Shown here: positions 1 through 64,000 of the stretch, piece after piece
How the letters are laid out: each line of letters starts with the position of its first letter
Position numbering within the stretch: position 1 is the stretch's first letter
Assembly: GCA_003427395.1 (NCBI GenBank)
Contig: BFEA01000021.1
Coordinates: forward strand, 2,244,897-2,308,896
Direction: 5' to 3'
From: Chara braunii
Lineage: Eukaryota; Plantae; Charophyceae
DNA: 64,000 bases
The notes under the pieces: generated by a model
Told to the model about the DNA's origin: nothing
Seen by the model: only the letters and a program-made list of their open reading frames with translations
The model's database searches: none
Translations under genes and position numbers: made by a program

Positions 1-49
<49 letters not shown>

Positions 50-69
50 GCACACACACACACACACAC
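1..69. repeat. (CT)n(CA)n microsatellite
   Basis: Directly visible dinucleotide runs. Confidence 0.95.
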
Positions 70-472
70 TAGAGAGAATATTATTAATATAATACATAAA
101 ATATCTCAATATCAAATAATATATTTTATCATATAAAAATCTATAAACAATATTATATAAACAACATGTATCCTATAATAAAAAAACTATAAAAAAAATA
201 AAAGAAAATAAAAGAAAATAAAAGAAAATAACTAAAAAAAAAAAAAAAAAAAAAGAGTCTTATGGATTGATAAAAAAATTACTAAATCAGAAGAAAAAAA
301 AATGATAGAAAGGCACTTTCAAGTCAAAGTTATACATATACACACACCCTCTCTCTCTCTCTTTTCTCGCGCACACAGAGAGGCTCGCAGAGTACGGACA
401 GGGGAAAGTTATAACAACTACAATAATTTGAGTTAAGACCCGGAAGTGACAACAGGCTCCAGTAAGACCAAC

Positions 473-542
473 CTGCCACTGTCTTGGTCACAGACACTGT
501 GATTGCTGGTGAAGTCATGGCATCCGCCACTTTCAATGGTCC
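473..542 (-). CDS. CBS-domain protein, exon 3 (start of second CBS domain); gene continues beyond the left edge
   Basis: tgcag|GGA acceptor and G|gttgg donor. Encodes GPLKVADAMTSPAITVSVTKTVA, a CBS signature (V.D.MT...IT). Phase 0 matches the end of exon 2. Confidence 0.85.
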
Positions 543-1704
543 CTGCACAACAAGATGGCCAATAGAATTATCCCAAGTTTTCCACACAATAAAACAAGTG
601 AAAAAGCCCAAGTTTTCCACAAAAAACAAGCGAAAAAGGCAGTCACTCCAATCCATACAGCACAGATTATATATATGCAAAATCACTAAAGCTTTCACAA
701 TGGGTAATTTACTAATTTCATTAAACATCAAGTGTAGATAAAGTCTGATAAACAGATCACGAGTTCAAATCTGATGGATACCGAAATGTCAGAGGGGCTA
801 CTCGCCTTCTTTATGGCAGACCGCCAAAGTAAACAGCAAATTATACAGAACAGAATCACTGCTCAAAATGGGGCCAAGTACAGGGACAATGCACCTGATG
901 GGAATAACGATTGTTGTCACAGTAAAGACCACAACATTGAGAGTGCAGTGCACAACCCCCTCCTGGCGCCCACACACTCCCCCCACTCCCACCCCCAAAA
1001 CCTGCGAAATGCATACCTGAAAGTCAAAAACCCAAACATTCTATTTTGGCCCCAGCCCAAAATAGATCAATCCAGCCCAAAATAGAACAATCCGTAACAA
1101 CAGGTACTTATAACTGTGTGTGCATTCCCAAAAAAAAAAAAAAAAAAAAAACTGTGTGCAATGACGAAATGCATACCTGAAAGTCAAAAAAGTTAAAAAC
1201 CCAAACTCGGATCTGCACGCTGCACTTCTGTGACACATAAGCTGTGCACGAACACTAACCTTTGTGCACATAATGTTTTTCCGCCGATAATCTGCATGAT
1301 TGATCATCTACACTTCATTTTTTCAGCCACCCAAGTGCGCACTGTTGCAGGCAGGCTCCCTATTGCACTACTGGTGGACTTTCCGCCAAAGGTATCTTTA
1401 CAGGAAAGGCCAAGGCCGCAGACTTCCATCCCCACCCTACAAACACTAGAAACACCATTGTATGCACTTCACAGCGCAGGGCACTGACATACAGAGTGAG
1501 AGAGAGGAGTGAACAGGAGACTGGGATACACCACCTCGCACACCTCACCAACCGAAAAGACAATGCATCCTTTTTCCTTCGTGAACACAGAAATGAGTAG
1601 AAGCATGGAGAGAAAGGGAGAGAGAGGAACATAGACAGCTGTGCCATTTCCAGTAAATGGAACCAAGAACCAAGCTCGCAGAAGAGGGCAACGGCTGACA
1701 AAAG

Positions 1705-1748
<44 letters not shown>

Positions 1749-1878
1749 GAGATTGCACTGCTTCCCAAACTTATGCAATCAAAGCAACTGCCTTACCTGT
1801 TACAGCACGAGGAGAGGAGAGAGGAGAGAGGAGAGGAGAGAGGAGAGAGAAACAGAGAGGGAATGACCGATTACATAC

Positions 1879-2061
1879 CTTCCCAAGTAAAGCAACCACG
1901 TCTCTTTTTGTGACAACACCCACACACTTCATGTCTGAATTGACAACAGGAAGACCTGTCAGTTCCTCAAATTTCGGTAGCACATCGTCCAAATTGTCCT
2001 GATCCTGGACCGTTTTCACAGCAGTCTTCATAATATCTGCCACAGTGGATGAAGGGTCATG
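1879..2061 (-). CDS. CBS-domain protein, exon 2 (first CBS domain)
   Basis: gtgcag|CAT acceptor and AAG|gtatgt donor, 183 nt. HDPSSTVADIMKTAVKTVQDQDNLDDVLPKFEELTGLPVVNSDMKCVGVVTKRDVVALLGK contains the CBS motifs VADIM, GLPVV and VGVVTKRD. Confidence 0.9.
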
Positions 2062-2254
2062 CTGCACCGCCAAAAAATAGTCCATTCGATTGACCAACAA
2101 GCAAACCGCCAATGATCGTTCAGCTCAATCGATCGTCTACAAATATCAGGCTCAAATGGCAGACATGAATAAATGAAAGCCAAATTTCCAAAACCCTAAA
2201 ATCCTGGAGCCAACAATCGTCATCATCAACACCGTAACACGGAATCTTTACATC

Positions 2255-2379
2255 TTTTTTTTTATATTAATATGGACCATTTCTCGATTTATGTGTGTCA
2301 TCCTCGCACAGGGGCCATGCAAATCTAAGTATTCTTCATTCTCTGTATCGTTCCAATTCTCACAGATGTCCAGAAGGAC
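2255..2379 (-). pseudogene. U6: U6 snRNA retro-pseudogene with A-tail
   Basis: Reverse complement reads GTCCTTCTGGACATC..AATTGGAACGATACAGAGA[13-nt insert]AGATTTGCATGGCCCCTGTGCGAGGATGACACACATAAATCGAGAAATGGTCCA, followed by an A-rich tail. Matches plant U6. Confidence 0.9.
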
Positions 2380-2554
2380 TGTAACTCTGAATCTCAACTA
2401 TGTTACCATCCAGATTCAGTCAGTCTGTTTGCACATTGAGACCACCACTTCCTTTCACAGGCCAACTCGAAACCTCCTAAGATTGCAGCATTATAACCTA
2501 TACCACATTCTTCAGAGGCCGGGCGCCACCAGACCAGCAAAGCTGCCAGCACTA

Positions 2555-2664
2555 CCATCTTCACCCAAATAGAACACCCGGTAATTATTGCTGCATCTGG
2601 ACAGAAAATGGCCCCAAGTACAGCTATGATGACCGGGCAGGCGTTATATTTCGGGTGAAGACGG
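2555..2664. mobile_element. Tc1/mariner (pogo-like) MITE
   Basis: TA|CCATCTTCACCCAAATA ... TATTTCGGGTGAAGACGG|TA with an internal palindrome. Relatives at ~4285-4368, 44790-44885, 45935-46036, 46370-46470 and 46540-46625. Confidence 0.7.
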
Positions 2665-3384
2665 TAGCCAAAACATCAAAGAAAAAGTCACTTTGGAATC
2701 TATATTCATTTTGTCTTTTTCAAGTTTTTTTAAATACATCCGCTATTGCGACATTACTTCACCAGAATCACCACGAGATAGATATTCAAGTCTGCATTCT
2801 ATTCACCTTCCGATGTTTCACCAACGGAGGGGAAGGGAGGGAGGAGGAGGCGGAATTACTTTTTGTTATCATCTTTCAGTCACTAGTGGAATATTTCTGT
2901 GCCCACCGAGATAATGTCAAATCCAGACACCTTTTTTATTTTTTGTTTTGGTCTTCCAATGTTTCAGGTTTGGGTTAGATTGGGTTGGGTTGGATTGCTT
3001 TTTTTCGGGGGGGGGGGNGGNGGGAGGGGGGAGAGCGGAATCGGGATTTAGAAAATTCCTAAAAGGGTGTACCTTACTCTTCTTGCGAGACCACACAGGT
3101 GCACTGTTTTTGAGCTAAGACAGCACACGAACCTGGTCAGGTTTTACAACCAGGTTCAGGCTTTCTGACAGCAGTAGTAGGAGTGGAGTAGCAGTGGGTC
3201 TCTAGGTCCCAAACATCGCACAAGTGGAGACTTGCATTTAGGGTCACACTGGTATCGCATTCTGTACCAGGAAAGAAAGAAAAAAGGAACCTGCATGACA
3301 AAACGTGGCCAGGTTCAGGTAACCTTAAGCCACCGCCTTCCCCGATGCTCTCCACGGTTCACAGCTGCGTACACACTGACCAGA

Positions 3385-3660
3385 GGTGGGCAGGTGGCAG
3401 CCAGCTGTCCACTGATTTCTGTCATCAACCCATGACATGACCCCTCCAGCCAGTAGCAGCCAGCACCCTCCGCATTTCCGAAGCCCCTCCACCAACTGAG
3501 GTTCTGAAATCACAGCCGCATGCACACTTACCATAGCTGCCCACGTGGCAGCCTGCAAGCCACTGATTTCCGTCATCCACCTGTGACCCCCCCAGCCACT
3601 GACAGCCAGCACCCTTCGCATTTGCAAACTCCCCCCAGCCGCTGAGGTTCCTGCAACCCC
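3385..3660. repeat. ~150-bp imperfect tandem duplication
   Basis: gtggcagcc...ccactgattt(c/t)gtcatc...cagccagcaccct...ctgaggtt occurs twice. Confidence 0.75.
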
Positions 3661-5091
3661 TGCGGTTCAGTGGCTCACTCAGCTCTTCAAACTCGCCATC
3701 AGTAAAGGTCCTCAAGAACCTGCCCGACCTTCTGCACCAGGTCCATGCTCAACATATGTTATCAACACACACCATAACTACTACGTACCAAATCCTTCGC
3801 CCAAGCAAAATCTGTCTTAAACAAGACCCCCCCTCCACCACCCACTTTCTCCCCAAAGCCTGAGGTCAATAGGCCACCCCTCCAACACAACAGGTCCGGG
3901 GATCCTGCCTGCATTCCATCGCAGGAAATCAGCCGCACATCCTCCGCCAGATCGAACCGTTCCTCGCAGGTAATAAGCCGCACACCCTCTGCCGAATCGT
4001 GCCGTCTTGAACAAAAACCATCTTCCGTATATTTTAGACTCAAAACCACACCACTCAACAGCATCCAAAAGACAAAATTACGGGCGTGCATCTTTCCATG
4101 TCCTGGAGGAAGATTCATTCTCAATTTGCACAGTTGATGTCGGCGGAGCGAGCCTCATAAGGCGCTTTATCGCAACTTCTCGAGCTAGTAGATTCTGTAC
4201 AAAAAATGTCTCCACAGAGACTCGAGATCCCACTGGCCCTAGTCCCCTCGTCTGAGAAACAGTCCACGGTCCATACTGGAACGCACAGTCATTATAGCTG
4301 AATTTGGGGTATCTTTCAGTCTAAACACAGCTATAATGACCGTACATTGTATTCGGGAGAAGAAGGTAGGCTTTTTCTACTTCACACTAGGCTTTCTCTA
4401 CTTCTCTGTGGACGTAAAACAGTCAGGTGCATCCCGACCGGATCAGAAAAGCTGTCACATACATTCTGGAAAGTCCTAGTGTGAGTATTCCCTCAGTCTC
4501 TAGAACAGTTTTGCAAGGAAAATGAGCAACAGATAAACGACAGAATTCCAGATCGCAAAATCACATTGAAAGCCAGATGGTTGAAAGCCATCCAGAACGC
4601 AGAAATACACTGATATTACACCGAAGGGGAAGTTCAAAAAGCAGCAAACTCAATAAATCCAGAAAGCATCATCTGGCCAATCGCCAACGACGTAACCGAA
4701 AGCTCTTCCCTTCCTCCTACTTCGTGCTCAGCACCCAGACTACAATCACACAGCTACTCTACTGGCCTATGAATGACGAAGCAACCAGTTGCCGTCAGCA
4801 GCAGCAACAAAAGTACATGCAGATGTCGACCATGCAGACCTCTGTCAGGACCAGGTACGTGGCCTCACATCACCTCCTCTCGCCTTCTTACCAGGCTCAC
4901 CCTCGTCTTCTCGCGCACGTCCTACCACCACCAACACCCACTGACCATCCAAGCTCAAGCCCGGCTGTGGGTGCTGGGCTATTTATGGCCCTGCCTGCTT
5001 GCAGCACCCTCGCTTGCGACCGTGCTCCCCCCTCCCCTCAAACTCCACCTTGCTCCACTGCATTGTTCCTTATCTTTTGTTTCTGCGCTCG

Positions 5092-5142
<51 letters not shown>

Positions 5143-5212
5143 TCGTTTGTTCTTTCTTTCTTTCTTTCATTTGTTCTTTTTTTCTTTCTTTCTTTCTTTC
5201 TTCGTTTGTTTG
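5092..5212. repeat. (TTTC)n microsatellite
   Basis: Directly visible. Confidence 0.95.
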
Positions 5213-5244
5213 TTTCCTCTAACCTTACAATATAGCTGATTCTG

Positions 5245-5660
5245 TCTGGATTCAAACTCATGTTCTATTCCCTAATAGTTACATGTGTGCACCATCAGAC
5301 ACCTGCCTCCGTCACGATTCTAACTCACGCTCTGTGCACCAAGAGTTATGGGTCTCAGCCTGATTTCATCCCGATGCGAACTCACCCGCTGTTATGAAAC
5401 AGTTGCATGTGTACCATTCAGACACATGCCTCTTCCAAATTCTAACTCGTCGCACGCTGTGTTAACAGTTACATCTGTGTACCTTTCAGCAACATATGGC
5501 CCCCCTCCCCACCTGAAGGCTGAGCCCTTCAATCGAATATTCCTCACCCTCCGTTATCAAACAGGTACATGTGTACCATTCAGAAACCTGCTGCCTGCAT
5601 CAGGATTCGAACCCGCGCTCCGTGCGTTCACAGTTACACCTTTTTGTAGCTTCAGCAACA
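5245..5660 (-). repeat. Tandem array of ~6 degenerate tRNA-like (SINE-head) units
   Basis: Recurring B-box-like (G)GATTCRAACYC and A-box-like GTGTACCATTCAG motifs on the plus strand every ~60-95 nt. Units resemble the SINE head at 46911-46975. Confidence 0.6.
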
Positions 5661-6104
5661 TGCGCCCCCCTGTACTCACTGCATTGTCACGACCCCGCCT
5701 GAAGGCTGAGCCCTTCGGTCTGCAGTATCCTCATGCTCAGTGGCAGCAAGGTCCAACTTACACAGATAGCGAGACATAGGGCCTTGATCCCCCTATAGAC
5801 AACACTACATGCATCTGGACATTCTTGACCAGATACATACAAAATGCCAGACTCGTCAGGTCCAGAAAGCATCAAAATGCATGTAGAGTTTGTGCAGTAG
5901 AGCGAAAAACAGTCGCTTAAACGAGGACAGATCAACGGCCAAGGTCTCTCGACGCTCGACGTTGCTCTGCAAAGGCGAAAAAAACAGAAGAAACAAGAAA
6001 AACAATTCGTTTTTTTTATCTTCTTTCTTACAACTCCCCCTGTTCAGAACCTCTTGCGTACAATGCCCACGTGGATGTAGGTTGAGCGGCGGCTGCCCCA
6101 ACCC

Positions 6105-6146
6105 CTGATGAGTCAGTCGGTGAAACTCCGACGACGAAACAGTCTG
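6105..6146 (+). ncRNA. Hammerhead ribozyme, 5'-truncated copy
   Basis: CTGATGA-GTC(AGTC)GG TGAAACT CCGAC(GAC)-GAAA-CAGTCTG. Stem I and the cleavage triplet are missing. Confidence 0.75.
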
Positions 6147-6623
6147 TCACAGCCCCTCGTTTGATGTCCTCTTCTCCCTCCCTCTCTGCCTGCCTACGGT
6201 TTACCGGGCAGCTCTGTTTGACTATATATATTGTCACACTGTGAATCGGAGCGCAAAGGCGGAAAAAAGCAAAACAAAGGAAAGAAAAAAAGTCAGGAAG
6301 GAAAGCCCCACCTGTTCATCACCTCCTACGTACAAGGCCAGCCACGTGGATGACAGGTTGAGCGCTGGCTGCCCCCATCCCCGTGTGTCACAAGGACCCA
6401 CTTGCACGCAGCCAAACCGTGTGTCACAAGGACCCACTTGCACGCAGCCAAAAGGCAAAGAGGTAAAGAAAAGGAGGAAACCAAACCTGACAGGGAAAGA
6501 AAGATAATCCAATTGTCACAAAGCAAATAACACATCCCACAGATCAACATATCTTTTTTTTCTTTTTTTCTTTTTCTTTTCTTCTCTTTTTTCCTTTTTT
6601 TCTCTTTTTCTTTTCTGTTTTCA

Positions 6624-7488
6624 TTACCTGTTCCCACCTCGGCAGATAGGACAGCTACGGTGAGGATGATGTGGATGTTCACAAGGATGCCCAAGGAGAG
6701 CTGCGCCAGCACAGCATTCAGCAGGACGGCTAGCACGAACCATCCCATCAAAACAGTCCTGACAGAGGACATGTTGNCCACATGTCAAAAANACAGCAGG
6801 ACGTTCATCACAGTGCGGCATCATACAGTTCTGATAGCGTCCTTGGGCACAAAAGGGACAACGTATATCTGGGTGATAGGGATGTGTACAATGAGGAAAT
6901 GCTGGACACCCTTCAGAACAGAGCGGCAGTCGCAATAGATTGATTATGGCTATGGCATAGATGATGCATTCCACAGCCAAGGCGCACCGCGTCTCTGTCC
7001 CGACAGGTGTCACACGAGAGTCGGTCAATAATCCAGAATAAAGTATGATTCGACAATGCTCGCAAAAATTCACTCACATCGAAAATGACCTGACTCATCG
7101 TCCCACCATTCCACAGTTCCCACTGGGCAGCTGCACGAATGAGTGCCATATAATGCCCGGGTCTGTGTAAAATACAGGCAAAAATATGAGGATGGTTATT
7201 GAGGTCATCGCCTGGTGTCGCATGATGCATAAGAAGGTGGCAACCATGAAACACTAACTGTAGGACATTTACAGTAAAGCCTCCTGAGGTAGTATAGTTA
7301 CTACCTTCTGCAGGTGGACTATTATGGTCAAACAACAACTGATTTTTCAACAGCGTCAAGCTGATAAGCAATCGTAAGAAATTGGGATGCACTATAACAT
7401 TAAACTGATAAGCCTGTAGGCAGAGATTTGTGGCTGTCAAACCACAAGAATTTGGTAGGTCTGCCCGCAGATCCGAATCGGTCACCAC
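6624..7488 (-). pseudogene. Frameshifted ORF: papain-fold cysteine-protease-like domain plus two RING-like zinc fingers (element cargo)
   Basis: PNSCGL (Cys box), then ILHRPGHYMALIR...WELWNG (His box plus W..N). Next CDTC-x9-CGMHHLC...CPFC and CMMPHC-x9-CxQHVLCQDC...CPIC. The two ORFs fuse if the 4-nt duplication GATTGATT (6938-6945) is removed. Confidence 0.55.
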
Positions 7489-8231
7489 TGGAAAGCCAGA
7501 TTAAGCCAGATGTAATCTGGCGGGGTCCGCGTGTAAAAGACGAACGCCGCCGACGTGGCAGACGAGTTGTCGGTAAGACAAAGAACCCCGCAGATTAGCA
7601 TCAACACGACGTCGAGAGGAAGGGGGACTGGGAGGAGGAGAGAATGAACGAGCCTGCCGACGACCCAATATATAATTGTTTTTTTATTTTATCTTTTTTA
7701 AATGGAAAAGGTAGCCATCGGATTCCATCAGGAGATCAGCTCAGCTCTGTTTGACTATATAGTATAATTGTTTTTTTTTATTTTATCTTTTTTAAATGGA
7801 AAAGGTAAACGCAACCTTATCGTATCCATTGGATTCCGTCAGGAGATCAGCTCTTGACCTGTTTAATAAAAGTTAATTGTCGGTGCCACTCAGCATGGAC
7901 TACGTGATTTTTTTTAATTATTTTTTTATTTCTTATATTTTCCTTCTCCACTCTATCCTTCCTTGGTTGCCTCTCCCCCTTATTCTTGTCCTCCCCCTTC
8001 CCCCCTTCCCCCTGCAACAGCATGGGTCTATTCTTTCTCGTTCTCTCCCATCTTCTCTCCGACGTTCTCCCTTCTCTCCTTGCTTCGTTGTCGCTCCCTC
8101 CATTCTTCGCTATTTTTGGAGTCAAATTGAATTCAATGTAATACAATTTAAATTTCAATTCAAATTCAGTTCAAATTCAGTTCAAATTCAGATCAAATTC
8201 AGATCAAATTCAGTTTAAATTCAGATCAAAT

Positions 8232-9259
8232 CTAAGCTACCAGATCGGCCCGGGACTACTTGCCCGTCCGGGCCAAAAAAATAAAAATAATTGTTTCTTT
8301 TTTTCAAATTTGGTAAAGAACTTCGATGTGACCCTGAGGCAGATGCGACCCTGAGGCAACAGTCGTTTTCTTTTTTTTTTTTTGCATAACATATAATGAT
8401 ATGTAACCGCCCGCATAGCACGCAGTAACCAGCACTCTGGACAAAGCCAACAAAGCTGTATCATCAATAAAACATCGGCATCTTATTGCTAGTAAGTTGT
8501 CACACGTTAACCAGTGCCGATCAACTGTGGTCGCCATTAAGAAATGCAGATCTGGACAAAGCCAACAAAGCTAGATGACAGCATCAAAAATCATCAGCAT
8601 CTTATTCAGTTGACACACGTCAACCATGAAGAACAGCAGATGGTAGATGAAAAAATTGATGAAGACGAACAGCAGATGGTAGATGAAAAAAATGATGACG
8701 ACGGACATGACCAATCACCAACGCATGACCAACCACCAACGCTTCCCACAAACTCTCTATCTCATTCCATCAGACATGCAGACGGCGTTGAGGCGAAAGT
8801 TCTTCGGTTGAGAGTTGCCTTTTTTTAGTACTAGCTGAACGTAAAGTAATGGCTTCTATGCAGCGTAGAAAAGGTCCGAATGTGGTCGGATTGTTTGGGT
8901 AATTACAACCTTAAGCAGATGGTTTAAAATTAATGATAATAATAAAAGAGCCTGTTCTACCAAGTAGTGTTAATTTATTCATCTTTATAATGGCTCCAGT
9001 CTATGTTAAGTTAATTTTTTTTGCATAACATATATTTTTAACTTTGTTTTTTTTTTTTTTTTTTTTTTTTTGTTTGCGCTCGGGCAGATCTACCGAACGC
9101 ATCCCCAAGGGAATCAAGACGTGTTTGATTCTTGACCAGGTATGAAGGCCCGTCCCGAACACCAGTTACCCTATATATATTTTTATATAATTTTAAATTT
9201 GGTAAAGAATTTCTATCTAACCCTGAGGCAAAAGTTGTTCAGTTTACTTTTCTGAATAA

Positions 9260-9301
<42 letters not shown>

Positions 9302-9385
9302 GTTTGCTGGGAGCTTCCCTGGTCCTTGCACGGCCGGGAGGCCCAGAGAAACAGGGTGACCCGGGCGGTCCGGCTGGTAGCCTAG
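8232..9385. mobile_element. Non-autonomous hAT-like element (long form)
   Basis: TIRs CTAAGCTACCAG / CTGGTAGCCTAG and an 8-bp TSD GATCAAAT / GTTCAAAT. Inserted in a TTCAAATTCAG minisatellite. Confidence 0.75.
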
Positions 9386-10265
9386 GTTCAAATTCAATTT
9401 AATCCGACAATTTAATAATCCGATTTAAACCTACTGCCGTTCTTGTATTTTCTAGCGGTTCCTATTTCCGAACACATGCTATTCCCAATATACTATTACC
9501 AATGTACTAGTATTGTTTACGAGCGGAAAAAGGGATTTGAACACATGCGATTTCCAATAGACTGATCCTAATGTGCTATTCGCCCAATTACACCTCCCCA
9601 CTGCGCAGAGGGGGGCTATATAGAGTTGAGCCTTATCCTTTCACAGTTCCACTTTCCTGTTACGTGTACAAGTGTATGTCACCTCTGGAATATAGATATA
9701 TATATCTACAATATATCTATATATAGTCAAACAGAGCTGCCCGGTGAACAGGCAAAGAGGGAGAAGAGGACAATAAACGAGGGGCTGTGACAAACTGTTT
9801 CGTCGGAGTCTCACCGAGTCATCAGGAGGCTGATAGATATATATATACGTATATACTGTCAAACAGAGCTGCCCGCTACACCTTACGAGAGAGGCTGATA
9901 GATATATATACGTATATACTGTCAAACAGAGCTGCCCGCTACACCTTACGAGAGGGAGAACAGGACAGCAAATACATATTATATGTATATGCATTGTCAC
10001 ACTGTAAATCAGTGCGCGAAGGCGAAAAAAAGCAAAACAAGGAAAGGAAAAGAAGGAAGGAAAGCCCCACCTGTTCATCACCTCTTACGTACAAGGCCAG
10101 CCACGTGGATGACAGGTTGAGCGATGGCTGCCCCCATCCCCGTGTGTCACAAGGACCCACTCGCACGCAACCAAAAGGCAAAGAGGTAAAGAAATCGTCA
10201 AACAGAGCTGCCCGATAAACCGTAGGCAGAGACGGAGAAGAGGACAACAAACGAGAGGGCTGCGA

Positions 10266-10327
10266 CAAACTGTTTCGTCAGAGTTTCACCGACTGACTCA
10301 TCAGGAGGCTGAACCCTCAACAGTCTG
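10266..10327 (-). ncRNA. Type III hammerhead ribozyme, apparently intact
   Basis: Minus strand: CAGACUG-UU | GAGG guucag CCUC-CUGAUGA-GUCAG ucggugaaacu CUGAC-GAAA-CAGUUUG. All three stems and the core are present, with a GUU triplet. Confidence 0.85.
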
Positions 10328-10630
10328 CAGAAGCCCCTAACTGATTACACTAAGTGACAATCCACCTTAACCCCGGTTGTGGTTATGTACATGACAGTAC
10401 ATCTATATGACTACGTGTACATATATTGTATTGTATTGTGTTTATATATATCGTATGTATACATAAACATACTTTATAATATTTTATATACAGTCAAATA
10501 GAACTGCCGGGTATAGTGTAGACAGAGAGGGAGACGTGAACAACAAACGAGGGGCTGTGACAGTCCAATACAACTGCCGGGTATAGCGTAGACAGAGAGG
10601 GAGAAGTGAACAACACACGAGGGGCTGTGA

Positions 10631-10697
10631 CAGACTGTTTCGTCGGAGTTTCACCGACTCATCAATCAAGAAAGACTGTACCCTCCTCTACAGTCTG
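10631..10697 (-). ncRNA. Type III hammerhead, degenerate core
   Basis: CAGACUG-UA GAGG...UUGAUGA GUCGG..CCGAC GAAA CAGUCUG. Further degenerate or truncated copies at 9791-9833 (-) and 10853-10906 (+). Confidence 0.7.
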
Positions 10698-12730
10698 CAG
10701 AGTCCCTTGACCGATGATACTGAACAAATTATCCACCTTAACCCGGGCTGCGCAGCCCAGGTTAGAGTGTGTTAAGTGGGATTAAACCGTTGAGTATCGC
10801 AGCCCGGGTTAAGGTGGATTATAACGTTCAGTATCATTGGTTAGGGGACTCTGCAGACTGTAGAGGAGGGTACAGCCTCTGCTGATTGATGAGTCGGTGA
10901 AACTCATCAGAGCCCCTCGCTTGTTGTTCTCTTCTCCCTTTCTGTCTACACTACACCAGGCAGTNNNNNNNNNNNNNNNNNNNNNNNNNNNNNNNNNNNN
11001 NNNNNNNNNNNNNNNNNNNNNNNNNNNNNNNNNNNNNNNNNNNNNNNNNNNNNNNNNNNNNNNNNNNNNNNNNNNNNNNNNNNNNNNNNNNNNNNNNNNN
11101 NNNNNNNNNNNNNNNNNNNNNNNNNNNNNNNNNNNNNNNNNNNNNNNNNNNNNNNNNNNNNNNNNNNNNNNNNNNNNNNNNNNNNNNNNNNNNNNNNNNN
11201 NNNNNNNNNNNNNNNNNNNNNNNNNNNNNNNNNNNNNNNNNNNNNNNNNNNNNNNNNNNNNNNNNNNNNNNNNNNNNNNNNNNNNNNNNNNNNNNNNNNN
11301 NNNNNNNNNNNNNNNNNNNNNNNNNNNNNNNNNNNNNNNNNNNNNNNNNNNNNNNNNNNNNNNNNNNNNNNNNNNNNNNNNNNNNNNNNNNNNNNNNNNN
11401 NNNNNNNNNNNNNNNNNNNNNNNNNNNNNNNNNNNNNNNNNNNNNNNNNNNNNNNNNNNNNNNNNNNNNNNNNNNNNNNNNNNNNNNNNNNNNNNNNNNN
11501 NNNNNNNNNNNNNNNNNNNNNNNNNNNNNNNNNNNNNNNNNNNNNNNNNNNNNNNNNNNNNNNNNNNNNNNNNNNNNNNNNNNNNNNNNNNNNNNNNNNN
11601 NNNNNNNNNNNNNNNNNNNNNNNNNNNNNNNNNNNNNNNNNNNNNNNNNNNNNNNNNNNGCAAAATCCCCTCACTGATTACACTGTAAATGATAATCTAC
11701 CTTAACCACAATCAAAGTAGACTATCACTCACCCACACCAGATGGAAAACTCTATATATATCATCGCATTAATATATATGTACTTTGCAATATATATACA
11801 TATATATATCTTCACAGAGAACTATGTATATTACACTGGCAGCAAAGATTGGCCAACGACTACCGACTTCCTCGGTCTACACATTATTTCCTGAATAGTT
11901 CGCGGGAAGCAGGGGGAAGAGAGCGTGGGGGGAGGGGGGAGAAGAGGAAGAAATGAGGAGCGTGGGGAGAGGGGGGAGAAGAGGAAGGGGGGGGGGGGCT
12001 GCTACCTTCCTTATATTCAGAACTATTACCTTTTTCGGTTTCCAGAACCAAAAGGTTCTGTTTTCTTAAATTTAAAAAAAAAAAAAAAAAAGAGCACTTC
12101 CCGTTAATTGGAACTCTACACGAAGACATCTACAAGCACATACCTTACTTCCTGCATACATAGTCAGATTCTTGTCAGATACATACGTGTCCGCGTACAG
12201 AAAATGCAATATATATCGTCACACCGTGTATCGGAGCGCACAGGCGAAAAAAGACAAACACAAAAAGGGAAGTGGGAGAAAGGAAAGCTCCGCCTATTCA
12301 TCACCTCTTATATGCCACACGATATTTAACTAACCGGCGCATTGGATGCATCTGGACAAACATACGTGCGTGCGTACATTAACATATCCAGTTGTTTATA
12401 CATGTACATATGTACGTGTATAAATGTACATGTATGTACATATACACGTATAAATGCATGCATCGTGGATGCATCTGGACAAACATACGTGCATGCATAC
12501 ATTACCATACCCATGTATTTACACGTATAAATGCATATACCGTCACATAGCTAACAGACTACCGGTAGGACCGCGTGTACGAGAGACACGGAGAGAAGGG
12601 ACAGGAGAGAGAGCGGGGAGAGAAGCAAGAGGACCAGTTTTCGTTTATTGTTTTTGGCGGGGGGGGAGGAAAGGGGGGGGGGGGGGGGGGGGGGGGGAGG
12701 AAGGAGTTGAATATACATGTCTGAGTGTAT

Positions 12731-12852
12731 GGGCCTCGCTGCACTACTCTCGAAATGCGCAAAACGAGAGTGAATCTTCCGCTGGAATATGGAAAGATAC
12801 ACCGCCATGATTTTTGTCCGTTGTGCATGTCGAGAGTAGTGAGGCGAGGCCC
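12731..12852. mobile_element. PIF/Harbinger (Tourist-like) MITE
   Basis: TIR GGGCCTCGCT.CACTACTCTCG and a 3-bp TSD TAT/TAT. A second full copy at 27101-27224 also has a TAT TSD. Fragments at ~4090, 15330-15490, 16100-16450, 17020-17250, 17590-17652, 21100-21590, 44305-44490, 59030-59140 and 62745-62820. Confidence 0.8.
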
Positions 12853-13025
12853 TATGTTTCAACAAATTGGTATATCTTATAAACATGAACAATAACAAAA
12901 TGGATAAAGGGAAATACAGCAGAGAAAAAAAAAGGGAAATATGGCATATCGACCAAATTACGGTATTGAAAACCAAAAAAAAAATTGAAAAAAAAAAAAA
13001 AAAAAAAAAAAAAAACGACACGGAC

Positions 13026-13487
13026 CTCCGGCTTAAGAAGATATGGTTCAAAGTATCTCCCCAAGTCTTCGTAATTGAGGAGGGAAAAGTTCTCTGGCCA
13101 TTCTCCAGAGGGCAAGATAGAGGAGGCAGTGGTCTCTGCCTCTACCACTTTCTCCGTCTGCACAGTCTGTGCTTCGTCATCTTGCGCAGCTGCAGGTCGA
13201 AGCTTTCGGCTATGGCGGCGGGAGGAAGATCCAGCAGACAAGACGACACTGACGGACCCACCGCGGAGCGCAGAGGGGGAAGACGAAGACGACCCTCCCC
13301 TCCCGTGCCTCCTCTCGCTCCTGCAGCCAGCGCCAGCTCCGGCGAGATGACCACCGCCGATTCCAGATCCCGACGCCTGGCTATGGCCGACGCCGCCAAC
13401 CAGTTGCCCAGACGGAAGCTCCCTCGACGACGACGACGCGAAAGTGCTCGACGCGAACAGGCAGGAATTTCCACAAGCTGCCGCCAT
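13026..13487 (-). CDS. CBS-domain protein (CBSX-like, probable plastid transit peptide), exon 1
   Basis: ATG GCG start and a Ser/Ala/Arg/Gly-rich N-terminus, then GEWPENFSLLNYEDLGRYFEPYLLKPE, a block I recall preceding CBS pairs in algal/bryophyte proteins. GAG|gtccg donor, 462 nt, phase 0, joins exon 2 in frame across an ~11 kb intron. Confidence 0.8.
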
Positions 13488-16461
13488 CTCTTCGCGCAGC
13501 GCAGCGCAGCGTCGTCAGGATTCGGGGTCGGATCTCGTGACCAGCGAGCGACACCACCTGTCGCGATCGCGTGCGCCGCCGCCGCCGCCGCCTTGATATC
13601 AAATCGCCCCACCCCGCCGAGCAGACCCCAAGAAGCTGTGACCACGAACGACGGCGATGGAGATTTTGAAGGCGACAACGCGATGCCAGTTACGTTACGG
13701 AGGAGGGCGATTACTATACTACGACGATGACAAAAGCCGACGAGAAAACGACAACGATAGGAAAGAGGCGGCGAGAGATGATGCGCGTAGAGCGGGGGAG
13801 AAGGAGGAGCGGGCAGGCTGCGCAAGCAAGGCGGGGTGCGAAGCAAACGCAAGCCACAAGGCTGCACACGCAAGCGCAAGACGGGGTGCCAAAAAAAAAG
13901 CACCAAAAGTGCGCGCGCGACCTCGCTTCGACAACAACGAATTCCACACACGTTTTCCAATTTCCAATTTCCAATCACGCCCCGCCAACAGATTCTGAGA
14001 AATTCATAGACTGAGGCTGATTTGCAGTTCCGGCAGTCCCGATCGACGAATATGGCGCCTTCGCTCGCGTGCGTTGGCGGATGTCAGGATCACTCCGAAT
14101 TTCGACGAGATATCGAGAGTGGGAGGGAGGGAGGGAGGGAGAAGAAATACTAGCAACAATTAGCACGCACCTACATAAATATACACATACATACCCCTTG
14201 TTGAGGAGCATATTTTTTAATTTTATTTTTTTGCTATTGTTGAGGAGCATTTTCATATCATACAGAAGAAAAAATTGAGAGACGAACATTATATATCATA
14301 CATAAGGGCATGGCCACACCACTCTCGAAAGAACTTCCCGCGAGAACATGGCCAGATGCGCCAGCCAAAATTTTGTTTTGTCTTTTTCCTAAAGCGGGAA
14401 ACGTGGAACGAATTTGGCTGTCGTCGTCGGATAATACTGTACTGGATGTTGTTGTTGGCCTTCGTTCCTTCAACTTCAACAGCTTTGTCGAAGTCTATCT
14501 ACGGCCAAGATCTTCTCCGAGCGTGTGCGATTGCCGGCGCGGTTCTGAATAACGGAACCGCTTTCCGCAGTTGCCGTCTCAGGGCATACTCACGCCAAGA
14601 TTTGGGTACTTATTCAGAACGTTATTGCTTCCAGATGCATCCAAGTCGGACGGCAAACGCGGTCAATGAATTTGAGGTTGTGCTAGTGTGAGTGGCCCCC
14701 TCAGGTGGTTGGAGTTCCGGTTAGGGGGAACTACATCTCAACAGTAGAGCTGGGTCCGTTGGCTCGGAGCACTTCCCCAGAAGACATTTACACGACTTAT
14801 CAGTCAGGATTTATGACCTGGCGGTAAGAGAGGCCCCTCAGTTGAAACAACCACCCACAAATAGCTACCCACAACGCAGAAGACCCAGCCTCAGGGGGTA
14901 CTCACACTGGGACTTGCATGTTCGCAGCCGGGATGGCTGCGTATAGATGGATGTCTTTTGTCGTTTAGCGACCGGTTTCCATATGGGGAATGTTGTCGAC
15001 CGTGTAAGTGGGTGTAGAGGGCGTTAAGGTTGCGGTCCCCAACCGGGCACCGACCGGTCATTTCGTGAGGGAACGCAGTGGCGGTCAGGGGAGATGGCGG
15101 TGCGGTCTTCCGGTGGAGTGCGGGCAGCTGGAGGTCGTAGCTGGCTCTCCAGTATAGGAAAGTTTTTCATTACCTAACGGTTCATTCTCCACCGAGATCG
15201 ACGGTACGTATGGTTTGTTTCTTATGGCTTGTTTCTTTTTGGGCCGGTCAACACAGTTGCTGTTGGTGCAGTTTTATGGACGGTCTTTTTCGGCTGGGGG
15301 GTTGTGGACTGAATCTACAAGTGCCGCAGTGTATATTTTCATGTTCTAGCGGAAGATTCATTCGATTTTGCTTATCCTATCGATGGAGGTAACGTGTGAG
15401 GCCAGACGCAAGGTTGCAGTGTATGTTTCCATGTTCTAACAGAAAATCCACCATCGTTTTGCACATCGAGAATAGTGGAGCGAGGCCCGTTTGTCTCGCT
15501 TGCAAGCAGCGCCGCATAGCACACCTTGTGTTCGGCCACTCAGAGTTGTACTTCGCAGGACGAATCTGGCCTTAATCACGCCAGAGGTCGAGAAAGTGCT
15601 GGTGTAAGAACGCCCAGGGAGGCCTTGGTGCACTGATGGCCGCCCTTGGACGCCCACTTCGTTGGTGTTGTCGCACACTGGTTGTCGCGCATGGCCATAG
15701 AGACTGTCGCTGCTGTCAGCTTGATTGTTCTCGGCAACCTCAGAACACATGGCAAAAAAGGAGCAAGAGAACGGAGCTCGTGAGCATTTTTTCGACTGAT
15801 TGTGGGCGTAATTGCTGTCATATGCATTATGGAAAGTGACGGGCCGAGCACGGAGAGAGAAAAGAGAAGAGTGAGAGAACGTCTTCGACTAGGGCGGCCC
15901 TGGAACATGCGAGGGTTAGAGCGAGGGGGTCAAAAAGAGAGGGTGGTGGTCGGGGAATGACACCTAAGCGGGCGGGTGGGGGAAAGAGGTTGGCGAGAAA
16001 ACGGGGAGAGAGAAAGCCCTGGAAGCCGTTGAATGACGCATGTCATCACACGACAGATGTCAGTTCTTTTTTTTTATGTCAGTTGTATTTATCCACAAAC
16101 ATGGAAATATACACTGCCACATTTTCGGTCTTTGGCAGTATATATTTCCATGTTGTGGAAGTTGATGTTTCCATGTCATAGGAGAAGATTTAATCTCATT
16201 TTGCTCATTTGGTGAAGCGTGGCAATGTCGGGCTCTGTATGTTTGTGTGTAGGATGAGCAAAACCGGAATGAATCTTTAACCAGAACATGGACATATATA
16301 CTGCCACCTCTTTTTCTTTTTCTTTTGGTGAGAGAGAGAGAAAAAACAGGTAAGTCTCCAATCTTGCAGCTTGCCTCATGCTACTTTCATCGATATAATG
16401 CGCAAAATCGAATGAATCTACCGCTAGAACATGGAAATATACACTGCCCACACTTGTTTAT

Positions 16462-16516
<55 letters not shown>

Positions 16517-17860
16517 GNNNNNNNNNNNNNNNNNNNNNNNNNNNNNNNNNNNNNNNNNNNNNNNNNNNNNNNNNNNNNNNNNNNNNNNNNNNNNNNNNNN
16601 NNNNNNNNNNNNNNNNNNNNNNNNNNNNNNNNNNNNNNNNNNNNNNNNNNNNNNNNNNNNNNNNNNNNNNNNNNNNNNNNNNNNNNNNNNNNNNNNNNNN
16701 NNNNNNNNNNNNNNNNNNNNNNNNNNNNNNNNNNNNNNNNNNNNNNNNNNNNNNNNNNNNNNNNNNNNNNNNNNNNNNNNNNNNNNNNNNNNNNNNNNNN
16801 NNNNNNNNNNNNNNNNNNNNNNNNNNNNNNNNNNNNNNNNNNNNNNNNNNNNNNNNNNNNNNNNNNNNNNNNNNNNNNNNNNNNNNNNNNNNNNNNNNNN
16901 NNNNNNNNNNNNNNNNNNTGTGTGTGTGTGTGTGTGAGAAAGACTCGGAGAGAAAGAAAGAAAAATTTCCAACCATGCACGCAGAGAGATAGAGAGAGCC
17001 TACTTTCATCGATAGGGTGAGCAAAATCGGAATGAATCTTCCACTAGAATATGAAAATATACACTGCTTTCCAACCATACACGCAGAGAGATAAAAAGAG
17101 GCTACTTTCGTTGATAAGATGAGCAAAATCGGAATCTTCCACTATAATATGGAAATATACACTGCTTTCCAGCCATGTGCGCAGAGAGCTAGAGACAGGC
17201 TACTTCCATCGATAGGATTTTCATGTTCTAGCGGAAGATTCATTCGATTTTTCTCATTTTTCATAGTTGTACCGGTTAGCAAGACATGATTTATTTTAGG
17301 AAATGTACAATTTACGGACTACTACAGGAGCACCCAAATTCATCCCACTAGAAACATTTCTACTCTATTTTTTTTTTCACGGCCTATAGTTGGGCAAGTA
17401 CTGATGGTTTAACGAACCGGCCCGTAGTCGTCTCCATCTGAATGGTGGGACTGGTATATGTGTCAAGTGTGCGCTCGACGGTACCCCCGCCGTCCTGGCT
17501 GTACCCCCATGCCCTGTGTGGCATTAGTAATTTCGGTCTGGCCGTAAAAGAGGTCAGATACGTCCAGGAAAGTCGTCATGTGAGTCGTCCCCATGTTCCT
17601 AACGGAAGATCTATCCTCATTTTGCACATTTGGTGAGTAGTGGAACGAGGCCCTAAATGAAGGGGGATGAGAATTCCAAATTGTTAAAATTTCCCTGCCA
17701 TCGCAGTCTGGTGAACAGAGGGGCGGCGACCGGGTGGGCTAGCGCCGACGTGGGAGGCTGACGCGCAGGCTAGGGCGTTTGCCTGCTATACCCATCCGAC
17801 TTCTGAAGGCTCACGGTGACCACTTTCTTTCGTCTACGAGAGCGAGGCTTAGGACAACAT

Positions 17861-18382
17861 CAACATAAAATTTTTCCAGAATTAAATATTCATTCTATAG
17901 TAAAATTACATTCTAAATCTCAAATTTTTATTCCATCTTAAAAAATGTCATTCCACTTTTTAAAATTTTCGTCTTACTTGAGAACTTTCCTTCCAAGAAT
18001 GGGGTGTCCCTTCTTATTTGAATAGCATGCTAAAGATGGAATGAAAGTCTGGATGAGTTCATGAAATATTTTAATTGGACTGTCATTCTAAGTAAGGGTT
18101 TTCAGTCATAAATAGGTTAATCCAATTTATATTAGAAAATATTTGTTGTAGTAAAATGAAAGTTTAATTAAAACATTTCATAAAGTCGTTCAGACTTTCA
18201 TTCCATATTGAACAAATAGATATAGTTGGAATGAAAAACTCATATTTAGACGGGAACTTGTCAAATAAAACTGGAAATTTTAGAATTGGACAAACATTGG
18301 AATGATAATTTATAAATATGAAGGATTTTTTTTTTATTGAATGTTTTTTCAACTTTCATTTCTCGTGGGAATTTTTCTATTG
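17861..18382. mobile_element. ~520-bp non-autonomous DNA transposon (CAAC...TTG ends, 2-bp TSD)
   Basis: Imperfect TIR CAACATAAAATTTT(T)CC / GGAATTTTTCT(A/G)TTG with TSD AT/AT. Closely similar copy at 60073-60593 with TSD TA/TA. Confidence 0.8.
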
Positions 18383-20380
18383 ATGGAGTTTCACAGAGTC
18401 TGCTTATATGCATTGTTAGTGGGTGTTGGGTGTTGCGGAGCTGCAAGTTTTTTTTTTCTTCTCCGCCTCATAGACGCTATATAGAGCTATGACCAGGGCA
18501 TTTTGAGGAGTGTTTTATAATTGTTTCGCTCACAATTTTAAATAAGCATGAGAGATCACCTGGGTCTTTCGAAGCACTGTATTTTTTTGGCCTAGCGTGA
18601 TTGTTTTGGAACGTTTGTGGTCTTCTCATTTATCTCCCTAGGCGTTTTTTTATGCCTTTATGCCTACTAGAGTTTCGTCGTCTGGTTCTTTTGTGTATTT
18701 ATTCGTGAATTATCTAGTTGTCGGCTGCTTCGTTTGGGGTTTCCCGTTTAGGGTCCGTTTATGCTCATTTTTCTATCTCGTGACTGGTTAGCTTCTTTGA
18801 CTGGGCTCGTTTTTTATTCTGCTTTCGTTTCATCGTTGTTGATTTCTTGACTTTCATTAGTTTTCTCTCTACGTGGAAAGAGAGTGGATAGTTGTGAAAT
18901 TGTTTGATAATGGAAGGTGCATGTTGTTTTGGCAAGGCTAGTTGCACTAAGATGTTCCCTGTTCGGAAGGAGAGTATACCTCAACTATTGATTTTTTTTT
19001 CCATGTTGGTCGTTGAGACAAATTTCCCTGTTTTGATTGTTCGACATAGTGGTAATAGACGTTTAGTAGGGTGTTGATAAAGTTGTAGATCCTTGTGCGT
19101 TTCTCATTTATTGACAGTTTGGTGGAATTGTGATGGTCGTGGTGACGTATGTTTTCGTTAGGTTAATTTTTGAACGCTCTTTTCCATAAACTAAATTCGC
19201 TTTGTTCATATTTTATTATCATTTAGGTATGATAGTTGAGAATTTTTGTGTTCTTATCTTTGTGTGTTTCTGATTCATTAACGGTATGGTGAAATTGTGA
19301 TGGTCGTGGTGGTGTAGGTTCTCATTTGGTTAATTTTGGAATTTCATTTTCGTAAATTGAACTCACCCTGTTTGGGGCTTAAGGTCTGGTAATTAGGAAT
19401 TTCTACATTCTCATAGTGGAATTTGGTTATAGGTAGGGTAGTGTAGGGCTTTGCATGTGGGCAATCTTGTAGATTTGTTTTTTGTGAATTGACTTGGTGT
19501 GTTGAAAACTGAGGTATGTTAATTAAGAGTCTCAAAAAACTTGTTTTTGACACTAGAATTCGGGAGGTTATGCTTTGTCGGTGTGAATACCCTTACAAGG
19601 GTATTCGCCCATATTTTTGCAACTTGCACAAGTTGAACCTGAGATGGTATATAAGGTAGGTATTTACGTAAGTATTGCGCAGACCGTGACCGAATCCCTG
19701 TAGCTAGAATAACGGGCGCATGCGAGATAAGGTTAGAAGGTTTGTGAACGTGCGAGTTTAAGGCGCGAGTGATTTTTATCGTGTACCGACAGTCAGTATC
19801 CATGATTTTTTTTTATTATTTAAAATTATGATTAAAGCTTAGTTTTAGTTTGGTTATATGTAGGAACGGGCCGTAGGTAGAAGCTGACGCCAGCACAGCA
19901 AAGGTGCCGACTTTGGCGATTGGAAGCCGACCGGTAAGCCAAAATGTAGTTAAGGGGCACCTTGGTAGAACCACGTGGTGGGTACAACCTGCTTATATGA
20001 AATTTCGCTAGTACTAATACCAGTCGTGGGCCTAACACTATCAGTTACAGTGTTGGACTTATATACAATATATTTGGGGATCGAGGCCAGCGACCGACGA
20101 CGATGGAGCGTTAGAGTGAATGAAAAGATTGAGGGATTGATGGTCCACGGGGCTATCTCCCTTGGTTTTGTTGCCGAACTACCCGTGGGTCCGGTCGGTA
20201 GGACCAAGAGGGGCACCGATGGTATTTTCTCCTCAAAAACATTGTTTTCCTATGTTCGTATTTTTTATATTTTTACTTTTATTTTATTCCTTAGTTATTT
20301 TAGTTGTCGGTCTCGTTTCTGGGGCACAACACGAATATTGGTACTAGGACTATTTGCGGGTTCCAGCGAGTCTAACTCAG

Positions 20381-20647
20381 TTGAAACGCGGGCTGAGGAG
20401 TTCAATGTGCATGTTAGTTGGTGGGTGTTTAGCCTATATTGTGAGAGGGTTGAGTGTGATCATGCCTGTTGGGGCCCGAAAGCTGGTGAACAATTCTTGG
20501 GCAACGCGGGCCAAATGAAACTCTGGAGGATTCTTGCGACGATACTGATGTGCAAATCGTTCGTCGAACTTAAGTATAGGGATGAAAGATTAATCAACCG
20601 TCCAGTAGTTAGGTTCTCTCCAAAGCTACTCAGGATCATTGGAGTTG
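20381..20647 (+). pseudogene. Degenerate nuclear LSU (25S/28S) rRNA-derived segment
   Basis: TTGAAAC..GAGGAG, GAGTGTGATCATGCCTGTTGGGGCCCGAAAGCTGGTGAAC, GAAACTCTGG, GATACTGATGTGCAAATCGTTCGTC, GTATAGGGATGAAAGATTAATC and CTCAGGAT are collinear with the conserved LSU domain II. Confidence 0.85.
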
Positions 20648-21832
20648 TCGAAGCTACAAATGTTAATCTGCGTTAAGTACTAGGAACATATGCGTTGGGT
20701 GGAGGTCGATTGATCGATCGAAAGAGAAGGAGTGAACCTAAACGTGGATCCGAGCCAAGTACATTCGAAGACGATGATGACGTAAGGAAGGAGGAAAGAT
20801 AAGGATGGCGAAGTAGAGATGGCATAACTAACCCGATCCTTAACAAAACCAGTCAAACTTAAGCCTTAGGGCGGAATGAGGGTTTTGACGATGGGCGAGT
20901 AGAATGGCAAGGGTAGATTTGGTGTTAGAGTGATGACTAGGAGAATATGGTATTTAGGGGTTGTGTGGGTGTTACGAAGGATATCGGGAAGGTGACGGGA
21001 AGGACGGCACCAGCAGGAGGAAGAAGAGCAACAACTGAGAAGAGGTACGCACTTGGTAGTTGTGTGAGGGACAAGTATTGAGAGGGGAGTGTGTCTCCCC
21101 ATGTTCTAGCAGAAGACTCACTCTCACTATGCACATAAAAAGAACGGCGGAGTAAGGCCACGAACGATTGTTGGAGACCGATCATCTTACAAGCATCTCC
21201 CGTTGCTAGTGGAAGATCCCTTCCCACGCTGCGGTTGAACAACGGGCACGATAGCAAAATAGGTGCATGCGCGTGCGAAGAGGGAGCTGAGCATGACTCA
21301 CTTGGTTACGCCACTGAAATCGCATGGGCTTTTGCACCGTGCAGAGGTGTATCTTTCCAATTTTTAGTGGAAGATTCATCCTCATTTGCGCATTTGATGG
21401 GCGGTGGAGAGAGGTTGTTGTAGCACACCTTTCCTCGTCATCGTGACAAACGCCTTGATCCTAGTGTTCATCGCCGTGGCGCTGTTGCTCCGGTGATCGG
21501 GCTGTTATGGGCGGTCGTATTCATTTGGTGGTGTATCTTTCCATGTTCTAACGGAAGATCCATTCCCATTTTGTACATTTGGTCAATGGTAGAGCGCGCC
21601 AGTGTTGAGGTGCTGATTGCCTGAGGACCGGCTTCACCAGCGTGATCGTAGTGGGGCTCCTCACTCAGACGTCGCTCTATGTTACATTTGTCATCCTGGT
21701 GGCTATTGGGATCTTGCCATTTGTAATAGTGCTCATTTCCAACGAGCAAGGGTGCTATGCTACGCTACGGGAGGAAGAACCATGATAGTAGAACGGGGGA
21801 GAAAATAGAGGGTGAGCAGAGGCAAGAATCAC

Positions 21833-21902
<70 letters not shown>

Positions 21903-23474
21903 ACGGGATACTTACCAGGTGCCTAGTCTTTGTAAACGTGGAAGTAAGTATGCCATCGTGTTGTACTGGCAGGCGAGCACCTGACCCGGTTATCAGTCAG
22001 GTGCATTGGAGAAGGGTGAGGCTTACGTGGGAGAAGATAAGGGTGAGGGGAATCGAAGAGAGGAGGTACTACCGAGGAGGCTACCGCTGATCACAGTGAC
22101 GGTCATAATTATTATTCCAATTTCAACATTGTTCACGATCATTATCGTGGTTTTGACCTCGTTCTGCGAAGTGCTCGTTAAGACAAGATAAAGATTGTGG
22201 GGTTTGTCCTCCTCGGTATCTAAATCAGTCTTTTTGTTATCATGTGTGTCACTTGGATACTGTTGCTTGATGTGCTGATGTTTCGGGTCGAGCTAGACTT
22301 TGCCATAAAATCGAGGTGAAGTCAAGTATAGATGGCGGGCAGGAAAGGTTGCTGCTAAAAGGGTGCTACCCGCAAGATTGAGGTTGTTCCCGTTCCTTCA
22401 TGAGTTACTGTAGGTTCCCAGGCCATTGCCATTATGTCCTTTTACTACTGCTACTGTCGGTGTTAGTAATTGATGTTGTTTACCAATTACGACCAGCAAC
22501 TACGGACTGATTGGTCATTTCCTTGGTGCTGTCATGGATGAGAGATCAATGTTTGTTGCTCCCTCACACCAGGGTTTGTTGAGTTTTGCTGCGTCGTTAT
22601 ATTGCGTTTGTTGTTGTGCATTATGTTGTGATTCCCTACAACTGATTTGCATGACTGACCTTGCTGTGCATTTGTTGTGCCTTTTGCCTCGTCAATGCTT
22701 GCAAATTATTGAACACACCGTCTCGACTGAGTTTTACAACTTTTTATTAGCATTTTTCAAATAAAGACGGGTGTAATCCTCTATTTGAACACAATCCTTC
22801 TATGTTGCGTAACGACGCCTTCGTCTGAAGTTGGAGTACAACGGCTTGAAGGTGTGATCAAGTTTCTGCAGGAGGGTCATTGTTGCCAAAGTGGAGAGTT
22901 GTGCATGTTGCTACACGATTTACGACATCGACTTGACCTAGACTAGCTGGCTTCTTACATGTTTTGGTCACCTTTGGGGGGCCCTCAAACGCGTCAAGAT
23001 ACCAAGGCCCTCTCGAACGAGTTGAGTTGTCCCCCTCTTCTCTCGAGAGTCAGACCTTTTTCTTTCTCCTCTTCTTAGTCCAAAGTCTAGTCTGAGTTCG
23101 GAGAGGAAGACCGCAACCCACAAGACCGCAGTAAGACCTTGTGGGAGATCCACCAGCCGATTGCAGAAGCTCCGTCGAAACTCAGGAGGAGTTATGGGGG
23201 TGAGGAACAATCTGGTATAACTTGTTATGTCTTGTGTGAACCCAATAATCTCTTAATCATTACACCTATTTACGCTGATTGCTCTGTATATGTGCATCCC
23301 TATGGATTTTGCTTTATTAAAAAAATAATTCAGAGTAAGTAAAGAGAATGCATTTCTAAAAAAATCATCTACTTTAGTATTTGAAATTCAGAATGAAAAA
23401 GATAAATTGGGGAAAGGTGGAAAAAATGTAGTTTTGCATGCGTTCATGGGGTTCCCTAAGGGTTAAACAACTTG

Positions 23475-24320
23475 AATGTGGCTGCGGTTAGGCCTAACCA
23501 CTTTGTTTATTCTATTTTTTTTTGCAAATAGACAATGTGGCTTCAGTCAGGTCTAATTCTTGTAATATTTATTGAGCTGTCTTCCTTACAACCTGACAAT
23601 GTGGCTTCAATCAGATTTCAAGTTGACTGTTGTATTGTCTTCTCCTCTTTGCAGTCACATAATGTGGTTTCAATCATGTCTGATTGCCATACCTCTGTAA
23701 TTGTGATTCGTGCAACTAGGCAATGTGGTTTCGATTTGGCCTAGCTGACCATGTTATGTCGTTATGTTCCTTACGACAACCAGACAATATGGTTTCAGTC
23801 AGGTCTGGTTGTTGTTCTTGTCATAATTTATCTCTTGCATAAAAATACGAGTTGGGTAATATGACTTAGGTCAGACGCAACTACTTGTTTTTTTCTGAGG
23901 GAGGTTTCGACTGATGACTATGTAATGTGGTTTCGGTTTGGTCACACACACAAAATAAGAATATGAAAATATAACCTTTTATATAAATATATCATACTTC
24001 TATTATTGAATAAAGTTAGTCAGACAACGTGACTTCAGTTTCGTCTCACTATCACAAAAAGGAAGAGAGCACTTAATTAAGAATATAATGTGTAACCAAA
24101 AACGGACTGAGCAATGTGGCTTCGGTTTCGTTCAACCTTAGTCTTCAAAAAATTAAAATGTTCAGATAATTATTACAACTTAAACATTAAACACTTGGCA
24201 GGGCTAGATAACGTGACTTCGATTTGGTATAGCGATCTGCCTAATGAAGAAAAAAGTAGTTGTGCCATTTGTTTGTGTATACAAAGACAAATGTTAAGCA
24301 ATGTGCTTTCTGTTTGACTT
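23475..24320 (+). repeat. Array of ~12 short conserved motifs (RACAATGTGGYTTCRGT..) with divergent spacers
   Basis: Motif period ~63 nt, then ~95 nt. Confidence 0.75.
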
Positions 24321-24594
24321 AACATTTTTATGCCATATGTAAGTTAGGGCGTTGGGGTTTATCCAACTGAGAGTAAATAAACTATTTATGTGATAAACAA
24401 CTTGGGATTTTTTGTGAGCGTACTTATTCATTATAGTGCGGACTTGCATGCGGTTGAATGCGAGCTCTACTTGTTCTAAATCTTGGTTTGGATAGGTAGT
24501 TGTTTTAAATGCTCGCAGTGTGGTGGAGCTATAAGAGTTAATTCAATTTTTGCATTCTCTGAGTTAAGTTTATTTATCATATTTGGCTTTATGT

Positions 24595-25150
24595 TTTAAA
24601 GGAAGTGCTACCCAATTTTTTGTAAATCCAAGGAGTTAGTCAAATTCAGTCCTTACAAAAATCAACTTTTGTCAAAGTTTCATATTTGGCTTAGTAAAAA
24701 ACTGAGAAACCTACTTTTACAGGGGAGGTGCTGTCCAATTTTTCAGTAAATCGAAGAGTTAGACAAAAATTAACTTTATTAAGTCAGAGTTACTTCTAGA
24801 TTTTGCATTTACTTTTGTAAAAATTTTCAAAAGACACCTATCTAGAGGGAGTGTTGCTAAAATTTATACAAATCTAAAAAAGTTAGTTAAATTTTTCCCT
24901 GACGAAATTCAAGTTTTATGTGACTTGGTGTAAATATGAAAAACCTACTGCTCTAAAGGAGATGCTGTTCAAATTTTTACCAAATCAAGGAGTTAGACGA
25001 AAAATTGACTCTATAAAATCAAAAACCACTTTCAGGTTTCATATCCAGTCTTATATAAATTATGCAAATACACTTTTCTTATGAAAAGCGTTGGTGAAAT
25101 TTCCAAAAATCTAGAGTAATTATAATATCTTAGAACTTGAAGAGTTTGAC
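24595..25150 (+). repeat. ~120-bp tandem subrepeats (5 units)
   Basis: GGGAGTGCTGCCCAAATTTT..AAATC.AAGGAGTTAG at ~24601, 24724, 24848, 24958 and 25085. Homologous array at 33045-33545. Confidence 0.8.
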
Positions 25151-25872
25151 AGTCTGCCCTTGCTTAGAGGAGATACTGTCGAACTTCCTGACATTTTCAA
25201 ACAGGTATTAGAGGTGAGGTAGGAAGGGAGTAGTATTCCATACTCCCTCAAGCATAGGTTGGGCACTGACTTGTGATGTATTGAATGTCATTTTCATTCA
25301 TATTGTCTCGTGACTTGACTAACTTCGAGTTGATTCTACGAGGATCATCTTCTATTATCTTCTGATATCAGGTCGGTGTCCAACTTAACTCTAACTCATT
25401 CTCACGACTCAACCTTGGACCTTAACCCCTGTGAGTTAAAATGTTTCTTAAAGTTTTTACCCGGACTTTTATTAAATGACAATTTAAAAAAAACTGAGTT
25501 TTTTCTTTTGGAAGGATGGACAAAGGTTGGGGTTTGTGTGAATAAGGCAAGGGGTGTGAGTGTAGAGAGTGGTTGAAGTTGACCCCGTGTAGTTTGTAGT
25601 GTGTCGATGTTGAATCTTTGGTGTGATTGCATTTATGTTTTATGAGTCGAAGTCCGGGTTTGACTTTGTATAGGATCATGTGTATATTTTGAAGGAAATC
25701 ATATTGTGATTGTGAGTGTGATCGCCTCGTGTTTTATAACCTCGTTATATTTATATTTTGTATATACGCACGGTCTACTTTGATAGTTCGTAAGGATTGA
25801 ACAATTTGTGTCGAGAGAAAATGAAGGTTTTTTGTTTTTTTTATTTTTTTTTAATATTATATATATATATAT

Positions 25873-26724
25873 ATAGTTGAACGTTGAGATCCGTGGTGGT
25901 TGTCAAAATCAAAACCCTTTAACCTGTTTTCATACTGCCGAAGATGGAGCCCCGCTTTTAGGATTAGAGGTGTTTGGCCGCGACTAAGGGTTGAAGCCCG
26001 TCTACCCCTCCTCTCCGCAATGTGCAGAAGAGGGCATGTCTCGCAATCGCACTTGCGATTGTCTAATGTCAAGAGATTAACTCTTCAGGACGTGTGTCAG
26101 CCGACACTTGAGTATCGAATGTGACCCTCAAAATTATTGAGGACCGCATGGTTGTGGGCACCACATAGTACATCATCATTTCGACCTCTTGTGTATTCAT
26201 GCATAGATGGTCGATGTGATAAAGTCTACGTCGCCACAATATTTATTCATAGTCTCGTGCGCAACACCCACCTAATTCTTTCATCGAAAATTATAAGTCA
26301 AATGTGAACCAGGGACTATGAACGATTTACGTATGAAGCTTGATTTTTGTTTTTATGAAGTGTGTCACGTGATTAGATTGACCGTCTTAGTCGACTGACG
26401 TCAAATCGCATTCGGGAGATCAACGCCTCAGGCAACGATTCGCGCACGGGTCCGATTTGGGCGTTATCCGCACGTACCTCCTATGCTACAGCGAACGAGA
26501 AACGCCCTCGACCAGGCCATCGCTGCGATTTCATATGAAAAACTTCTGTATATGGTTTGGTAGCTTAGCGGGGATACGCCCACCTAAGGGATGGTGACAA
26601 CTCCTATGGATGGAGTACCTCTCGTAACTCTATCCTTTCGTAGGGGTTCACGAAAGGTATGGCTGACGCACTCCACCGGAGCGCCGACACTCTGTGACAG
26701 TGCCCGGCAAAATCCTGCGTGACG
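25873..26724 (+). ncRNA. Putative large structured RNA block (copy 1)
   Basis: Diverged paralogue at 34298-35207 with conserved motifs and compensatory changes in several hairpins. Confidence 0.55.
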
Positions 26725-28001
26725 TGGTCGAGAGACTTCCCTTGAGGGACTAATACATTTGACAACATGGTGTTTTAAGTTTTTGGAATTTTAGTTTTTT
26801 TGGTTCGTAACTATAAGGGCAAAACTCTGCTTATGAATGAATTTCTCTATGATTGATCTAAGCTTTAGGTACTAGGCCCAATTATAATAAAAATTTCAAG
26901 ACGTGAAAAAAAAAAAGATAAAATTCCCTGCCATCTCAAAGAATTACAAATCGCTCACTTCTTTGGAAGCCTTCAGACCACTCTTTGATTACCCATGAAG
27001 TTCGTCAGAATTCCAAAATATTTTGAATTACCTTGGGTCCGTCAAATATATCGGAATTTAAAACCATTATGAACTACCTTTGGCACATCAGTCAATTTAT
27101 AGGCCTCGCTCCACTACTCACTAAATGTGCAACATGAAAATGAATCTGCAGCTAGAACAATGAGAAGATAAATCACCATATTTTTCATTTTTTTTGCGTG
27201 GGGGTCAGTAGTGGAGCGATGCCTTATAAATTTATTTGGGCATTTTTATTTTTATATATTTTAAACGGGCCCTGTGTTCAAGGCTTACATCAATCAAGTA
27301 ACAAGTCAACTCCATGTTAAGAGCCACCGACCTCGAACCCTAACCTCAGGTTGAGCCTCGCTCCTGCAGTAACTCACATCCGAGAATTCCCCCTTAAAAA
27401 ATAAAAAAACTACACTATATTCTCCTCTTAATTTGTTTTTTAACCTTTCACTACCAATGCACCTAAAAAACTACTTGTCAGCACAAAATCCCTAAAATCC
27501 CTAAAAGGTCTACTCAGCTATATAAAAAACTCCTAAAAACTACACAAGAGTCATTTCATGGGTCAGCGGTCAGCAACCCATTTGTCTTCCTCGCAGCATA
27601 ACACACCCTCATCACAACCGTATCGGACTAGCAAGATAACTTGCATACATTCATAATTAGGTTGCGAACATGCACCAAGAGTCGAGACCAACATGTACTT
27701 ATACGGCCGAACCACACCAAGTGTCCCATCTCACGAAGCAAGGGCATAGTAGTTTGTATAGGGGGTTCAGCGAACGGGTTCAGTAAGGCACACAAGTGGC
27801 ATGTAAGAGAGTCATAAGGTCAACTACCATTGATCGCATGTACCTACCTGACCTTACTACCATTAGCACCCCCGCCATGTAGAGATAACTCAAGTCGGTA
27901 TAACACTGCTAATGTGGGTGGGAGAGGGGAGATGAGGGAAGGAGCAGCAATTGGCCAATGCTCGTCCGTGACGATACTGGCTGACCCCTAGCCAATTTAG
28001 A

Positions 28002-28073
28002 CCGCAAGTAGCTCAGTTGTTAGAGCAAAGGAATAAAAATCCTTATGTTAGTGGTTCAAATCCACTTCCACTA
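28002..28073 (+). pseudogene. trnF: Degenerate mitochondrial-type tRNA-Phe (NUMT)
   Basis: GTAGCTCAGTTG-TTAGAGCAAAGGA[ATAAAAA]TCCTTATGTTAGTGGTTCAAATCCACTTC resembles plant mitochondrial trnF(GAA). The anticodon loop and acceptor stem are damaged. Confidence 0.7.
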
Positions 28074-28388
28074 AATAAGCAACCGACTATGCTTCAAGTT
28101 AACCCTAGTGCCTACAACCGTTGTCCAATCAGGTTACCCCCGACTAGATGATAGGAGAGTGATGATCATGAGTGATAAACAATGAGGTAGAATTGTGGGA
28201 GTAGGGATGTGCCAAGGAGAAATAATGAGAGTTGAAAATCAGTAGGGAGTCTCATAAGGAACGATGATCTTTACATACCATATGGATAACCAAATGGACG
28301 ACTACCTAGGGTGATCGTCATATTTCTAGCATCCTACCTCTAAAGCAACCTGTTTTTTTTTTCAAAAAAAAGAAAACAAAAACATTCA

Positions 28389-28462
28389 GTATCCTCCTAA
28401 GAACATGCGGTACTATAATACTATACCCAACATACAATATCACAATGTTCTTAGGAGGATAC
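28389..28462. mobile_element. Small Stowaway-like foldback element
   Basis: 18-bp inverted repeat GTATCCTCCTAAGAACAT / ATGTTCTTAGGAGGATAC that includes TA. Confidence 0.5.
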
Positions 28463-29335
28463 CCCACCAATTGACTGAAGTCGTCAAGTCGGAAACTACT
28501 ACAAGGGGCTGCTCATATGCACCCCGTTAGTAGGGCTCACCTGTTGACGTTAAAAAAAAAAAAAAGGAGGATATGAATGCTAAGGGGCTCACCATAAGGC
28601 CGCAACAAGACATCAGAAGACCACCATGTCAGATTGGACACAAGATTGAATGGTTAGGCTCACCACTACACACAGTCTTGGCAATGCTTCACTGCATGCT
28701 AAGCCTTGTCGGATTGCTGCACTTTTTTTCTAGCGCCACCCAGCCATTGTGTGTCGAGCCCTGAAAATTTCGGAGTTGGCAACTTGCGATCTTCTACAAG
28801 GTTGGGACCATGTACTGGCGGCTTAAGAATGCCAAGCTGCAACCTGCCATCTCCAAGTGGAAAAACGCACTGGTGACTTGAGTGTGCATCTTCACACGCA
28901 TAAAATAACTTCTTTTGTTTTCCTTTTTTTCAAACCACCAGTTCACCCTGTCGTACCAAAGGGTATTTGGCGTGTTTTCAGCAAGTTACGCCAGTGCAGC
29001 CTCGCTCGTCCGACAGCACGTACGTGAGAGGAAGCTTAGGTCCTCGTCTGGGTGAGCGGCGCGCGCGGGGTATTGATGGCGAGGCACAACCATGCGCAGC
29101 CTGGGTGTGCGAGGCGTCGCGGACCAGTGGGACGCGAGGCGTTCATTTTTATTTCTATTGTTTATCTATTTATCTGCTATTATTTCTTTTCTAAGGTATT
29201 TAGATCGGTGATCGGTTTCGAGGCCGACAGGCCTGGCTCGGCTACTAGAGTGTCGGACACGGGTGGTCATCGCGGTAGTCGAGGATCTTGAGCACGCGTT
29301 TTCTGGGCGGGCCCGCTAGAATTTTTGTATATTTG

Positions 29336-29615
29336 GGATACTGGCGAAAAATTCCTAGCCCACCGGCATTGAAGCACATACCGAAGAGGTCAATGTGCGT
29401 GGAAGTGGTGGGGTCAGTGGTCGTGGCTTCCCTCGTTTCCCACTTGGAGAGCGTCGATAGCCTAAGGGGAGAACATTTCGACTGGGCCATGGGGCTGCAG
29501 CCCGAGGGAGGCGAGGGTTGTAGTGGGCGCGCCACCCACCGTTTGAGGTGAAACGTTTAAAGTGTGAGCATGTCCGTTTGGACCCGCAAGGGCGGTGAGC
29601 TATGCCTGGGCAGGG
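29336..29615 (+). pseudogene. Highly degenerate LSU rRNA-derived segment (copy 2)
   Basis: GGATACTGGCGAAA, TTGAAGCAC, AGTGTGAGCATG..GGACCCGCAAG..GGTGAGCTATGCCTGGGCAGGG correspond to the same LSU region as 20381-20500. Confidence 0.7.
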
Positions 29616-32329
29616 CTTTTTGGGGACCGGTGGGAGGTTGTCGCGGGGTTGACTATGTGGTGGGGCTGTCCCAGTGGCTTTTCCCATGGGACTCCTCCCA
29701 AACTTTGGCTTTCGAAGTTCGTATTTGACTACTGGCTACTGTCATCAAGATCTGCACCAGGGACCGTCCCGCTTTGGCGCTTGCTGGAGGTACCGATGGT
29801 CGGGACCGTCCCGCTCTGGCGCTTGCTGGAGGTACTGATGGGCGGGCCAGTCCCCTTCTACCCGTCGTGGCCTAAGAGTTGTCGTGACGGCCTAGCACAG
29901 GCCGCGGCTCAGCACAGTCCACTTCCGCTGCTGTTAGGCTCGGTGGCGGCGTTGTTACCTACTCCTTGGCAGGGTCTTGATCTCCACGACCACCGCCTGC
30001 TGTCTGTGCGGTTTATCATTGTCAGGCATCCAGGCACTAGCGTACAGTTGACACCGGGCAGGGCGAGGTCGGAGGTCCCAGTGTGAATACACTCTGGGCA
30101 AGGTGAGGCCGCAGGCACTTTGGTGGAGGCTCCGAGAGATACAGACGTGCTAATCGAGCCAGATCATAGCTGGCTCTCCTCGACACTCCCCCTAAGACAT
30201 TTAGAGTTTTACTGAGCTCTGCCCGACCACTGTGGGATCAGCCGCTGCCGTGGAGCTGCGCTAGCAGTGGAAGAGCGAACCAGGATGGAATTCCGCGCGG
30301 GATGCATGCAGGGCGGAGGAGAGCGAAGAGGGCAGAGGAGAGCAAAGAGGAACGGAGGAGACAGCAGGGGGAGCGGAGCAGTAAGAGAGCAGGTGGAGGA
30401 GAAGAAACGGGAAACAAACCTGGACGTGATCCCCGACAAGGTTTGTGCGAAAACGGAGCAAGCTATAGCGGAGCAAGCGAGAGAAGAAGGGAGAACGAAT
30501 ATCTCCCTCGATCCGCGACCAAATCGAGGGAGGGAAGAGTCGGTTTGGGGGTTATGATGGAGGGCGACTTCAAAGGTGAGGTTAGTTTTAGTGATAAGGT
30601 AGTAGAGAGAGAGATTAGTAGAAAAGTTGGTGCGCGGGAGATGGCGGAGCGAGGGAAGGAGAATAAGGAAAATGGCATAGCTTAGTCGATTGTGGGTGGA
30701 ATCGGGCAAGGGGGGGCTCGATTTGGAAGTTTTGGGCCCGAGCGAGTCTATCAGTAAGGTTAGTTTTGCTAAAAGATTAGTAGGTTAGGAGATACGGAGA
30801 AAGAGAAATGTGCTCAGCTATGGCGGGGGAAGAGATCGAAGGAGTAAAAAATGGAGAATTCTACTTGAGTCCTTGTGAAACCGAGCGAAGGGAGGCGCAA
30901 AGTAGGAGAGTCGAGGTCGGGCGAATCTGATGGCGGTGTTAGATAAAGGCTTTAGTGGTTAGTTTCTGTGGGTTGTGATGTATGGTGTGCGCGGTGTGAA
31001 GGTAGCGCGGGTGCACGTGGAAGAGAAGAGGACAGCGGAGTGAGTGAAAGTGGTCGGGATTCGAGCCATGTGTACTTAAATGACAGGAAGGGAGGGATCA
31101 GAGAAAGGATTCGGACGGATGTGGACGTAGGGACGGACTGCGTTCGGTCAAAGCAAGAAGGAAAAGAAGGATGTAAAGCGGTATTCACCTCGAATAGCTG
31201 ACGATGCGAGATGAATCGAATGATGAACTGTAACACCCGACTGCTTCGCTGTTGCGTGGTTGGGGCAGACTAGCAGTGGGGTTGTGGCCTGACTGTGGAT
31301 CGCCAAGGAGCGGAAGAAGCCCCATTTGCATCAGGGTGGTCAAGATTGTTGACTGGAGATATTGATACTGCGGCCACCACTGATCATGGTTGTCATGAGA
31401 GAACTGCTGCCAAGTTTTGGTCTGGTGGAGCTAGGAGAAGCAGTTGCTGCCATGTCGGAGTCTCGGTATTTGCTGCTGCTGTTGCTTTTTGAGTTCACAA
31501 TGCACCTTGCTGTGCACAACTGCGGTGTCTTGACGCTGCGTACGACTGTTGTGGGGGCTATGATTTTTTGAAAGTCGTTGCGTTTCCCCTGAGCTTCGAA
31601 TAGAGCACGAGGGTGTGTTCTATTTGAATGCAGCCTTTTCTAGGTCGTGTTACTGCAGTTTAGTCAGAAGAAGAAGTTGTGTGACGTGGGGAAGTGGTCG
31701 GATTTTGCAAAAAGGATTACCATTGCGATCTGGAGGATTGTCAGAGGGTCGTAACTCCGCACTTGGCTGCATTTTGACTTCGAGTTGGGCCATTTTATTG
31801 CGTTTATTGGCCACCATTGCGGGACTCTCAAGCGCTTGAAGGAATCAAGGCCCTCTCACGCGAGTCTGAGCGCACCTCCCTTGTATCTGAGTGATTTAAC
31901 TTTTCTATTTCTGCCCTTCTTACTCTAAGTCTGATCCTGGTGACGAGAGGAAGGTGGCAAGCGGGCTTGCAACCCGTAGGACAGCAGTAAGACTCTGTAG
32001 GGAGTTTGCCCACCGATTGCGTTCTGTCGGAACTCAGGAGGAGTTCTGGAGGCAGGGAACCGAGAGGTAAATGTTTCCTCCTCCTTCTGTAAACCCAATT
32101 ATAACCCTCATCTGTACATCTTGCTATGATTGACTGAGTGAACTGCATGCATCCCTACTTTGACTTTCAGTTTGACTTCAGGACATAAACCAGACTTAAT
32201 AAATGAATTATGTGCAAATTTAGTTTCAATTTTTTGACTGACAACAGATTGTGGGATTGCATCTTGGGGAAGGTTGGGAGGAAGACAGTTTTGCTTGTGT
32301 CTGACTGGGTCAATCAAAGGCTGAGCAAG

Positions 32330-32770
32330 TCTCCATAAATTTGGGGAAACCCAGTACTGTATTTATTTTTTTGGTTGCCTAGAGAACCAGACATGTTCCA
32401 TAAGTTTGGGTGGTTTTGTTGCTCTGACTTGCGAGGGTTGACTGTGATTGACTTTCCAAGGACCAAGCATGTTCCATAAGCTTGGGTGGCTTGGTCGCCT
32501 TGTTTACTTTGGGTTTTCTTTCAGTTCCTTTGGTTATGAATAAAGAGGCCTGAGAATGTTCCATAAGTTTGGACGGCTCAACCTCTTCCTGCTTTGGTTT
32601 TAAAAGAATGAACCAGGTCGAGGACCAGACATGTTCCATAAGTTTAGGTGGTCTTGGTCCAAATGCCATGCACATGCTGGAACCAAAAGGCTATAACTTG
32701 GCTATACTTTATTATTATTCTATCTACGAACAAGCTAGTCAGACAATGTTCCATAAGTTTGGGTGGTCTG
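32330..32770 (+). repeat. Array of ~6 motifs (CATGTTCCATAAGTTTGGGTGG) with divergent spacers
   Basis: Motif at ~32331, 32392, 32468, 32556, 32630 and 32745. Confidence 0.8.
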
Positions 32771-34297
32771 ACTATAGCTTATCACAAACTAAAGAGAGTA
32801 TTAATTAAGAATAAACTTGTGGTAAGAAGGGGCAGGCTGGATCTTGAGCTAAAGATGATCGATTCAGTTATATGCTACCTTAAAAGACTAAGTGCAGATA
32901 ATTATATAAAATTGAGATACTTAAACAGTCCAGGACGACTAGGGTAACATAGTCATATGCTCAAAGAAGAGAAAGGTCAATTTCTGCATTTTCTGGGATT
33001 TTTTGTTATACTTGGCTTTGTATAAATTTTGGTTAAGCTACTTTCTCTACGGGAAGCGCTGCCAAAATTTCTACAAAACCAAGGAGTTAGTCCGATTTTG
33101 TCTTTTCAAAGTTCAACTTGTCTGACTTTTATACATGACTTCGTAAAAATCTGGAGCATCTCCTTTTCTAAAGGGAGTGCTGCCCGAATTTTTGCTAATT
33201 CAGGGAGTTAGATACAATTGAACTTTGAGAAGTCAAAGCCATTTTAAAATTTTGAACTTAGTTTTGTATGAAACTTGAAATAACATTTTTCTTAAGGGAG
33301 TGTTGCCAAAAGTTTTGCCAATCTAAGGAGTTAGTTAAATTTGATCTTTGTTGAATTCATGTTTGCTCTGGGTTCATGTCTGACTAGAAAAAATCTGGAA
33401 GACCTTTTTTTATAAAGGGAACGCTGCCCAAATTTTTGTTAATTCAGAGAGTTAGATACAATTTGACTTTGGAAAGTTTAAGATTATTTTTGTTTTCATA
33501 TTCGGGTTGTACTGCCGAAATTTTCTTAGTGTAGAAGAGTTAGATTATATTTCGACAGGTGGCGATTCTGGTAATCCACTCTGTATGCGGGAGATTTTGC
33601 CATAGGTCTACCTTTCTTGGGTATTGACTTAGAGATAGACCTAGACTTGGTTATCAAGAGAGTCTTGAGTAAGAATGTGCTATGGAGATTTATTCCCCGT
33701 ACACTGATGATTTAACTTGGACATTGACCTGTCTTATGATACATGTCTTCTCTGAACATTCGATCCAGGATCTGGATTAGATTCAACTTGATCCTACAAG
33801 GATCATCTTCTGTTATCACTGATAACAAGTTGGTTGGTTGATCGCCGACTCGTCGGCTCACGACACAACTTTGCTTACACCTGTACCTCAACTTGATTGC
33901 CTCAACCCTGAGATTTTGATATGTTTCTTTGAGGGTTTAAACCAAACTTCTTTCAATGACCATTATAAAGAACTTATGAGATTTATGAAAAATTGGACTA
34001 TGACTGGGGCTTGAGTGTGTAAGGCGTGGTGCGAGTTAAAGGGAGCAGTAAAGTTGACCATATTGGTGCATGGCAATGTGGCGTTCGTCTATGTCTGTGT
34101 TTTATACAGGTTAGTGTCTTGGAGCCTGTGTACAACCCTTACTTTGGAGGCAGTGAGAATGACAACCACGTAATGCACGATCTGCATACTTGATGGGTTT
34201 ATGTTTCCCCCTTCTTCTATTTTATTTCGAGTTCTGTTTGGATATATGAGTGTTGGATGTTTATTTATATACTGATTGGTTTTGCTTGTTAATTTTT

Positions 34298-35207
34298 ATA
34301 GTTGGACGTTGTAGTCTGTGGCAGCCACCAAAGTCAAACCCCTTCGAGACCCTGGATGAGAGAGTTGGTCTCCATGCAATAAGAGACGATTGCCATCATA
34401 GGTATGAACCTGTGTACCACCTAGTCTCCACAGGGTGCAGAAAAGGGTGTGGTTTTCAACCGCACTTGGCGGTTGTCCAGCGTCGAAAGATCAATCCCTC
34501 AAGGCGTGTGTCAGCCGACACTTGAGTGTCGAATGAGACCCTCGAGATTAACGAGGACCGCATGATTATGGACACTGCATAGTACGCCATCATTGCGACT
34601 GCTTGCGCATTCATGTATTGCTAATCGATATGAGAAGACTCTGCGTCCACGCGGTTTTATACTAAGTCTCGTACGCGATGCCTATCCGATTTTCGCATCG
34701 GAGAAGTTATGGGATGGCTACTAAGGGACTAGGAGTGTTGTCGCGTTGTTTGTTCTGAGTCGTTCTGTATATATACGTGTGCGTGCGTGTTTAACTTTTA
34801 TGTTTTTAGAGTGGTGTACGCGTGGTGTGTGGGATGCGTCCTAGTCGACCGACGACGGGTCGCGTTTGGGACTTCAGCCCCCCAAAACGTCGGATCGTGT
34901 GTGGGTCCGATAGAGGAGTAAAACTGCGAGTACCCCCTATGCTACAGCGTACGAGAAATGCCCTCGGCTGGTCCACCTCTGCGATCGCAACTGATTAGCT
35001 TTCGTACTGTGGACTGGTAGCTCGGCGGGGATACGCCCACCGAAGGAAGGTGACAACTCCCGTAAGGTGGAGGTAAGTCGTGCCTCACGTAGACCCTATT
35101 CTGTCGTAGGGGCCTGCGAGAGGTATAGCTGACGCACACGGTCGGAGCGGCTTGCGGAAACTCCATATGTCTTCGCGACGAGGATTAAAACCAACTCCTG
35201 CGTGACG
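34298..35207 (+). ncRNA. Putative large structured RNA block (copy 2)
   Basis: Paralogue of 25873-26724. Confidence 0.55.
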
Positions 35208-35689
35208 CGGCCAGGAGGGTCCCGCCCTGCCTTGTGTGGTGCCGGACCGATGCGCTCGACAGGTCACCCGAGCCTAAGTTAAGCTCTTATCAATATATCC
35301 GACAAGAGTTTGTCAATTTAGGTCTGGGTCGTAGTGAACGTGGAATATCACTATAAAACATCTCAATTATAGGCTCGCGAGTCTTGTAAGGTGACTTTCT
35401 CAACTTGGGTTTGTGCGCACTCGTACAATCATGAGGCGATAATATTTGCATAAGTTCTTCTCCCGACTCTTCCTCCTAATTCTAATTATATGACAAATTA
35501 TATTGTAGTGCATGTTGGACAGTACAAAGGCAGCGACTTAATGTTTTGGAGACCGTTGTAGTGGAGATGCAAGTTCGTTATGATGCTTGTTACAACAAAA
35601 GTGTTTGTTGTACAATAAGTGGTATGAAATCAAGCAACAACTTAATGTTTTTTAGATCATTGTAGGGGAGATGAAACTTCGTTATGATG

Positions 35690-36400
35690 CTGAAGTTACA
35701 CGGGAGAAAACGAAGAAAGAAGAAGAAGAGCGCGCTAAGAGAGAATAAGAAGAACAAGAAAGGCGAGCACATGATAAGAAAGAAAGAGATGAATTTTAGG
35801 CCCAACCTGCTTAAGTGATGTTTACAAAGTTGGACTTAGTTTGTGAAGCTTCGATAGAGAAACGCAATCCTTGTCAGGACAATCAAGATATCAACCAATT
35901 GAAGAAGGAGATCGAGATACTGAAGGGGGTTAAGTTGCCAACCACGTCCACGACGAAGAACATTCAACATAGTAATGAATTGATGTGCAGGCTAATGTGT
36001 GAACAAGATATTATGAAGACAAAGCTCGAAGATGCCTTGACAACTCAGAAGAGATTCAAATCGTCGGAGAAGAAAGTCGTAGCACTACAACAGATGAGGG
36101 ATAAAGCCATGACGAAGGTTGCAGAATGGAGAGTTGAAGCAATGAGAACACCCAATAAACATGGTTGTATCGTCATCACGCCAAGTTCACATGGAAAATT
36201 GTAATCTCGCGCGACTCCTGTAAAGAGTCTAGGGGTGTTGAGACCGTCGTGGATTAAAATGACTAATATATCGCTACCAGTTGGAAGTAAAAACTCTACA
36301 AGAACTGCAATTGAGGGAGCTCGATGCTCTAAAAGAGACCATGCGGGAACTAAAGAAAACGAAGGACACTTATGTGAGAATGAAGAGTGAAAAATGAAAA
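35690..36400 (+). pseudogene. Decayed coiled-coil ORF, probably the N-terminal ORF of a retroelement
   Basis: K/E/R-rich heptad-like frame ending ...EWRVEAMRTPNKHGCIVITP, broken by stops. Lies just upstream of, and co-oriented with, the RT remnant. Confidence 0.45.
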
Positions 36401-36929
36401 CACCTGCTTCTAACCTACAACAAGGTGTCTGATATTTCATTCGCACATATTGATGCACATGTCTCTTTCAGAGTCTCAATTTCCCAAAAAATTTTCCTCG
36501 ATTCCGAAAGATGTGTACCTGTTCCTCGATTGAGAGTCCGTTCGCACGTGTTGATGGTTATATTTCTTTCAAAATTAGCAATTTTGTTTTTTTTTCCCCA
36601 TCTTGGATGAAAAATTCACGTAATGTTTTGCAACATTTCTTTAATTGTTCGTTATCTTCTTTCCTCCTGCACTGAAACTTGATTCACATTCTCCATCAGC
36701 GGATGCATTAATCTTCAATACTTTACTTGGCTTCTTCGTCTTCTCTGGGTTGTGATGAAGACAATATCAAAATATTTCAGAAAATGCTCAGTGACCTAGT
36801 TTGTAGTCATATATACCATAATCTAGGTGATACCTATGTTTGATGTCCTATTGTCTTCTCTTTTTTTTGCGTAATCCATCTTTTATGCACATTTCGTATC
36901 AAGTGTATGTTGTTTTGAAGGGATGTAAG

Positions 36930-38060
36930 TCTAGATATCGAGAAAAAGGATAACCTAGGTCAATGAAACAACAAAGGACATTTTGGCCATGCATATTGTA
37001 TACCAAGACATAAAGATATAACCAAATGGAGACCAATTTGTCAATCATATTTAGAAGGTGAGGTGTTATATGATCAACGTGTAACATATAAGGTGAGCGA
37101 GCTGCTTCAAAAACTATCATTTGATTACCATTTCAATCTAAAAAATACCTCATATCTCATGGTTGGGATTTCGCGACTTTCCGAACATTGTGTGTTGGGT
37201 GCCTCTTTCAACGTGAAATAAAATTTTTAAATCTTTTGCATCCATCATTTCTCCAAGGACTAAATTGGGTCATTGACTATTGGACAAAGGAAGGATACAA
37301 AAACATTTTGGTAAGGACATATGGTAAGGAAGTCATGTTGATGAAGGGAAAATGTGAGGGTGACTGAATATTGTTATCCTTTGGTAAGTTTTTTTGTTAT
37401 ATCTCTTTTGACCTTGACAACACTTATACTCAAGCTTTTGGTCGATTGATGAGGCAGACGGTGGGTATCCCTATTGTATGATGTTTACTATGTGTCCTTA
37501 ACAATTTTTATTTTCTTCAGTCTCTTGACCTAAAACGAAGTTTGATGTGTGGTTTTAGACTTGTAGATGATGTGTCTGTCTTCATAAAGTTCTCTTACTC
37601 TAATGCTATTGTTTATTTACTTTTTTTTTTTTTTAATAACTATGCTATGATTCTAACATGGCCTTGGCTCCAACCAATGATGGTGAGTGTTGTGATTTCA
37701 TCGTTTGCTTAGAAAAGGTATTCAAGGAGCCCTCTCCAATGGTGTGCATGGCCATGTGCAGCCTAGTAAATGGTCAACTTACCTTTCGATGCATTCATGA
37801 TTTCCGATCGTTTACAAGCAAGCAACAAAAAATGACATTTATGATTTATTTTTGTTCCCGTGCTCGAACTTTCACTTCAGTCTCAAGAATTCAGTCCGTT
37901 TTTCTTTTTATATTGGATCATGAGTTGTGGGTACGTGGTTATCCGGACCGATACTTTGACTAGGCCCTCGTTAAATTTTTGGGGAAATTTAGTGGTCGTT
38001 AGAAGGACTGGATTCATATCCTTACGAACAAGAGCAAACCTTTATAAAAACGATGATTAA
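36930..38060 (+). pseudogene. Decayed Penelope-like reverse transcriptase (not in ORF track)
   Basis: From 36976: GHFGHAYCIPRHKDITKWRPICQSY...ELLQKLSFDYHFNLKNTS...SFNVK*, then LHPSFLQGLNWVIDYWTKEGY, later EPSPMVCMAMC and FRCIHDF. These correspond to PLE RT motifs P.HK....RPI, A (DIK), B' (SP) and C (R..DD) in order. Confidence 0.6.
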
Positions 38061-39215
38061 TTTAATTTAAGGGTTTGTTTTGCAGTTTTTGTTGATGGTA
38101 ATAAAACCCGTTCTTAGGGATCGTACTAATTTTTCCATTTTTTATTCTATTTTTTGTTGGACCACTACCAAGTGACTGACGGTACGCGGGATTGAATGTG
38201 GTTGATTTTTATCATACAATTTGATTCGGTTGTTGTTAGTAGGCTCCAAACATGAATCTCTGGAACCCGGTCTGGTATGGCGATTGGTTTCGTAGTTCTT
38301 TGAGTTTTCCTCGGGCTTTCAACAGGAGTGAATTTAAAACCTGGAAGTTTTAATTCTTTGATGATACAGGTGGTCTTCGGATACGAGTCCATGTTTTGTA
38401 AGCATTGGTGTAGATGCTAGGTTGAGGCCTTTACTGATATCTTTTGTAGCATAGTTCAGTTGGATACTTGGACTGAAAACTTTGGAAGCTTTGGTGACAC
38501 GACTGTCGACCAGCAATAGACTCCAATAGTCTTGTAGAAGTATGCCTCATTCTTCCATACTTGGTACCTTCGACCGAGACCCTTGAAAAAGACTGGTTTG
38601 CTGGATTAGCCGAAACTAGTCGGGTCCACACTGCCGTTCTATCCTATTATATCCTACGTTCAAGTCACATTCGTATCTTTCTACTTTCCACATCCCATCC
38701 ATCCGCTCTCTCTACTGCATTCTCTTTCTTCCCTTCTTTCCTTATTTTTTATGTGGACGACTTTCTTTCTAATGGGTTTTCTATCTTTGAATGGTGTCGC
38801 TCGATAGGGTTGTGCATGAATGTTTCACATCTCTACGATGACTAATTATGTAAGTTGTAAACCTTTCAACGTGGTTAGAGTTGTAGTTCCAGCAACCAGC
38901 GTTGGTCGTTCCGGTCTATTGGTGGGAACTACACCTGTTGGAAACCGGGTCTAGCGTCCCAGTAACATCAATATGCCCTCTTTTACACATCTGTCTGATC
39001 ACCGGGGCCAATACCCGGCTTCGGCCGAGAAACCAGACTGTACTTTTGAGATGTGGTCTCTTCAGTCCCTTCTCGAGCCATCTGGAGGCCATACTCAGTT
39101 TCTGCTCCACGGACCTCCTTCACCCTACTCTACCTGCTGCAACCCCAAACACACACAACCACAGGTTAGTACCAGGCCCGAGGGCATTTCAGCACACAGA
39201 CCATGACCAGCGGGT

Positions 39216-39248
<33 letters not shown>

Positions 39249-40063
39249 GTGTCTGTCGGTTTTTCTTCTGTTGTATGTCCTCCCCTTGATTTTTTCCAAG
39301 ATGTTTTGTGTGCCCAACAGAGCACCCTTAAGTAGTGTCAAACAGTCGGTGGTTCCTCGTTTGGAGTGCCTGCTGCACTCTTATGGGGGCTGCTCGGTTC
39401 GGGATGTCTGTGTTGCCTGTCGGTGATGACGGATGTTCGTCGGAGTGACTCCTTGGCTCAATGGGTGGTGGGAACCAACAATCTGCGGGGTTCTATCGTG
39501 ATGTGAGTAGTTCATGTGCTGCTGTGCTCCGTGTTGGATGTGTGGACGTCCTCCTCGTCTGCGCTGCGTCGCTGCCCTGCTGCCTGTCCCGCTTGCTTTG
39601 CATGTGGTTCTTTGCAGGTTGATGTGTTCGCTGTGCGGTGTGGCTGTGTCGTTGGTGTTGTCTTACACTTCGTCGCTCTACTGCCATGCTATTCATCCGC
39701 TGGTTGTGCCTTCCGTGCTTGCCGCTGGTCTGTGCCCTGTAGGTTGGTTGCTTGCTGTTGGTGCCTCGTGCTCCGCTCCACGGTTGCCGTCCTGCTGGTC
39801 CGCTCGCCCTGTTGTCCTTTGCAGTGCTGTTGCCTAGTTGGTGTTGTCTTGTGCTTCACTACACGGTTGCCGCGCTGCATGCCCTGTGTGCCATGTCGTT
39901 TCTTGCAGTCGTTTTTGGCATCGTGCAATCGTGTTGCCTCTACTGTGTTGCCTAGTGCTCCACAGGGTTGCTGCCCGCTGCTATGTTCCGCTTGGGGACA
40001 GTCTGCCTTCAACAAGGGTCAAAGGGTCCATGTCCCAAACCATCCAATACGGAGATTCCGCAA

Positions 40064-40115
40064 ATTGTCAAGGGTTCAGCCTCCTGATGAGTCGGTGCAA
40101 CTTCGACGAAACAAT
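40064..40115 (+). ncRNA. Type III hammerhead ribozyme variant
   Basis: AUUG-UC | AAGG guucag CCUC-CUGAUGA-GUCGG ugcaacu UCGAC-GAAA-CAAU. Stem III covaries with the intronic copies, and one mismatch lies at the base of stem I. Confidence 0.8.
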
Positions 40116-40337
40116 CATTCATGTTTTATTTTTTTCGCTTTGTTTTTTTTGCTGTTAGTTCTTTTGTCTGTCTTGTTGCCTTGTTGCCGCCACCTCATTC
40201 TTCTGCCTAGTGCTGTTTGTCTGCCCGCCCGCCTCCCCCTTGCCCTCCACCCTTTGTTCTTTGCTGCGATGTGTCATCCAAGTACTGTGTTGTGTTTTGA
40301 CCTCAACCTTGTCGTTTTGTTTGTCTTCTTGTACTTG

Positions 40338-41230
40338 GTTTTTTTTTTTTTTTTTATTACAAGAACTCCCACCAGTGTTAGTGGTGCTGATAAGAGCAGG
40401 CACCACTAGCACTTGGGGAGAGGCTCCATCTATTGGTGGGGAGCATCACCTGCTGGAAAACGGGTCCAGCGTCCCTTATACAAACTGAGATTGGAGTACA
40501 TATGACAATTGAGATTCCTGCCAGGATCGATTACCCTTGGATCCAGGGGATTGACTGCGTAGGATATTGGAGGGGGGGAGGGAACCTCTTCACCTTGAAT
40601 CCGGCGCCAGGCACACATCTACATTCTAGTCCCTCCCCCTTTTTTCAACAAGTACTGTAGATATGGTGGCCTAACCTCCCCACCATATCTTAGGTGGATC
40701 GGCCAGGTGTGAGAGGGGGGTAGGGAGGCCGGTTCTGCATCCAGGGGGCGGCTGGGGCAAACACCTAATCCTCCTATTCCCTATCTCCATCCGGACAGGT
40801 CCCACCAGGATTATGGTGGACGGGCTCCTCAGTGTCTCGGCCATACCACCTCAGCTCGACCAAGGTATTGTTTGATGGGGGGATAAAATCAGGGAACTCA
40901 GGGACCGCGGGGAGTGGGATGTTGCTGGGGATTTCAGTCCATTTATGGAAGAGCAACCGATAGTCCCTCTCTGCTTTATCCAAACGATCATTGCCATCAA
41001 AGAGCCAGCCATCCCATTGAATCCATGCAATCCGTCCCCCCTGCTCCCCCCCAACCAGTCCATGTAGAATTCATTTAGTTTTTGAGTAATGTCTGATCCT
41101 TTTGTGAGAGCTCTCATCCCTTGTACCGCCTTTTTCCACAAAGCTCTAATTGCTGTTTCAATCATGTCTTTAATCATTTCAGTTGTTTCGCCACTGCTTC
41201 CCTCCCAACCCTAAATAAGTTGGTTGTGAA
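40338..41230 (-). mobile_element. 5'-truncated L1-clade LINE (ORF2 C-terminus plus 3' UTR plus poly(A))
   Basis: IKDMIETAIRALWKK...FYMDWLGG aligns with VKELIEMELTQRWRK...FCTGWLGG at 45290-45420. Conserved tail motif and T-run at 40338. Confidence 0.75.
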
Positions 41231-41574
41231 GGTCGAGGACTGGGCAGTCCAGTGACCAGTTAGCAGGGCTCTCCATTCCCACGGCCAGTCCTAATTTGTA
41301 CCTAGTTGGTTCCAGACCCGGACCCATCCCTGCCATGTAAGGATAGACGCAGGGCACTGCAGGAAAAGGTGCTCTATCGTCTCGTTTATCTTTCGAGAGG
41401 GGAAGCCCTCCTTGCATGTGTGACACCAGGGGAGAGCCAACCCTTTCTGCTCCAGATGGGTATGGTCAATGAGCCTTGCATTCGTCGGTAGGCAGCGGTG
41501 ACTAATCTGCCATTGAAGCGAAGCAGACTGGTTCTTTTAAAAAAGAATAGAACGACTGGCGCCTACGATCACCT

Positions 41575-41668
41575 ACACAGGTGAACAAGTAGAGTATACC
41601 AAGGCACTTGAGATAACCATGTTGAAGGAACTCGGCAAAATGACTCCGTAACTTCGGGAGAAGGAGTG
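41575..41668 (+). pseudogene. rrn26: Mitochondrial LSU (rrn26) fragment, NUMT
   Basis: ACACAGGTGAACAAGTAGAGTATACCAAGGCACTTGAGATAACCATGTTGAAGGAACTCGGCAAAATGACTCCGTAACTTCGGGAGAAGGAGTG. The GAACAAGTAGAGTATAC stretch is typical of plant mitochondrial rather than plastid LSU. Confidence 0.8.
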
Positions 41669-41838
41669 TTTTTCCCTGGTCGGTTCATTTTTCGTTTCAT
41701 GACTTTTGAAAGTTGGGCTTTATAAGCATTCTTTTCTATGGGCATCCTGGGCTGCGGTCTCTTTCCCGATGTTGTTTATAAGCACACCTTCCGACACAAC
41801 ATGCTGCGACATGGTCGCAGAAGCCTCGTAATAGAAAC

Positions 41839-41904
<66 letters not shown>

Positions 41905-42153
41905 GGTTCTCAGATAGGCGGGTAACAGTCCAGCAAGCAGCAAAACTCAGAAAAGAGCAGATTTCTCAGTCTGCATATATATATCCCTATATATATAGGT
42001 TAGGTATACATAATTATTAAATTATTATATATTTTGTACATATATCGTCAAACAGAAAATATACATGCTGCTTGACGTTATATAATTACTATATAGTATA
42101 TCTATATCTATATCTATACCTGCCTCTCTCTCTTCACACCTTTTCTCCCTCTT

Positions 42154-42226
<73 letters not shown>

Positions 42227-42712
42227 CCCCCCCTCCCCCTCCCCCTCCGTGGAGAGAGAGAGGGTATTACTTCCAGCGTAAGTTGTACCCGACCCCATGC
42301 AAATGGCCGCAAAAAGCAATTTCAGTTTCAAGCACTTGAAACAATGTCTCAAATTTAACTAAATGGCGATTAATTGCTTGACCACCACTTCCTTGCCCAC
42401 TGAGTGATTGCTTTAGGACCTCAAACTACCAGTACTCGGAGGCTTCCTTTTGCCAAATCAGATTCCCCACCGCGCGCCAAAGGAAAAAAAGAAGCGGCAT
42501 GTTTTCTTTTCTGGCTGGTGCTGCCAGCCATTTACCTCCGACAGGCCGTCCCCCGAAAGTCGCAGCGCGTGCACAACCGCAGCGTGAAAAACTGGCTGAA
42601 CCCGGTTTCCAGCAAAGCCTAAACTGGGAAATGGTCCCAGGGATTACTCTGGGTTGTTTGTGAGGATTCCCGGCCTCAATTTGCAACTTGGTAATATAAA
42701 TTGGCTTTCTTC

Positions 42713-42972
42713 CTAGGCTACCAGAGTGGCCCGGGGTCACTTGCCCGGCCGGGCCAAAAAAAAAAATAATAAAAAAAAAAAATTATTTTGTATTTAAAAT
42801 TCGGTGAAGAATTTCGATGTGGCCCTGAGGCAAAAGTTGTTCAATTTATTTTTCGGCATAACATAGTTTTTTTTCGGATTTTTTTGAGTTTTTTTTGTTT
42901 TTTGCTTGGACCTTCGCTGGTCCTTGCACAGGCTGGCCACCCGGGACCCGGGCGGCCCGGCTGGTAGCCTAG
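42713..42972. mobile_element. hAT-like MITE (short form of 8232-9385)
   Basis: TIR CTAGGCTACCAG / CTGGTAGCCTAG and a perfect 8-bp TSD CTTTCTTC. Confidence 0.85.
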
Positions 42973-43089
42973 CTTTCTTCCAAAAAAAAAAAAAAAAAAA
43001 AGGCTGAGAAAGGTACTGGTGGTTTAACAGCAAAGGGCAACGGCAGAGAATTATAAAGGTGTGGGGAAAGGTTTAAAGAAACCGGAAAA

Positions 43090-43164
43090 GTCCTTCTGAA
43101 CATCCGTTAAAATTGGAAAGATACAGAGAAAGAAGATTAGCATGACCCCTGCGCTGTCCAGGAT
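43090..43164 (+). pseudogene. U6: U6 snRNA-like copy, truncated by an assembly gap
   Basis: GTCCTTCTGAACATCCGTTAAAATTGGAAAGATACAGAGA[AAGA]AGATTAGCATGACCCCTGCGC..AGGAT. No clear plant USE element upstream. Confidence 0.8.
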
Positions 43165-43442
43165 NNNNNNNNNNNNNNNNNNNNNNNNNNNNNNNNNNNN
43201 NNNNNNNNNNNNNNNNNNNNNNNNNNNNNNNNNNNNNNNNNNNNNNNNNNNNNNNNNNNNNNNNNNNNNNNNNNNNNNNNNNNNNNNNNNNNNNNNNNNN
43301 NNNNNNNNNNNNNNNNNNNCCCCCCCCAAAAAAAAAAAAAACCGGAAAAAGGAACGAGCTTTAATACAGATGTCACAATGGGGAACGCCACCAATAAATG
43401 GAGCTGTAGTAACAACGCAAAGCAGCCTGAAACCGGCTTGCA

Positions 43443-43610
43443 GGGGCCTGGTCCCATTGACAAAGAGAATTGGATTTAATTCCTGAATCTGGACATGTTT
43501 GAGGAAAGATGCAGAAAATTGATATTGATCAGCTTTTCTGAATCTGTGCGTCAAACACATGCAGATTCCCGAATTAAATCTTATCCTCTTTGCTAATGGG
43601 ACCAGACCCC
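43443..43610. mobile_element. Long-hairpin MITE (Harbinger-like ends)
   Basis: GGGGCCTGGTCCCATTGACAAAGAG ... CTCTTTGCTAATGGGACCAGACCCC, palindromic throughout. Relative at ~46657-46820. Confidence 0.65.
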
Positions 43611-44894
43611 AGGCATGGGTTACTATAATCAAAGAAAACAAAACTGCTGTCTGGTGGATTGGTTGGAATTCAGTATTCAATTTGGTGGGGATACTCCAAC
43701 AACGACTTTTCTTACCAAGCTCTGGACATGATTGTGGTCAGATTCATCCAGGTTCAGCTGTAGATAAGATCTGATACATTGAACAAAGTGCTAGTGTGAG
43801 TATGCCATAAGACATGTGCAGCAGGGAGTGTGCTAGGGAGAATGATGAGGCCAGGTGGGAGGGGCCTGTGAGTTGGGGACAAAAAAAGAGAAGGAATGCA
43901 TCATCCCCAGAAAACGGTAAGATGCATCCGTTGGTATGTATAGTAACGGATGCATATTGCCATGCTCTGCGTGAAGATGCAGTCGTACTTTTTCCGTTCG
44001 ACAGTGGTGTGGCGAGGGCGGGCCTGAGGGCAGCCAGCCCAATTGGGAACTTGGATGCAACCGAGAATCGGAAGAACCCAATCCGCCGCTACACGAGCAC
44101 GTGGGCTGTCAGCATTGCACACAGTGTTATGGATCTCCCTCGTGAGTGCACTTAGCCACTGGATTGGTCATTGTGAATTTGTGGCCCAATGATCAGTATC
44201 CGACCGTCCATTTCTAGGGGTGAAAAAAGGAGTCCCAGTTTCCAGCTCAGCAGTGAGGTGATTAGGACAGTTTTACTCCAAAATCTTCAGATTTGTGAGA
44301 TGATGGGCCTCGCTCCACTACTCTCGAAATGTGATTAGGACAGTTTTACTCCAAAATCTTCAGATTTGTGAGATGATTTGGGCCTCGCTCCACTACTCTC
44401 GGAATGTGCAAAACGAGAGTGAATCATCCGCTAGAACATGGAAAGATACGCTGCCATGATTTTTGTCTTTTGTGCATGAGAGAGGCCCGATGTTGGGAAA
44501 ACTAAGGGCCTCCCCCCACACCACTGTCGAAACGAAAAGAGAAGGAATGCATCTGCCACAGGAAGTGGTAAGATGCATCCATTGCTACTCATAGTAAGGG
44601 ATGCATCTTGCCCTTCTCCACGCCAAGATGCATTCGCTCTTTTTTCGTTTCGACAGTTGTGTGGCGAGGCCCTAAGACACCAGCCAATGGCATCCCCATT
44701 CACTAAGGTGCTCATGTTGTATTGGAGAGGTCCCATGTTCAAGTCTGTCTTATGTACAATTTTGTGTGCACCATACTTAACAGTCTATCGGGGATAGCCA
44801 TTGGTCATTTTTACTGTATCTAGACTGAAAGTTAAACCAGATACAGGCACGATGACTGTACATTCTATTTGTGTAAAGATGCTAGTGGCAGATG

Positions 44895-46312
44895 GCCCAC
44901 TGCTGCCTGCCAACAAATGTCTGGTTGATAGATCACACTTTTGCCAGGAACAAAAAAGGGGTGGCACTCCATTGGTGCCAGAGATGCACCACGGCCTCCC
45001 CCCGCAAAAGCGAAATGAGACTATAGAACACATCTTCATGCAGTGTCCTGTTGCATTGCTGATGTGGCGTTGGTGGGATCGCATCTGGCAAAAAATGGGT
45101 CCAGGGACGCCCTGGCCATGGTCCTGGCAAGCCATCCTGGTTGGTCACTGTCCTGCAATTGCACAAGCATCCACCTTTGAGAACAATTGGTACAGATTAG
45201 GAAGACGGACGATCCTATGGGTACTGTGGCGACAGTTCTGTACCCTGGCTCTGGAAGGGGTCAGGGTGGAGGGCGCTGAACTGACAGAGCAGGTCAAAGA
45301 GCTCATCGAGATGGAGTTAACACAAAGGTGGCGCAAGCTCAAAGCTCAGCTTGATATCTTTCAGACCGACCGGGATATTAAGAGGGCAATTACGTCTTTC
45401 TGCACAGGCTGGCTAGGGGGACTGGGGGGGGGGTTGGATAGCACGAGTGGAGTGGGGGTGGGACCGGGATACTTTGACAAGTCAGGGCCCCCCAGAGGTT
45501 ACAATCTGGCTTTTAACGACTGGACTACCATTGAGCCCTCCTTCCCAATGAGACCCCCGTCTGATTTCCCGCACCCATTTCCGCCCCACTCTCTTTCCCT
45601 GACTGTAATTCCAAACTGATCCCAAGCTGACCAAGGTGTTATCCCCCGGTGTCCCCCGGGGTGGGACACTAGCAACACGCCGCTAAAAACACGGAGGACA
45701 TGAAGGACATGAAGGACATGATGGATCAGGGCGTGAGCTACAAGTGTCACACTGTGCCCTGCAGCAGGGCTGAAGAGGTCCCCCCTCTCTCAATGTCACT
45801 CTCCATATCACCTGGCCTCCAGTGTGATCAATGCTGGCAGATGGATACAGCCTCAACTTCATCACTCTGTATATGTTCCTCGATATGTTTTCGAATGGGA
45901 TGGCACTTTGGCTGATGGAGGGAGGGAGGAACTACCGTCTTCCCCCGAACATACACGCTGATAACAAATGTATCAAAGCTATATTTCCAGTCAGATATAG
46001 CCAAAATAAGGGTGCGTTGTGTTCGGGGGGAGACGGTAGTGTGCAGCAGCAGGTATCTGGCGCCGGGTCCAGGGTGAAGAGGTTTCTCCCTCCTTCCAAT
46101 ATCCTGCTCAGTAAATCTCCTGGATCCCAGGGTAATCAATGCTGGCAGGAATCTCTCACAATTGTTTTTTTCTGATGTTCTCCAAATTCAGACTGTATAT
46201 GGGACACTGGATCCGTCTTCCAGCAGGTGATGCTCCCCACCAATAGATGGAGCCTCTCCCCAGGTGCTAGTGGTGTCTGCTCTTATCAGCATCACTAACA
46301 CTGGCCGGGGCG

Positions 46313-46343
<31 letters not shown>
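44895..46343 (+). mobile_element. 5'-truncated L1-clade LINE (zf-RVT plus C-terminus plus 3' UTR plus poly(A)) with a nested MITE at 45935-46036
   Basis: FCQ...ETIEHIFMQCPVALLMWRWW is the zf-RVT signature. Conserved tail at 46201-46310 and A-run at 46317-46343. Confidence 0.85.
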
Positions 46344-46900
46344 CCCAATTTTCCCATGGGTTCTCACTGAGGGATAGCCATTGGTCATTGTTGCTGTATC
46401 TAGACTGAAAGTTGCCCCAAATACAGGCACGATGACAGTGCATTCAATTTGACAATGTGTAAAGATGCTAGCTAACCCAACAGCAAGCGGGTAAGGGCAT
46501 AGTGTAGAGATGCTACTGCCTTTGCCGGAATAGAACCTAGTACGGTCTTTATGGCTGTATTTGGTGCAACTATCACTTCAGATACGGCTATAATGACCAT
46601 ACATTCTATTCGGGGGAAGATGGTAGGTTGACATGGTGGTGCTTGGGGTGCTCTAAGGGCCAGATCCCACCGGCAAAGAGGCTTGGAATAACAGTCTGAA
46701 TCTGGACGTGTTCCACTCAGAGATGCAGAAAATAAGATCAATCACAAATTTCCGCACCTGTCCACAAACACGTCCACATTCAGACACTCGCTACTATCCT
46801 CTTTGCCACTGGGATATCCTCCTAATTCCATTGCCATTAGCCCAAGTACGCTGCATATAGCCATAGTTCTGCCAGTGACAGATTAGGAAGAGGTCTGGTA

Positions 46901-47080
46901 ATTACCGATGGGCCTAGCTCAGTTGGTACACCCATGAACTGTTGAAATACAGACCCGAGTTTGAATCCTGATGTCACGGATGACCAGGATAAATTATTCT
47001 GAATTAATGTACGGGGCTGGTCAGTTCAAGGATGATATCCCAAGGCAGTCGCCCTTTGAAAAAATAATAATAATAAAAAA
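46901..47080 (+). mobile_element. tRNA-derived SINE
   Basis: A box TAGCTCAGTTGG, B box GAGTTTGAATCC, A/AAT-rich tail and a 13-bp TSD AAGAGGTCTGGTA (46888-46900) / AAGAGGCCTGGTA (47081-47093). Confidence 0.8.
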
Positions 47081-47361
47081 AAGAGGCCTGGTAGAACCAA
47101 GGTTATATAGCCTTGACAAAACATGCAAAGAGGAAAGCACATGCAAGCACAAGCATATATTCAAGGGATTTTCAAACTGGCAGTTTTGTAAATGTATGTG
47201 ACCACAATTACGCCCAAACCTGGATGCATCTGAGGGCAATCACGTCCAGAGCTGAGTCGAGAAATTACTCGTGTGAGTATGCCCTCATACAGCACACCAC
47301 CAACTATGTACACATGTTGCCCCCCAGAAGAGAAGGGCCCCTGTGTTGTTGGAAAAAAAAA

Positions 47362-47400
<39 letters not shown>

Positions 47401-47599
47401 CTCCTCAACAATTCAACTAAAAGCACCGAAATAAATTAAAAAAAAAAAGCACCGAAATCAACTGTGCAGAATTCTCCAGTCAAACCCTGAAACGTTTCAC
47501 TTGCTGCTGACAATCTCAACCATCTTTCACTAACTGGTGTCATTTGCTGAGCTCCCAGGCATAATAGCCCAGAAATGTCAGCCATGGCGGAAAGAGGGA

Positions 47600-47850
47600 T
47601 TGGGCCACTTCAAGCTGAATCTATACCTTGCATGCATTGGACTGTTTTTTCAAGAAGATCTGTGATTGAAGCACTTTATACCCCTAGTGAGACATCTCAA
47701 GCCCCTGTATCCTCATCTATGCAATGTCCAAAGATAGCTAGAGACATTTTTAAGGACCTTTTTGCCAGCGTGAATGGGCACGGCATCTAGAGGAAGCCTG
47801 GACGATGGGAAGCGGAAGGTGATACAATTGTCTCGTACCTGGCACGCACT
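47600..47850 (+). pseudogene. L1 ORF2 fragment (region upstream of RT)
   Basis: RSVIEALYTP...SSMQCPKIARDIFKDLFAS aligns with RTVIEALMDP...STTVCIKIARDFFKKLFSS at 57325-57582. Confidence 0.6.
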
Positions 47851-50574
47851 GTTGAACTAAGAGGTTGAGTGATTAATTTGCAGCCCTAAGGCTGCGGTAT
47901 AGTAGCCTTCGGCGCCCGTGTCAACGTGTTGCATTTTTGGGCGGCGGGCAACCAGCGCGTAAAGGGGTGGGGTGGGGGGGGTAAGAATTTGTTGGAGGAC
48001 CGGTCCATCGCATTTTTACGGGCGACGTACAACTATCCTGCGGAGAACCAGCGCAGTAGCAAAATCGGAGGAACAGTCCTCCCTTCAATGTGGTCCACAA
48101 AAGGGGTACCGTAGGTCCAGTCCCGCAATTTGCAAGGGGCAACTTCTGCATTTTTTTCTGCTCATAAGAATTCGCAGGAAAAAAAAAAGAAAAAAAAGAA
48201 AGGACCTTTTTGCCTCATACGTGGAAGGGAAAAGCGTCCAAAAACAAAGAAAAGGAAAGGAAAAGTGTCAGGCGAGAGGACATATTGAAATCCTTGGAGC
48301 CCTTTGCAAAGTCATTCTGAAGTGAGTAAAGGGACAAATTGGAGAGGCCGCTTTTTTTTTTTTTTTTTTTTTTTTTAAAGACTCGTTGAAACCATGGTAG
48401 GTAGGGTGATAAGAGCATCCCTCCCTACTATGATTTCCTTTGGTCGCTCCATCTATTGGTGGGGAGCTGCACCTGCTGGAAAACGGGTCCAGCGTCCCAT
48501 TTCATAATAAAATTCTGATAATGCTGACAGAGTTCAGGCTTGAACCTCTTCACCCAGAGTAGGGCGCCAGATGAGAATTCTTTTAATCCTAGCTCAGTAC
48601 AGTGCCTAACTCTTACTTGCAAAGTGCTTCTTCAAGAATCTGATTCTTCATAGGCCTCCAGGCCATGCCATGACAATGGGACAACAGCATGGGGGATGGG
48701 GGGAGGAGAGGCCGCTTTCTTCTTCTTCTTCCTCTTTTTTTTTTTCTTTCTTTTTTTCTTTCTTTTTTTTTTTTTTAATAACAAATCCCCGTTGTGCAAG
48801 GCCTCTATACCGGTGGTGGTAAGAGAACCACCGGGATTGAGGCTTTGCCAGTCGGGCTGCTCTAAAAGGGAGATTTGGACATCTCTCATGCAGATGGAGG
48901 AAGAGAACACCCCTGGCATAGAGAGTCAACTGGCGAGTCTGTCGAGCGGGCGCTGATGTGCTCTGGTGAGCGGCCGCCACGATGAGGGAGGGACGCCTGG
49001 CTGCTGCAGCAGGTTTGCGGGCCTGTGGGCGCTGCTACCCACCATAGCTGCCATGACTGGAGGGTAGACCGTACGCGACATAAGGGACACGCCACGTGTC
49101 TATTTTCATTGCATGGAGGAACGTGGGGTTGGAGGGGAAGTTTTTCGGCGCTGCTGCTTATCATGGCGAGCTGCTTACCCAAAGTTCCATCATCATCTCA
49201 AGGGAGACTGAGTTGGCGGGGGACATAAGCAGCTGAGGGGCGTGGCATTGTCAGGACAGAGTCACTGCGGAGCTCGTACTGGTGATGGTTACCGCAGGCT
49301 GTGGAGGTGGTAGGTCCACCTCCTTCGTTGAAGTGCTGCGATGGCGAGTAGGCGGTGCGGGGTGAGCATGGACAATGGTCAACTTGTTGAGAAGCAGGGG
49401 TGCGGGAAGACCAGCAGTGGCTTCCTCATCAAGATTTCGGCATCATCTCCACTTTCATCAGCATCTTCATCTTCAACATCGTAGTTGGATGTGAGTGCTT
49501 GGACGAGGGGTGGGCAACAATAAGGGGGAAATCCTTTCTTTCTCATCTGACTTTTCTCTCCTTGTTCTTATCATCCTTCTCCGCATATCATTTTCCTCAT
49601 TTGCTGCTCTGTCCCTCTACACACTCATCTCTCTCCTTGCTCTCTCATTTGCATTCTCCTCTTCTTCTCCTCTTATTGGAAGTCGAAGGGTATAGCCGGG
49701 TGATGATGGGAAGGGGGGGGAGAGGGTGTGATAAGTAGAAAGAGGGAGGGGAACGAGGGAGAGGAGGGGTAGGACATCGGGCAAGGAGATTGGGTTTAGG
49801 GAAGGAGGGAGAAAGGAGGAGGGGGGGCCATCTCGCGTTTTTTATTTTTTGGGGTAACTTCGGCACAATCACGAAAACAGGTTTTTTTTTTTGTTTTTTT
49901 TTTTTTCCAACAAAAAAACTCCGCCACCAGTGTTAGTGGTGCTGATAAGAGCAGACACCACTAGCACCTGGGGAGAGGCTCCATCTATTAGTGGGGAGCA
50001 TCACCTGCTGGAAAGTGGGTCCAGCGTCCCTTAGGTACAATTTCCAAATAATGGTAACTGAGCACTGAGCCTCTACTCCCAAACATTGGAGCCAGATGAT
50101 CTTAAGATGCTAGCCCTGTTACTCATTCATATCTCACCCGTCCTCTCTTTTCCTGATGAATCAAGACTCTTCTCCCGCCTTGTGGGAGCCAGATTTTTGT
50201 GATGTACTAGCTTGTATCTATTTGGATCCATTGAAACTGGGGGCGCAGCGCTACCGGGAGCGCTGCGCCCCGGCATCAACCATGGCGGAGTTCTAAGCTG
50301 GAGCGCGATATCGGGGCGATGGCAGGAGGTGGTGATCTTCCAACTGGCGATTCCAGCGCGTAGCGCACGCGCAGGGCCTGGAGGCACTGGTCTAGGCCAC
50401 GTCACTGGCTGACGTGGAGGATAGACCGACTCCTGACGGTTACTCGGGAGTTTCGTGTTTTTGCCCCATCGCCGCTGCGGTTCTGCCCGTGGCACAGGGC
50501 CATGAGGCGTTGGGTTAGTCCGCGCCTGTGGAGCACAGCGGAGTCAGCCCTTGGGACCTGAAGTGCGCGTGAGA

Positions 50575-51650
50575 TTGTCATCCTCTTCATCAACATCATC
50601 TGTCATCGTCACACTGAAGCTGCTTGGAATTGTCATCATCATCATCAACAGGGCGTGTTTTGACAGCGTCACCATGGTAAGGGATTCGTCATCGTCATCA
50701 GGAGGCTACTCGTCAGGGTATTGCTCATCATCACCATCATCATCATCAGGTAGTGGTTTGGCATCATCATCACGGTAATGGTCAGGGTATTGCTCATCAT
50801 CACCATCATCATCATCAGGGAGTGGTTCGACATCATCATCACGGTAATGGTTCGTCGTTAGCATAAGGCGTCATCACTATCATCGGGCATCATCACCCAT
50901 CATCACGGTAATGGTTCGTTGTTAGCATCAGGCGTCATAGCATCAGGCGCCATCACCATCATCGGGCGTCATCACCATCATCATCATCAGGGTGCCGCTC
51001 GTAACCAAATATCAAGGTATGGGTGGCTATCATCATCATCATCTGTCTTCATAGGGCGCCGCAGAGGTTGCTCGTTATCATCATCATCACTGTTACTACG
51101 CCAATATCATTGCCATCAATAATAGCTTACTATCATAAGGCGCTGCCGGCGAAATTTGTCGTTATAGGGCGCTGCTTACCCCCATCATCAGCATCACTAC
51201 GTTATCATCCAAGGTGTTCGTCATTTGCACCATCACCATTTATCTGAGCGTCGTCATCATCATCATTATCATCATCATTATCATCATCATCATTATCATC
51301 ACCTCACCATCATCATCATCATCATCATCATTATTATCATCATCATCATCACTATCATCATTTTGTAATCATAGGGCGCTGTTGGTACTGTTCTTCAGTA
51401 CGATCAGCATTACCATTCTGTCTTCATTTTCATAATTACTATCATCATCATCATTTTGTCACCATTAGGTGTGGCGTTTCAAGGTCGTGTTCGCTTTTCA
51501 CATCATCAGGTGAGTTCGGTCAGCATCTTCAACGTCATCATCTTCAGGATGCTGTCCAATCGCCATCGTGTTCGTCTTTCAAATTAGCAGGTGAGATTGG
51601 TCGTCATCATCATCTTCAATGTCATCATCTTCAGGATGCTGTTCAATCGC
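50575..51650. repeat. (CAT)n-derived low-complexity region
   Basis: Degenerate CATCAT arrays. Another at 52680-52800. Confidence 0.9.
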
Positions 51651-52688
51651 TATCTGGAAAAAAAAAAAAAAAACTCTCATCTACCTTTCTCTGTATCATA
51701 ATCTTTCGAAATTTCCAATTCTTCCACTCATGTCTTAAGAAATTGATCTGAGGAGTGTGCTTCAGTCAGGATAGGGCTTCTGTGGTCACGGTTTGGACTC
51801 GTGGGGGCAGGTTGGGGGTGGTATTGGGGAGCCCTACTCTACAGGGGCGCTGCAAGGTGGGAGGCGGCTGCCCTGTCGGGAGCAGGGCAGATTTGTGGTT
51901 CGTCCTTGTCTGGCGCCGGGGTGGGAGAGTTGGTTGCCTTCAACCCCGGTGGGGGCAGATAGGGATAAGGGGAGGGCGAAGGTATCCTCTAGGAGGGAAT
52001 TGGCTGCCTGTGCGGAAGGGGGGAAGGAAGGGGTCTGTTCCAGGTTGGGGCCGAGGAGGTTTTCCTCGGCGGTGGCAGCATGGGACAGGGTTTGTGGGGA
52101 AGTTTCTTTGTGCGGTGACTCGTGGAAGCTTCCTGATTGAAACGTTTCTTGATTTCTTCTGTTATGCCTGGTGGTTTGAACTTTGAAGAATTTCTCAGGT
52201 CTCTGAGGGTCTGCCGGTGTTTTGTACGAAGCTGCACTGAATTCAGACTGTTATATTCAGGACCCGCGGTTGTTCAATGCCAGAACGACGCTGGCCAAAG
52301 CCGGGGTGATGCCCTGAAACTTGTCGAGGGTGAGGGCACGCGGCCTTGTAGAGAGATCAGGGGATGCTATGCAGGGGGCATCCTAACAGACAACTGGGGG
52401 TTGCTGACACAGGACTACACTGGCCGGAGCTGGAGTGAGTCGCGTTGCTCTGTAACCCAACAGTTAGGGGGCGCGAGGCCTGGATGAGTTTGTCAGAGAA
52501 TAAGTCAGTTTTGGTGAGCTTTGTAATGATCTGTTGGAAATCCCTTAGATACTTGAGTGTTTGGAAAATTGCTGTGGATCTCAGGAGGTGTTTAGCAAGT
52601 GCAGTTTTCTCATCATCTCTCACGAAGAAGAAAAAAGGGAGGCTAGAAGTGTTGATATAGCATAGTCTTTTTCATACTAATCATCATT

Positions 52689-52722
<34 letters not shown>

Positions 52723-53268
52723 CTATCAGCATTGGAACTACTATCTCATAGATTTCATAGAATCTGTAGAAGTTCATCATCAGCAGCATCATCAACATCA
52801 TGAGATGAGGGACGCTGAGCCCGGTTCTCAGCATGTTTGGTTCGGTCACTCCGGGTAGACTGTCAGGACCCCGGCCTCAATCTTCCCTTCGATAATATCA
52901 GCCTTGGGCACTGGGCCCGTTTAANNNNNNNNNNNNNNNNNNNNNNNNNNNNNNNNNNNNNNNNNNNNNNNNNNNNNNNNNNNNNNNNNNNNNNNNNNNN
53001 NNNNNNNNNNNNNNNNNNNNNNNNNNNNNNNNNNNNNNNNNNNNNNNNNNNNNNNNNNNNNNNNNNNNNNNNNNNNNNNNNNNNNNNNNNNNNNNNNNNN
53101 NNNNNNNNNNNNNNNNNNNNNNNNNNNNNNNNNNNNNNNNNNNNNNNNNNNNNNNNNNNNNNNNNNNNNNNNNNNNNNNNNNNNNNNNNNNNNNNNNNNN
53201 NNNNNNNNNNNNNNNNNNNNNNNNNNNNNNNNNNNNNNNNNNNNNNNNNNNNNNNNNNNNNNNNNNNN

Positions 53269-56200
53269 TTATTATTATTTTTTTTTTTTCTTAACACCCC
53301 CTGGTGGTAGTGGTGCTGATAAGAGCAGTCGCCACTACCCCAGGGAGGGGCTCCATCTATTGGTGGGGAGCATCACCTGCTAGAAAGCGGGTCCAGCGTC
53401 CCATATACAGATTGAGTACAAAAAATCAACAGAAAAATAAGTAGAAGATTCTTGCCAGCATTGATTACCCTGAAAACAGGGGATTGACTGTGCAGGTCAT
53501 CGAAATGAAACTTCAGAAAATAATTGGTGCATGCAACCCTTGCCAACTTCGAATGCCCTGGGGTCCAGGGGCTTAACTGAGCAGGGTTTTAGAGAATCAA
53601 TTGAGAGAAAAAGCCTGCTGAAGAACTGTTGGGAGTGCGACCTCTTCACCCTATACCAGACGCCGAATTTCTGCTACCGACGTCCAAGTCTTCTCCCTGA
53701 AGGCCGCCTCACCCTGTACCAGACTGTGTTTCTGCTGCAGGAGCTTTGTTTCCTTTGCATGTCAAGACTGGGGCCCGAGAAGAACCACTGGGGGGCACCA
53801 GTGGTACTTTCCGGTCTTCTAGCGAAACCTTTTCTCTGTCACCCTATACCAGGCGCCGAATTTCTGCTATTGATGTCCAAGTCTTCTCCCTGAAGGCCGC
53901 CTCACCCTGTACCAGACTGTGTTTCTGCTGCAGGAGCCATTTTGATTAGATGAGACCTCAATCATTCCCAAACCATGACCATGGAACTAAACAACATGAA
54001 TGTGGGGGAAATGGGTCTGGGAATTCAAATAAGTGTCTCATTGGGATATTTGGATCTACCACTATCCATTCTTCAAACTTCAGGTAATAAGCATTACTTT
54101 CAATCTCCTCTCTCTCACCCTCTTTCCTCTTGACCTGACCAATTTTCCCCCCTTGTGGACCCCCAATCCAACTGCGATTGAATTTCTGAATATGGTTCCT
54201 GATTTCCCTGTCTGAGTGTAAGTGTTGAATTCTCTCCTTAACCTTGTCCCACTGTGTTTAATCATCGTCTACATTTGTTGTTTGATTGAGTCTGTGAATT
54301 CAGGACCATCCAACCTTGCCCCTTCCATCTCATAGGTACATCTTCTTCTCCACATGGCCCAAAGTAACCCTCTTTTTCCAATCGTGAATATGTTATGTAT
54401 GAACTCATCGTATGATTCTGGTACCCAACATTCCAGCAGAATGGCTTTCCAATCCCAGGGCCACTGACCAGTAGTTTCCAATGAATCCCAAATCCTATCC
54501 CGCCATCTCCACAACCAAATTGCCCCTGGGCATTGTAGGAAAATATGTTCAATTGTCTCCGGAATTGTTCTTACTGGAAAAGCCGATCTACAGAAACGAC
54601 ACCTTTTTTTTTCTAGGGCCTGTCTCTTATACACATCTAGATGTGTATAAGAGANNNNNNNNNNNNNNNNNNNNNNNNNNNNNNTTTTTTTTTTTTTTTG
54701 GCCCTTGTGCAAAACCTCTATCCTGGTGGTGGTAAGATAACCACCGGGATTGAGGCTTTGCCTAGCGAGCCGCTCCATCTATTGGTGGGGAGCAACACCT
54801 TCTGCAAGGGGAAAGCTAACCTCTTTTGTTCAAGTGTCGTTCTACTAATCAACCAGTCGTTGGTTGGCAAACAACGGTGTTCAATTTGCCATTGTAAAAA
54901 GGCTATTTTGGTTGGTTTAATTTTTATATTCCTGAACCATTTAATTGGCTTGAGGACTTCCTTACTCATATTTAATCGTTTTATCCATTTGTCTTCTGCC
55001 TTGTCTTTTATATTCATAGTAGGTCACAACATTCTTTACGTTGATTTGACAGACAAGGTATGGAGTACTCTCCTATATTCTTGACCTTTTTTATGTGGCG
55101 AAGACCAAACCTAGTTGATGGGATCTAGAGCTAAACATTGCACATGTATATCGGGTTTAAAAACCAACCATTTGTCATTTTGTTTCATTACTCTGATTCT
55201 GAAAACCTGCTCCCCATCAACCCATCTAGTCTCCTCCTTAGGATTAGGTTCTCCTATATGATCATGTGCAAGTCTATATAAAACCAACAAGATTTCACCA
55301 TTGGGGTTGATTTGTAGTATATTTCCAATCAGAGGTTTGATTCAATATGACCACTCAATCTCCATCTTCCAATGTAGGTCCTTTTCTGAGGATCCTAATC
55401 CAGTCCAAGGGGATCAATCCTATGACCTGATCCAGTGCCTCCACTGAGTGGTGGCAATATCTTAACTTACTTTGCAACTCTTTTGATGATATTAAATCCT
55501 TAGTATCATTCTTTCAAATATCTTTGATGCAGAGGATACCCTTTCCAATCCAACTTTTCCAAGGTGAGTTCATGCAGTGAAGTACATATCCTTGTGAATT
55601 TCTTATTCATCCATTATTGAATAGGGGTTGTCGATACACTTCTTCCCATCTGTCAGGCGCCACTTTATCTAGTAAGGGAAACTTTCTTCAGGTTTTTAAC
55701 AGACAAGGCCAAAACGGATCCTTGCTTAGGTCTATTCTGGCTGCATCTTGTTCTGAGATACCTTGGTCTTCAACACATTTTGACATCTTCCTAGGAATAG
55801 ACCATGATCTATTCTTATTCTCTAACCAAGTCATTGGGTGAATATTAGCAGGGGTCTCTAGGGCTAATCGTCTTATCTGTTCCCATTCCAATTCGCTCTA
55901 GGGGGTGTTCGAGATGAATAGAAGTTTCTTAATCCATTGAACGAAAAAAATTATTGCATGTGTGGCTGGGTCTATGATACCCAGTCCCCCTTTGACTTTT
56001 GGTTGTATTCCTGATTGCCACGCAACCCTACTAATGATATTTTGACTCTCATGATTTCCTCTCCATAGGAAAGCTACTATTTGTCTTTGTAGAGCTTTTA
56101 ACATTGATTTGTCCATAGGTCAAATAGCTGATTTGTGCCAGATAGAAGCTAATACCACATTATTAATGACCATTGCCCGTCCCATAACCAAGATATGCTT

Positions 56201-57720
56201 GTTTTTCCACAATTCTGGTTTTATTTGTTTTTGTTGGAAAATCCATTCATTAGTGGCGAGTGGTTTTCCTTCCGTAGTAAGAGAGATACCCAACACTCTT
56301 ACTGGTGTGTCCAATGTTAACCATTTTACTCTGGGTTGTTCTGGAGGTCGCACTCCCTGATGATGAATCCACCATCATAGAGTCTTACTTCCCCAGTTGA
56401 CCCTCATGTTTGAAAAATGACAAAATTTGTCCATCATTCTTTGTACATCCATCAAATTATCATGTGATGTCTCAACCATGAAAGAAAAGTCATCTGTAAA
56501 AAGAGAGCAGACAGGTATAACCTCCTCTGGTATTGACGTAACTTGAATGCGTTTGATATCTCTATGTTTCTTTAGATTTGAAGTTAGGCCCTCCATTACA
56601 ATTACGAACAAAAAATGCGCGATCGTGTCTCCTTGCCTAACAAATCTATATAATGAGATAGGTGGGGATACATTACCATTGATCATTACCCTGATGATAG
56701 CGTTCTGATGTAGAATCTCAATCCACCTTTTGAAACAATGACCAAACTCGAGTTTCTCTAGACACTTATCCAATAAATACCAATCCACGTAATCATACGC
56801 TTTTTCAAAATCAATAAACAGAATTGCCACATTGTGTTTAGATTGGCCGGTTAGTTTGATCATTTCATTAATTAATAATACATTATCTTGGATATTCCTT
56901 CCATTAATGAATCCTGTTTGCACTGGGTGAATAATATTTACTATGACTTTTGTTAACCTGATTGCTAAGGTTTTTGCCACCATCTTATAAACTACTATGA
57001 GTAGGGTGTTTGGTCGGTAATTCCTTATATTCGTTTTGTTTCTTTTTTTGTACAACAAAGTTAATATTCTTTGGTTCACAATCTCCCCCATTTCTCCAGT
57101 TATCTAAACTTTCTGGTAAAAGTTCATTAGGTGTTGTGAAACGAAATTCCAACTTGATCAGAATTCCTTAGGAAATCCATCAAGACCTGGGTTTTTTTCT
57201 TCTTCCATTAACATTAAGGTTGTCCAGACTTCCTCTTTTATTAGGGGTCTTTCGAGGATCTCCTGTTGTTCATTGGATAACTTCTTAGTTAAGGAGGATC
57301 TCCTGTTGTTCATTGGATAACTTATTAGTTACGATGATCTTGTGTAGTCTCTCCAATTTTTGACGAAAATAGTTTTTTAAAGAAATCTCTCGCTATTTTG
57401 ATGCAGACTGTAGTTGACGTGACCAAATCACCTTCTCCATTTTGTGGATCCATTAATGCTTCTATTACTGTTCTTCCAGTCCGCACCATTGTCATTGTAA
57501 AGCATCGAGCGTCCATTGATCCTTCCATATAGTGCTTTCTAAGTTTCCCCCTAACCCTAGCCCTTTGCCAGCGATACTCCATTTAACTTAGTAATTTTTG
57601 TTTCATCTCAACTATCTCCCCTGCCAGTGTCTCTAGGGTTTCTGTATTTTCTGAATTTGTTTCCTGATGTTGAAGTTGTTGAATTTGTTGTAAGATAAGT
57701 ATTTCTTTAGAGTGAAAATG
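53269..57720 (-). mobile_element. Decayed L1-clade LINE ORF2 (RT, zf-RVT) with 3' UTR and poly(A)
   Basis: NYRPNTLL, QTGFINGRNIQDN, IDFEKAYD, VRQGD, LFTDD (56375-57091), KGGLGI, CRFC...ETIEHIFLQC. Many stops and frameshifts. T-run at 53269. Confidence 0.95.
54620..54654. other. Nextera mate-pair junction adapter (assembly artefact)
   Basis: CTGTCTCTTATACACATCT+AGATGTGTATAAGAGA, inverted Tn5 mosaic ends directly abutting an N-gap. Confidence 0.97.
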
Positions 57721-57914
57721 CACGTCAGGCAATCCCGCGAACACAACACTCACCCACATCACCCCACCGGATCCGAAACCTAGGTTATATACCTTCACCA
57801 TTACCATTACCTGTCCTTTTGCCTCAAGTGCATTTTCAAACTCAAACCCTGACTGCGCCGTAGTTTGCTCTTTCGTTTTGTCCACTTTTATCTGCTCTAA
57901 AGCGAACATCTATA

Positions 57915-58464
57915 GGTTCTCGTTAGACACTCCTAAAAGTGTCTGTTTTTAGGATTGCGACTTGGTTGCATGCAATCCTAAATCCAATTTTGAGATCGAA
58001 AATGTAAAAATGGCGTTAGGACGAGTCCTAAAGGATTTAGGATTCCCCAGGCAAAATCGTCTCAAATTTTATTGTAGCCCCCGACCTACTGAAAAAACTA
58101 GGATTCCCGCGTTTCATGGACTCGTTGTGTCGTGCGCATGGCATCGTCGACACGGAGTTGCTGGTGCAGAAGCGGTCCGTTTGGTCAGTGGTCGGACATC
58201 GGAGGTTTCCTGCGAATTGACGAGGACAACGACCACGAACGGTAGCCGTTGGTGAGGATTGGACGGACATTGGCAGGAATGGACGGACATTGGCGACGCA
58301 GCTGCGTATACGCATATGAAAACCGGCCACGAGAGACCTTTTAGGACGAATCCTAAAAGATGATTTTTAGGATTGCGTGTAACGACGCCGCACGAAATCC
58401 TAAAAATCCTTTAGGACTCGTCCTATAAATTTTAGGATTCTTTTAGGAGTGTCTAACGAGACCC
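57915..58464. mobile_element. Harbinger-like MITE
   Basis: TIR GG(T/G)TCTCGTTAGACACTCCTAAAAG, 3-bp TSD ATA/ATA and internal TCCTAAAA/TTTAGGA subrepeats. Confidence 0.85.
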
Positions 58465-59432
58465 ATACTTAGAAATGTAAAATCCCTAATTCACTGTGTC
58501 TTCTGTATAATTATTAACCAACTCTATCCAGCTATCTACCTATCCAATCACCCGGTCAACCTTCAATCTAATCAACCTAATCACAATCATAAAAATTAAC
58601 TTAACAAATAAGAATAATGATCAACAAAAACAATATTCTTTTAAAATTTTCAACACATGTGCAATCACAATCTCCAAACGCTTTAGTTTTCTCAACTAAA
58701 CTTCCTAATGGTATTTCCTTAATACCAAAAAACAAATGGCGAATTAATTAATTTTCTGCTTTGTTCAATCTACATTCTAATTTCTCCACATTTTTACCAC
58801 TTTTTTTTTACTTATTTTCAACTTATTTTCAACTCCACGTAGCTTCTTCCCTAATAGCGACATTCCAAAATTTGACCTCCAAATCCAAAATTTGACCTTC
58901 AAATCCCTCAAGTACCGATTTCTCCATCTTTTGGTGGTGGTTTTGTGAAGGAGCAATGCTCATCCTCTCCTTTACCAGACGCAACAGTCTAAAGACAATA
59001 TCCTCCTACCCAAAACCAGCCATAAGGCACCGCCACATCACTCTCGAAATCTGCAAAATGAGAACGAACTTCCTGCAAGAACATGGCCAGACGCACCCGC
59101 CACATTTTTGTCTTTTTCACATTTGGAGAGTGGTGTAGCCAGGCCCATAGTTGTCATCTTCTCACAACCAAGACTAACCCCGACCCCTCAGGTTATCATG
59201 GCAGCCCTCCCCAAGATTGCCACTAGATTCCTCCATCGACGAATCCCCATATCTCTCTACCAGGCCTCACACTCTTGCTAAAGACAGGTCACAGGGCTAC
59301 GCCCCAGCACCGGCCCAGCCTCTGCTAAAAAGGACTGCCTGATCATGCAGACACTTATCATCAGGCCCAACTTGGGACAGTCCCACTCCCCCCCTATTTC
59401 CACAAATGCATCTAGTTCCCACCAAAAGTACG

Positions 59433-59650
59433 CCTCTACCTACCCTTTACCCTAGTCTCCCCCGCAGGAATATGATGCTCGGGAGTTTCCCCAGGAAGGT
59501 AGACTCTATTCTGGGGGATACTCCATCATATTCCTGTGGGTGATGCTCGGGAGTTTCCCCAGGAAGGTAGACTCTATTCTGGGGGATACTCCATCATATT
59601 CCTGCGGGGGAGACTTTCAGTTGGGTAAAGGGTAAAGGGTAGGTAGAGCC
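59433..59650. mobile_element. Foldback element with an internal ~65-bp tandem duplication
   Basis: Nested inverted repeats CTCTACCTACCCTTTACCC and AGTCTCCCCCGCAGGAATATGATG. The core GATGCTCGGGAG...CATATTCCTG occurs twice. Confidence 0.65.
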
Positions 59651-59746
59651 TTGCACACAAGTGCCTGACTCCCGAATGAGAGGCGAGCTCTTTCATAAAT
59701 GGAAAGTGCTTGCCTCCCTCGCTGCCTGCCTTGGGACGCGCGTGTG

Positions 59747-59784
<38 letters not shown>

Positions 59785-60072
59785 GGGACAAATGCTCCAG
59801 TCTATTCATGAGGAGCAACACGTGCTGGGAACCGGGCCCAGCGTCCCATATAGAAATATACAAATGATTTGAAATACCAGGGCCATTACCTGGCTTCGGC
59901 TAGGAACAATCTGAGAACTTCGAAGAGATTCTAGAAAAATTAGGAAAGACATAGGTAACTGCTAACCTATTGCTAGGTTACTCAAGCAACACTTACCAAG
60001 TCAAAACGGCAAACCACAGAAGCACTTTGAATACTCCGAACCCCTGCAAAACTTTCCTCATAAGATAGGCTA

Positions 60073-60593
60073 CAACATAAAAATTTTCCAAAATTAAATA
60101 ATCATTCTATAGTAAAATTACATTCTAAACTCTAAATTTCATTTCATCTTAAAAAATGTCATTCCAATTTTAAAATTTTTCGTCTTACTTGAAAACTTTC
60201 ATTCCAAGAATGGGGTATCCCTTCTTATTTGAATTGCATGCTAGAGATGGAATGAAAGTCTGGATGAGTTCATGAAATATTTTAATTGGACTGTCATTCT
60301 ATTTAAGGATTTTCAGTCATAAATAGGTTAATCCAATCTAAATTATAAGGTATTTGTTATAGTAGAATGAAAGTTTAATTAAGACATTTCATAAACTCAT
60401 AAAAACTTTCATTCCATCTTGAACAAATAGATGTAGTTGGAAGGGAAAGTTCATATTTAGACGGGAACTTATCAAATAAAACTGAAAATTTAAGAGTTGG
60501 ACGAACATTGGAATGATAATTTATAAATATGAAGGATTTCTTTCGAATGAAATGTTTTTTCAACTTTCATTTCTCGTGGGAATTTTTCTGTTG
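60073..60593. mobile_element. Second copy of the CAAC-ended ~520-bp element
   Basis: Collinear with 17861-18382, TA TSD. Confidence 0.8.
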
Positions 60594-62068
60594 TAAGATT
60601 CAAAAAAACATAACCACCACTATCCAACTCAAACCCTCACTGCAGGCAAGAAGTCGCCGCTCAGGTTTTGTTCATTCTAGTTTCAAATTGGGCCGAAGTG
60701 TCTGCGCCCAGGCCCGTTCAGATAGTGGCCTGGGCCCGCAGCAGTTAGGTGTGCGTCCAACCACCCAACGCCCAGTGAGGTGTTCCCTGCTTCCTGATAG
60801 GCCGAGAGGCGTGCTTCCACGTCAAGAAGAGAAGAGCCAAGAAGGCTCACTGAAGATTCTGACGCTCGCAAGCAGGTAACCAACTAGCGCATGGTAACTG
60901 TCTCGCGGCCCCTTACCATGCCTTACAGGCATGCCGAGGACTCAGATCCTTGCACCTCCCTCATCTTTTAGTGTTGTGCATCCGGGTTGGTTCGGTCTGG
61001 ACTAAATGTTGCTGCTAAAGGTAGGAGTTTATCTCTTTTTTCTTTTCTTTTCTTTTTTTTAAGTCAAAAACTCTGTGGGTTCAACTATGTACTAGGAGTT
61101 TATCTCAAGAACTGCAGTATGTCAAAATAGAGAGCTGGGTGGAATCAGTTGTTGAGAGGGGTCTGCTAGCATGACAAGGATAGTGCAGGCGGCCGGCCAT
61201 GGGCTGAAGAGGCAGGAGCCCTCTCACAAGTTTCATCCATTCTTTTTTTTTCCTTTTTTTTTCCTTTTATTTTATTTACAAAAACCCTTTTTGTAAGCCA
61301 CTATCCCGACAGTGGTAAGGGAACCATCGGAATTGAGGTCTTGACTGTTGGGCTGCTCCATCTATTGGTGGGGAGCGACACCTGCTGGAAACCGGGTCCA
61401 GCGTCCCTTTAATACAACAATGCAGGTCAATGCTGAGGCTATAGTCATTGTTCTATTCTACTCTGAAGTTCCATCAATTCCATACATTCATGTGCTACAA
61501 GTTTTCTGTAAGGGACGCTGGACCCATTTTCCAGCAGGTGATGCTCCCCACCAATAGATTGGAGCCTGCCACGGGGTTTCTCAAGGTGTCTGCTCATAAC
61601 AACACCTCCTGCAGACCTGTGGTCTGTTCAGAACAAGTAAAAAAAAAAGCTAAAAAGGAAAAAAGGTAATGTCAAGCACCTGGAAAAAAAAAAAAAAAAA
61701 AAACCCACCTATCTCTGATAGAACTGGATAAAGCAAAGCCCTCCGGATATTAGGGTGTGCTACTTAGCAAAAACCTGAGTAGAGAAAAAAAAAAAAGGAG
61801 TAAAATTCAATAAATCAATCTGGATCTTGTTGGCAGCCAGGAGGCTGCGCTTGTGTGGATTCCATTTTCATCGTTTCATGTTCTTTCTATTTTCGGTAAG
61901 GTCGTCCAGTACAGCTTCGCTAGGACGGGTTCCTTTGGGGTCTCCGATAGCAGAAAATAGGGTCCGGTTGCAGTCCTCTCTAAGATCGGTCGTAGGGCAG
62001 ATCATCTCGTCAAGGTCGTTGCAACTTAGTATACGGCGTCGTCCATTGTTTCCCTTTTGAGGGATAAA

Positions 62069-62515
62069 GGGGCTCGTTCGACACTCCTTGGGGCGTCCTC
62101 GGGGCCGAAGGAAGTTTCCTTGGGGGTTTTCAAGGAAATTCCTGCCATCGTTCCACCTGTCCTCGGGGACGTCGCCCGAGGATATTTCCTTCGAACGATG
62201 TCGGACAAGAAAAAAAAAAAAAAAAAAAAAAATCAAATATGTGTTGAGGCCTTCAGCCAATAGGGTGCCGCCACGATCCAGATTCTCAGTTGTAACGTCT
62301 CTCTACCCATGTGCCCGCTCCTCTCCGTGAAACGCGGATTCCTTTTGCCCAAGGTCCCTTGGGCAAAAGGAAGAAATGGTCGGGGAATCCTCGGAGCACA
62401 AGGAATTTCCTTCGGGGTGTTTTCACTTTTTTTTTGCCGACTGCATCCCCGAGGATAGGTGGAACGAACAATTCCTCGGGGACTTTACGCGCCTGAGGAG
62501 TGTCGAACGAGCCCC
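62069..62515. mobile_element. Harbinger-like MITE related to 57915-58464
   Basis: TIR GGGGCTCGTTCGACACTCCT, flanks AAA/ATA. Confidence 0.8.
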
Positions 62516-62960
62516 ATAGTTTTTTTCCGTTGAAAACTGGGGGCGGGCGATATGGGTTTGGGCTGGCGATTTGGGTCTGTTTTTTCCTTTTTTTTTTTCT
62601 CTTCTACTGCATCTCCCAGAAATACAGTATCTAACGAAAGAAATCTAGAACGGACTGCCCTGCCTCTTTTGCAAGGCTTACTAAGAAAAGAAAAGAAAAA
62701 AAAAAAACGTACTTACCTTTGCCACGAGAGCTGTGGAGATGGAGGGCCTTGCTCCACTCTGACCAAATGTGCAAAATGAGCATGAATCTTCTTGTAGAAC
62801 ATAGGTAGATACACTGCTAGTAGTTTAGAGCTTGAAATGCCATTTTTCCTGGCTGTGTGTGGGGTGGTACAACCCTCAGTATCTTTCTATTCGTTTTTCA
62901 GTTTTTTTTTTTTTTTTTTTTTTTCCCCCTCTTGCGATCCAAGAATTTCGGCTTCGTCCA

Positions 62961-63032
62961 GCGGCCTAGCTCAGTTGGTTAGGCACACAAGTGGCATTCA
63001 AGAGGTTGTGGGTTCAATCCCCGGCTATGGCA
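62961..63032 (+). mobile_element. tRNA-like SINE head or pseudo-tRNA
   Basis: A box TAGCTCAGTTGG and B box GGTTCAATCCC, but no proper cloverleaf. Confidence 0.55.
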
Positions 63033-63431
63033 CTCTTGATGCCAACCACCTGAGATAGTCAACTGACTTTTCCCAGTCTGTATCAGTAAGGTCTTCAGCC
63101 AACATGGGTGTGAGTGTGAGTGGGTTGCGTGTGGTGTGTGAGACAGTGTTGGCTGTAGACACAACCATCCAGAAGGCTGCCCATCCCCAACTTCATAAGA
63201 CCTTTGCCAAACTTACTGTCTAGAACATAAATCATGCTACCCGAATGGCTGCGTCCCCTCGTCAAACGCGGTATAACAGTGATCAAGTGGGTTAACCTAT
63301 GGGGGCCCTGGACGTGCGAAAGGCCGCCGGTTGTTGTCACCTTCGCCCCGCGATCTCGTGCCTTCGGCGGGAAGACGTCCGACAGGATCGATGGCTCATC
63401 AGCTTTCCCTCCGAAATTTCATCCCCCGACG

Positions 63432-64000
63432 ATGGCGAACAGGAGCCGGACACGTGTCGGATGTGCGAGCCGACTGTCCCGCGAAGGTGGCCCATTGGGT
63501 GTGAGGTCTCAACTTGTTCTCCCCGCTTCTCGCTGTTGGCGGCCATCAACGCCACGTTGCCAAACAGACGGGAAAGGCGTTGGAATTGGGGGTATCTCAC
63601 GCCACGTGCGCTTGCCATGTGTTCGAACAGAAGAGCGCAGATGCGTTCCTTCAACGACTATCTGGCAAACAATCGAGATAGTCAATGGACTCGTCGCTAT
63701 CTCCCGGCAGGTGCGCCTGCGACGCGGACGAACGAGCGAGCGCAGACGCCTCAGCGCGCGAGCTCTCGAGAAAGAGAACGGAGATGATGACAACGACTAC
63801 TCGGCGCGCACCGCTGCCACCGTCGTTGTGGATGATGTGGACCTCGCCGTCGAGGGGATCGATAACGGCGGCGATGGCGACGCTTCGGATAGGACGGGTG
63901 CTAAACGGGTGTCGATCCAATTAGCTGACGTGGTCAACCAACTGGATGATCTGCTGAGCAGAGGCAACGAAAAGGAGGCGCTGCAGCTCCTAAGGGACGC
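63432..64000 (+). CDS. First exon of a probable plastid-targeted protein, open to the window end (alternative ATG at 63234)
   Basis: The frame is open from 63234 to >64000 and was missed by the ORF track. acgATGGCG start, R/S-rich N-terminus, ending VVNQLDDLLSRGNEKEALQLLRD, which recalls the ..VDKELSKG.E..AL.LVKDL motif of the plant At5g27290-like (VIR3/M41-related) family. Confidence 0.6.
   Translation, partial: MANRSRTRVGCASRLSREGGPLGVRSQLVLPASRCWRPSTPRCQTDGKGVGIGGISRHVRLPCVRTEERRCVPSTTIWQTIEIVNGLVAISRQVRLRRGRTSERRRLSARALEKENGDDDNDYSARTAATVVVDDVDLAVEGIDNGGDGDASDRTGAKRVSIQLADVVNQLDDLLSRGNEKEALQLLRD

Follow-up and report, generated by a model that had tools for sequence, protein, structure and literature searches.

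Probable nesting of a complete Gypsy-type LTR in a short A-tailed retrocopy of Chara braunii

Closest described systems

A length of 1.5 kb is typical of retrocopies made by L1-type elements. The interval analysed here, 9,216 bp of Chara braunii DNA at positions 17703-26918 of the window (the whole stretch under analysis, 64,000 nucleotides), resembles L1-mediated retrocopies in its AATAAA signal followed by poly(A), its 17-18-bp duplication, its TT/AAAA target, its non-coding nature and the one-off, low-copy character of its sequence outside the LTR described below. It is unlike them in that the copy appears to be broken by later insertions, and in that no source candidate was found, which makes a comparison of spliced and unspliced forms impossible. 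The likeness to SVA elements is superficial: the interval is non-coding, contains internal tandem units and an LTR-derived part, and shows a duplication of about 17 bp as well as AATAAA with poly(A). In the SVA family, however, both ends are common to the copies, whereas the head and tail of the present interval occur in no other copy that we found.

The largest part of the interval is comparable to the LTRs of Ty3/Gypsy elements, with which it shares TG...CA ends and a short terminal inverted repeat; in three 5' LTR copies elsewhere in Chara a PBS-like site follows 2 nt past the LTR, and one of these (at locus L008) adds a gag with a CCHC motif, a protease and the start of an RT. A further likeness is the variable middle part of the LTR, in which fragments of host RNA have been captured. 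This copy is unlike other Ty3/Gypsy LTRs in having no flanking 4-6-bp duplication. Typical plant LTRs are far shorter than the 7.2 kb found here or the approximately 8.6 kb, gap included, of the LTR in another Chara locus (L010). Within Ty3/Gypsy, the Athila/Tat-like lineage is known for long LTRs and long non-coding regions, and its tRNA-Asp primer site lies a few bases downstream of the LTR (PMC1142308).

HERV-W processed pseudogenes end at the R-region poly(A) site in the 3' LTR, without U5. The interval would be similar to them (LTR-element RNA, A-tail, L1-type duplications) only if a read-through transcript had been copied, and it differs in that a whole LTR and 153 nt of unrelated sequence precede the tail, and in that the sequence upstream of the LTR is not recognisable internal sequence.

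The LTR and its relatives

We retrieved further copies of the repeated interior from the public Chara braunii assembly, and their comparison establishes both the Gypsy-type identity and the exact ends of the LTR. It is complete, extends from 19576 to 26764 on the + strand (as do the other parts of 17685-35261 described below), reads TGTCGG...TTGACA and accounts for 78% of the interval. The TGTCGG start is common to four copies (this LTR, L010:1006, L011:2854 and L011:14259), and the DNA upstream is unrelated. The ...GACA end is common to six copies with unrelated DNA downstream, the others being a second LTR of the window (at 35261), L008:1247, L008:8872, L010:9607 and L010:18728. Together the termini make up a short inverted repeat, TGTCG...CGACA, the 3' end being TTGACA in this copy, and collinear homology with those LTRs spans 4.8 of the 7.2 kb. 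No 4-6-bp duplication was detected around the LTR (TGCTT before, ACATG after; no match at nearby offsets either), which concerns the way the LTR arrived and leaves its identity as an LTR untouched. The LTR ends 153 nt 5' of the poly(A) and has the same orientation as the A-tail.

In three 5' LTR copies (L008:1250 and two in L010) the LTR is followed by GG and then by a PBS-like sequence of about 22 nt beginning with TGG, which may match tRNA-Asp. L008, the one copy read through, contains a CCHC gag ORF (1974-3554), a protease (3982-4332) and the start of an RT (4918-5250). The protease has a DTG motif and corresponds to Pfam Asp_protease_2 (E=8e-7). The homologues of the gag ORF are all Chara braunii proteins (84 of 84), some of which carry RT, RNase H or integrase domains. 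Over 81 nt, the two LTR ends of L008 (1166-1246 and 8791-8871) share 98.8% identity; the remainder of the 5' LTR is an assembly gap.

Several modules inside the interval are parts of this LTR: a ribosomal RNA fragment, hairpin arrays and a conserved 3' block that had looked structured. The first, at 20398-20691 in the variable middle, is a decayed piece of large-subunit rRNA (Rfam model positions 671-1449, gapped); it was not found in the LTRs of L010, L011 and L008, and the second LTR of the window holds a weak counterpart at 29561-29612. Eleven diverged hairpin units with the core AATGTGGYTTC occupy 23475-24317. The best-conserved part, identified from depth and alignments, is the 3' block at 25873-26764, whose copy number is very high: DNA word depth is 3,800-76,000 as compared to about 13 for single-copy sequence. 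The segment 21700-22899 is at single-copy depth, and no second copy of it was found at 85% identity or more.

The second LTR, at 28707-35261, is a diverged member of the same superfamily. Its 3' end is firm, while the 5' end is tentative, with only TTGTCGG aligning. It is merely 68-74% identical to the LTR at 19576-26764 and 77-80% identical to L008 and L010, whereas the LTR at 19576-26764 is matched by thousands of contigs at an identity of at least 85%; on the basis of this difference, the two LTRs of the window are separate insertions. What had been taken for an rRNA-derived module, a structured block of 850 nt and a paralogue with identical module order can thus be reread as LTR sequence. 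Conservation of these modules can stem from LTR function or recent amplification, and a new RNA system is not required.

The probable retrocopy remnant and its flanking marks

Apart from the LTR, the interval consists of about 1.5 kb of low-copy sequence (17703-17860, 18384-19575 and 26765-26916) and a MITE-like insert of 0.5 kb. The 5' head (17703-17860) is GC-rich, has no match in Rfam and has no counterpart in the second LTR of the window or in other Chara loci. The MITE-like repeat (17859-18383), nested in the retrocopy, is AT-rich, contains inverted arms and is 90-91% identical to 60070-60594. The body (18384-19575) is G+T-rich and non-coding and holds two 86-nt units (19089-19174 and 19256-19341). 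The 3' tail (26765-26905) is low-copy and U-rich, and is homologous neither to the Gypsy leader nor to 18383-19575. In the bin 26700-26899, which covers most of the tail, DNA depth is about 70, as compared to 76,000 in the preceding bin; in the DNA runs the depth of the tail is near that of the flank, which is low-copy, whereas the LTR block next to it reaches thousands.

Across about 490 kb of Chara DNA, a single weak match of 91 nt to the body was the only trace of head, body or tail. The tail and its poly(A) are missing from the adjacent second LTR and from five LTR copies at the loci retrieved. Two oligo-dT RNA-seq runs showed the locus to be silent. The interval had been described as free of recognisable RT, EN and gag, and this proved correct: Pfam searches of all its 76 stop-to-stop pieces of at least 45 aa detected neither RT nor EN, gag or integrase, and a tblastn search with 269 proteins of LINEs and Gypsy elements, a large share of them Chara braunii sequences, gave no match at E<=0.05. 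With 150 LINE proteins one match was obtained (E=0.09).

The marks of retro-insertion reported in the preliminary description were all found again. The interval is bracketed by a direct repeat, whose 5' copy (17685-17702, TAAAATTTCCCTGCCATC, 18 nt, preceded by TT) and 3' copy (26919-26935, TAAAATTCCCTGCCATC, 17 nt) differ by one extra T only. The match stops abruptly, with unrelated flanks on either side. AATAAA is located at 26886-26891, after a U-rich stretch and 14 nt upstream of a run of eleven A (26906-26916), and only the dinucleotide GA lies between this run and the 3' copy of the repeat. The left flank, ...TTGT/TAAAAT, provides the TT/AAAA context of an L1-type endonuclease target; it is low-copy (DNA depth about 49), and no repeat homology extends across the junction. 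Possible A-tailed LINE partners exist in the same genome: the window contains an RVT_1 ORF (56378-57091), a zf-RVT domain (41294-41536) and A/T-tailed LINE 3' ends, and the Chara protein P0159 bears Exo_endo_phos together with RVT_1. Target-primed reverse transcription by L1, as proposed earlier, therefore stands in so far as the marks fit and A-tailed L1-like LINEs are present, but not for 9.2 kb as one unit. The marks are real and go beyond chance, while such confirmation does not extend to the 9.2 kb as a single insertion.

Order of events and alternative readings

We consider it probable that the interval is an L1-type, A-tailed retrocopy of about 1.5 kb with later nested insertions, including the complete 7.2-kb Gypsy-type LTR. 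From the observed marks we infer that a non-coding RNA of about 1.5 kb with a poly(A) tail would have been the template, which an L1-type LINE would have reverse-transcribed at a TT/AAAA nick, leaving an A-tailed retrocopy within a target-site duplication of 17-18 bp. A giant-LTR Ty3/Gypsy-type retrotransposon would have inserted later, 153 nt 5' of the A-tail, and would now be represented by one complete LTR, probably a solo LTR produced by recombination or deletion; the MITE-like repeat would have come to lie 157 nt from the 5' end of the retrocopy. The order retrocopy first, LTR second, is likewise suggested rather than observed. In genomes so rich in LTR elements, nested ones are commonplace. 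The components are most likely of already known kinds, an ordinary A-tailed retrocopy and a Gypsy-type LTR, and not a new giant mobile RNA.

Some observations sit less easily with nesting. A simple nested solo LTR would be expected to keep its duplication, since the 17-bp repeat survived well. The absence of an LTR duplication implies either that a flank was lost, by deletion or inter-element recombination, or that the LTR was already within the RNA template. The sense orientation, which nesting yields half the time, is predicted if the LTR was transcribed with the rest. Neither an LTR-free copy nor a source of the 1.5-kb sequence turned up in the approximately 490 kb of Chara loci, where the join 19575/26765 is never seen intact. 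Furthermore, the two halves of the retrocopy have no detectable mutual similarity.

If the LTR was in the template, the whole 9.2 kb would be a retrocopy, L1 having copied in trans a Pol II transcript that crossed an entire sense Gypsy LTR and was polyadenylated at an AATAAA in flanking DNA, 153 nt past the LTR of the source locus; we regard this as unlikely. Such an origin would agree with the bracketing of everything by one duplication and one A-tail, with the sense of the LTR relative to the tail, with the missing LTR-specific duplication and with a G+T skew that is alike in body and LTR (0.56 over the whole insert as compared to 0.45 in the following spacer). However, as is well established, a length of 9.2 kb is extreme for an L1 retrocopy. 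A 3' LTR would moreover require the upstream 1.9 kb to be Gypsy internal sequence with a polypurine tract, but this stretch shows no pol or integrase similarity and no homology to the internal regions of L008, L010 and L011, and no purine tract was found adjoining the LTR. A solo LTR at the source would not help, as it would likewise be missing its duplication, and the single-copy segment 21700-22899 revealed no source or sibling at 85% identity or more. If true, this reading would mean an unusually long L1 retrocopy, and would show that in a streptophyte alga L1 mobilises read-through RNA of LTR elements.

It is improbable that the 17-mer beside the A-run is fortuitous and that no retro-insertion spans 17703-26918. 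In a control with random positions, isolated 17-mers (up to 1 edit) recurred within 12 kb at 0.6% of positions, and the window has about 66 A/T runs of 9 nt or more, so that about 0.4 such cases would be expected were the flanks average sequence in this repeat-rich window. About 970 windows of this genome were examined, among which rare chance cases are expected, and no empty (pre-insertion) site or source locus was found in the window or in about 490 kb of Chara loci. Against coincidence, nearly all control matches fall in diverged repeats, whereas the flank here is low-copy; by hand estimate, the chance for such a flank is about 5e-4 per A-run and 0.03 per window, leaving AATAAA and target context uncounted. 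Only this one of the A/T runs has a comparable repeat within 12 kb, and the repeat adjoins it within 2 nt, with a canonical AATAAA upstream after a U-rich stretch and a TT/AAAA target. All these marks combined, low-copy flank and adjacency to the A-run included, give about 1e-3 per window (hand estimate).

A dedicated family of giant (8-9 kb) non-coding retroposons moved by L1, with a common 5' start and an A-tailed end, is very improbable. Module order is the same in the second LTR of the window, copy number climbs toward the 3' end of the repeated part and coding capacity is nil, as such a family would have it. Nevertheless, the common modules make up an LTR with TG...CA ends, a PBS-like site follows three copies, and L008 contains gag, protease and the RT start. 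Copies sharing the 5' start and A-tail but flanked by their own duplications, as a family of this kind would require, were not found among the loci retrieved. Tail and poly(A) occur in none of the five other copies with a visible 3' end, all of which stop at the LTR terminus; other copies with TG...CA LTR ends had been named beforehand as a refutation of the giant RNA. The second LTR lacks the 5' head, and head, body and tail are missing from the other Chara DNA (about 490 kb). The description of a giant non-autonomous RNA of about 8.5 kb, possibly a new element or lncRNA class, is consequently not supported, 7,189 of the 9,216 bp being Gypsy-type LTR.

Just as improbable is that 19576-26764 and approximately 28707-35261 are the LTR pair of an old non-autonomous element with a 1.9-kb interior, the A-run and 17-mer being accidents inside it: they share orientation and lie 1.9 kb apart, and TGGTG is present 3 nt past the first LTR end, where a PBS would begin with TGG, but each is nearer to copies elsewhere than to the other (68-74% identity), the post-LTR sequence is not homologous to the PBS and leader of the family, and the outer flanks have no common duplication (TGCTT vs. 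GGTCA).

The result is mainly a correction: in a genome crowded with retrotransposons, what looks like a long "non-coding insertion" within a single pair of target-site duplications can be a short retrocopy enlarged by nested elements. As a by-product, the analysis established where the LTRs of a very abundant Gypsy family of Chara braunii begin and end, where the primer site lies and which genes the element contains; the LTRs of this family are unusually long (7-8.6 kb).

Ends and parts of the interval

The interval 17685-26935 is bounded by an 18-nt string (17685-17702) that recurs, minus one T, at 26919-26935, and both copies of this duplication are sharply delimited, the sequence outside them being unrelated on either side. 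The right copy lies 2 nt past the end of a run of 11 A residues (A11, 26906-26916), which is preceded at a distance of 14 nt by an AATAAA (26886-26891) and, ahead of it, by a U-rich stretch. The left copy starts with TAAAA and has TT before it, as in a TT/AAAA-type target. The marks reported in the preliminary description were all found, and we take them as a real signature of target-primed reverse transcription.

The left duplication copy is followed by a GC-rich head of 158 nt (17703-17860), an AT-rich MITE-like repeat of 0.5 kb (17859-18383, 90-91% identical to 60070-60594), a G+T-rich body of 1.19 kb (18384-19575), a complete 7,189-bp LTR of a Ty3/Gypsy-type family (19576-26764), a tail of 141 nt containing the AATAAA (26765-26905), A11 and the right duplication copy. 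The interior was confirmed to be devoid of recognisable retrotransposon genes: the longest ORF does not exceed 233 aa, Pfam analysis of all 76 ORF pieces of at least 45 aa gave no RT, EN, gag or integrase match, and 269 LINE and Gypsy proteins, including many Chara braunii sequences, gave no match in tblastn.

At E ≤ 1 over 17000-27500, Rfam returned only a decayed large-subunit rRNA fragment (20398-20691) and one sub-threshold miRNA-like match. Since no 18S, 5.8S or SRP match was obtained in this range, the supposed 18S-like and 5.8S-like parts and the SRP-Alu-like fold are without Rfam support. Eleven diverged units around AATGTGGYTTC, mostly within covarying outer stems, occupy 23475-24317 of the window LTR; they are unrecognisable in the second LTR of the window (the paralogue, see below) and form no SRP-like fold according to Rfam. 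The LTR contains the rRNA module, the eleven hairpin units and also a conserved 850-nt block.

A complete Gypsy-type LTR and its relatives

To look for other copies, we examined about 490 kb of Chara sequence from the surroundings of annotated retrotransposon proteins. Copies of the family were present in three C. braunii loci (L008, L010 and L011), while five other fetched loci (L001, L002, L006, L007 and L009) contained small motifs only and no family copy. Three more loci, which belonged to other organisms, yielded no copy of the family either. A conserved 23-mer had 0 matches in a metagenome scan, and a protein search for other copies with a 68-aa ORF of the high-copy block gave none. L008 contains the last 126 nt of the block (1123-1248, just past an assembly gap) and a 3.65-kb copy (5219-8872); its two LTR ends, of which the 5' one follows the gap, are 98.8% identical over 81 nt.

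When the 3' ends of the window element, the paralogue and the two L008 copies were aligned, homology was lost at the same nucleotide, after ...GACA, and the sequences beyond were unrelated; two further 3' ends in L010 behaved in the same way. The 5' start TGTCGG is common to window 19576, L010:1006, L011:2854 and L011:14259, with unrelated DNA upstream, and the two termini constitute the inverted repeat TGTCG...CGACA. Located 9 nt inside the 5' end is a perfect 10-bp palindrome (GAATACCCTT AC AAGGGTATTC), which is kept in four copies (including window 19585-19606, L010:1015-1036 and L011:2863-2884). Collinear homology of the window LTR to those of L008, L010 and L011 extends over 19576-20387 and the greater part of 22756-26739; the sequence in between (20388-22755), rRNA fragment included, is largely private to the window copy.

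In L008 (after position 1248) and in both L010 copies, the LTR end is followed by GG and then by a PBS-like site of about 22 nt starting with TGG, which may be a primer site for tRNA-Asp. ARAGORN detected no tRNA gene in the fetched loci with which the site could be compared. In Gypsy elements of the Athila lineage a tRNA-Asp primer site lies a few bases beyond the LTR (PMC1142308). Downstream of the site, L008 has a 526-aa CCHC ORF, then a protease of the aspartic type (Asp_protease_2 in Pfam, E = 8e-7) and then the beginning of an RT. The homologues of the CCHC ORF are all C. braunii proteins (84 of 84), many of which are named retrotransposon gag by the source and some of which carry protease, RT, RNase H or integrase domains. 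These sharp ends, shared at 5' and 3', together with the PBS-like site and internal genes of the other copies, indicate that window 19576-26764 is one complete LTR.

The stretch L008:1123-8872 appears internally deleted, running from the 5' LTR end through the PBS-like site, gag, protease and about 110 aa of RT into the middle of the 3' LTR, and L011 shows a related arrangement of gag, protease and RT start. A U6 snRNA-like sequence is found inside the L011 LTR (L011:4386-4488, plus strand, Rfam 48 bits); a better U6 match lies in the window at 2266-2379 (minus strand, 62 bits), beside a T-run.

The family, as represented by window 19576-26764, L010:1006-9607, L011:2854-9643 and L008:5219-8872, has very long LTRs, of 7.2 kb in the window and about 8.6 kb in L010 with its assembly gap counted in. 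Longer plant LTRs are not known to us. Literature searches for Chara braunii turned up no specific account of its mobile elements or of the LTR family, for which the exact ends, the primer site and the internal genes are added here.

The paralogue (about 28707-35261, 5' end tentative) lies 1.8 kb downstream of the element and is collinear with it (20453 to about 26765 vs. 29561-35262, 68-74% identity). The homology ends about 150 nt ahead of the poly(A), and no A-run is present at that place in the paralogue. The paralogue is a second LTR and not the pair-mate of 19576-26764, their divergence being the reason for rejecting that both belong to one element. Thousands of contigs match the window LTR at 85% identity or more; the paralogue shares 77-80% identity with the L008 and L010 copies. 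Its tentative start has no 10-bp palindrome. AGCCT, a candidate duplication around the paralogue, was not accepted, its sole recurrence being displaced by an unexplained 9 nt.

Abundance and transcripts

Coverage over 21300-27299 was taken from the contigs of two DNA runs and from the raw reads of two oligo-dT RNA-seq runs. DNA word depth was 12-18, i.e., single-copy, at 21700-22899, reached up to 3,000-27,000 in islands at 24100-26299 and peaked at 74,000-77,000 at 26300-26699, then fell to about 70 at 26700-26899, where most of the tail lies, and to about 49 in the bin after that (mostly flank). Therefore, the 3' block belongs to a very abundant repeat, which does not include the A-tailed end. 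The best-conserved 3' block reaches about 5,000 times the single-copy depth in the DNA runs. RNA reads were confined to the repeated parts, mostly with less than 90% likeness, and therefore derive from copies elsewhere; no reads of the two RNA-seq runs fell on the tail or the unique parts, so that the locus is silent in these samples.

The preliminary description had proposed a giant non-autonomous RNA of about 8.5 kb, possibly of a new class, retrotransposed in trans by L1, whose other copies should share the A-tailed 3' end. The L1-type retro-insertion is likely. The giant-RNA or new-class part is not likely, because in every other copy examined the repeated interior stops at TG...CA LTR termini, the ends which that description had named beforehand as contrary to its reading. 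The interval is probably an ordinary nested retrotransposon structure.

Assembly of the interval and neighbouring repeats

The most economical reading, and probably the right one, is that an L1-type retrocopy of about 1.5 kb was inserted first and that the MITE-like repeat and a Gypsy element, of which one LTR is left, would have entered it later. Retrocopies of the L1 type are typically of about this size, and elements nested in one another are commonplace in such genomes. Nesting is weakest at the LTR junctions, which show no 4-6 bp duplication (TGCTT vs. ACATG): either the LTR lost one flank, through a deletion or unequal recombination, or the RNA template already contained the LTR. The latter case is the main rival reading, in which a transcript running through the LTR would have been retrocopied over the full 9.2 kb; this reading predicts the sense orientation observed and fits the missing duplication. 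We consider it unlikely, given that the 1.9 kb upstream of the LTR shows no pol similarity and no homology with the element interiors in L008, L010 or L011, that no polypurine tract abuts the LTR, that a solo LTR at the source would equally lack its duplication, and that 9.2 kb is an extreme length for an L1 copy.

It is similarly improbable, if not slightly more so, that the duplication and the A-run coincide by chance. Isolated 17-mers with at most one edit did occur at 0.6% of random control positions, yet these came from diverged repeats, unlike the low-copy flank at the insertion, and among about 66 A/T runs of at least 9 nt in the window such a repeat within 12 kb was found at A11 only. 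The remaining readings are each very improbable.

The head, body and tail had no other copy, and the intact join 19575|26765 was not seen, in the about 490 kb of Chara DNA. The head is not similar to the 5' head of the paralogue (score 29; shuffles 23.5 ± 3.6), nor is the tail homologous to the retrocopy body (z = 1.1) or to the Gypsy PBS/leader (z ≤ 0.2 for L008, no signal with transition-tolerant scoring). A paralogous empty site was not recovered in the window: the joined flanks gave no match crossing the junction and matched only a short, very common hairpin motif of 58-60 nt on both sides (17591-17653 and 27102-27162). This motif, which occurs in both orientations and at very high copy number (DNA depth 8,000-27,000), lies on either side of the insertion site and is also found inside the LTR (21526-21600), at no fewer than 8 other window sites, and in L001 (70360-70480) and L007 (2698-2760, 39627-39699).

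A-tailed L1-like LINEs are present in the window. Their remnants at 53270-57500 (minus strand, RVT_1 at 56378-57091) and 40339-41536 (minus strand, zf-RVT at 41294-41536) have T-runs at their low-coordinate ends and share a 3' end of 150-280 nt that is also found at 46057-46343, 48352-48500 and 49880-50033. The window RT ORF has its best matches among C. braunii proteins (58% and 41% identity), and loci from GCA_003427395.1 carry the same repeat families as the window. Assembly gaps (N runs) stand beside CA/GA microsatellites at 10965-11659, 16518-16918, 43165-43319 and 52925-53268, and ORFs spanning these gaps are artefactual. At 28454-28573, a retroposed insert of about 100 nt ends in A14 (28552-28565) and is flanked by the 8-9-bp direct repeat AGGAGGATA, and a tRNA-like sequence (28009-28066, Rfam 44 bits) lies upstream of it.

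Follow-up and report, generated by a model that had tools for sequence, protein, structure and literature searches.

A large-subunit rRNA fragment inside a long non-coding retro-element of Chara braunii

So far, mammals have supplied most of the described cases of chimeras between rRNA and LINEs and of rRNA retro-pseudogenes. In a second group of elements, comprising SINE28, SINE3 and other 5S-derived SINEs, and Cassandra (5S), the rRNA part forms a defined module, either functional or terminal, such as the 5S Pol III promoter. R1, R2 and their relatives encode a reverse transcriptase and an endonuclease, and they occupy fixed positions in the 28S gene of real rDNA, away from the 28S region described here. 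The locus analyzed in this study lies in a 64,000-nucleotide stretch of Chara braunii DNA (the window), for which a miniature rDNA travelling as a mobile family had been proposed. Our results replace this view: what they document is a piece of rRNA carried along by a retro-element in a streptophyte alga, a finding of little importance in itself. We regard it as probable that an ancestral retro-element took up an LSU piece of ∼350 nt once and then passed it on passively.

The carrier element and its LSU rRNA pieces

The LSU piece is hosted by a long non-coding element of 9.2 kb, here called copy 1 (17703-26919, plus strand). Copy 1 is a bona fide retro-insertion: it carries an A11 run at its 3' end (26906-26916) and is bounded by a target-site duplication of 17/16 nt (AAAATTTCCCTGCCATC at 17686-17702 and AAAATTCCCTGCCATC at 26920-26935). 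It thereby shows the combination by which LINE-mobilised retrocopies are recognised, a poly(A) tail together with a target-site duplication of 7-20 nt. Pfam searches of the longest copy 1 ORFs returned no family, and neither a reverse transcriptase nor an endonuclease was found among them. Between positions 17600 and 23500, outside of nested repeats, the DNA depth was 12-20, which corresponds to a single copy at a likeness of at least 80%, and the RNA-seq depth was 0, so that no expression was seen. The RNA reads mapped to the LSU bins match the letters of rRNA, not those of the element. One of the nested repeats, recognised by its depth and similarity, is a MITE-like, very high-copy sequence at 17861-18382 (no strand assigned), outside the region claimed as an rDNA module. 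It contains an internal inverted repeat, has a 90%-identical copy at 60073-60593, and reaches a summed contig depth of 130,000-365,000 compared to ∼15 in its flanks. A very high-copy short repeat is also located within copy 1 at ∼19576-19604.

The related copy 2 has a body (31595-35374, plus strand) that is collinear with positions 22756-26870 of copy 1; blocks obtained with blastn and nhmmer show ∼62% identity with E-values down to 1e-101, and the anchors between the copies follow one order on one strand. Comparison of the two copies revealed no frame-consistent protein similarity and no coding signal. At the ends of copy 2, no clear A-tail or target-site duplication was found. The postulated mobile family is only weakly indicated: copy 1 has its target-site duplication and A11 tail, but its depth is that of a single copy at a likeness of at least 80%. 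Copy 1 could instead be a one-off processed retrocopy of a long non-coding transcript locus, represented by copy 2 or by a lost relative, with the LSU scrap as old debris within this locus and no mobile family involved. Such an origin would agree with the target-site duplication and A-tail of an element that is nevertheless single-copy at this threshold, with the presence of only two relatives in 64 kb, which adjoin each other, and with the ends of copy 2. But at 62% identity the copies are very old, the 80% threshold would miss any older relatives, and no transcription is seen now. We therefore consider a one-off retrocopy unlikely.

The LSU pieces were characterized with real rRNA sequences. 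The full rDNA reference units represent eukaryotic contamination within bacterial assemblies. Two further references are partial: in L003, the rDNA breaks off after LSU ∼815 and gives way to an unrelated repeat, and L004 is a chimeric contig with an LSU content of just 100 nt. The sense fragment of copy 1 (20363-20647, plus strand) corresponds to LSU ∼640-990, in domain II, with one hairpin of ∼70 nt deleted, and is located internally, ∼2.7 kb from the 5' end of the element. The original prediction had placed an LSU segment at 20381-20647, and this was borne out. The Rfam model LSU_rRNA_eukarya matched positions 20398-20691 on the plus strand (93.3 bits, E = 9.5e-21), nhmmer, with a profile made from 32 real eukaryotic LSUs, matched 20439-20647 (E = 1.8e-39), and in blastn the piece was 77.7% identical to LSU 769-982 of reference L022. 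When aligned to the Rfam LSU covariance model, it contains numerous non-canonical pairs. The end of the Rfam match (20645-20691, model positions 1384-1449) found no support from nhmmer and was dropped as LSU sequence. An ORF of 235 amino acids that runs across the piece (19969-20673) yielded neither a Pfam family nor a homologue. LSU 1-640 is missing, and past LSU position ∼990 the sequence is non-rRNA. Therefore, the piece does not represent one continuous section of rDNA or pre-rRNA. We regard it as ordinary genomic debris, not as a miniature rDNA module.

In copy 2, the rRNA-derived sequence is arranged in three parts. The first part of the sense fragment (29375-29616, plus strand, LSU ∼640-846) still contains the variable hairpin that was lost by copy 1. 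It was detected with nhmmer (29525-29616, E = 2e-8, with an envelope of 29242-29630) and with blastn against real LSU (E = 3e-6; references L022 and L004). Rfam did not report any rRNA for positions 28600-30100, even at E ≤ 10; since Rfam E-values are multiplied by 4227 families, our own profile and covariance-model tests were used in addition. The LSU-like sequence claimed for 29336-29615 was hence confirmed, if at a weaker level than in copy 1. Beyond this claim, copy 2 contains further LSU sequence, in antisense at 30054-29672 (E = 3e-26) and in sense at 30094-30156.

The antisense part belongs to an insert of ∼440 nt (29617-30053, minus strand) that corresponds to LSU ∼1185-1570 (nhmmer, model positions 1185-1525, E = 3.3e-26) and includes an internal tandem duplication of ∼44 nt. 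On the minus strand, the insert ends in A5 (TTTTT at 29617-29621), and it is flanked by a 9-11-nt duplication (GGGCAGGGC at 29608-29616 and 30056-30064). Because of this A5 end and the flanking duplication, it looks like an rRNA scrap that was retro-inserted later. Copy 1 is uninterrupted at the corresponding position. The second part of the sense fragment (30054-30215, plus strand; nhmmer and alignment to L022) starts with a repetition of the junction motif at 30054-30075, followed by 18 nt of filler and by LSU 836-899 at 30094-30156 (nhmmer, E = 5e-6). Compared to L022, the sequence between two AATCG repeats is then deleted, and the fragment runs on to LSU ∼990. The resulting layout is a sense-antisense-sense mosaic, contrary to operon order. 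Twin priming was considered as a single-event origin of this layout and rejected, because the sequence past the A-run is LSU that continues the numbering with an overlap of 9-11 nt, and because copy 1 lacks any interruption at the insertion point. An LSU scrap within another LSU scrap is an odd coincidence, which we count against the explanation proposed here.

Comparison of the two copies

The LSU interval (∼640-990), its strand, and its relative position are the same in both copies. Moreover, the similarity extends beyond the rRNA: a block directly 3' of the LSU piece in copy 1 (20734-20930, plus strand) has a homologous counterpart at 30416-30599 of copy 2 (E = 5e-5 with nhmmer, 1e-6 when the search was small), and rRNA profiles have no match within 20734-20930. 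In the 5' direction, no homology between the copies could be demonstrated upstream of ∼20260 (copy 1) and ∼29156 (copy 2), where local alignments did not rise above block-shuffle controls and a global MAFFT alignment was uninformative. The best upstream match (19597-19640 versus 28959-29002) is poor evidence of family homology, since it touches the high-copy repeat at ∼19576-19604. For the sense LSU piece itself, neither a target-site duplication nor an A-tail was seen around it in either copy.

Both copies also share changes within the LSU piece. As had been predicted, TCAATGTGC(A/G)TG is present in both, while all 32 of 32 real LSUs read GAGTCT(A/G)AC at this place. Over 188 rRNA-conserved columns, we counted 12 identical shared derived states compared to 5-7 estimated under independent decay, although some of these may be host-specific rRNA states or fast sites. 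At one such site the host rRNA reads TGGTGAACTATGCCTGAGCAGGGCGA, which identifies the G in the CTGGGCA of the copies as derived. The copies are 63% alike on the rRNA-conserved columns and ∼62% elsewhere, so the LSU piece appears to decay no differently from the remainder of the element. Taken together, the common place, strand, interval, and derived changes, along with the common 3' flank, indicate a single capture that was inherited through the element. The suggestion that the piece had not been captured twice is therefore supported by our data.

Acquisition of an LSU piece by each copy independently, for example at a hot spot for rRNA retro-fragments, is by comparison improbable. rRNA scraps are indeed common in this genome: 35-45 distinct contigs show rRNA-type letters over 20549-20567, another LSU scrap is located at 41615-41668, and copy 2 has demonstrably gained one extra LSU insertion. 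But separate events would have to account for the same interval of ∼640-990 on the same strand and at the same relative position, for the homologous non-rRNA block directly 3' of it, and for derived substitutions and a rearrangement of the invariant GAGTCTAAC motif that are common to both copies.

According to the single-capture explanation, a host LSU piece of ∼350 nt (∼640-990, in sense) would have joined an ancestral long non-coding, LINE-dependent retro-element. Two routes of entry are conceivable: during target-primed reverse transcription, the reverse transcriptase may have switched templates to the abundant rRNA, or an rRNA retro-pseudogene may have inserted within the element. The piece would then have been copied passively with the element, such that it came down to both copies in the window at one common internal position, and would subsequently have decayed at the pace of its surroundings. 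Copy 2 may later have received, along its own lineage, an antisense retro-insertion of another LSU fragment (∼1185-1570) that is unrelated to the first and landed within it. Of this explanation, we infer how the piece was captured, in which order the events took place, and that function is lacking.

The 18S-like and 5.8S-like motifs

According to the original prediction, an rDNA unit or a pre-rRNA gave rise to a condensed module in the element, with 18S, 5.8S and 28S parts in collinear order, and the element represents an rDNA-derived mobile family. The quoted motifs do exist in the order 18S-like, 5.8S-like, LSU, and the plant 5.8S motif on which the comparison relied is correct, as it retrieved three genuine 5.8S genes. 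The 18S-like motif of copy 1 (19384-19400, plus strand) is nonetheless a chance-level match. Rfam gave no SSU match at E ≤ 10 in the copy 1 region, and an nhmmer profile of 32 SSUs gave none at E ≤ 10 anywhere in the window. In Smith-Waterman alignments against full SSU, the score at this motif was equalled by 16 of 200 shuffles. The same applies to the 5.8S-like motif of copy 1, an exact 10-mer (ACTTGGTGTG at 19492-19501, plus strand), whose Smith-Waterman score of 10 was equalled by 211 of 300 shuffles.

For the 5.8S rRNA, we additionally constructed our own covariance model (R1) from three real 5.8S genes, with their structure as folded by RNAalifold, and applied it with filters off. R1 is a glocal model with the artificial structure of an isolated 5.8S, and nhmmer searches and Smith-Waterman shuffles were therefore added. 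Over the window it produced only noise, with the best hit (E = 0.62) away from the claimed sites. Rfam, R1, and nhmmer all returned nothing at 19492-19501. More generally, profile HMMs from 28-32 real rDNAs found nothing at the claimed 18S and 5.8S sites.

The 5.8S-like stretch of copy 2 (28969-29021, plus strand) aligns locally, over 53 columns, with columns 93-142 of the 5.8S. Its Smith-Waterman score depends on the reference: it was equalled by 1 of 300 shuffles with L002, by 10 of 300 with L003, and by about half of the shuffles with L022. Rfam, R1, and nhmmer up to E = 1000 did not detect a match. This stretch did not prove robust and is most likely a chance match.

An operon-order rDNA module is thus absent from the element, and the LSU part stands alone. 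Its SSU and 5.8S parts fail with Rfam (E ≤ 10), the R1 covariance model, the HMMs, and the shuffles; the best value in its favor, 1 of 300 shuffles for 28969-29021, disappears with another plant 5.8S. The LSU part is present in sense, but it is restricted to ∼640-990, and in copy 2 LSU sequence occurs in antisense as well. Furthermore, LSU 1-640 is missing, ITS regions are not demonstrable, the two copies have no demonstrable homology at the motif sites, and the rRNA pieces of copy 2 are ordered sense-antisense-sense. The predicted 18S-5.8S-28S module in an rDNA-derived mobile family is therefore already largely refuted and very improbable.

Relation to known rRNA-bearing elements

A more far-reaching interpretation would be that Chara-type genomes contain a class of 6-9 kb non-coding, LINE-dependent elements that take up rRNA pieces recurrently and in either orientation, in which the LSU part is selected and no debris, and the nested insertion is targeted and not due to chance. 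If true, the LSU segment would be selected in the element RNA for association with the ribosome or nucleolus or for recruitment of a reverse transcriptase, but we give this interpretation very little credence. That the LSU piece is itself a working part of the element RNA, for example with one of these roles, is already disfavoured and extremely unlikely: although the piece was kept in both copies despite their long divergence and rRNA-derived parts of SINEs are known (5S in SINE3, 28S in SINE28), its conservation does not exceed that of the element (63% versus 62%), its helices are broken or deleted and, in copy 2, an insertion interrupts it, and it lies internally, ∼2.7 kb from the 5' end, in an element for which no expression was seen.

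With the single capture of an LSU piece as the favored explanation, the locus can be placed among the known systems. As in R1, R2 and their relatives, 28S sequence adjoins retroelement sequence. Unlike R1 and R2, the element contains no ORF and lies outside rDNA, and its LSU piece comes from domain II. As in SINE28, in SINE3 and other 5S-derived SINEs, and in Cassandra, a fragment of an rRNA gene travels in a non-autonomous retroelement and is inherited with it. Those elements are short and multi-copy, whereas the element described here is 6-9 kb long and single-copy at a likeness of at least 80%. The LSU piece is also internal, promoter-less, decaying, and interrupted, in contrast to the defined modules of SINEs and TRIMs. 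Neither of the two hallmarks of rRNA-derived SINEs, a short high-copy element and a conserved rRNA module, is found here. The ends of copy 1 are of the LINE type (A-tail, 17-nt target-site duplication) and not of the LTR type.

The locus also resembles rRNA retro-pseudogenes and rRNA-LINE chimeras. No recognisable LINE or reverse-transcriptase remnant is present beside the LSU piece, so the locus does not qualify as a demonstrated rRNA/LINE chimera of the classic kind. The fragments are internal LSU pieces of less than one kilobase in both cases (50-482 nt in the known examples, ∼350 and ∼440 nt here). As with rRNA retro-pseudogenes, they are found at a non-rDNA locus with non-rRNA flanks of single-copy depth, as a sense piece of ∼285-350 nt and an antisense piece of ∼440 nt. 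A short A-run and a duplication of 9-11 nt accompany the antisense insert of copy 2; neither feature was seen around the sense piece. The known fragments were copied by LINEs via target-primed reverse transcription, a route that we infer for this locus as well, and the carrier copy 1 shows a 16-17-nt target-site duplication and an A-tail. In contrast to the rRNA-LINE chimeras, the sense piece lies within a non-coding element of 9 kb and is not joined to the 5' end of a recognisable LINE, the host is a green alga of the streptophyte lineage, and the piece appears to have subsequently spread with its carrier to at least two copies.

rRNA matches in the window

At gathering thresholds, Rfam returned three matches in the window. 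The first is LSU_rRNA_eukarya (20398-20691, +; 93.3 bits, E 9.5e-21; model 671-1449 with two large internal gaps). The second is a full-length U6 snRNA in repeat-rich DNA (2266-2379, -; 61.8 bits), and the third a tRNA-like sequence (28009-28066, +; 43.8 bits, model positions 8-63), which may be the head of a SINE and lies in repeat-rich DNA between copy 1, the LSU-bearing element, and its paralogue, copy 2. In E-value mode, Rfam found neither SSU nor 5.8S at E<=10 in 16-32 kb, and no rRNA of any kind in 28600-30100.

Reference contigs were collected with two probes. The 5.8S motif quoted in the original prediction proved genuine and led to three real 5.8S-containing metagenome contigs; a plant-type LSU 21-mer yielded ∼95 eukaryotic rDNA contigs contaminating bacterial assemblies. 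One contig, L022, is a complete rDNA unit (SSU 846-2655, 5.8S 2853-3008, LSU 3236-6623). Profile HMMs from 32 SSU, 28 5.8S, and 32 LSU genes were run over the entire window (nhmmer --max), and comparison with the references identified its rRNA pieces as green-plant type. Contigs of green-plant-type or other eukaryotic rDNA occur as contamination in at least 94 assemblies of bacteria or archaea (L007-L100), such as plant rDNA in assemblies of leaf-nodule Candidatus Burkholderia. In contig L003 (1-522), plant rDNA breaks off at LSU ∼815 and gives way to a satellite-like repeat, and L004 is a phage-like contig that includes 100 nt of LSU; both join an LSU fragment to unrelated DNA and are probably assembly chimeras.

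An 18S-like, a 5.8S-like, and a 28S-like part in operon order had been proposed for both copies. The LSU part was recovered by Rfam in copy 1 and by nhmmer in both copies, the other two parts by neither method. The SSU profile gave nothing at E<=10 in the entire window. The 5.8S profile gave two noise matches elsewhere in the window. Even at E-values up to 1000, a three-sequence 5.8S profile left the proposed sites empty, and a 5.8S covariance model built for the purpose and run with filters off returned only noise. In Smith-Waterman comparisons, 211 of 300 shuffles equalled the score of the 5.8S-like 10-mer of copy 1, ACTTGGTGTG, and the score of the 18S-like 16/17-mer was reached in 5/300 shuffles with partial and 16/200 with full SSU. 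The 5.8S-like stretch of copy 2 (28969-29021; 53 columns aligned to 5.8S columns 93-142) depended on the reference: its score was reached in 1/300 shuffles with contig L002 and 10/300 with L003, and with the L022 5.8S it was not even the best local alignment. Both parts thus appear to be absent from the two copies or below detection. LSU 1-640 has no match in either copy and the sequence beyond LSU ∼990 is non-rRNA; therefore, the LSU piece does not belong to a continuous segment of rDNA. On these grounds, we rejected the operon-order 18S-5.8S-LSU module.

The carrier element and its paralogue

Copy 1 (17703-26919, +; 9.2 kb) encloses the Rfam LSU match. It is bounded by a direct repeat of 17/16 nt, AAAATT(T)CCCTGCCATC (17686-17702 and 26920-26935), and ends in an A11 run, which identifies it as a retro-insertion of LINE type. 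It lacks any detectable coding capacity, since no Pfam family matched its longest ORFs and its similarity to copy 2 is spread over several frames and both strands, a nucleotide-type pattern. An ORF of 235 codons (19969-20673) extends over the LSU scrap and the GC-rich flank upstream of that scrap. Neither a Pfam family nor a homologue was found for this ORF, which most likely arose by chance and is of the type mis-annotated over rRNA-derived DNA.

Sensitive blastn and nhmmer identified 28.8-35.4 kb as a collinear relative of copy 1 with ∼62% identity. Anchors pair 20327-20425 with 29313-29413, 20441-20504 with 29548-29613, 20486-20560 with 30083-30157, 20734-20930 with 30416-30599, 22756-23527 with 31595-32380, 23926-24259 with 32647-32979, and 24531-26765 with 32965-35262. 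Upstream of ∼20260/29156, no homology exceeded block-shuffle controls.

Over 17600-23500, we mapped sequences with a likeness of at least 80% from two DNA runs (Logan contigs) and from two oligo-dT RNA-seq runs, all under the same species label. DNA depth was single-copy (12-20) over 18388-19569, 20752-20948, 21146-21342, and 21737-22918, and enormous depth was confined to nested repeats. These include SINE-like pieces (around 21100 and 21340-21740) and a MITE-like repeat that contains an inverted repeat (17861-18382; 90% copy at 60073-60593), the most abundant sequence of the mapped region (summed contig depth 130,000-365,000 vs. ∼15 in unique DNA). A short stretch around the hairpin GAATACCCTTACAAGGGTATTC (19570-19610) reached ∼64,000-76,000, and contig joints tie it to the MITE ends (17859, 18194). 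Because this stretch overlaps the sole local similarity between the upstream regions of the two copies, that similarity may be repeat-derived rather than family-derived. The 400 nt directly 5' of the copy 1 LSU piece (19964-20357) showed 25-40x single-copy depth, with small deletions at 20265-20290 in several contigs; a modestly repeated relative is present elsewhere in the genome.

A probable single LSU capture and a probable later insert

Copy 1 holds a single sense piece (∼20363-20647, LSU ∼640-990; nhmmer 20439-20647, +, LSU 778-989, E 1.8e-39), internal to the element at ∼2.7 kb from its 5' end, with a variable hairpin of ∼70 nt deleted and numerous broken pairs. Read against L022, copy 2 has this interval in two parts. 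Part one (29375-29616, +) runs up to LSU 846 with the hairpin kept (nhmmer 29525-29616, +, LSU 750-846, E 2e-8); part two (30094-30215, +) covers LSU 836 to ∼990 but lacks a segment deleted between two AATCG repeats (nhmmer 30094-30156, +, LSU 836-899, E 5e-6). A further LSU scrap (41615-41668, +, LSU ∼1891-1947, E 6e-8) is unrelated to either copy.

Common to both copies are the rRNA interval, strand, collinear place, and a homologous block directly 3' of the LSU pieces (20734-20930/30416-30599), which is non-rRNA (no profile match). We scored 188 columns that have no gap in either copy and reach at least 90% conservation across 32 real LSUs. Both copies agree with rRNA in 107, copy 1 alone differs in 26 and copy 2 alone in 34; both differ with the same base in 12 and with different bases in 9. 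Independent decay would give an estimated ∼14 double changes, 5-7 of them identical, vs. the 12 observed, although site-rate variation or host-specific rRNA states may account for part of this excess. Both copies have TCAATGTGC where the real LSU context is the invariant GAGTCT(A/G)AC..., and the host rRNA read end TGGTGAACTATGCCTGAGCAGGGCGA indicates that the G of their CTGGGCA is derived. Taken together, shared interval, strand and place, the homologous 3' block, and shared derived states make a single LSU capture before the copies split well supported. The proposed inheritance through the element, rather than two captures, thus holds for the LSU piece; the operon-order interpretation attached to it does not.

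The sense parts of copy 2 are separated by an insert of ∼440 nt (29617-30053, -), comprising LSU ∼1185-1570 followed by AAAAA on the minus strand (nhmmer 30054-29672, -, LSU 1185-1525, E 3.3e-26). It is flanked by GGGCAGGGC (29608-29616 and 30056-30064; flanking duplication 9-11 nt), downstream of it the sense sequence resumes with 22 nt that occur twice (30054-30075 and 30094-30115), and copy 1 is uninterrupted at this point. These sequences are most simply read as a second rRNA scrap that was retro-inserted later, in the lineage of copy 2; a conceivable alternative is that recombination between the short repeats precisely removed it in the lineage of copy 1. The 3' junction shows an imperfect ∼40-nt repeat, and the insert contains a tandem duplication of ∼44 nt (29767-29854; GGGACCGTCCCGCT(T/C)TGGCGCTTGCTGGAGGTAC(C/T)GATGG) without counterpart in real LSU. 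That one rRNA scrap sits within another (29617-30064) is an odd coincidence.

Expression and origin of the LSU pieces

There was no sign of a function of the LSU piece. The copies are 63% alike on rRNA-conserved columns vs. ∼62% in other blocks, and RNA depth over the unique parts of copy 1 within 17600-23500 was zero in the two oligo-dT runs. RNA reads on the LSU bins are rRNA rather than element transcripts, because they carry rRNA letters and are <90% alike. DNA depth over these bins was ∼7,000-20,000, the dominant letters being those of rRNA, not of the element (e.g., 20549 T>C and 20567 A>G). The rRNA-type letters came from 27-45 distinct contigs, which represent real rDNA and other LSU scraps.

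LINE reverse transcriptases copy abundant non-coding RNAs, and such copying of rRNA could have produced the older sense piece. We infer this route, since neither a flanking duplication nor an A-run survives there. For 28S rRNA pseudogenes and 28S/LINE-1 chimeras in mammals (50-482 nt, 83% sense), template switching or RNA ligation is given as the cause (bioRxiv 10.1101/2025.02.02.635956). The antisense copy 2 insert directly matches the picture of an rRNA retro-pseudogene, and the LSU pieces of both copies are a fresh example of an already known type of genomic debris.

Follow-up and report, generated by a model that had tools for sequence, protein, structure and literature searches.

A conserved non-coding 3′ region marks a very abundant interspersed repeat family in Chara braunii that may spread as a non-autonomous retroposon

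Introduction

In stringent-type LINEs and their SINE partners, such as eel UnaL2 and UnaSINE1, the reverse transcriptase (RT) recognises RNA stem-loops in the 3′ tail, as it does in the 3′ UTR of R2. Hominid SVA elements, 2–3 kb in length, represent another type of retroelement, namely the multi-kb non-coding composite. In plant rDNA, the IGS/5′ETS combines subrepeats with a TATA-like start rich in AT, followed by a stretch of higher GC content with many hairpins, and plant Pol I initiators read TATATA(A/G)GGGG. For the charophyte Chara braunii itself, the published literature describes Chlamys Penelope-like elements as very abundant.

Here, we followed up an initial annotation of 64,000 nt of C. 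braunii DNA (contig BFEA01000021.1, positions 2,244,897 to 2,308,896; hereafter the window, with positions counted from its first letter). This annotation had singled out ~850 nt as a structured block conserved by covariation between two diverged copies, here called A and B, and had proposed either a selected RNA structure near the 3′ end of an element (an RT-recognition, packaging or catalytic domain) or a 5′ETS-like region. In our own reading, held with about even confidence, the block represents the 3′ region, non-coding and best conserved, of an interspersed family of very high abundance, which behaves like a non-autonomous retroposon mobilised by an enzyme of the LINE type.

Results

Two diverged copies of one repeat

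Alignment of the two blocks confirmed them as genuine, collinear homologues. MAFFT yielded 836 aligned columns, 573 of them identical (68.5%), the differences comprising 164 transitions and 99 transversions, with 90 gap columns. When the window was compared with itself by blastn, 25992–26683 paired with 34405–35149; further upstream, weaker but collinear matches were obtained (22964–23208 with 31807–32060, and 24601–25010 with 33052–33468), and tblastx traced the collinearity back to ~19.1 kb on the side of copy A and ~29.6 kb on that of copy B. The block is therefore no discrete unit: the A/B homology continues upstream to about 19.1 kb, spanning more than 5.5 kb and including a scrap of LSU rRNA. 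Identity per 100 columns ranged from 0.58 to 0.81 in the block vs. 0.44 to 0.68 in the 3 kb upstream, and was clustered (longest identical run of 23 columns, P = 0.04; five longest runs together, P = 0.016). Over the first 120 nt past the TATAG at the block start, identity was 49% and the structure conservation index (SCI) 0.19. Though the divergence is dominated by transitions, CpG is not depleted, observed/expected ratios being 1.16 in 25873–26724 and 1.15 in 34298–35207. All motifs listed in the initial annotation were found in their places (Table 1).

Table 1. Features of the two homologous blocks and of the insertion that carries copy A (window positions)
Feature	Copy A	Copy B	Strand	Remarks
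Block	25873–26724	34298–35207	+	A: more decayed copy, near 3′ end of retro-insertion A; B: nearer family consensus, no A-tail or target duplication seen
Insertion A, 9.2 kb	from 17686–17702 to 26920–26935			Bounded by target duplications
Target-site duplication, 16–17 bp	5′ copy AAAATTTCCCTGCCATC 17686–17702; 3′ copy AAAATTCCCTGCCATC 26920–26935			
~122-nt subrepeat array	24601–25025	33052–33484 (four units)	+	Upstream of block
Hairpin cluster (island 1)	26036–26146		.	Predicted folds; depth 51,000–53,000
Island 1, CAAYCGC hairpin	CAATCGC-ACTT-GCGATTG, 26044–26061	CAACCGC-ACTTG-GCGGTTG, 34457–34475		
Island 1, mutually exclusive hairpins GTGTC/GACAC and CGACAC/GTATCG	26094–26117			CGACAC-TTGA-GTATCG at 26102–26117 (A)
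Island 1, CCTCR hairpin	CCTCA-7nt-TGAGG, 26126–26142	CCTCG-7nt-CGAGG, 34540–34556		
Candidate three-way junction, ~105 nt	26474–26577	34930–35035	+	Predicted folds of both copies
Invariant linker CTATGCTACAGCG.ACGAGAAA	26481–26502	34937–34958	+	Two matches in window, none in shuffles; bin of highest depth
Junction P1 (predicted)				GTACCYCC..GCT pairs with AGC..GGGGATAC; joins the two most conserved islands
Junction P2 (predicted)				CGAG-loop-CTCG hairpin
Junction P3 (predicted), 10-bp stem	26511–26561 (26511–26520 with 26552–26561)		+	Variable loop
GCG-GGGATA-CGC	26568–26579			
CACC..GGTG	26581–26596			
Unique AT-rich tail	26725–26905		+	Depth 16–18 from 26789; AATAAA at 26886–26891
A11 tail	26906–26916		+	Sequence reading

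Coding potential and known RNA families

Stop-free stretches in the block reached at most 91 codons in both copies, and copy A contained no open frame above 80 codons. As tblastx similarity was equal in all six frames, with no frame-specific conservation, the two copies are conserved at the nucleotide level. A word-based protein search with the stop-free frame across the most abundant island of the family (see below) found nothing, and a Pfam scan of 20 ORFs within or beside the elements returned no match save one unrelated RT. The latter, an ORF with an RVT_1 domain at 56375–57091 on the minus strand (E = 4e-25), was the sole recognisable retroelement protein among the ORFs scanned; tblastn detected no remnant of it in copies A or B. 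About 600 nt downstream of copy B lies a 129-codon ORF (35815–36204, plus strand) whose charged, coiled-coil-like product had no Pfam match.

Scanning of both blocks against Rfam 15, whose families cover group I/II introns, RNase P/MRP, SRP, rRNA, ribozymes and LINE/SINE 3′ elements, gave nothing at gathering thresholds or at E ≤ 1, in agreement with the failure of the initial annotation to match the block to group I/II introns, RNase P/MRP, SRP or rRNA. At E ≤ 10, the blocks alone yielded chance-level CRISPR-repeat and CrcZ scraps in non-homologous places. Neither a hammerhead nor another Penelope hallmark was detected in the block by the Rfam searches. A tRNA/Pol III origin of island 3, which contains the A-box-like TAGCTYAGCGG, was considered and rejected, as neither ARAGORN nor Rfam called a tRNA.

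Copy A lies close to the 3′ end of a retro-insertion

Copy A lies within the 9.2-kb insertion (Table 1) and, as initially proposed, near the 3′ end of the element, being followed by an A-tail and one of the two target duplications. LINE-mediated retroposition is diagnosed by an A-tail together with a target duplication of about 7–20 bp, and copy A shows both, thereby carrying the mark of LINE-type target-primed reverse transcription; neither was seen for copy B. The high-copy part of the family stops between about 26724 and 26788, and ahead of the A-tail lie ~180 nt of unique sequence, as would fit 3′ transduction, the transcript having read through into DNA flanking its source copy. With this unique sequence in front of the A-tail, and with copy B showing neither tail nor duplication, the LINE-type footprint speaks for copy A and not for the family.

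Upstream of the block, tandem subrepeat arrays with units of about 63, 80 and 122 nt were recognised, as was a decayed LSU rRNA scrap (20398–20691, corresponding to positions 671–1449 of the Rfam LSU model). The block had been described as following subrepeats and starting at a TATAG. Both elements of this description are present, but some 850 nt separate the last of the ~122-nt subrepeats from the TATAG.

A TATA-like stretch lies downstream of the subrepeat arrays (25860–25877 in copy A; 34290–34301 in copy B). This order, in a family of very high copy number, would also be expected if the block were part of an LTR, that is, a U3 with subrepeats and TATA followed by an R-U5 leader, in a lineage of abundant LTR retrotransposons present mostly as solo LTRs. 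Conserved islands would then represent promoter elements and leader RNA signals, and copy A a LINE-mediated retrocopy of an LTR-containing transcript. We consider this rather improbable: neither element holds a second copy of the block or an internal gag-pol, reading of the 3′ boundaries revealed neither TG..CA ends nor a primer-binding site, and the A/B homology exceeds 5.5 kb, LSU scrap included. Moreover, a 16–17-bp duplication with an A-tail is not the footprint of an integrase, for which 4–6 bp would be expected.

As for the surroundings, the target of insertion A was a small TIR/MITE-like element. Inverted repeats of 61 nt (17592–17652 and 27102–27162; 79% complementary) flank the insertion, and related ends occur at 12730–12852, 44379–44478 and 59040–59146. 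Insertion A itself houses, near its 5′ end, a younger insertion from another family, namely a 522-nt repeat (17861–18382, with a counterpart of 90% identity at 60073–60593) carrying internal inverted repeats (18028–18090 and 18152–18214). Between the two copies, 28009–28066 on the plus strand matched the Rfam tRNA model (43.8 bits, model positions 8–63) with no ARAGORN call, and is probably a tRNA-derived fragment or a SINE head; a weak ALIL-pseudoknot match overlaps it on the minus strand. Elsewhere in the window, a full-length U6 snRNA match (61.8 bits) was found at 2266–2379 on the minus strand.

The block belongs to a very abundant dispersed family

Four public runs under one organism label were aligned to 23900–27100, the region of copy A, with a minimum likeness of 80%. 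Each DNA run contributed about 7,000 aligned contigs, most of them less than 90% alike to copy A. Single-copy depth was 16–18, as measured in the flank past the insertion and in the last ~130 nt before the A-tail (26789 onward). Depth amounted to 53,000–65,000 at 25505–25611, 51,000–53,000 at 26040–26146, 211,000–247,000 at 26468–26574 (the most abundant part of the family), 72,000–88,000 at 26575–26681, and 344–447 in bin 26682–26788. Peaks thus lay roughly 3,000 to 15,000 times above single-copy level, in summed depth that aggregates unphased variants and is no copy number. The block belongs to a huge dispersed non-coding family of about ten thousand copies in the genome, newly recognised here.

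Depth peaks coincided with the linkers that the initial annotation had called invariant and with its conserved stems. At the linkers, summed depth (not copy number) was ~12,000–15,000 times single-copy, identifying them as islands conserved across the family; a claim derived from two copies was thereby upheld at ~10^4-fold read depth. Such family-wide conservation argues for constraint in the life cycle of the element itself. Peak depth also climbed in the 3′ direction, from ~100–500 (23.9–24.2 kb) via 5,000–8,000 (24.2–25.4 kb) and 13,000–65,000 (25.4–25.6 kb) to more than 200,000 (26.5 kb). This rise is suggestive of 5′-truncated copies, bearing in mind that the depth islands, and through them the gradient, depend partly on the alignability of the decayed copy A.

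Each well-supported variant position was covered by more than 100 distinct contigs, and at nearly all of these positions the family majority agreed with copy B and not with copy A, which marks copy A as the more decayed of the two. Consensus strings from the loose ends of contigs, both RNA and DNA, likewise matched the sequence of copy B. Since loose ends at island borders continue in B-like sequence, the islands are embedded in one family. A separate short SINE behind the depth peak was considered as well and dismissed, as contigs run into B-like flanks on both sides. Differences between the family and copy A were dominated by transitions, and at 26114, where copy A has an A, G accounted for 166,533 of the 168,800 depth units of the family. 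A and B are old, dead copies in neutral decay, as seen from the dominance of transitions and from the break at 26114 of a stem that is invariant in the family.

Oligo-dT RNA reads were few, derived from both strands in proportion to DNA copy number and mostly from other copies, and no pile-up of RNA ends was observed at the TATAG or elsewhere in 23900–27100. In one RNA run (X6), reads leaving copy A continue in letters identical to copy B over 34986–35080 (agreement 0.89–0.95), so that copy B or near-identical copies are transcribed in oligo-dT RNA. Searches with two conserved islands as exact patterns found nothing in metagenome contigs, prokaryote genomes or viral contigs, and nhmmer profiles of the block retrieved only copies A and B within the window.

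These data bear on the proposed 5′ETS-like alternative, in which the family would be a decayed rDNA spacer (IGS subrepeats, a Pol I start at the TATAG, and 5′ETS) that was retro-copied and amplified. The order of LSU scrap (20398–20691), subrepeat arrays, TATAG and conserved block would suit such an origin, as would the occurrence of ATAGTTGRACGTTG at the block start of both copies. However, the LSU match is internal (model positions 671–1449) and does not cover the 3′ end of the LSU, a search of 17–40 kb for further rRNA gave nothing even at E ≤ 1, and no 18S follows either copy. At the TATAG, the initiator G-run is absent, depth is near single-copy (in a bin partly masked as repeat), and RNA 5′ ends do not pile up. 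The family is also dispersed and heterogeneous, with thousands of distinct contigs, unlike homogenised rDNA. Of the origins considered, this one is the least favoured and, in our judgment, very improbable; the 5′ETS-like alternative thus found no support.

Compensatory changes occur at chance level

Central to the initial annotation was the claim that ~850 nt are conserved by covariation, exemplified by two compensatory changes. Both double changes are genuine, copy A having T-A where copy B has C-G in the CAAYCGC hairpin, and A-T where copy B has G-C in the CCTCR hairpin, but they do not go beyond chance expectation. RNAalifold predicted 198 pairs for the whole block in the two copies, 22 of which were changed on both sides. 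When columns were shuffled within conservation classes, the resulting null alignments contained 19.9 ± 4.1 compensatory pairs, and 12 of 40 shuffles reached 22. Cross-prediction, where one copy is folded alone and the substitutions of the other are tested against this fold with a spectrum-preserving permutation as null, gave similar results on the plus strand: 36% of changed pairs were kept vs. 35% in the null, and double changes numbered 11 vs. 11.3. By subregion, nothing survived 24 tests, and the candidate junction (see below) was also at chance. Of 120 shuffled alignments, 10 contained a helix scoring at least as high as the best one here, the 10-bp stem P3 (P of about 0.08), and 66 of 500 pair shuffles in the 3′ domain reached the observed value, the latter being a powerless control with two rows. 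All these tests rest on two copies and have low power; in shuffling and cross-prediction alike, compensatory pairs stayed at chance level, and the covariation claim was not borne out.

Both flagged double changes are paired transitions at symmetric sites of perfect palindromes, and the change from CCTCG..CGAGG to CCTCA..TGAGG equals two CpG-to-CpA/TpG transitions. Double CpG decay in a palindrome looks compensatory in half of cases, and may explain such a change. With CpG observed/expected ratios of about 1.15 in copies A and B alike, strong CpG decay is not evident. We therefore rejected it as accounting fully for the double changes, and the verdict rests on the shuffle tests. Regarding the conserved stems, the hairpins as such are present, but the CGACAC/GTATCG stem is broken in copy A, owing to the private A at 26114. 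Stems shared by A and B are mostly inherited palindromes and not structure maintained between the copies. More generally, two-copy “covariation” in palindrome-rich, transition-dominated repeats is no evidence of structure.

A modest structure signal and a candidate three-way junction

The thermodynamic signal of the block is small and limited to the hairpin cluster (25993–26146) and the stretch 26470–26605. For the whole block, minimum free energy (MFE) z-scores were –2.66 and –3.02 on the plus strand and –2.42 and –1.55 on the minus strand (20 shuffles each). Consensus folding of the plus strand yielded an energy z of –5.8 and an SCI of 0.57, compared to 0.46 ± 0.02 in shuffled alignments; on the minus strand (z of –2.6, SCI 0.50 vs. 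0.47) it was barely better than shuffled. Two of 14 windows of 120 columns stood out. The first, 25993–26110, did so on both strands, i.e. because of palindromes, whereas the second, 26487–26605, did so on the plus strand only (SCI 0.85, z –3.1; SCI 0.63 on the minus strand). In line with this, MFE z-scores of the hairpin cluster were –2.76 (A) and –2.75 (B) on the plus strand and –2.87 and –3.09 on the minus strand, a similar stability that indicates palindromes with no strand preference.

Within the second stretch, copies A and B folded separately gave the same predicted architecture, a candidate three-way junction. Its z-scores were only –1.45 (A) and –1.96 (B) on the plus strand, and –0.03 and –1.10 on the minus strand. 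In P3, A and B differ at six pairs, each of which remains paired, two by double change, such that all 10 pairs are kept despite eight substitutions. The family majority has C at 26520 (98%) and the loose-end consensus G at 26552, which would make a C-G pair in place of the T-A of copy A. As the 5′ arm of P3 is G/U-rich, transitions opposite it keep pairing automatically. The junction is an unproven candidate, and we treat it as a lead, not a finding.

These observations could be taken to mean that the block, or the junction plus the hairpin cluster, is a structured RNA under selection, maintained by compensatory change for RT recognition, packaging or processing. The junction, recovered from each copy folded alone, coincides with the most conserved island of the family; P3 retains 10 of 10 pairs, to which the family majority adds a third pair set (C-G at 26520/26552); and the SCI of 0.85 in 26487–26605 is specific to the plus strand. 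This is possible though unlikely, given that compensatory pairs remained at the shuffled level, that the best helix was matched in 8% of shuffles, and that cross-prediction was at chance for block and junction, the latter with z-scores of –1.5 to –2.0. The G/U-rich 5′ arm of P3 and the equal stability of the hairpin cluster on both strands speak against it as well. For the selected RNA structure proposed initially, family-wide conservation of the linkers argues for constraint; its covariation basis fails, and nothing points to catalysis.

Discussion

In our preferred reading, the block is the conserved 3′ region of a non-autonomous retroposon. The conserved islands might then be cis-acting signals on the plus-strand RNA of active source elements, as suggested by conservation limited to islands in thousands of copies, the 3′-ward rise in depth and the plus-strand bias in folding. 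Most likely they would serve as a 3′ region recognised by the reverse transcriptase or its partners, possibly through the ~105-nt junction and the hairpin cluster. In the case of copy A, a transcript would have read ~180 nt beyond the family end to a downstream AATAAA and would then have been reverse-transcribed onto a nicked target, giving rise to the A-tail and the 16–17-bp duplication. This reading shares the direction of the initial proposal, not its stated basis. Self-BLAST and nhmmer revealed no autonomous partner or RT gene with the same 3′ region within the window, and the LINE 3′ ends in the window (40339–40610 and elsewhere) are unrelated to the block by BLAST and nhmmer.

A more specific version appears rather unlikely to us: the final ~250 nt (26468–26724), and the junction especially, would constitute a new RNA motif kept across ~10^4 copies for binding by a Chara reverse transcriptase, and the 26036–26146 cluster, with its mutually exclusive GTGTC/GACAC/GTGTC pairings, a second functional module.

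If the family does consist of retroposons, fixed 3′ ends would be expected near the CCTGCGTGACG motif, together with variable 5′ ends. For repeat annotation, the block represents an uncharacterised, abundant non-coding family of a large charophyte genome, and its invariant linkers are useful as diagnostic islands for masking or classifying this family. Should an active retroelement turn out to use the 3′ islands as its recognition module, the enzyme behind a sizeable part of the genome would be easier to identify, a step forward, if a modest one, in the study of transposons in streptophyte algae.

Compared with known systems, the locus resembles a plant rDNA IGS/5′ETS in its subrepeats, its AT-rich TATA-like start and the GC-richer, hairpin-rich stretch that follows. 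It differs in that no 18S lies downstream, in that the copies are dispersed and diverged and not homogenised tandem units, and in that the block lacks an initiator G-run, with the subrepeats ~850 nt away from the TATAG.

With hominid SVA, there is no sequence relation; the element belongs to another kingdom and measures 6–9 kb vs. 2–3 kb. The likeness is one of organisation, the C. braunii element being a multi-kb non-coding composite with an LSU rRNA scrap, several tandem arrays and a conserved 3′ unit, and copy A carrying an A-tail, a 16–17-bp duplication of the target and what appears to be a read-through tail at its 3′ end.

Unlike the UnaL2 and R2 tails, the block family has no partner LINE or shared tail within the window, the conserved region is longer (several hundred nt) and stops ~180 nt short of the A-tail in copy A, and enzyme recognition of the block is a candidate role only. 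Like those tails, the block is non-coding and conserved, and occupies the 3′ end of a family that is retro-inserted, very abundant and apparently 5′-truncated, where short conserved hairpins stand amid variable sequence and predicted structure is biased towards the plus strand.
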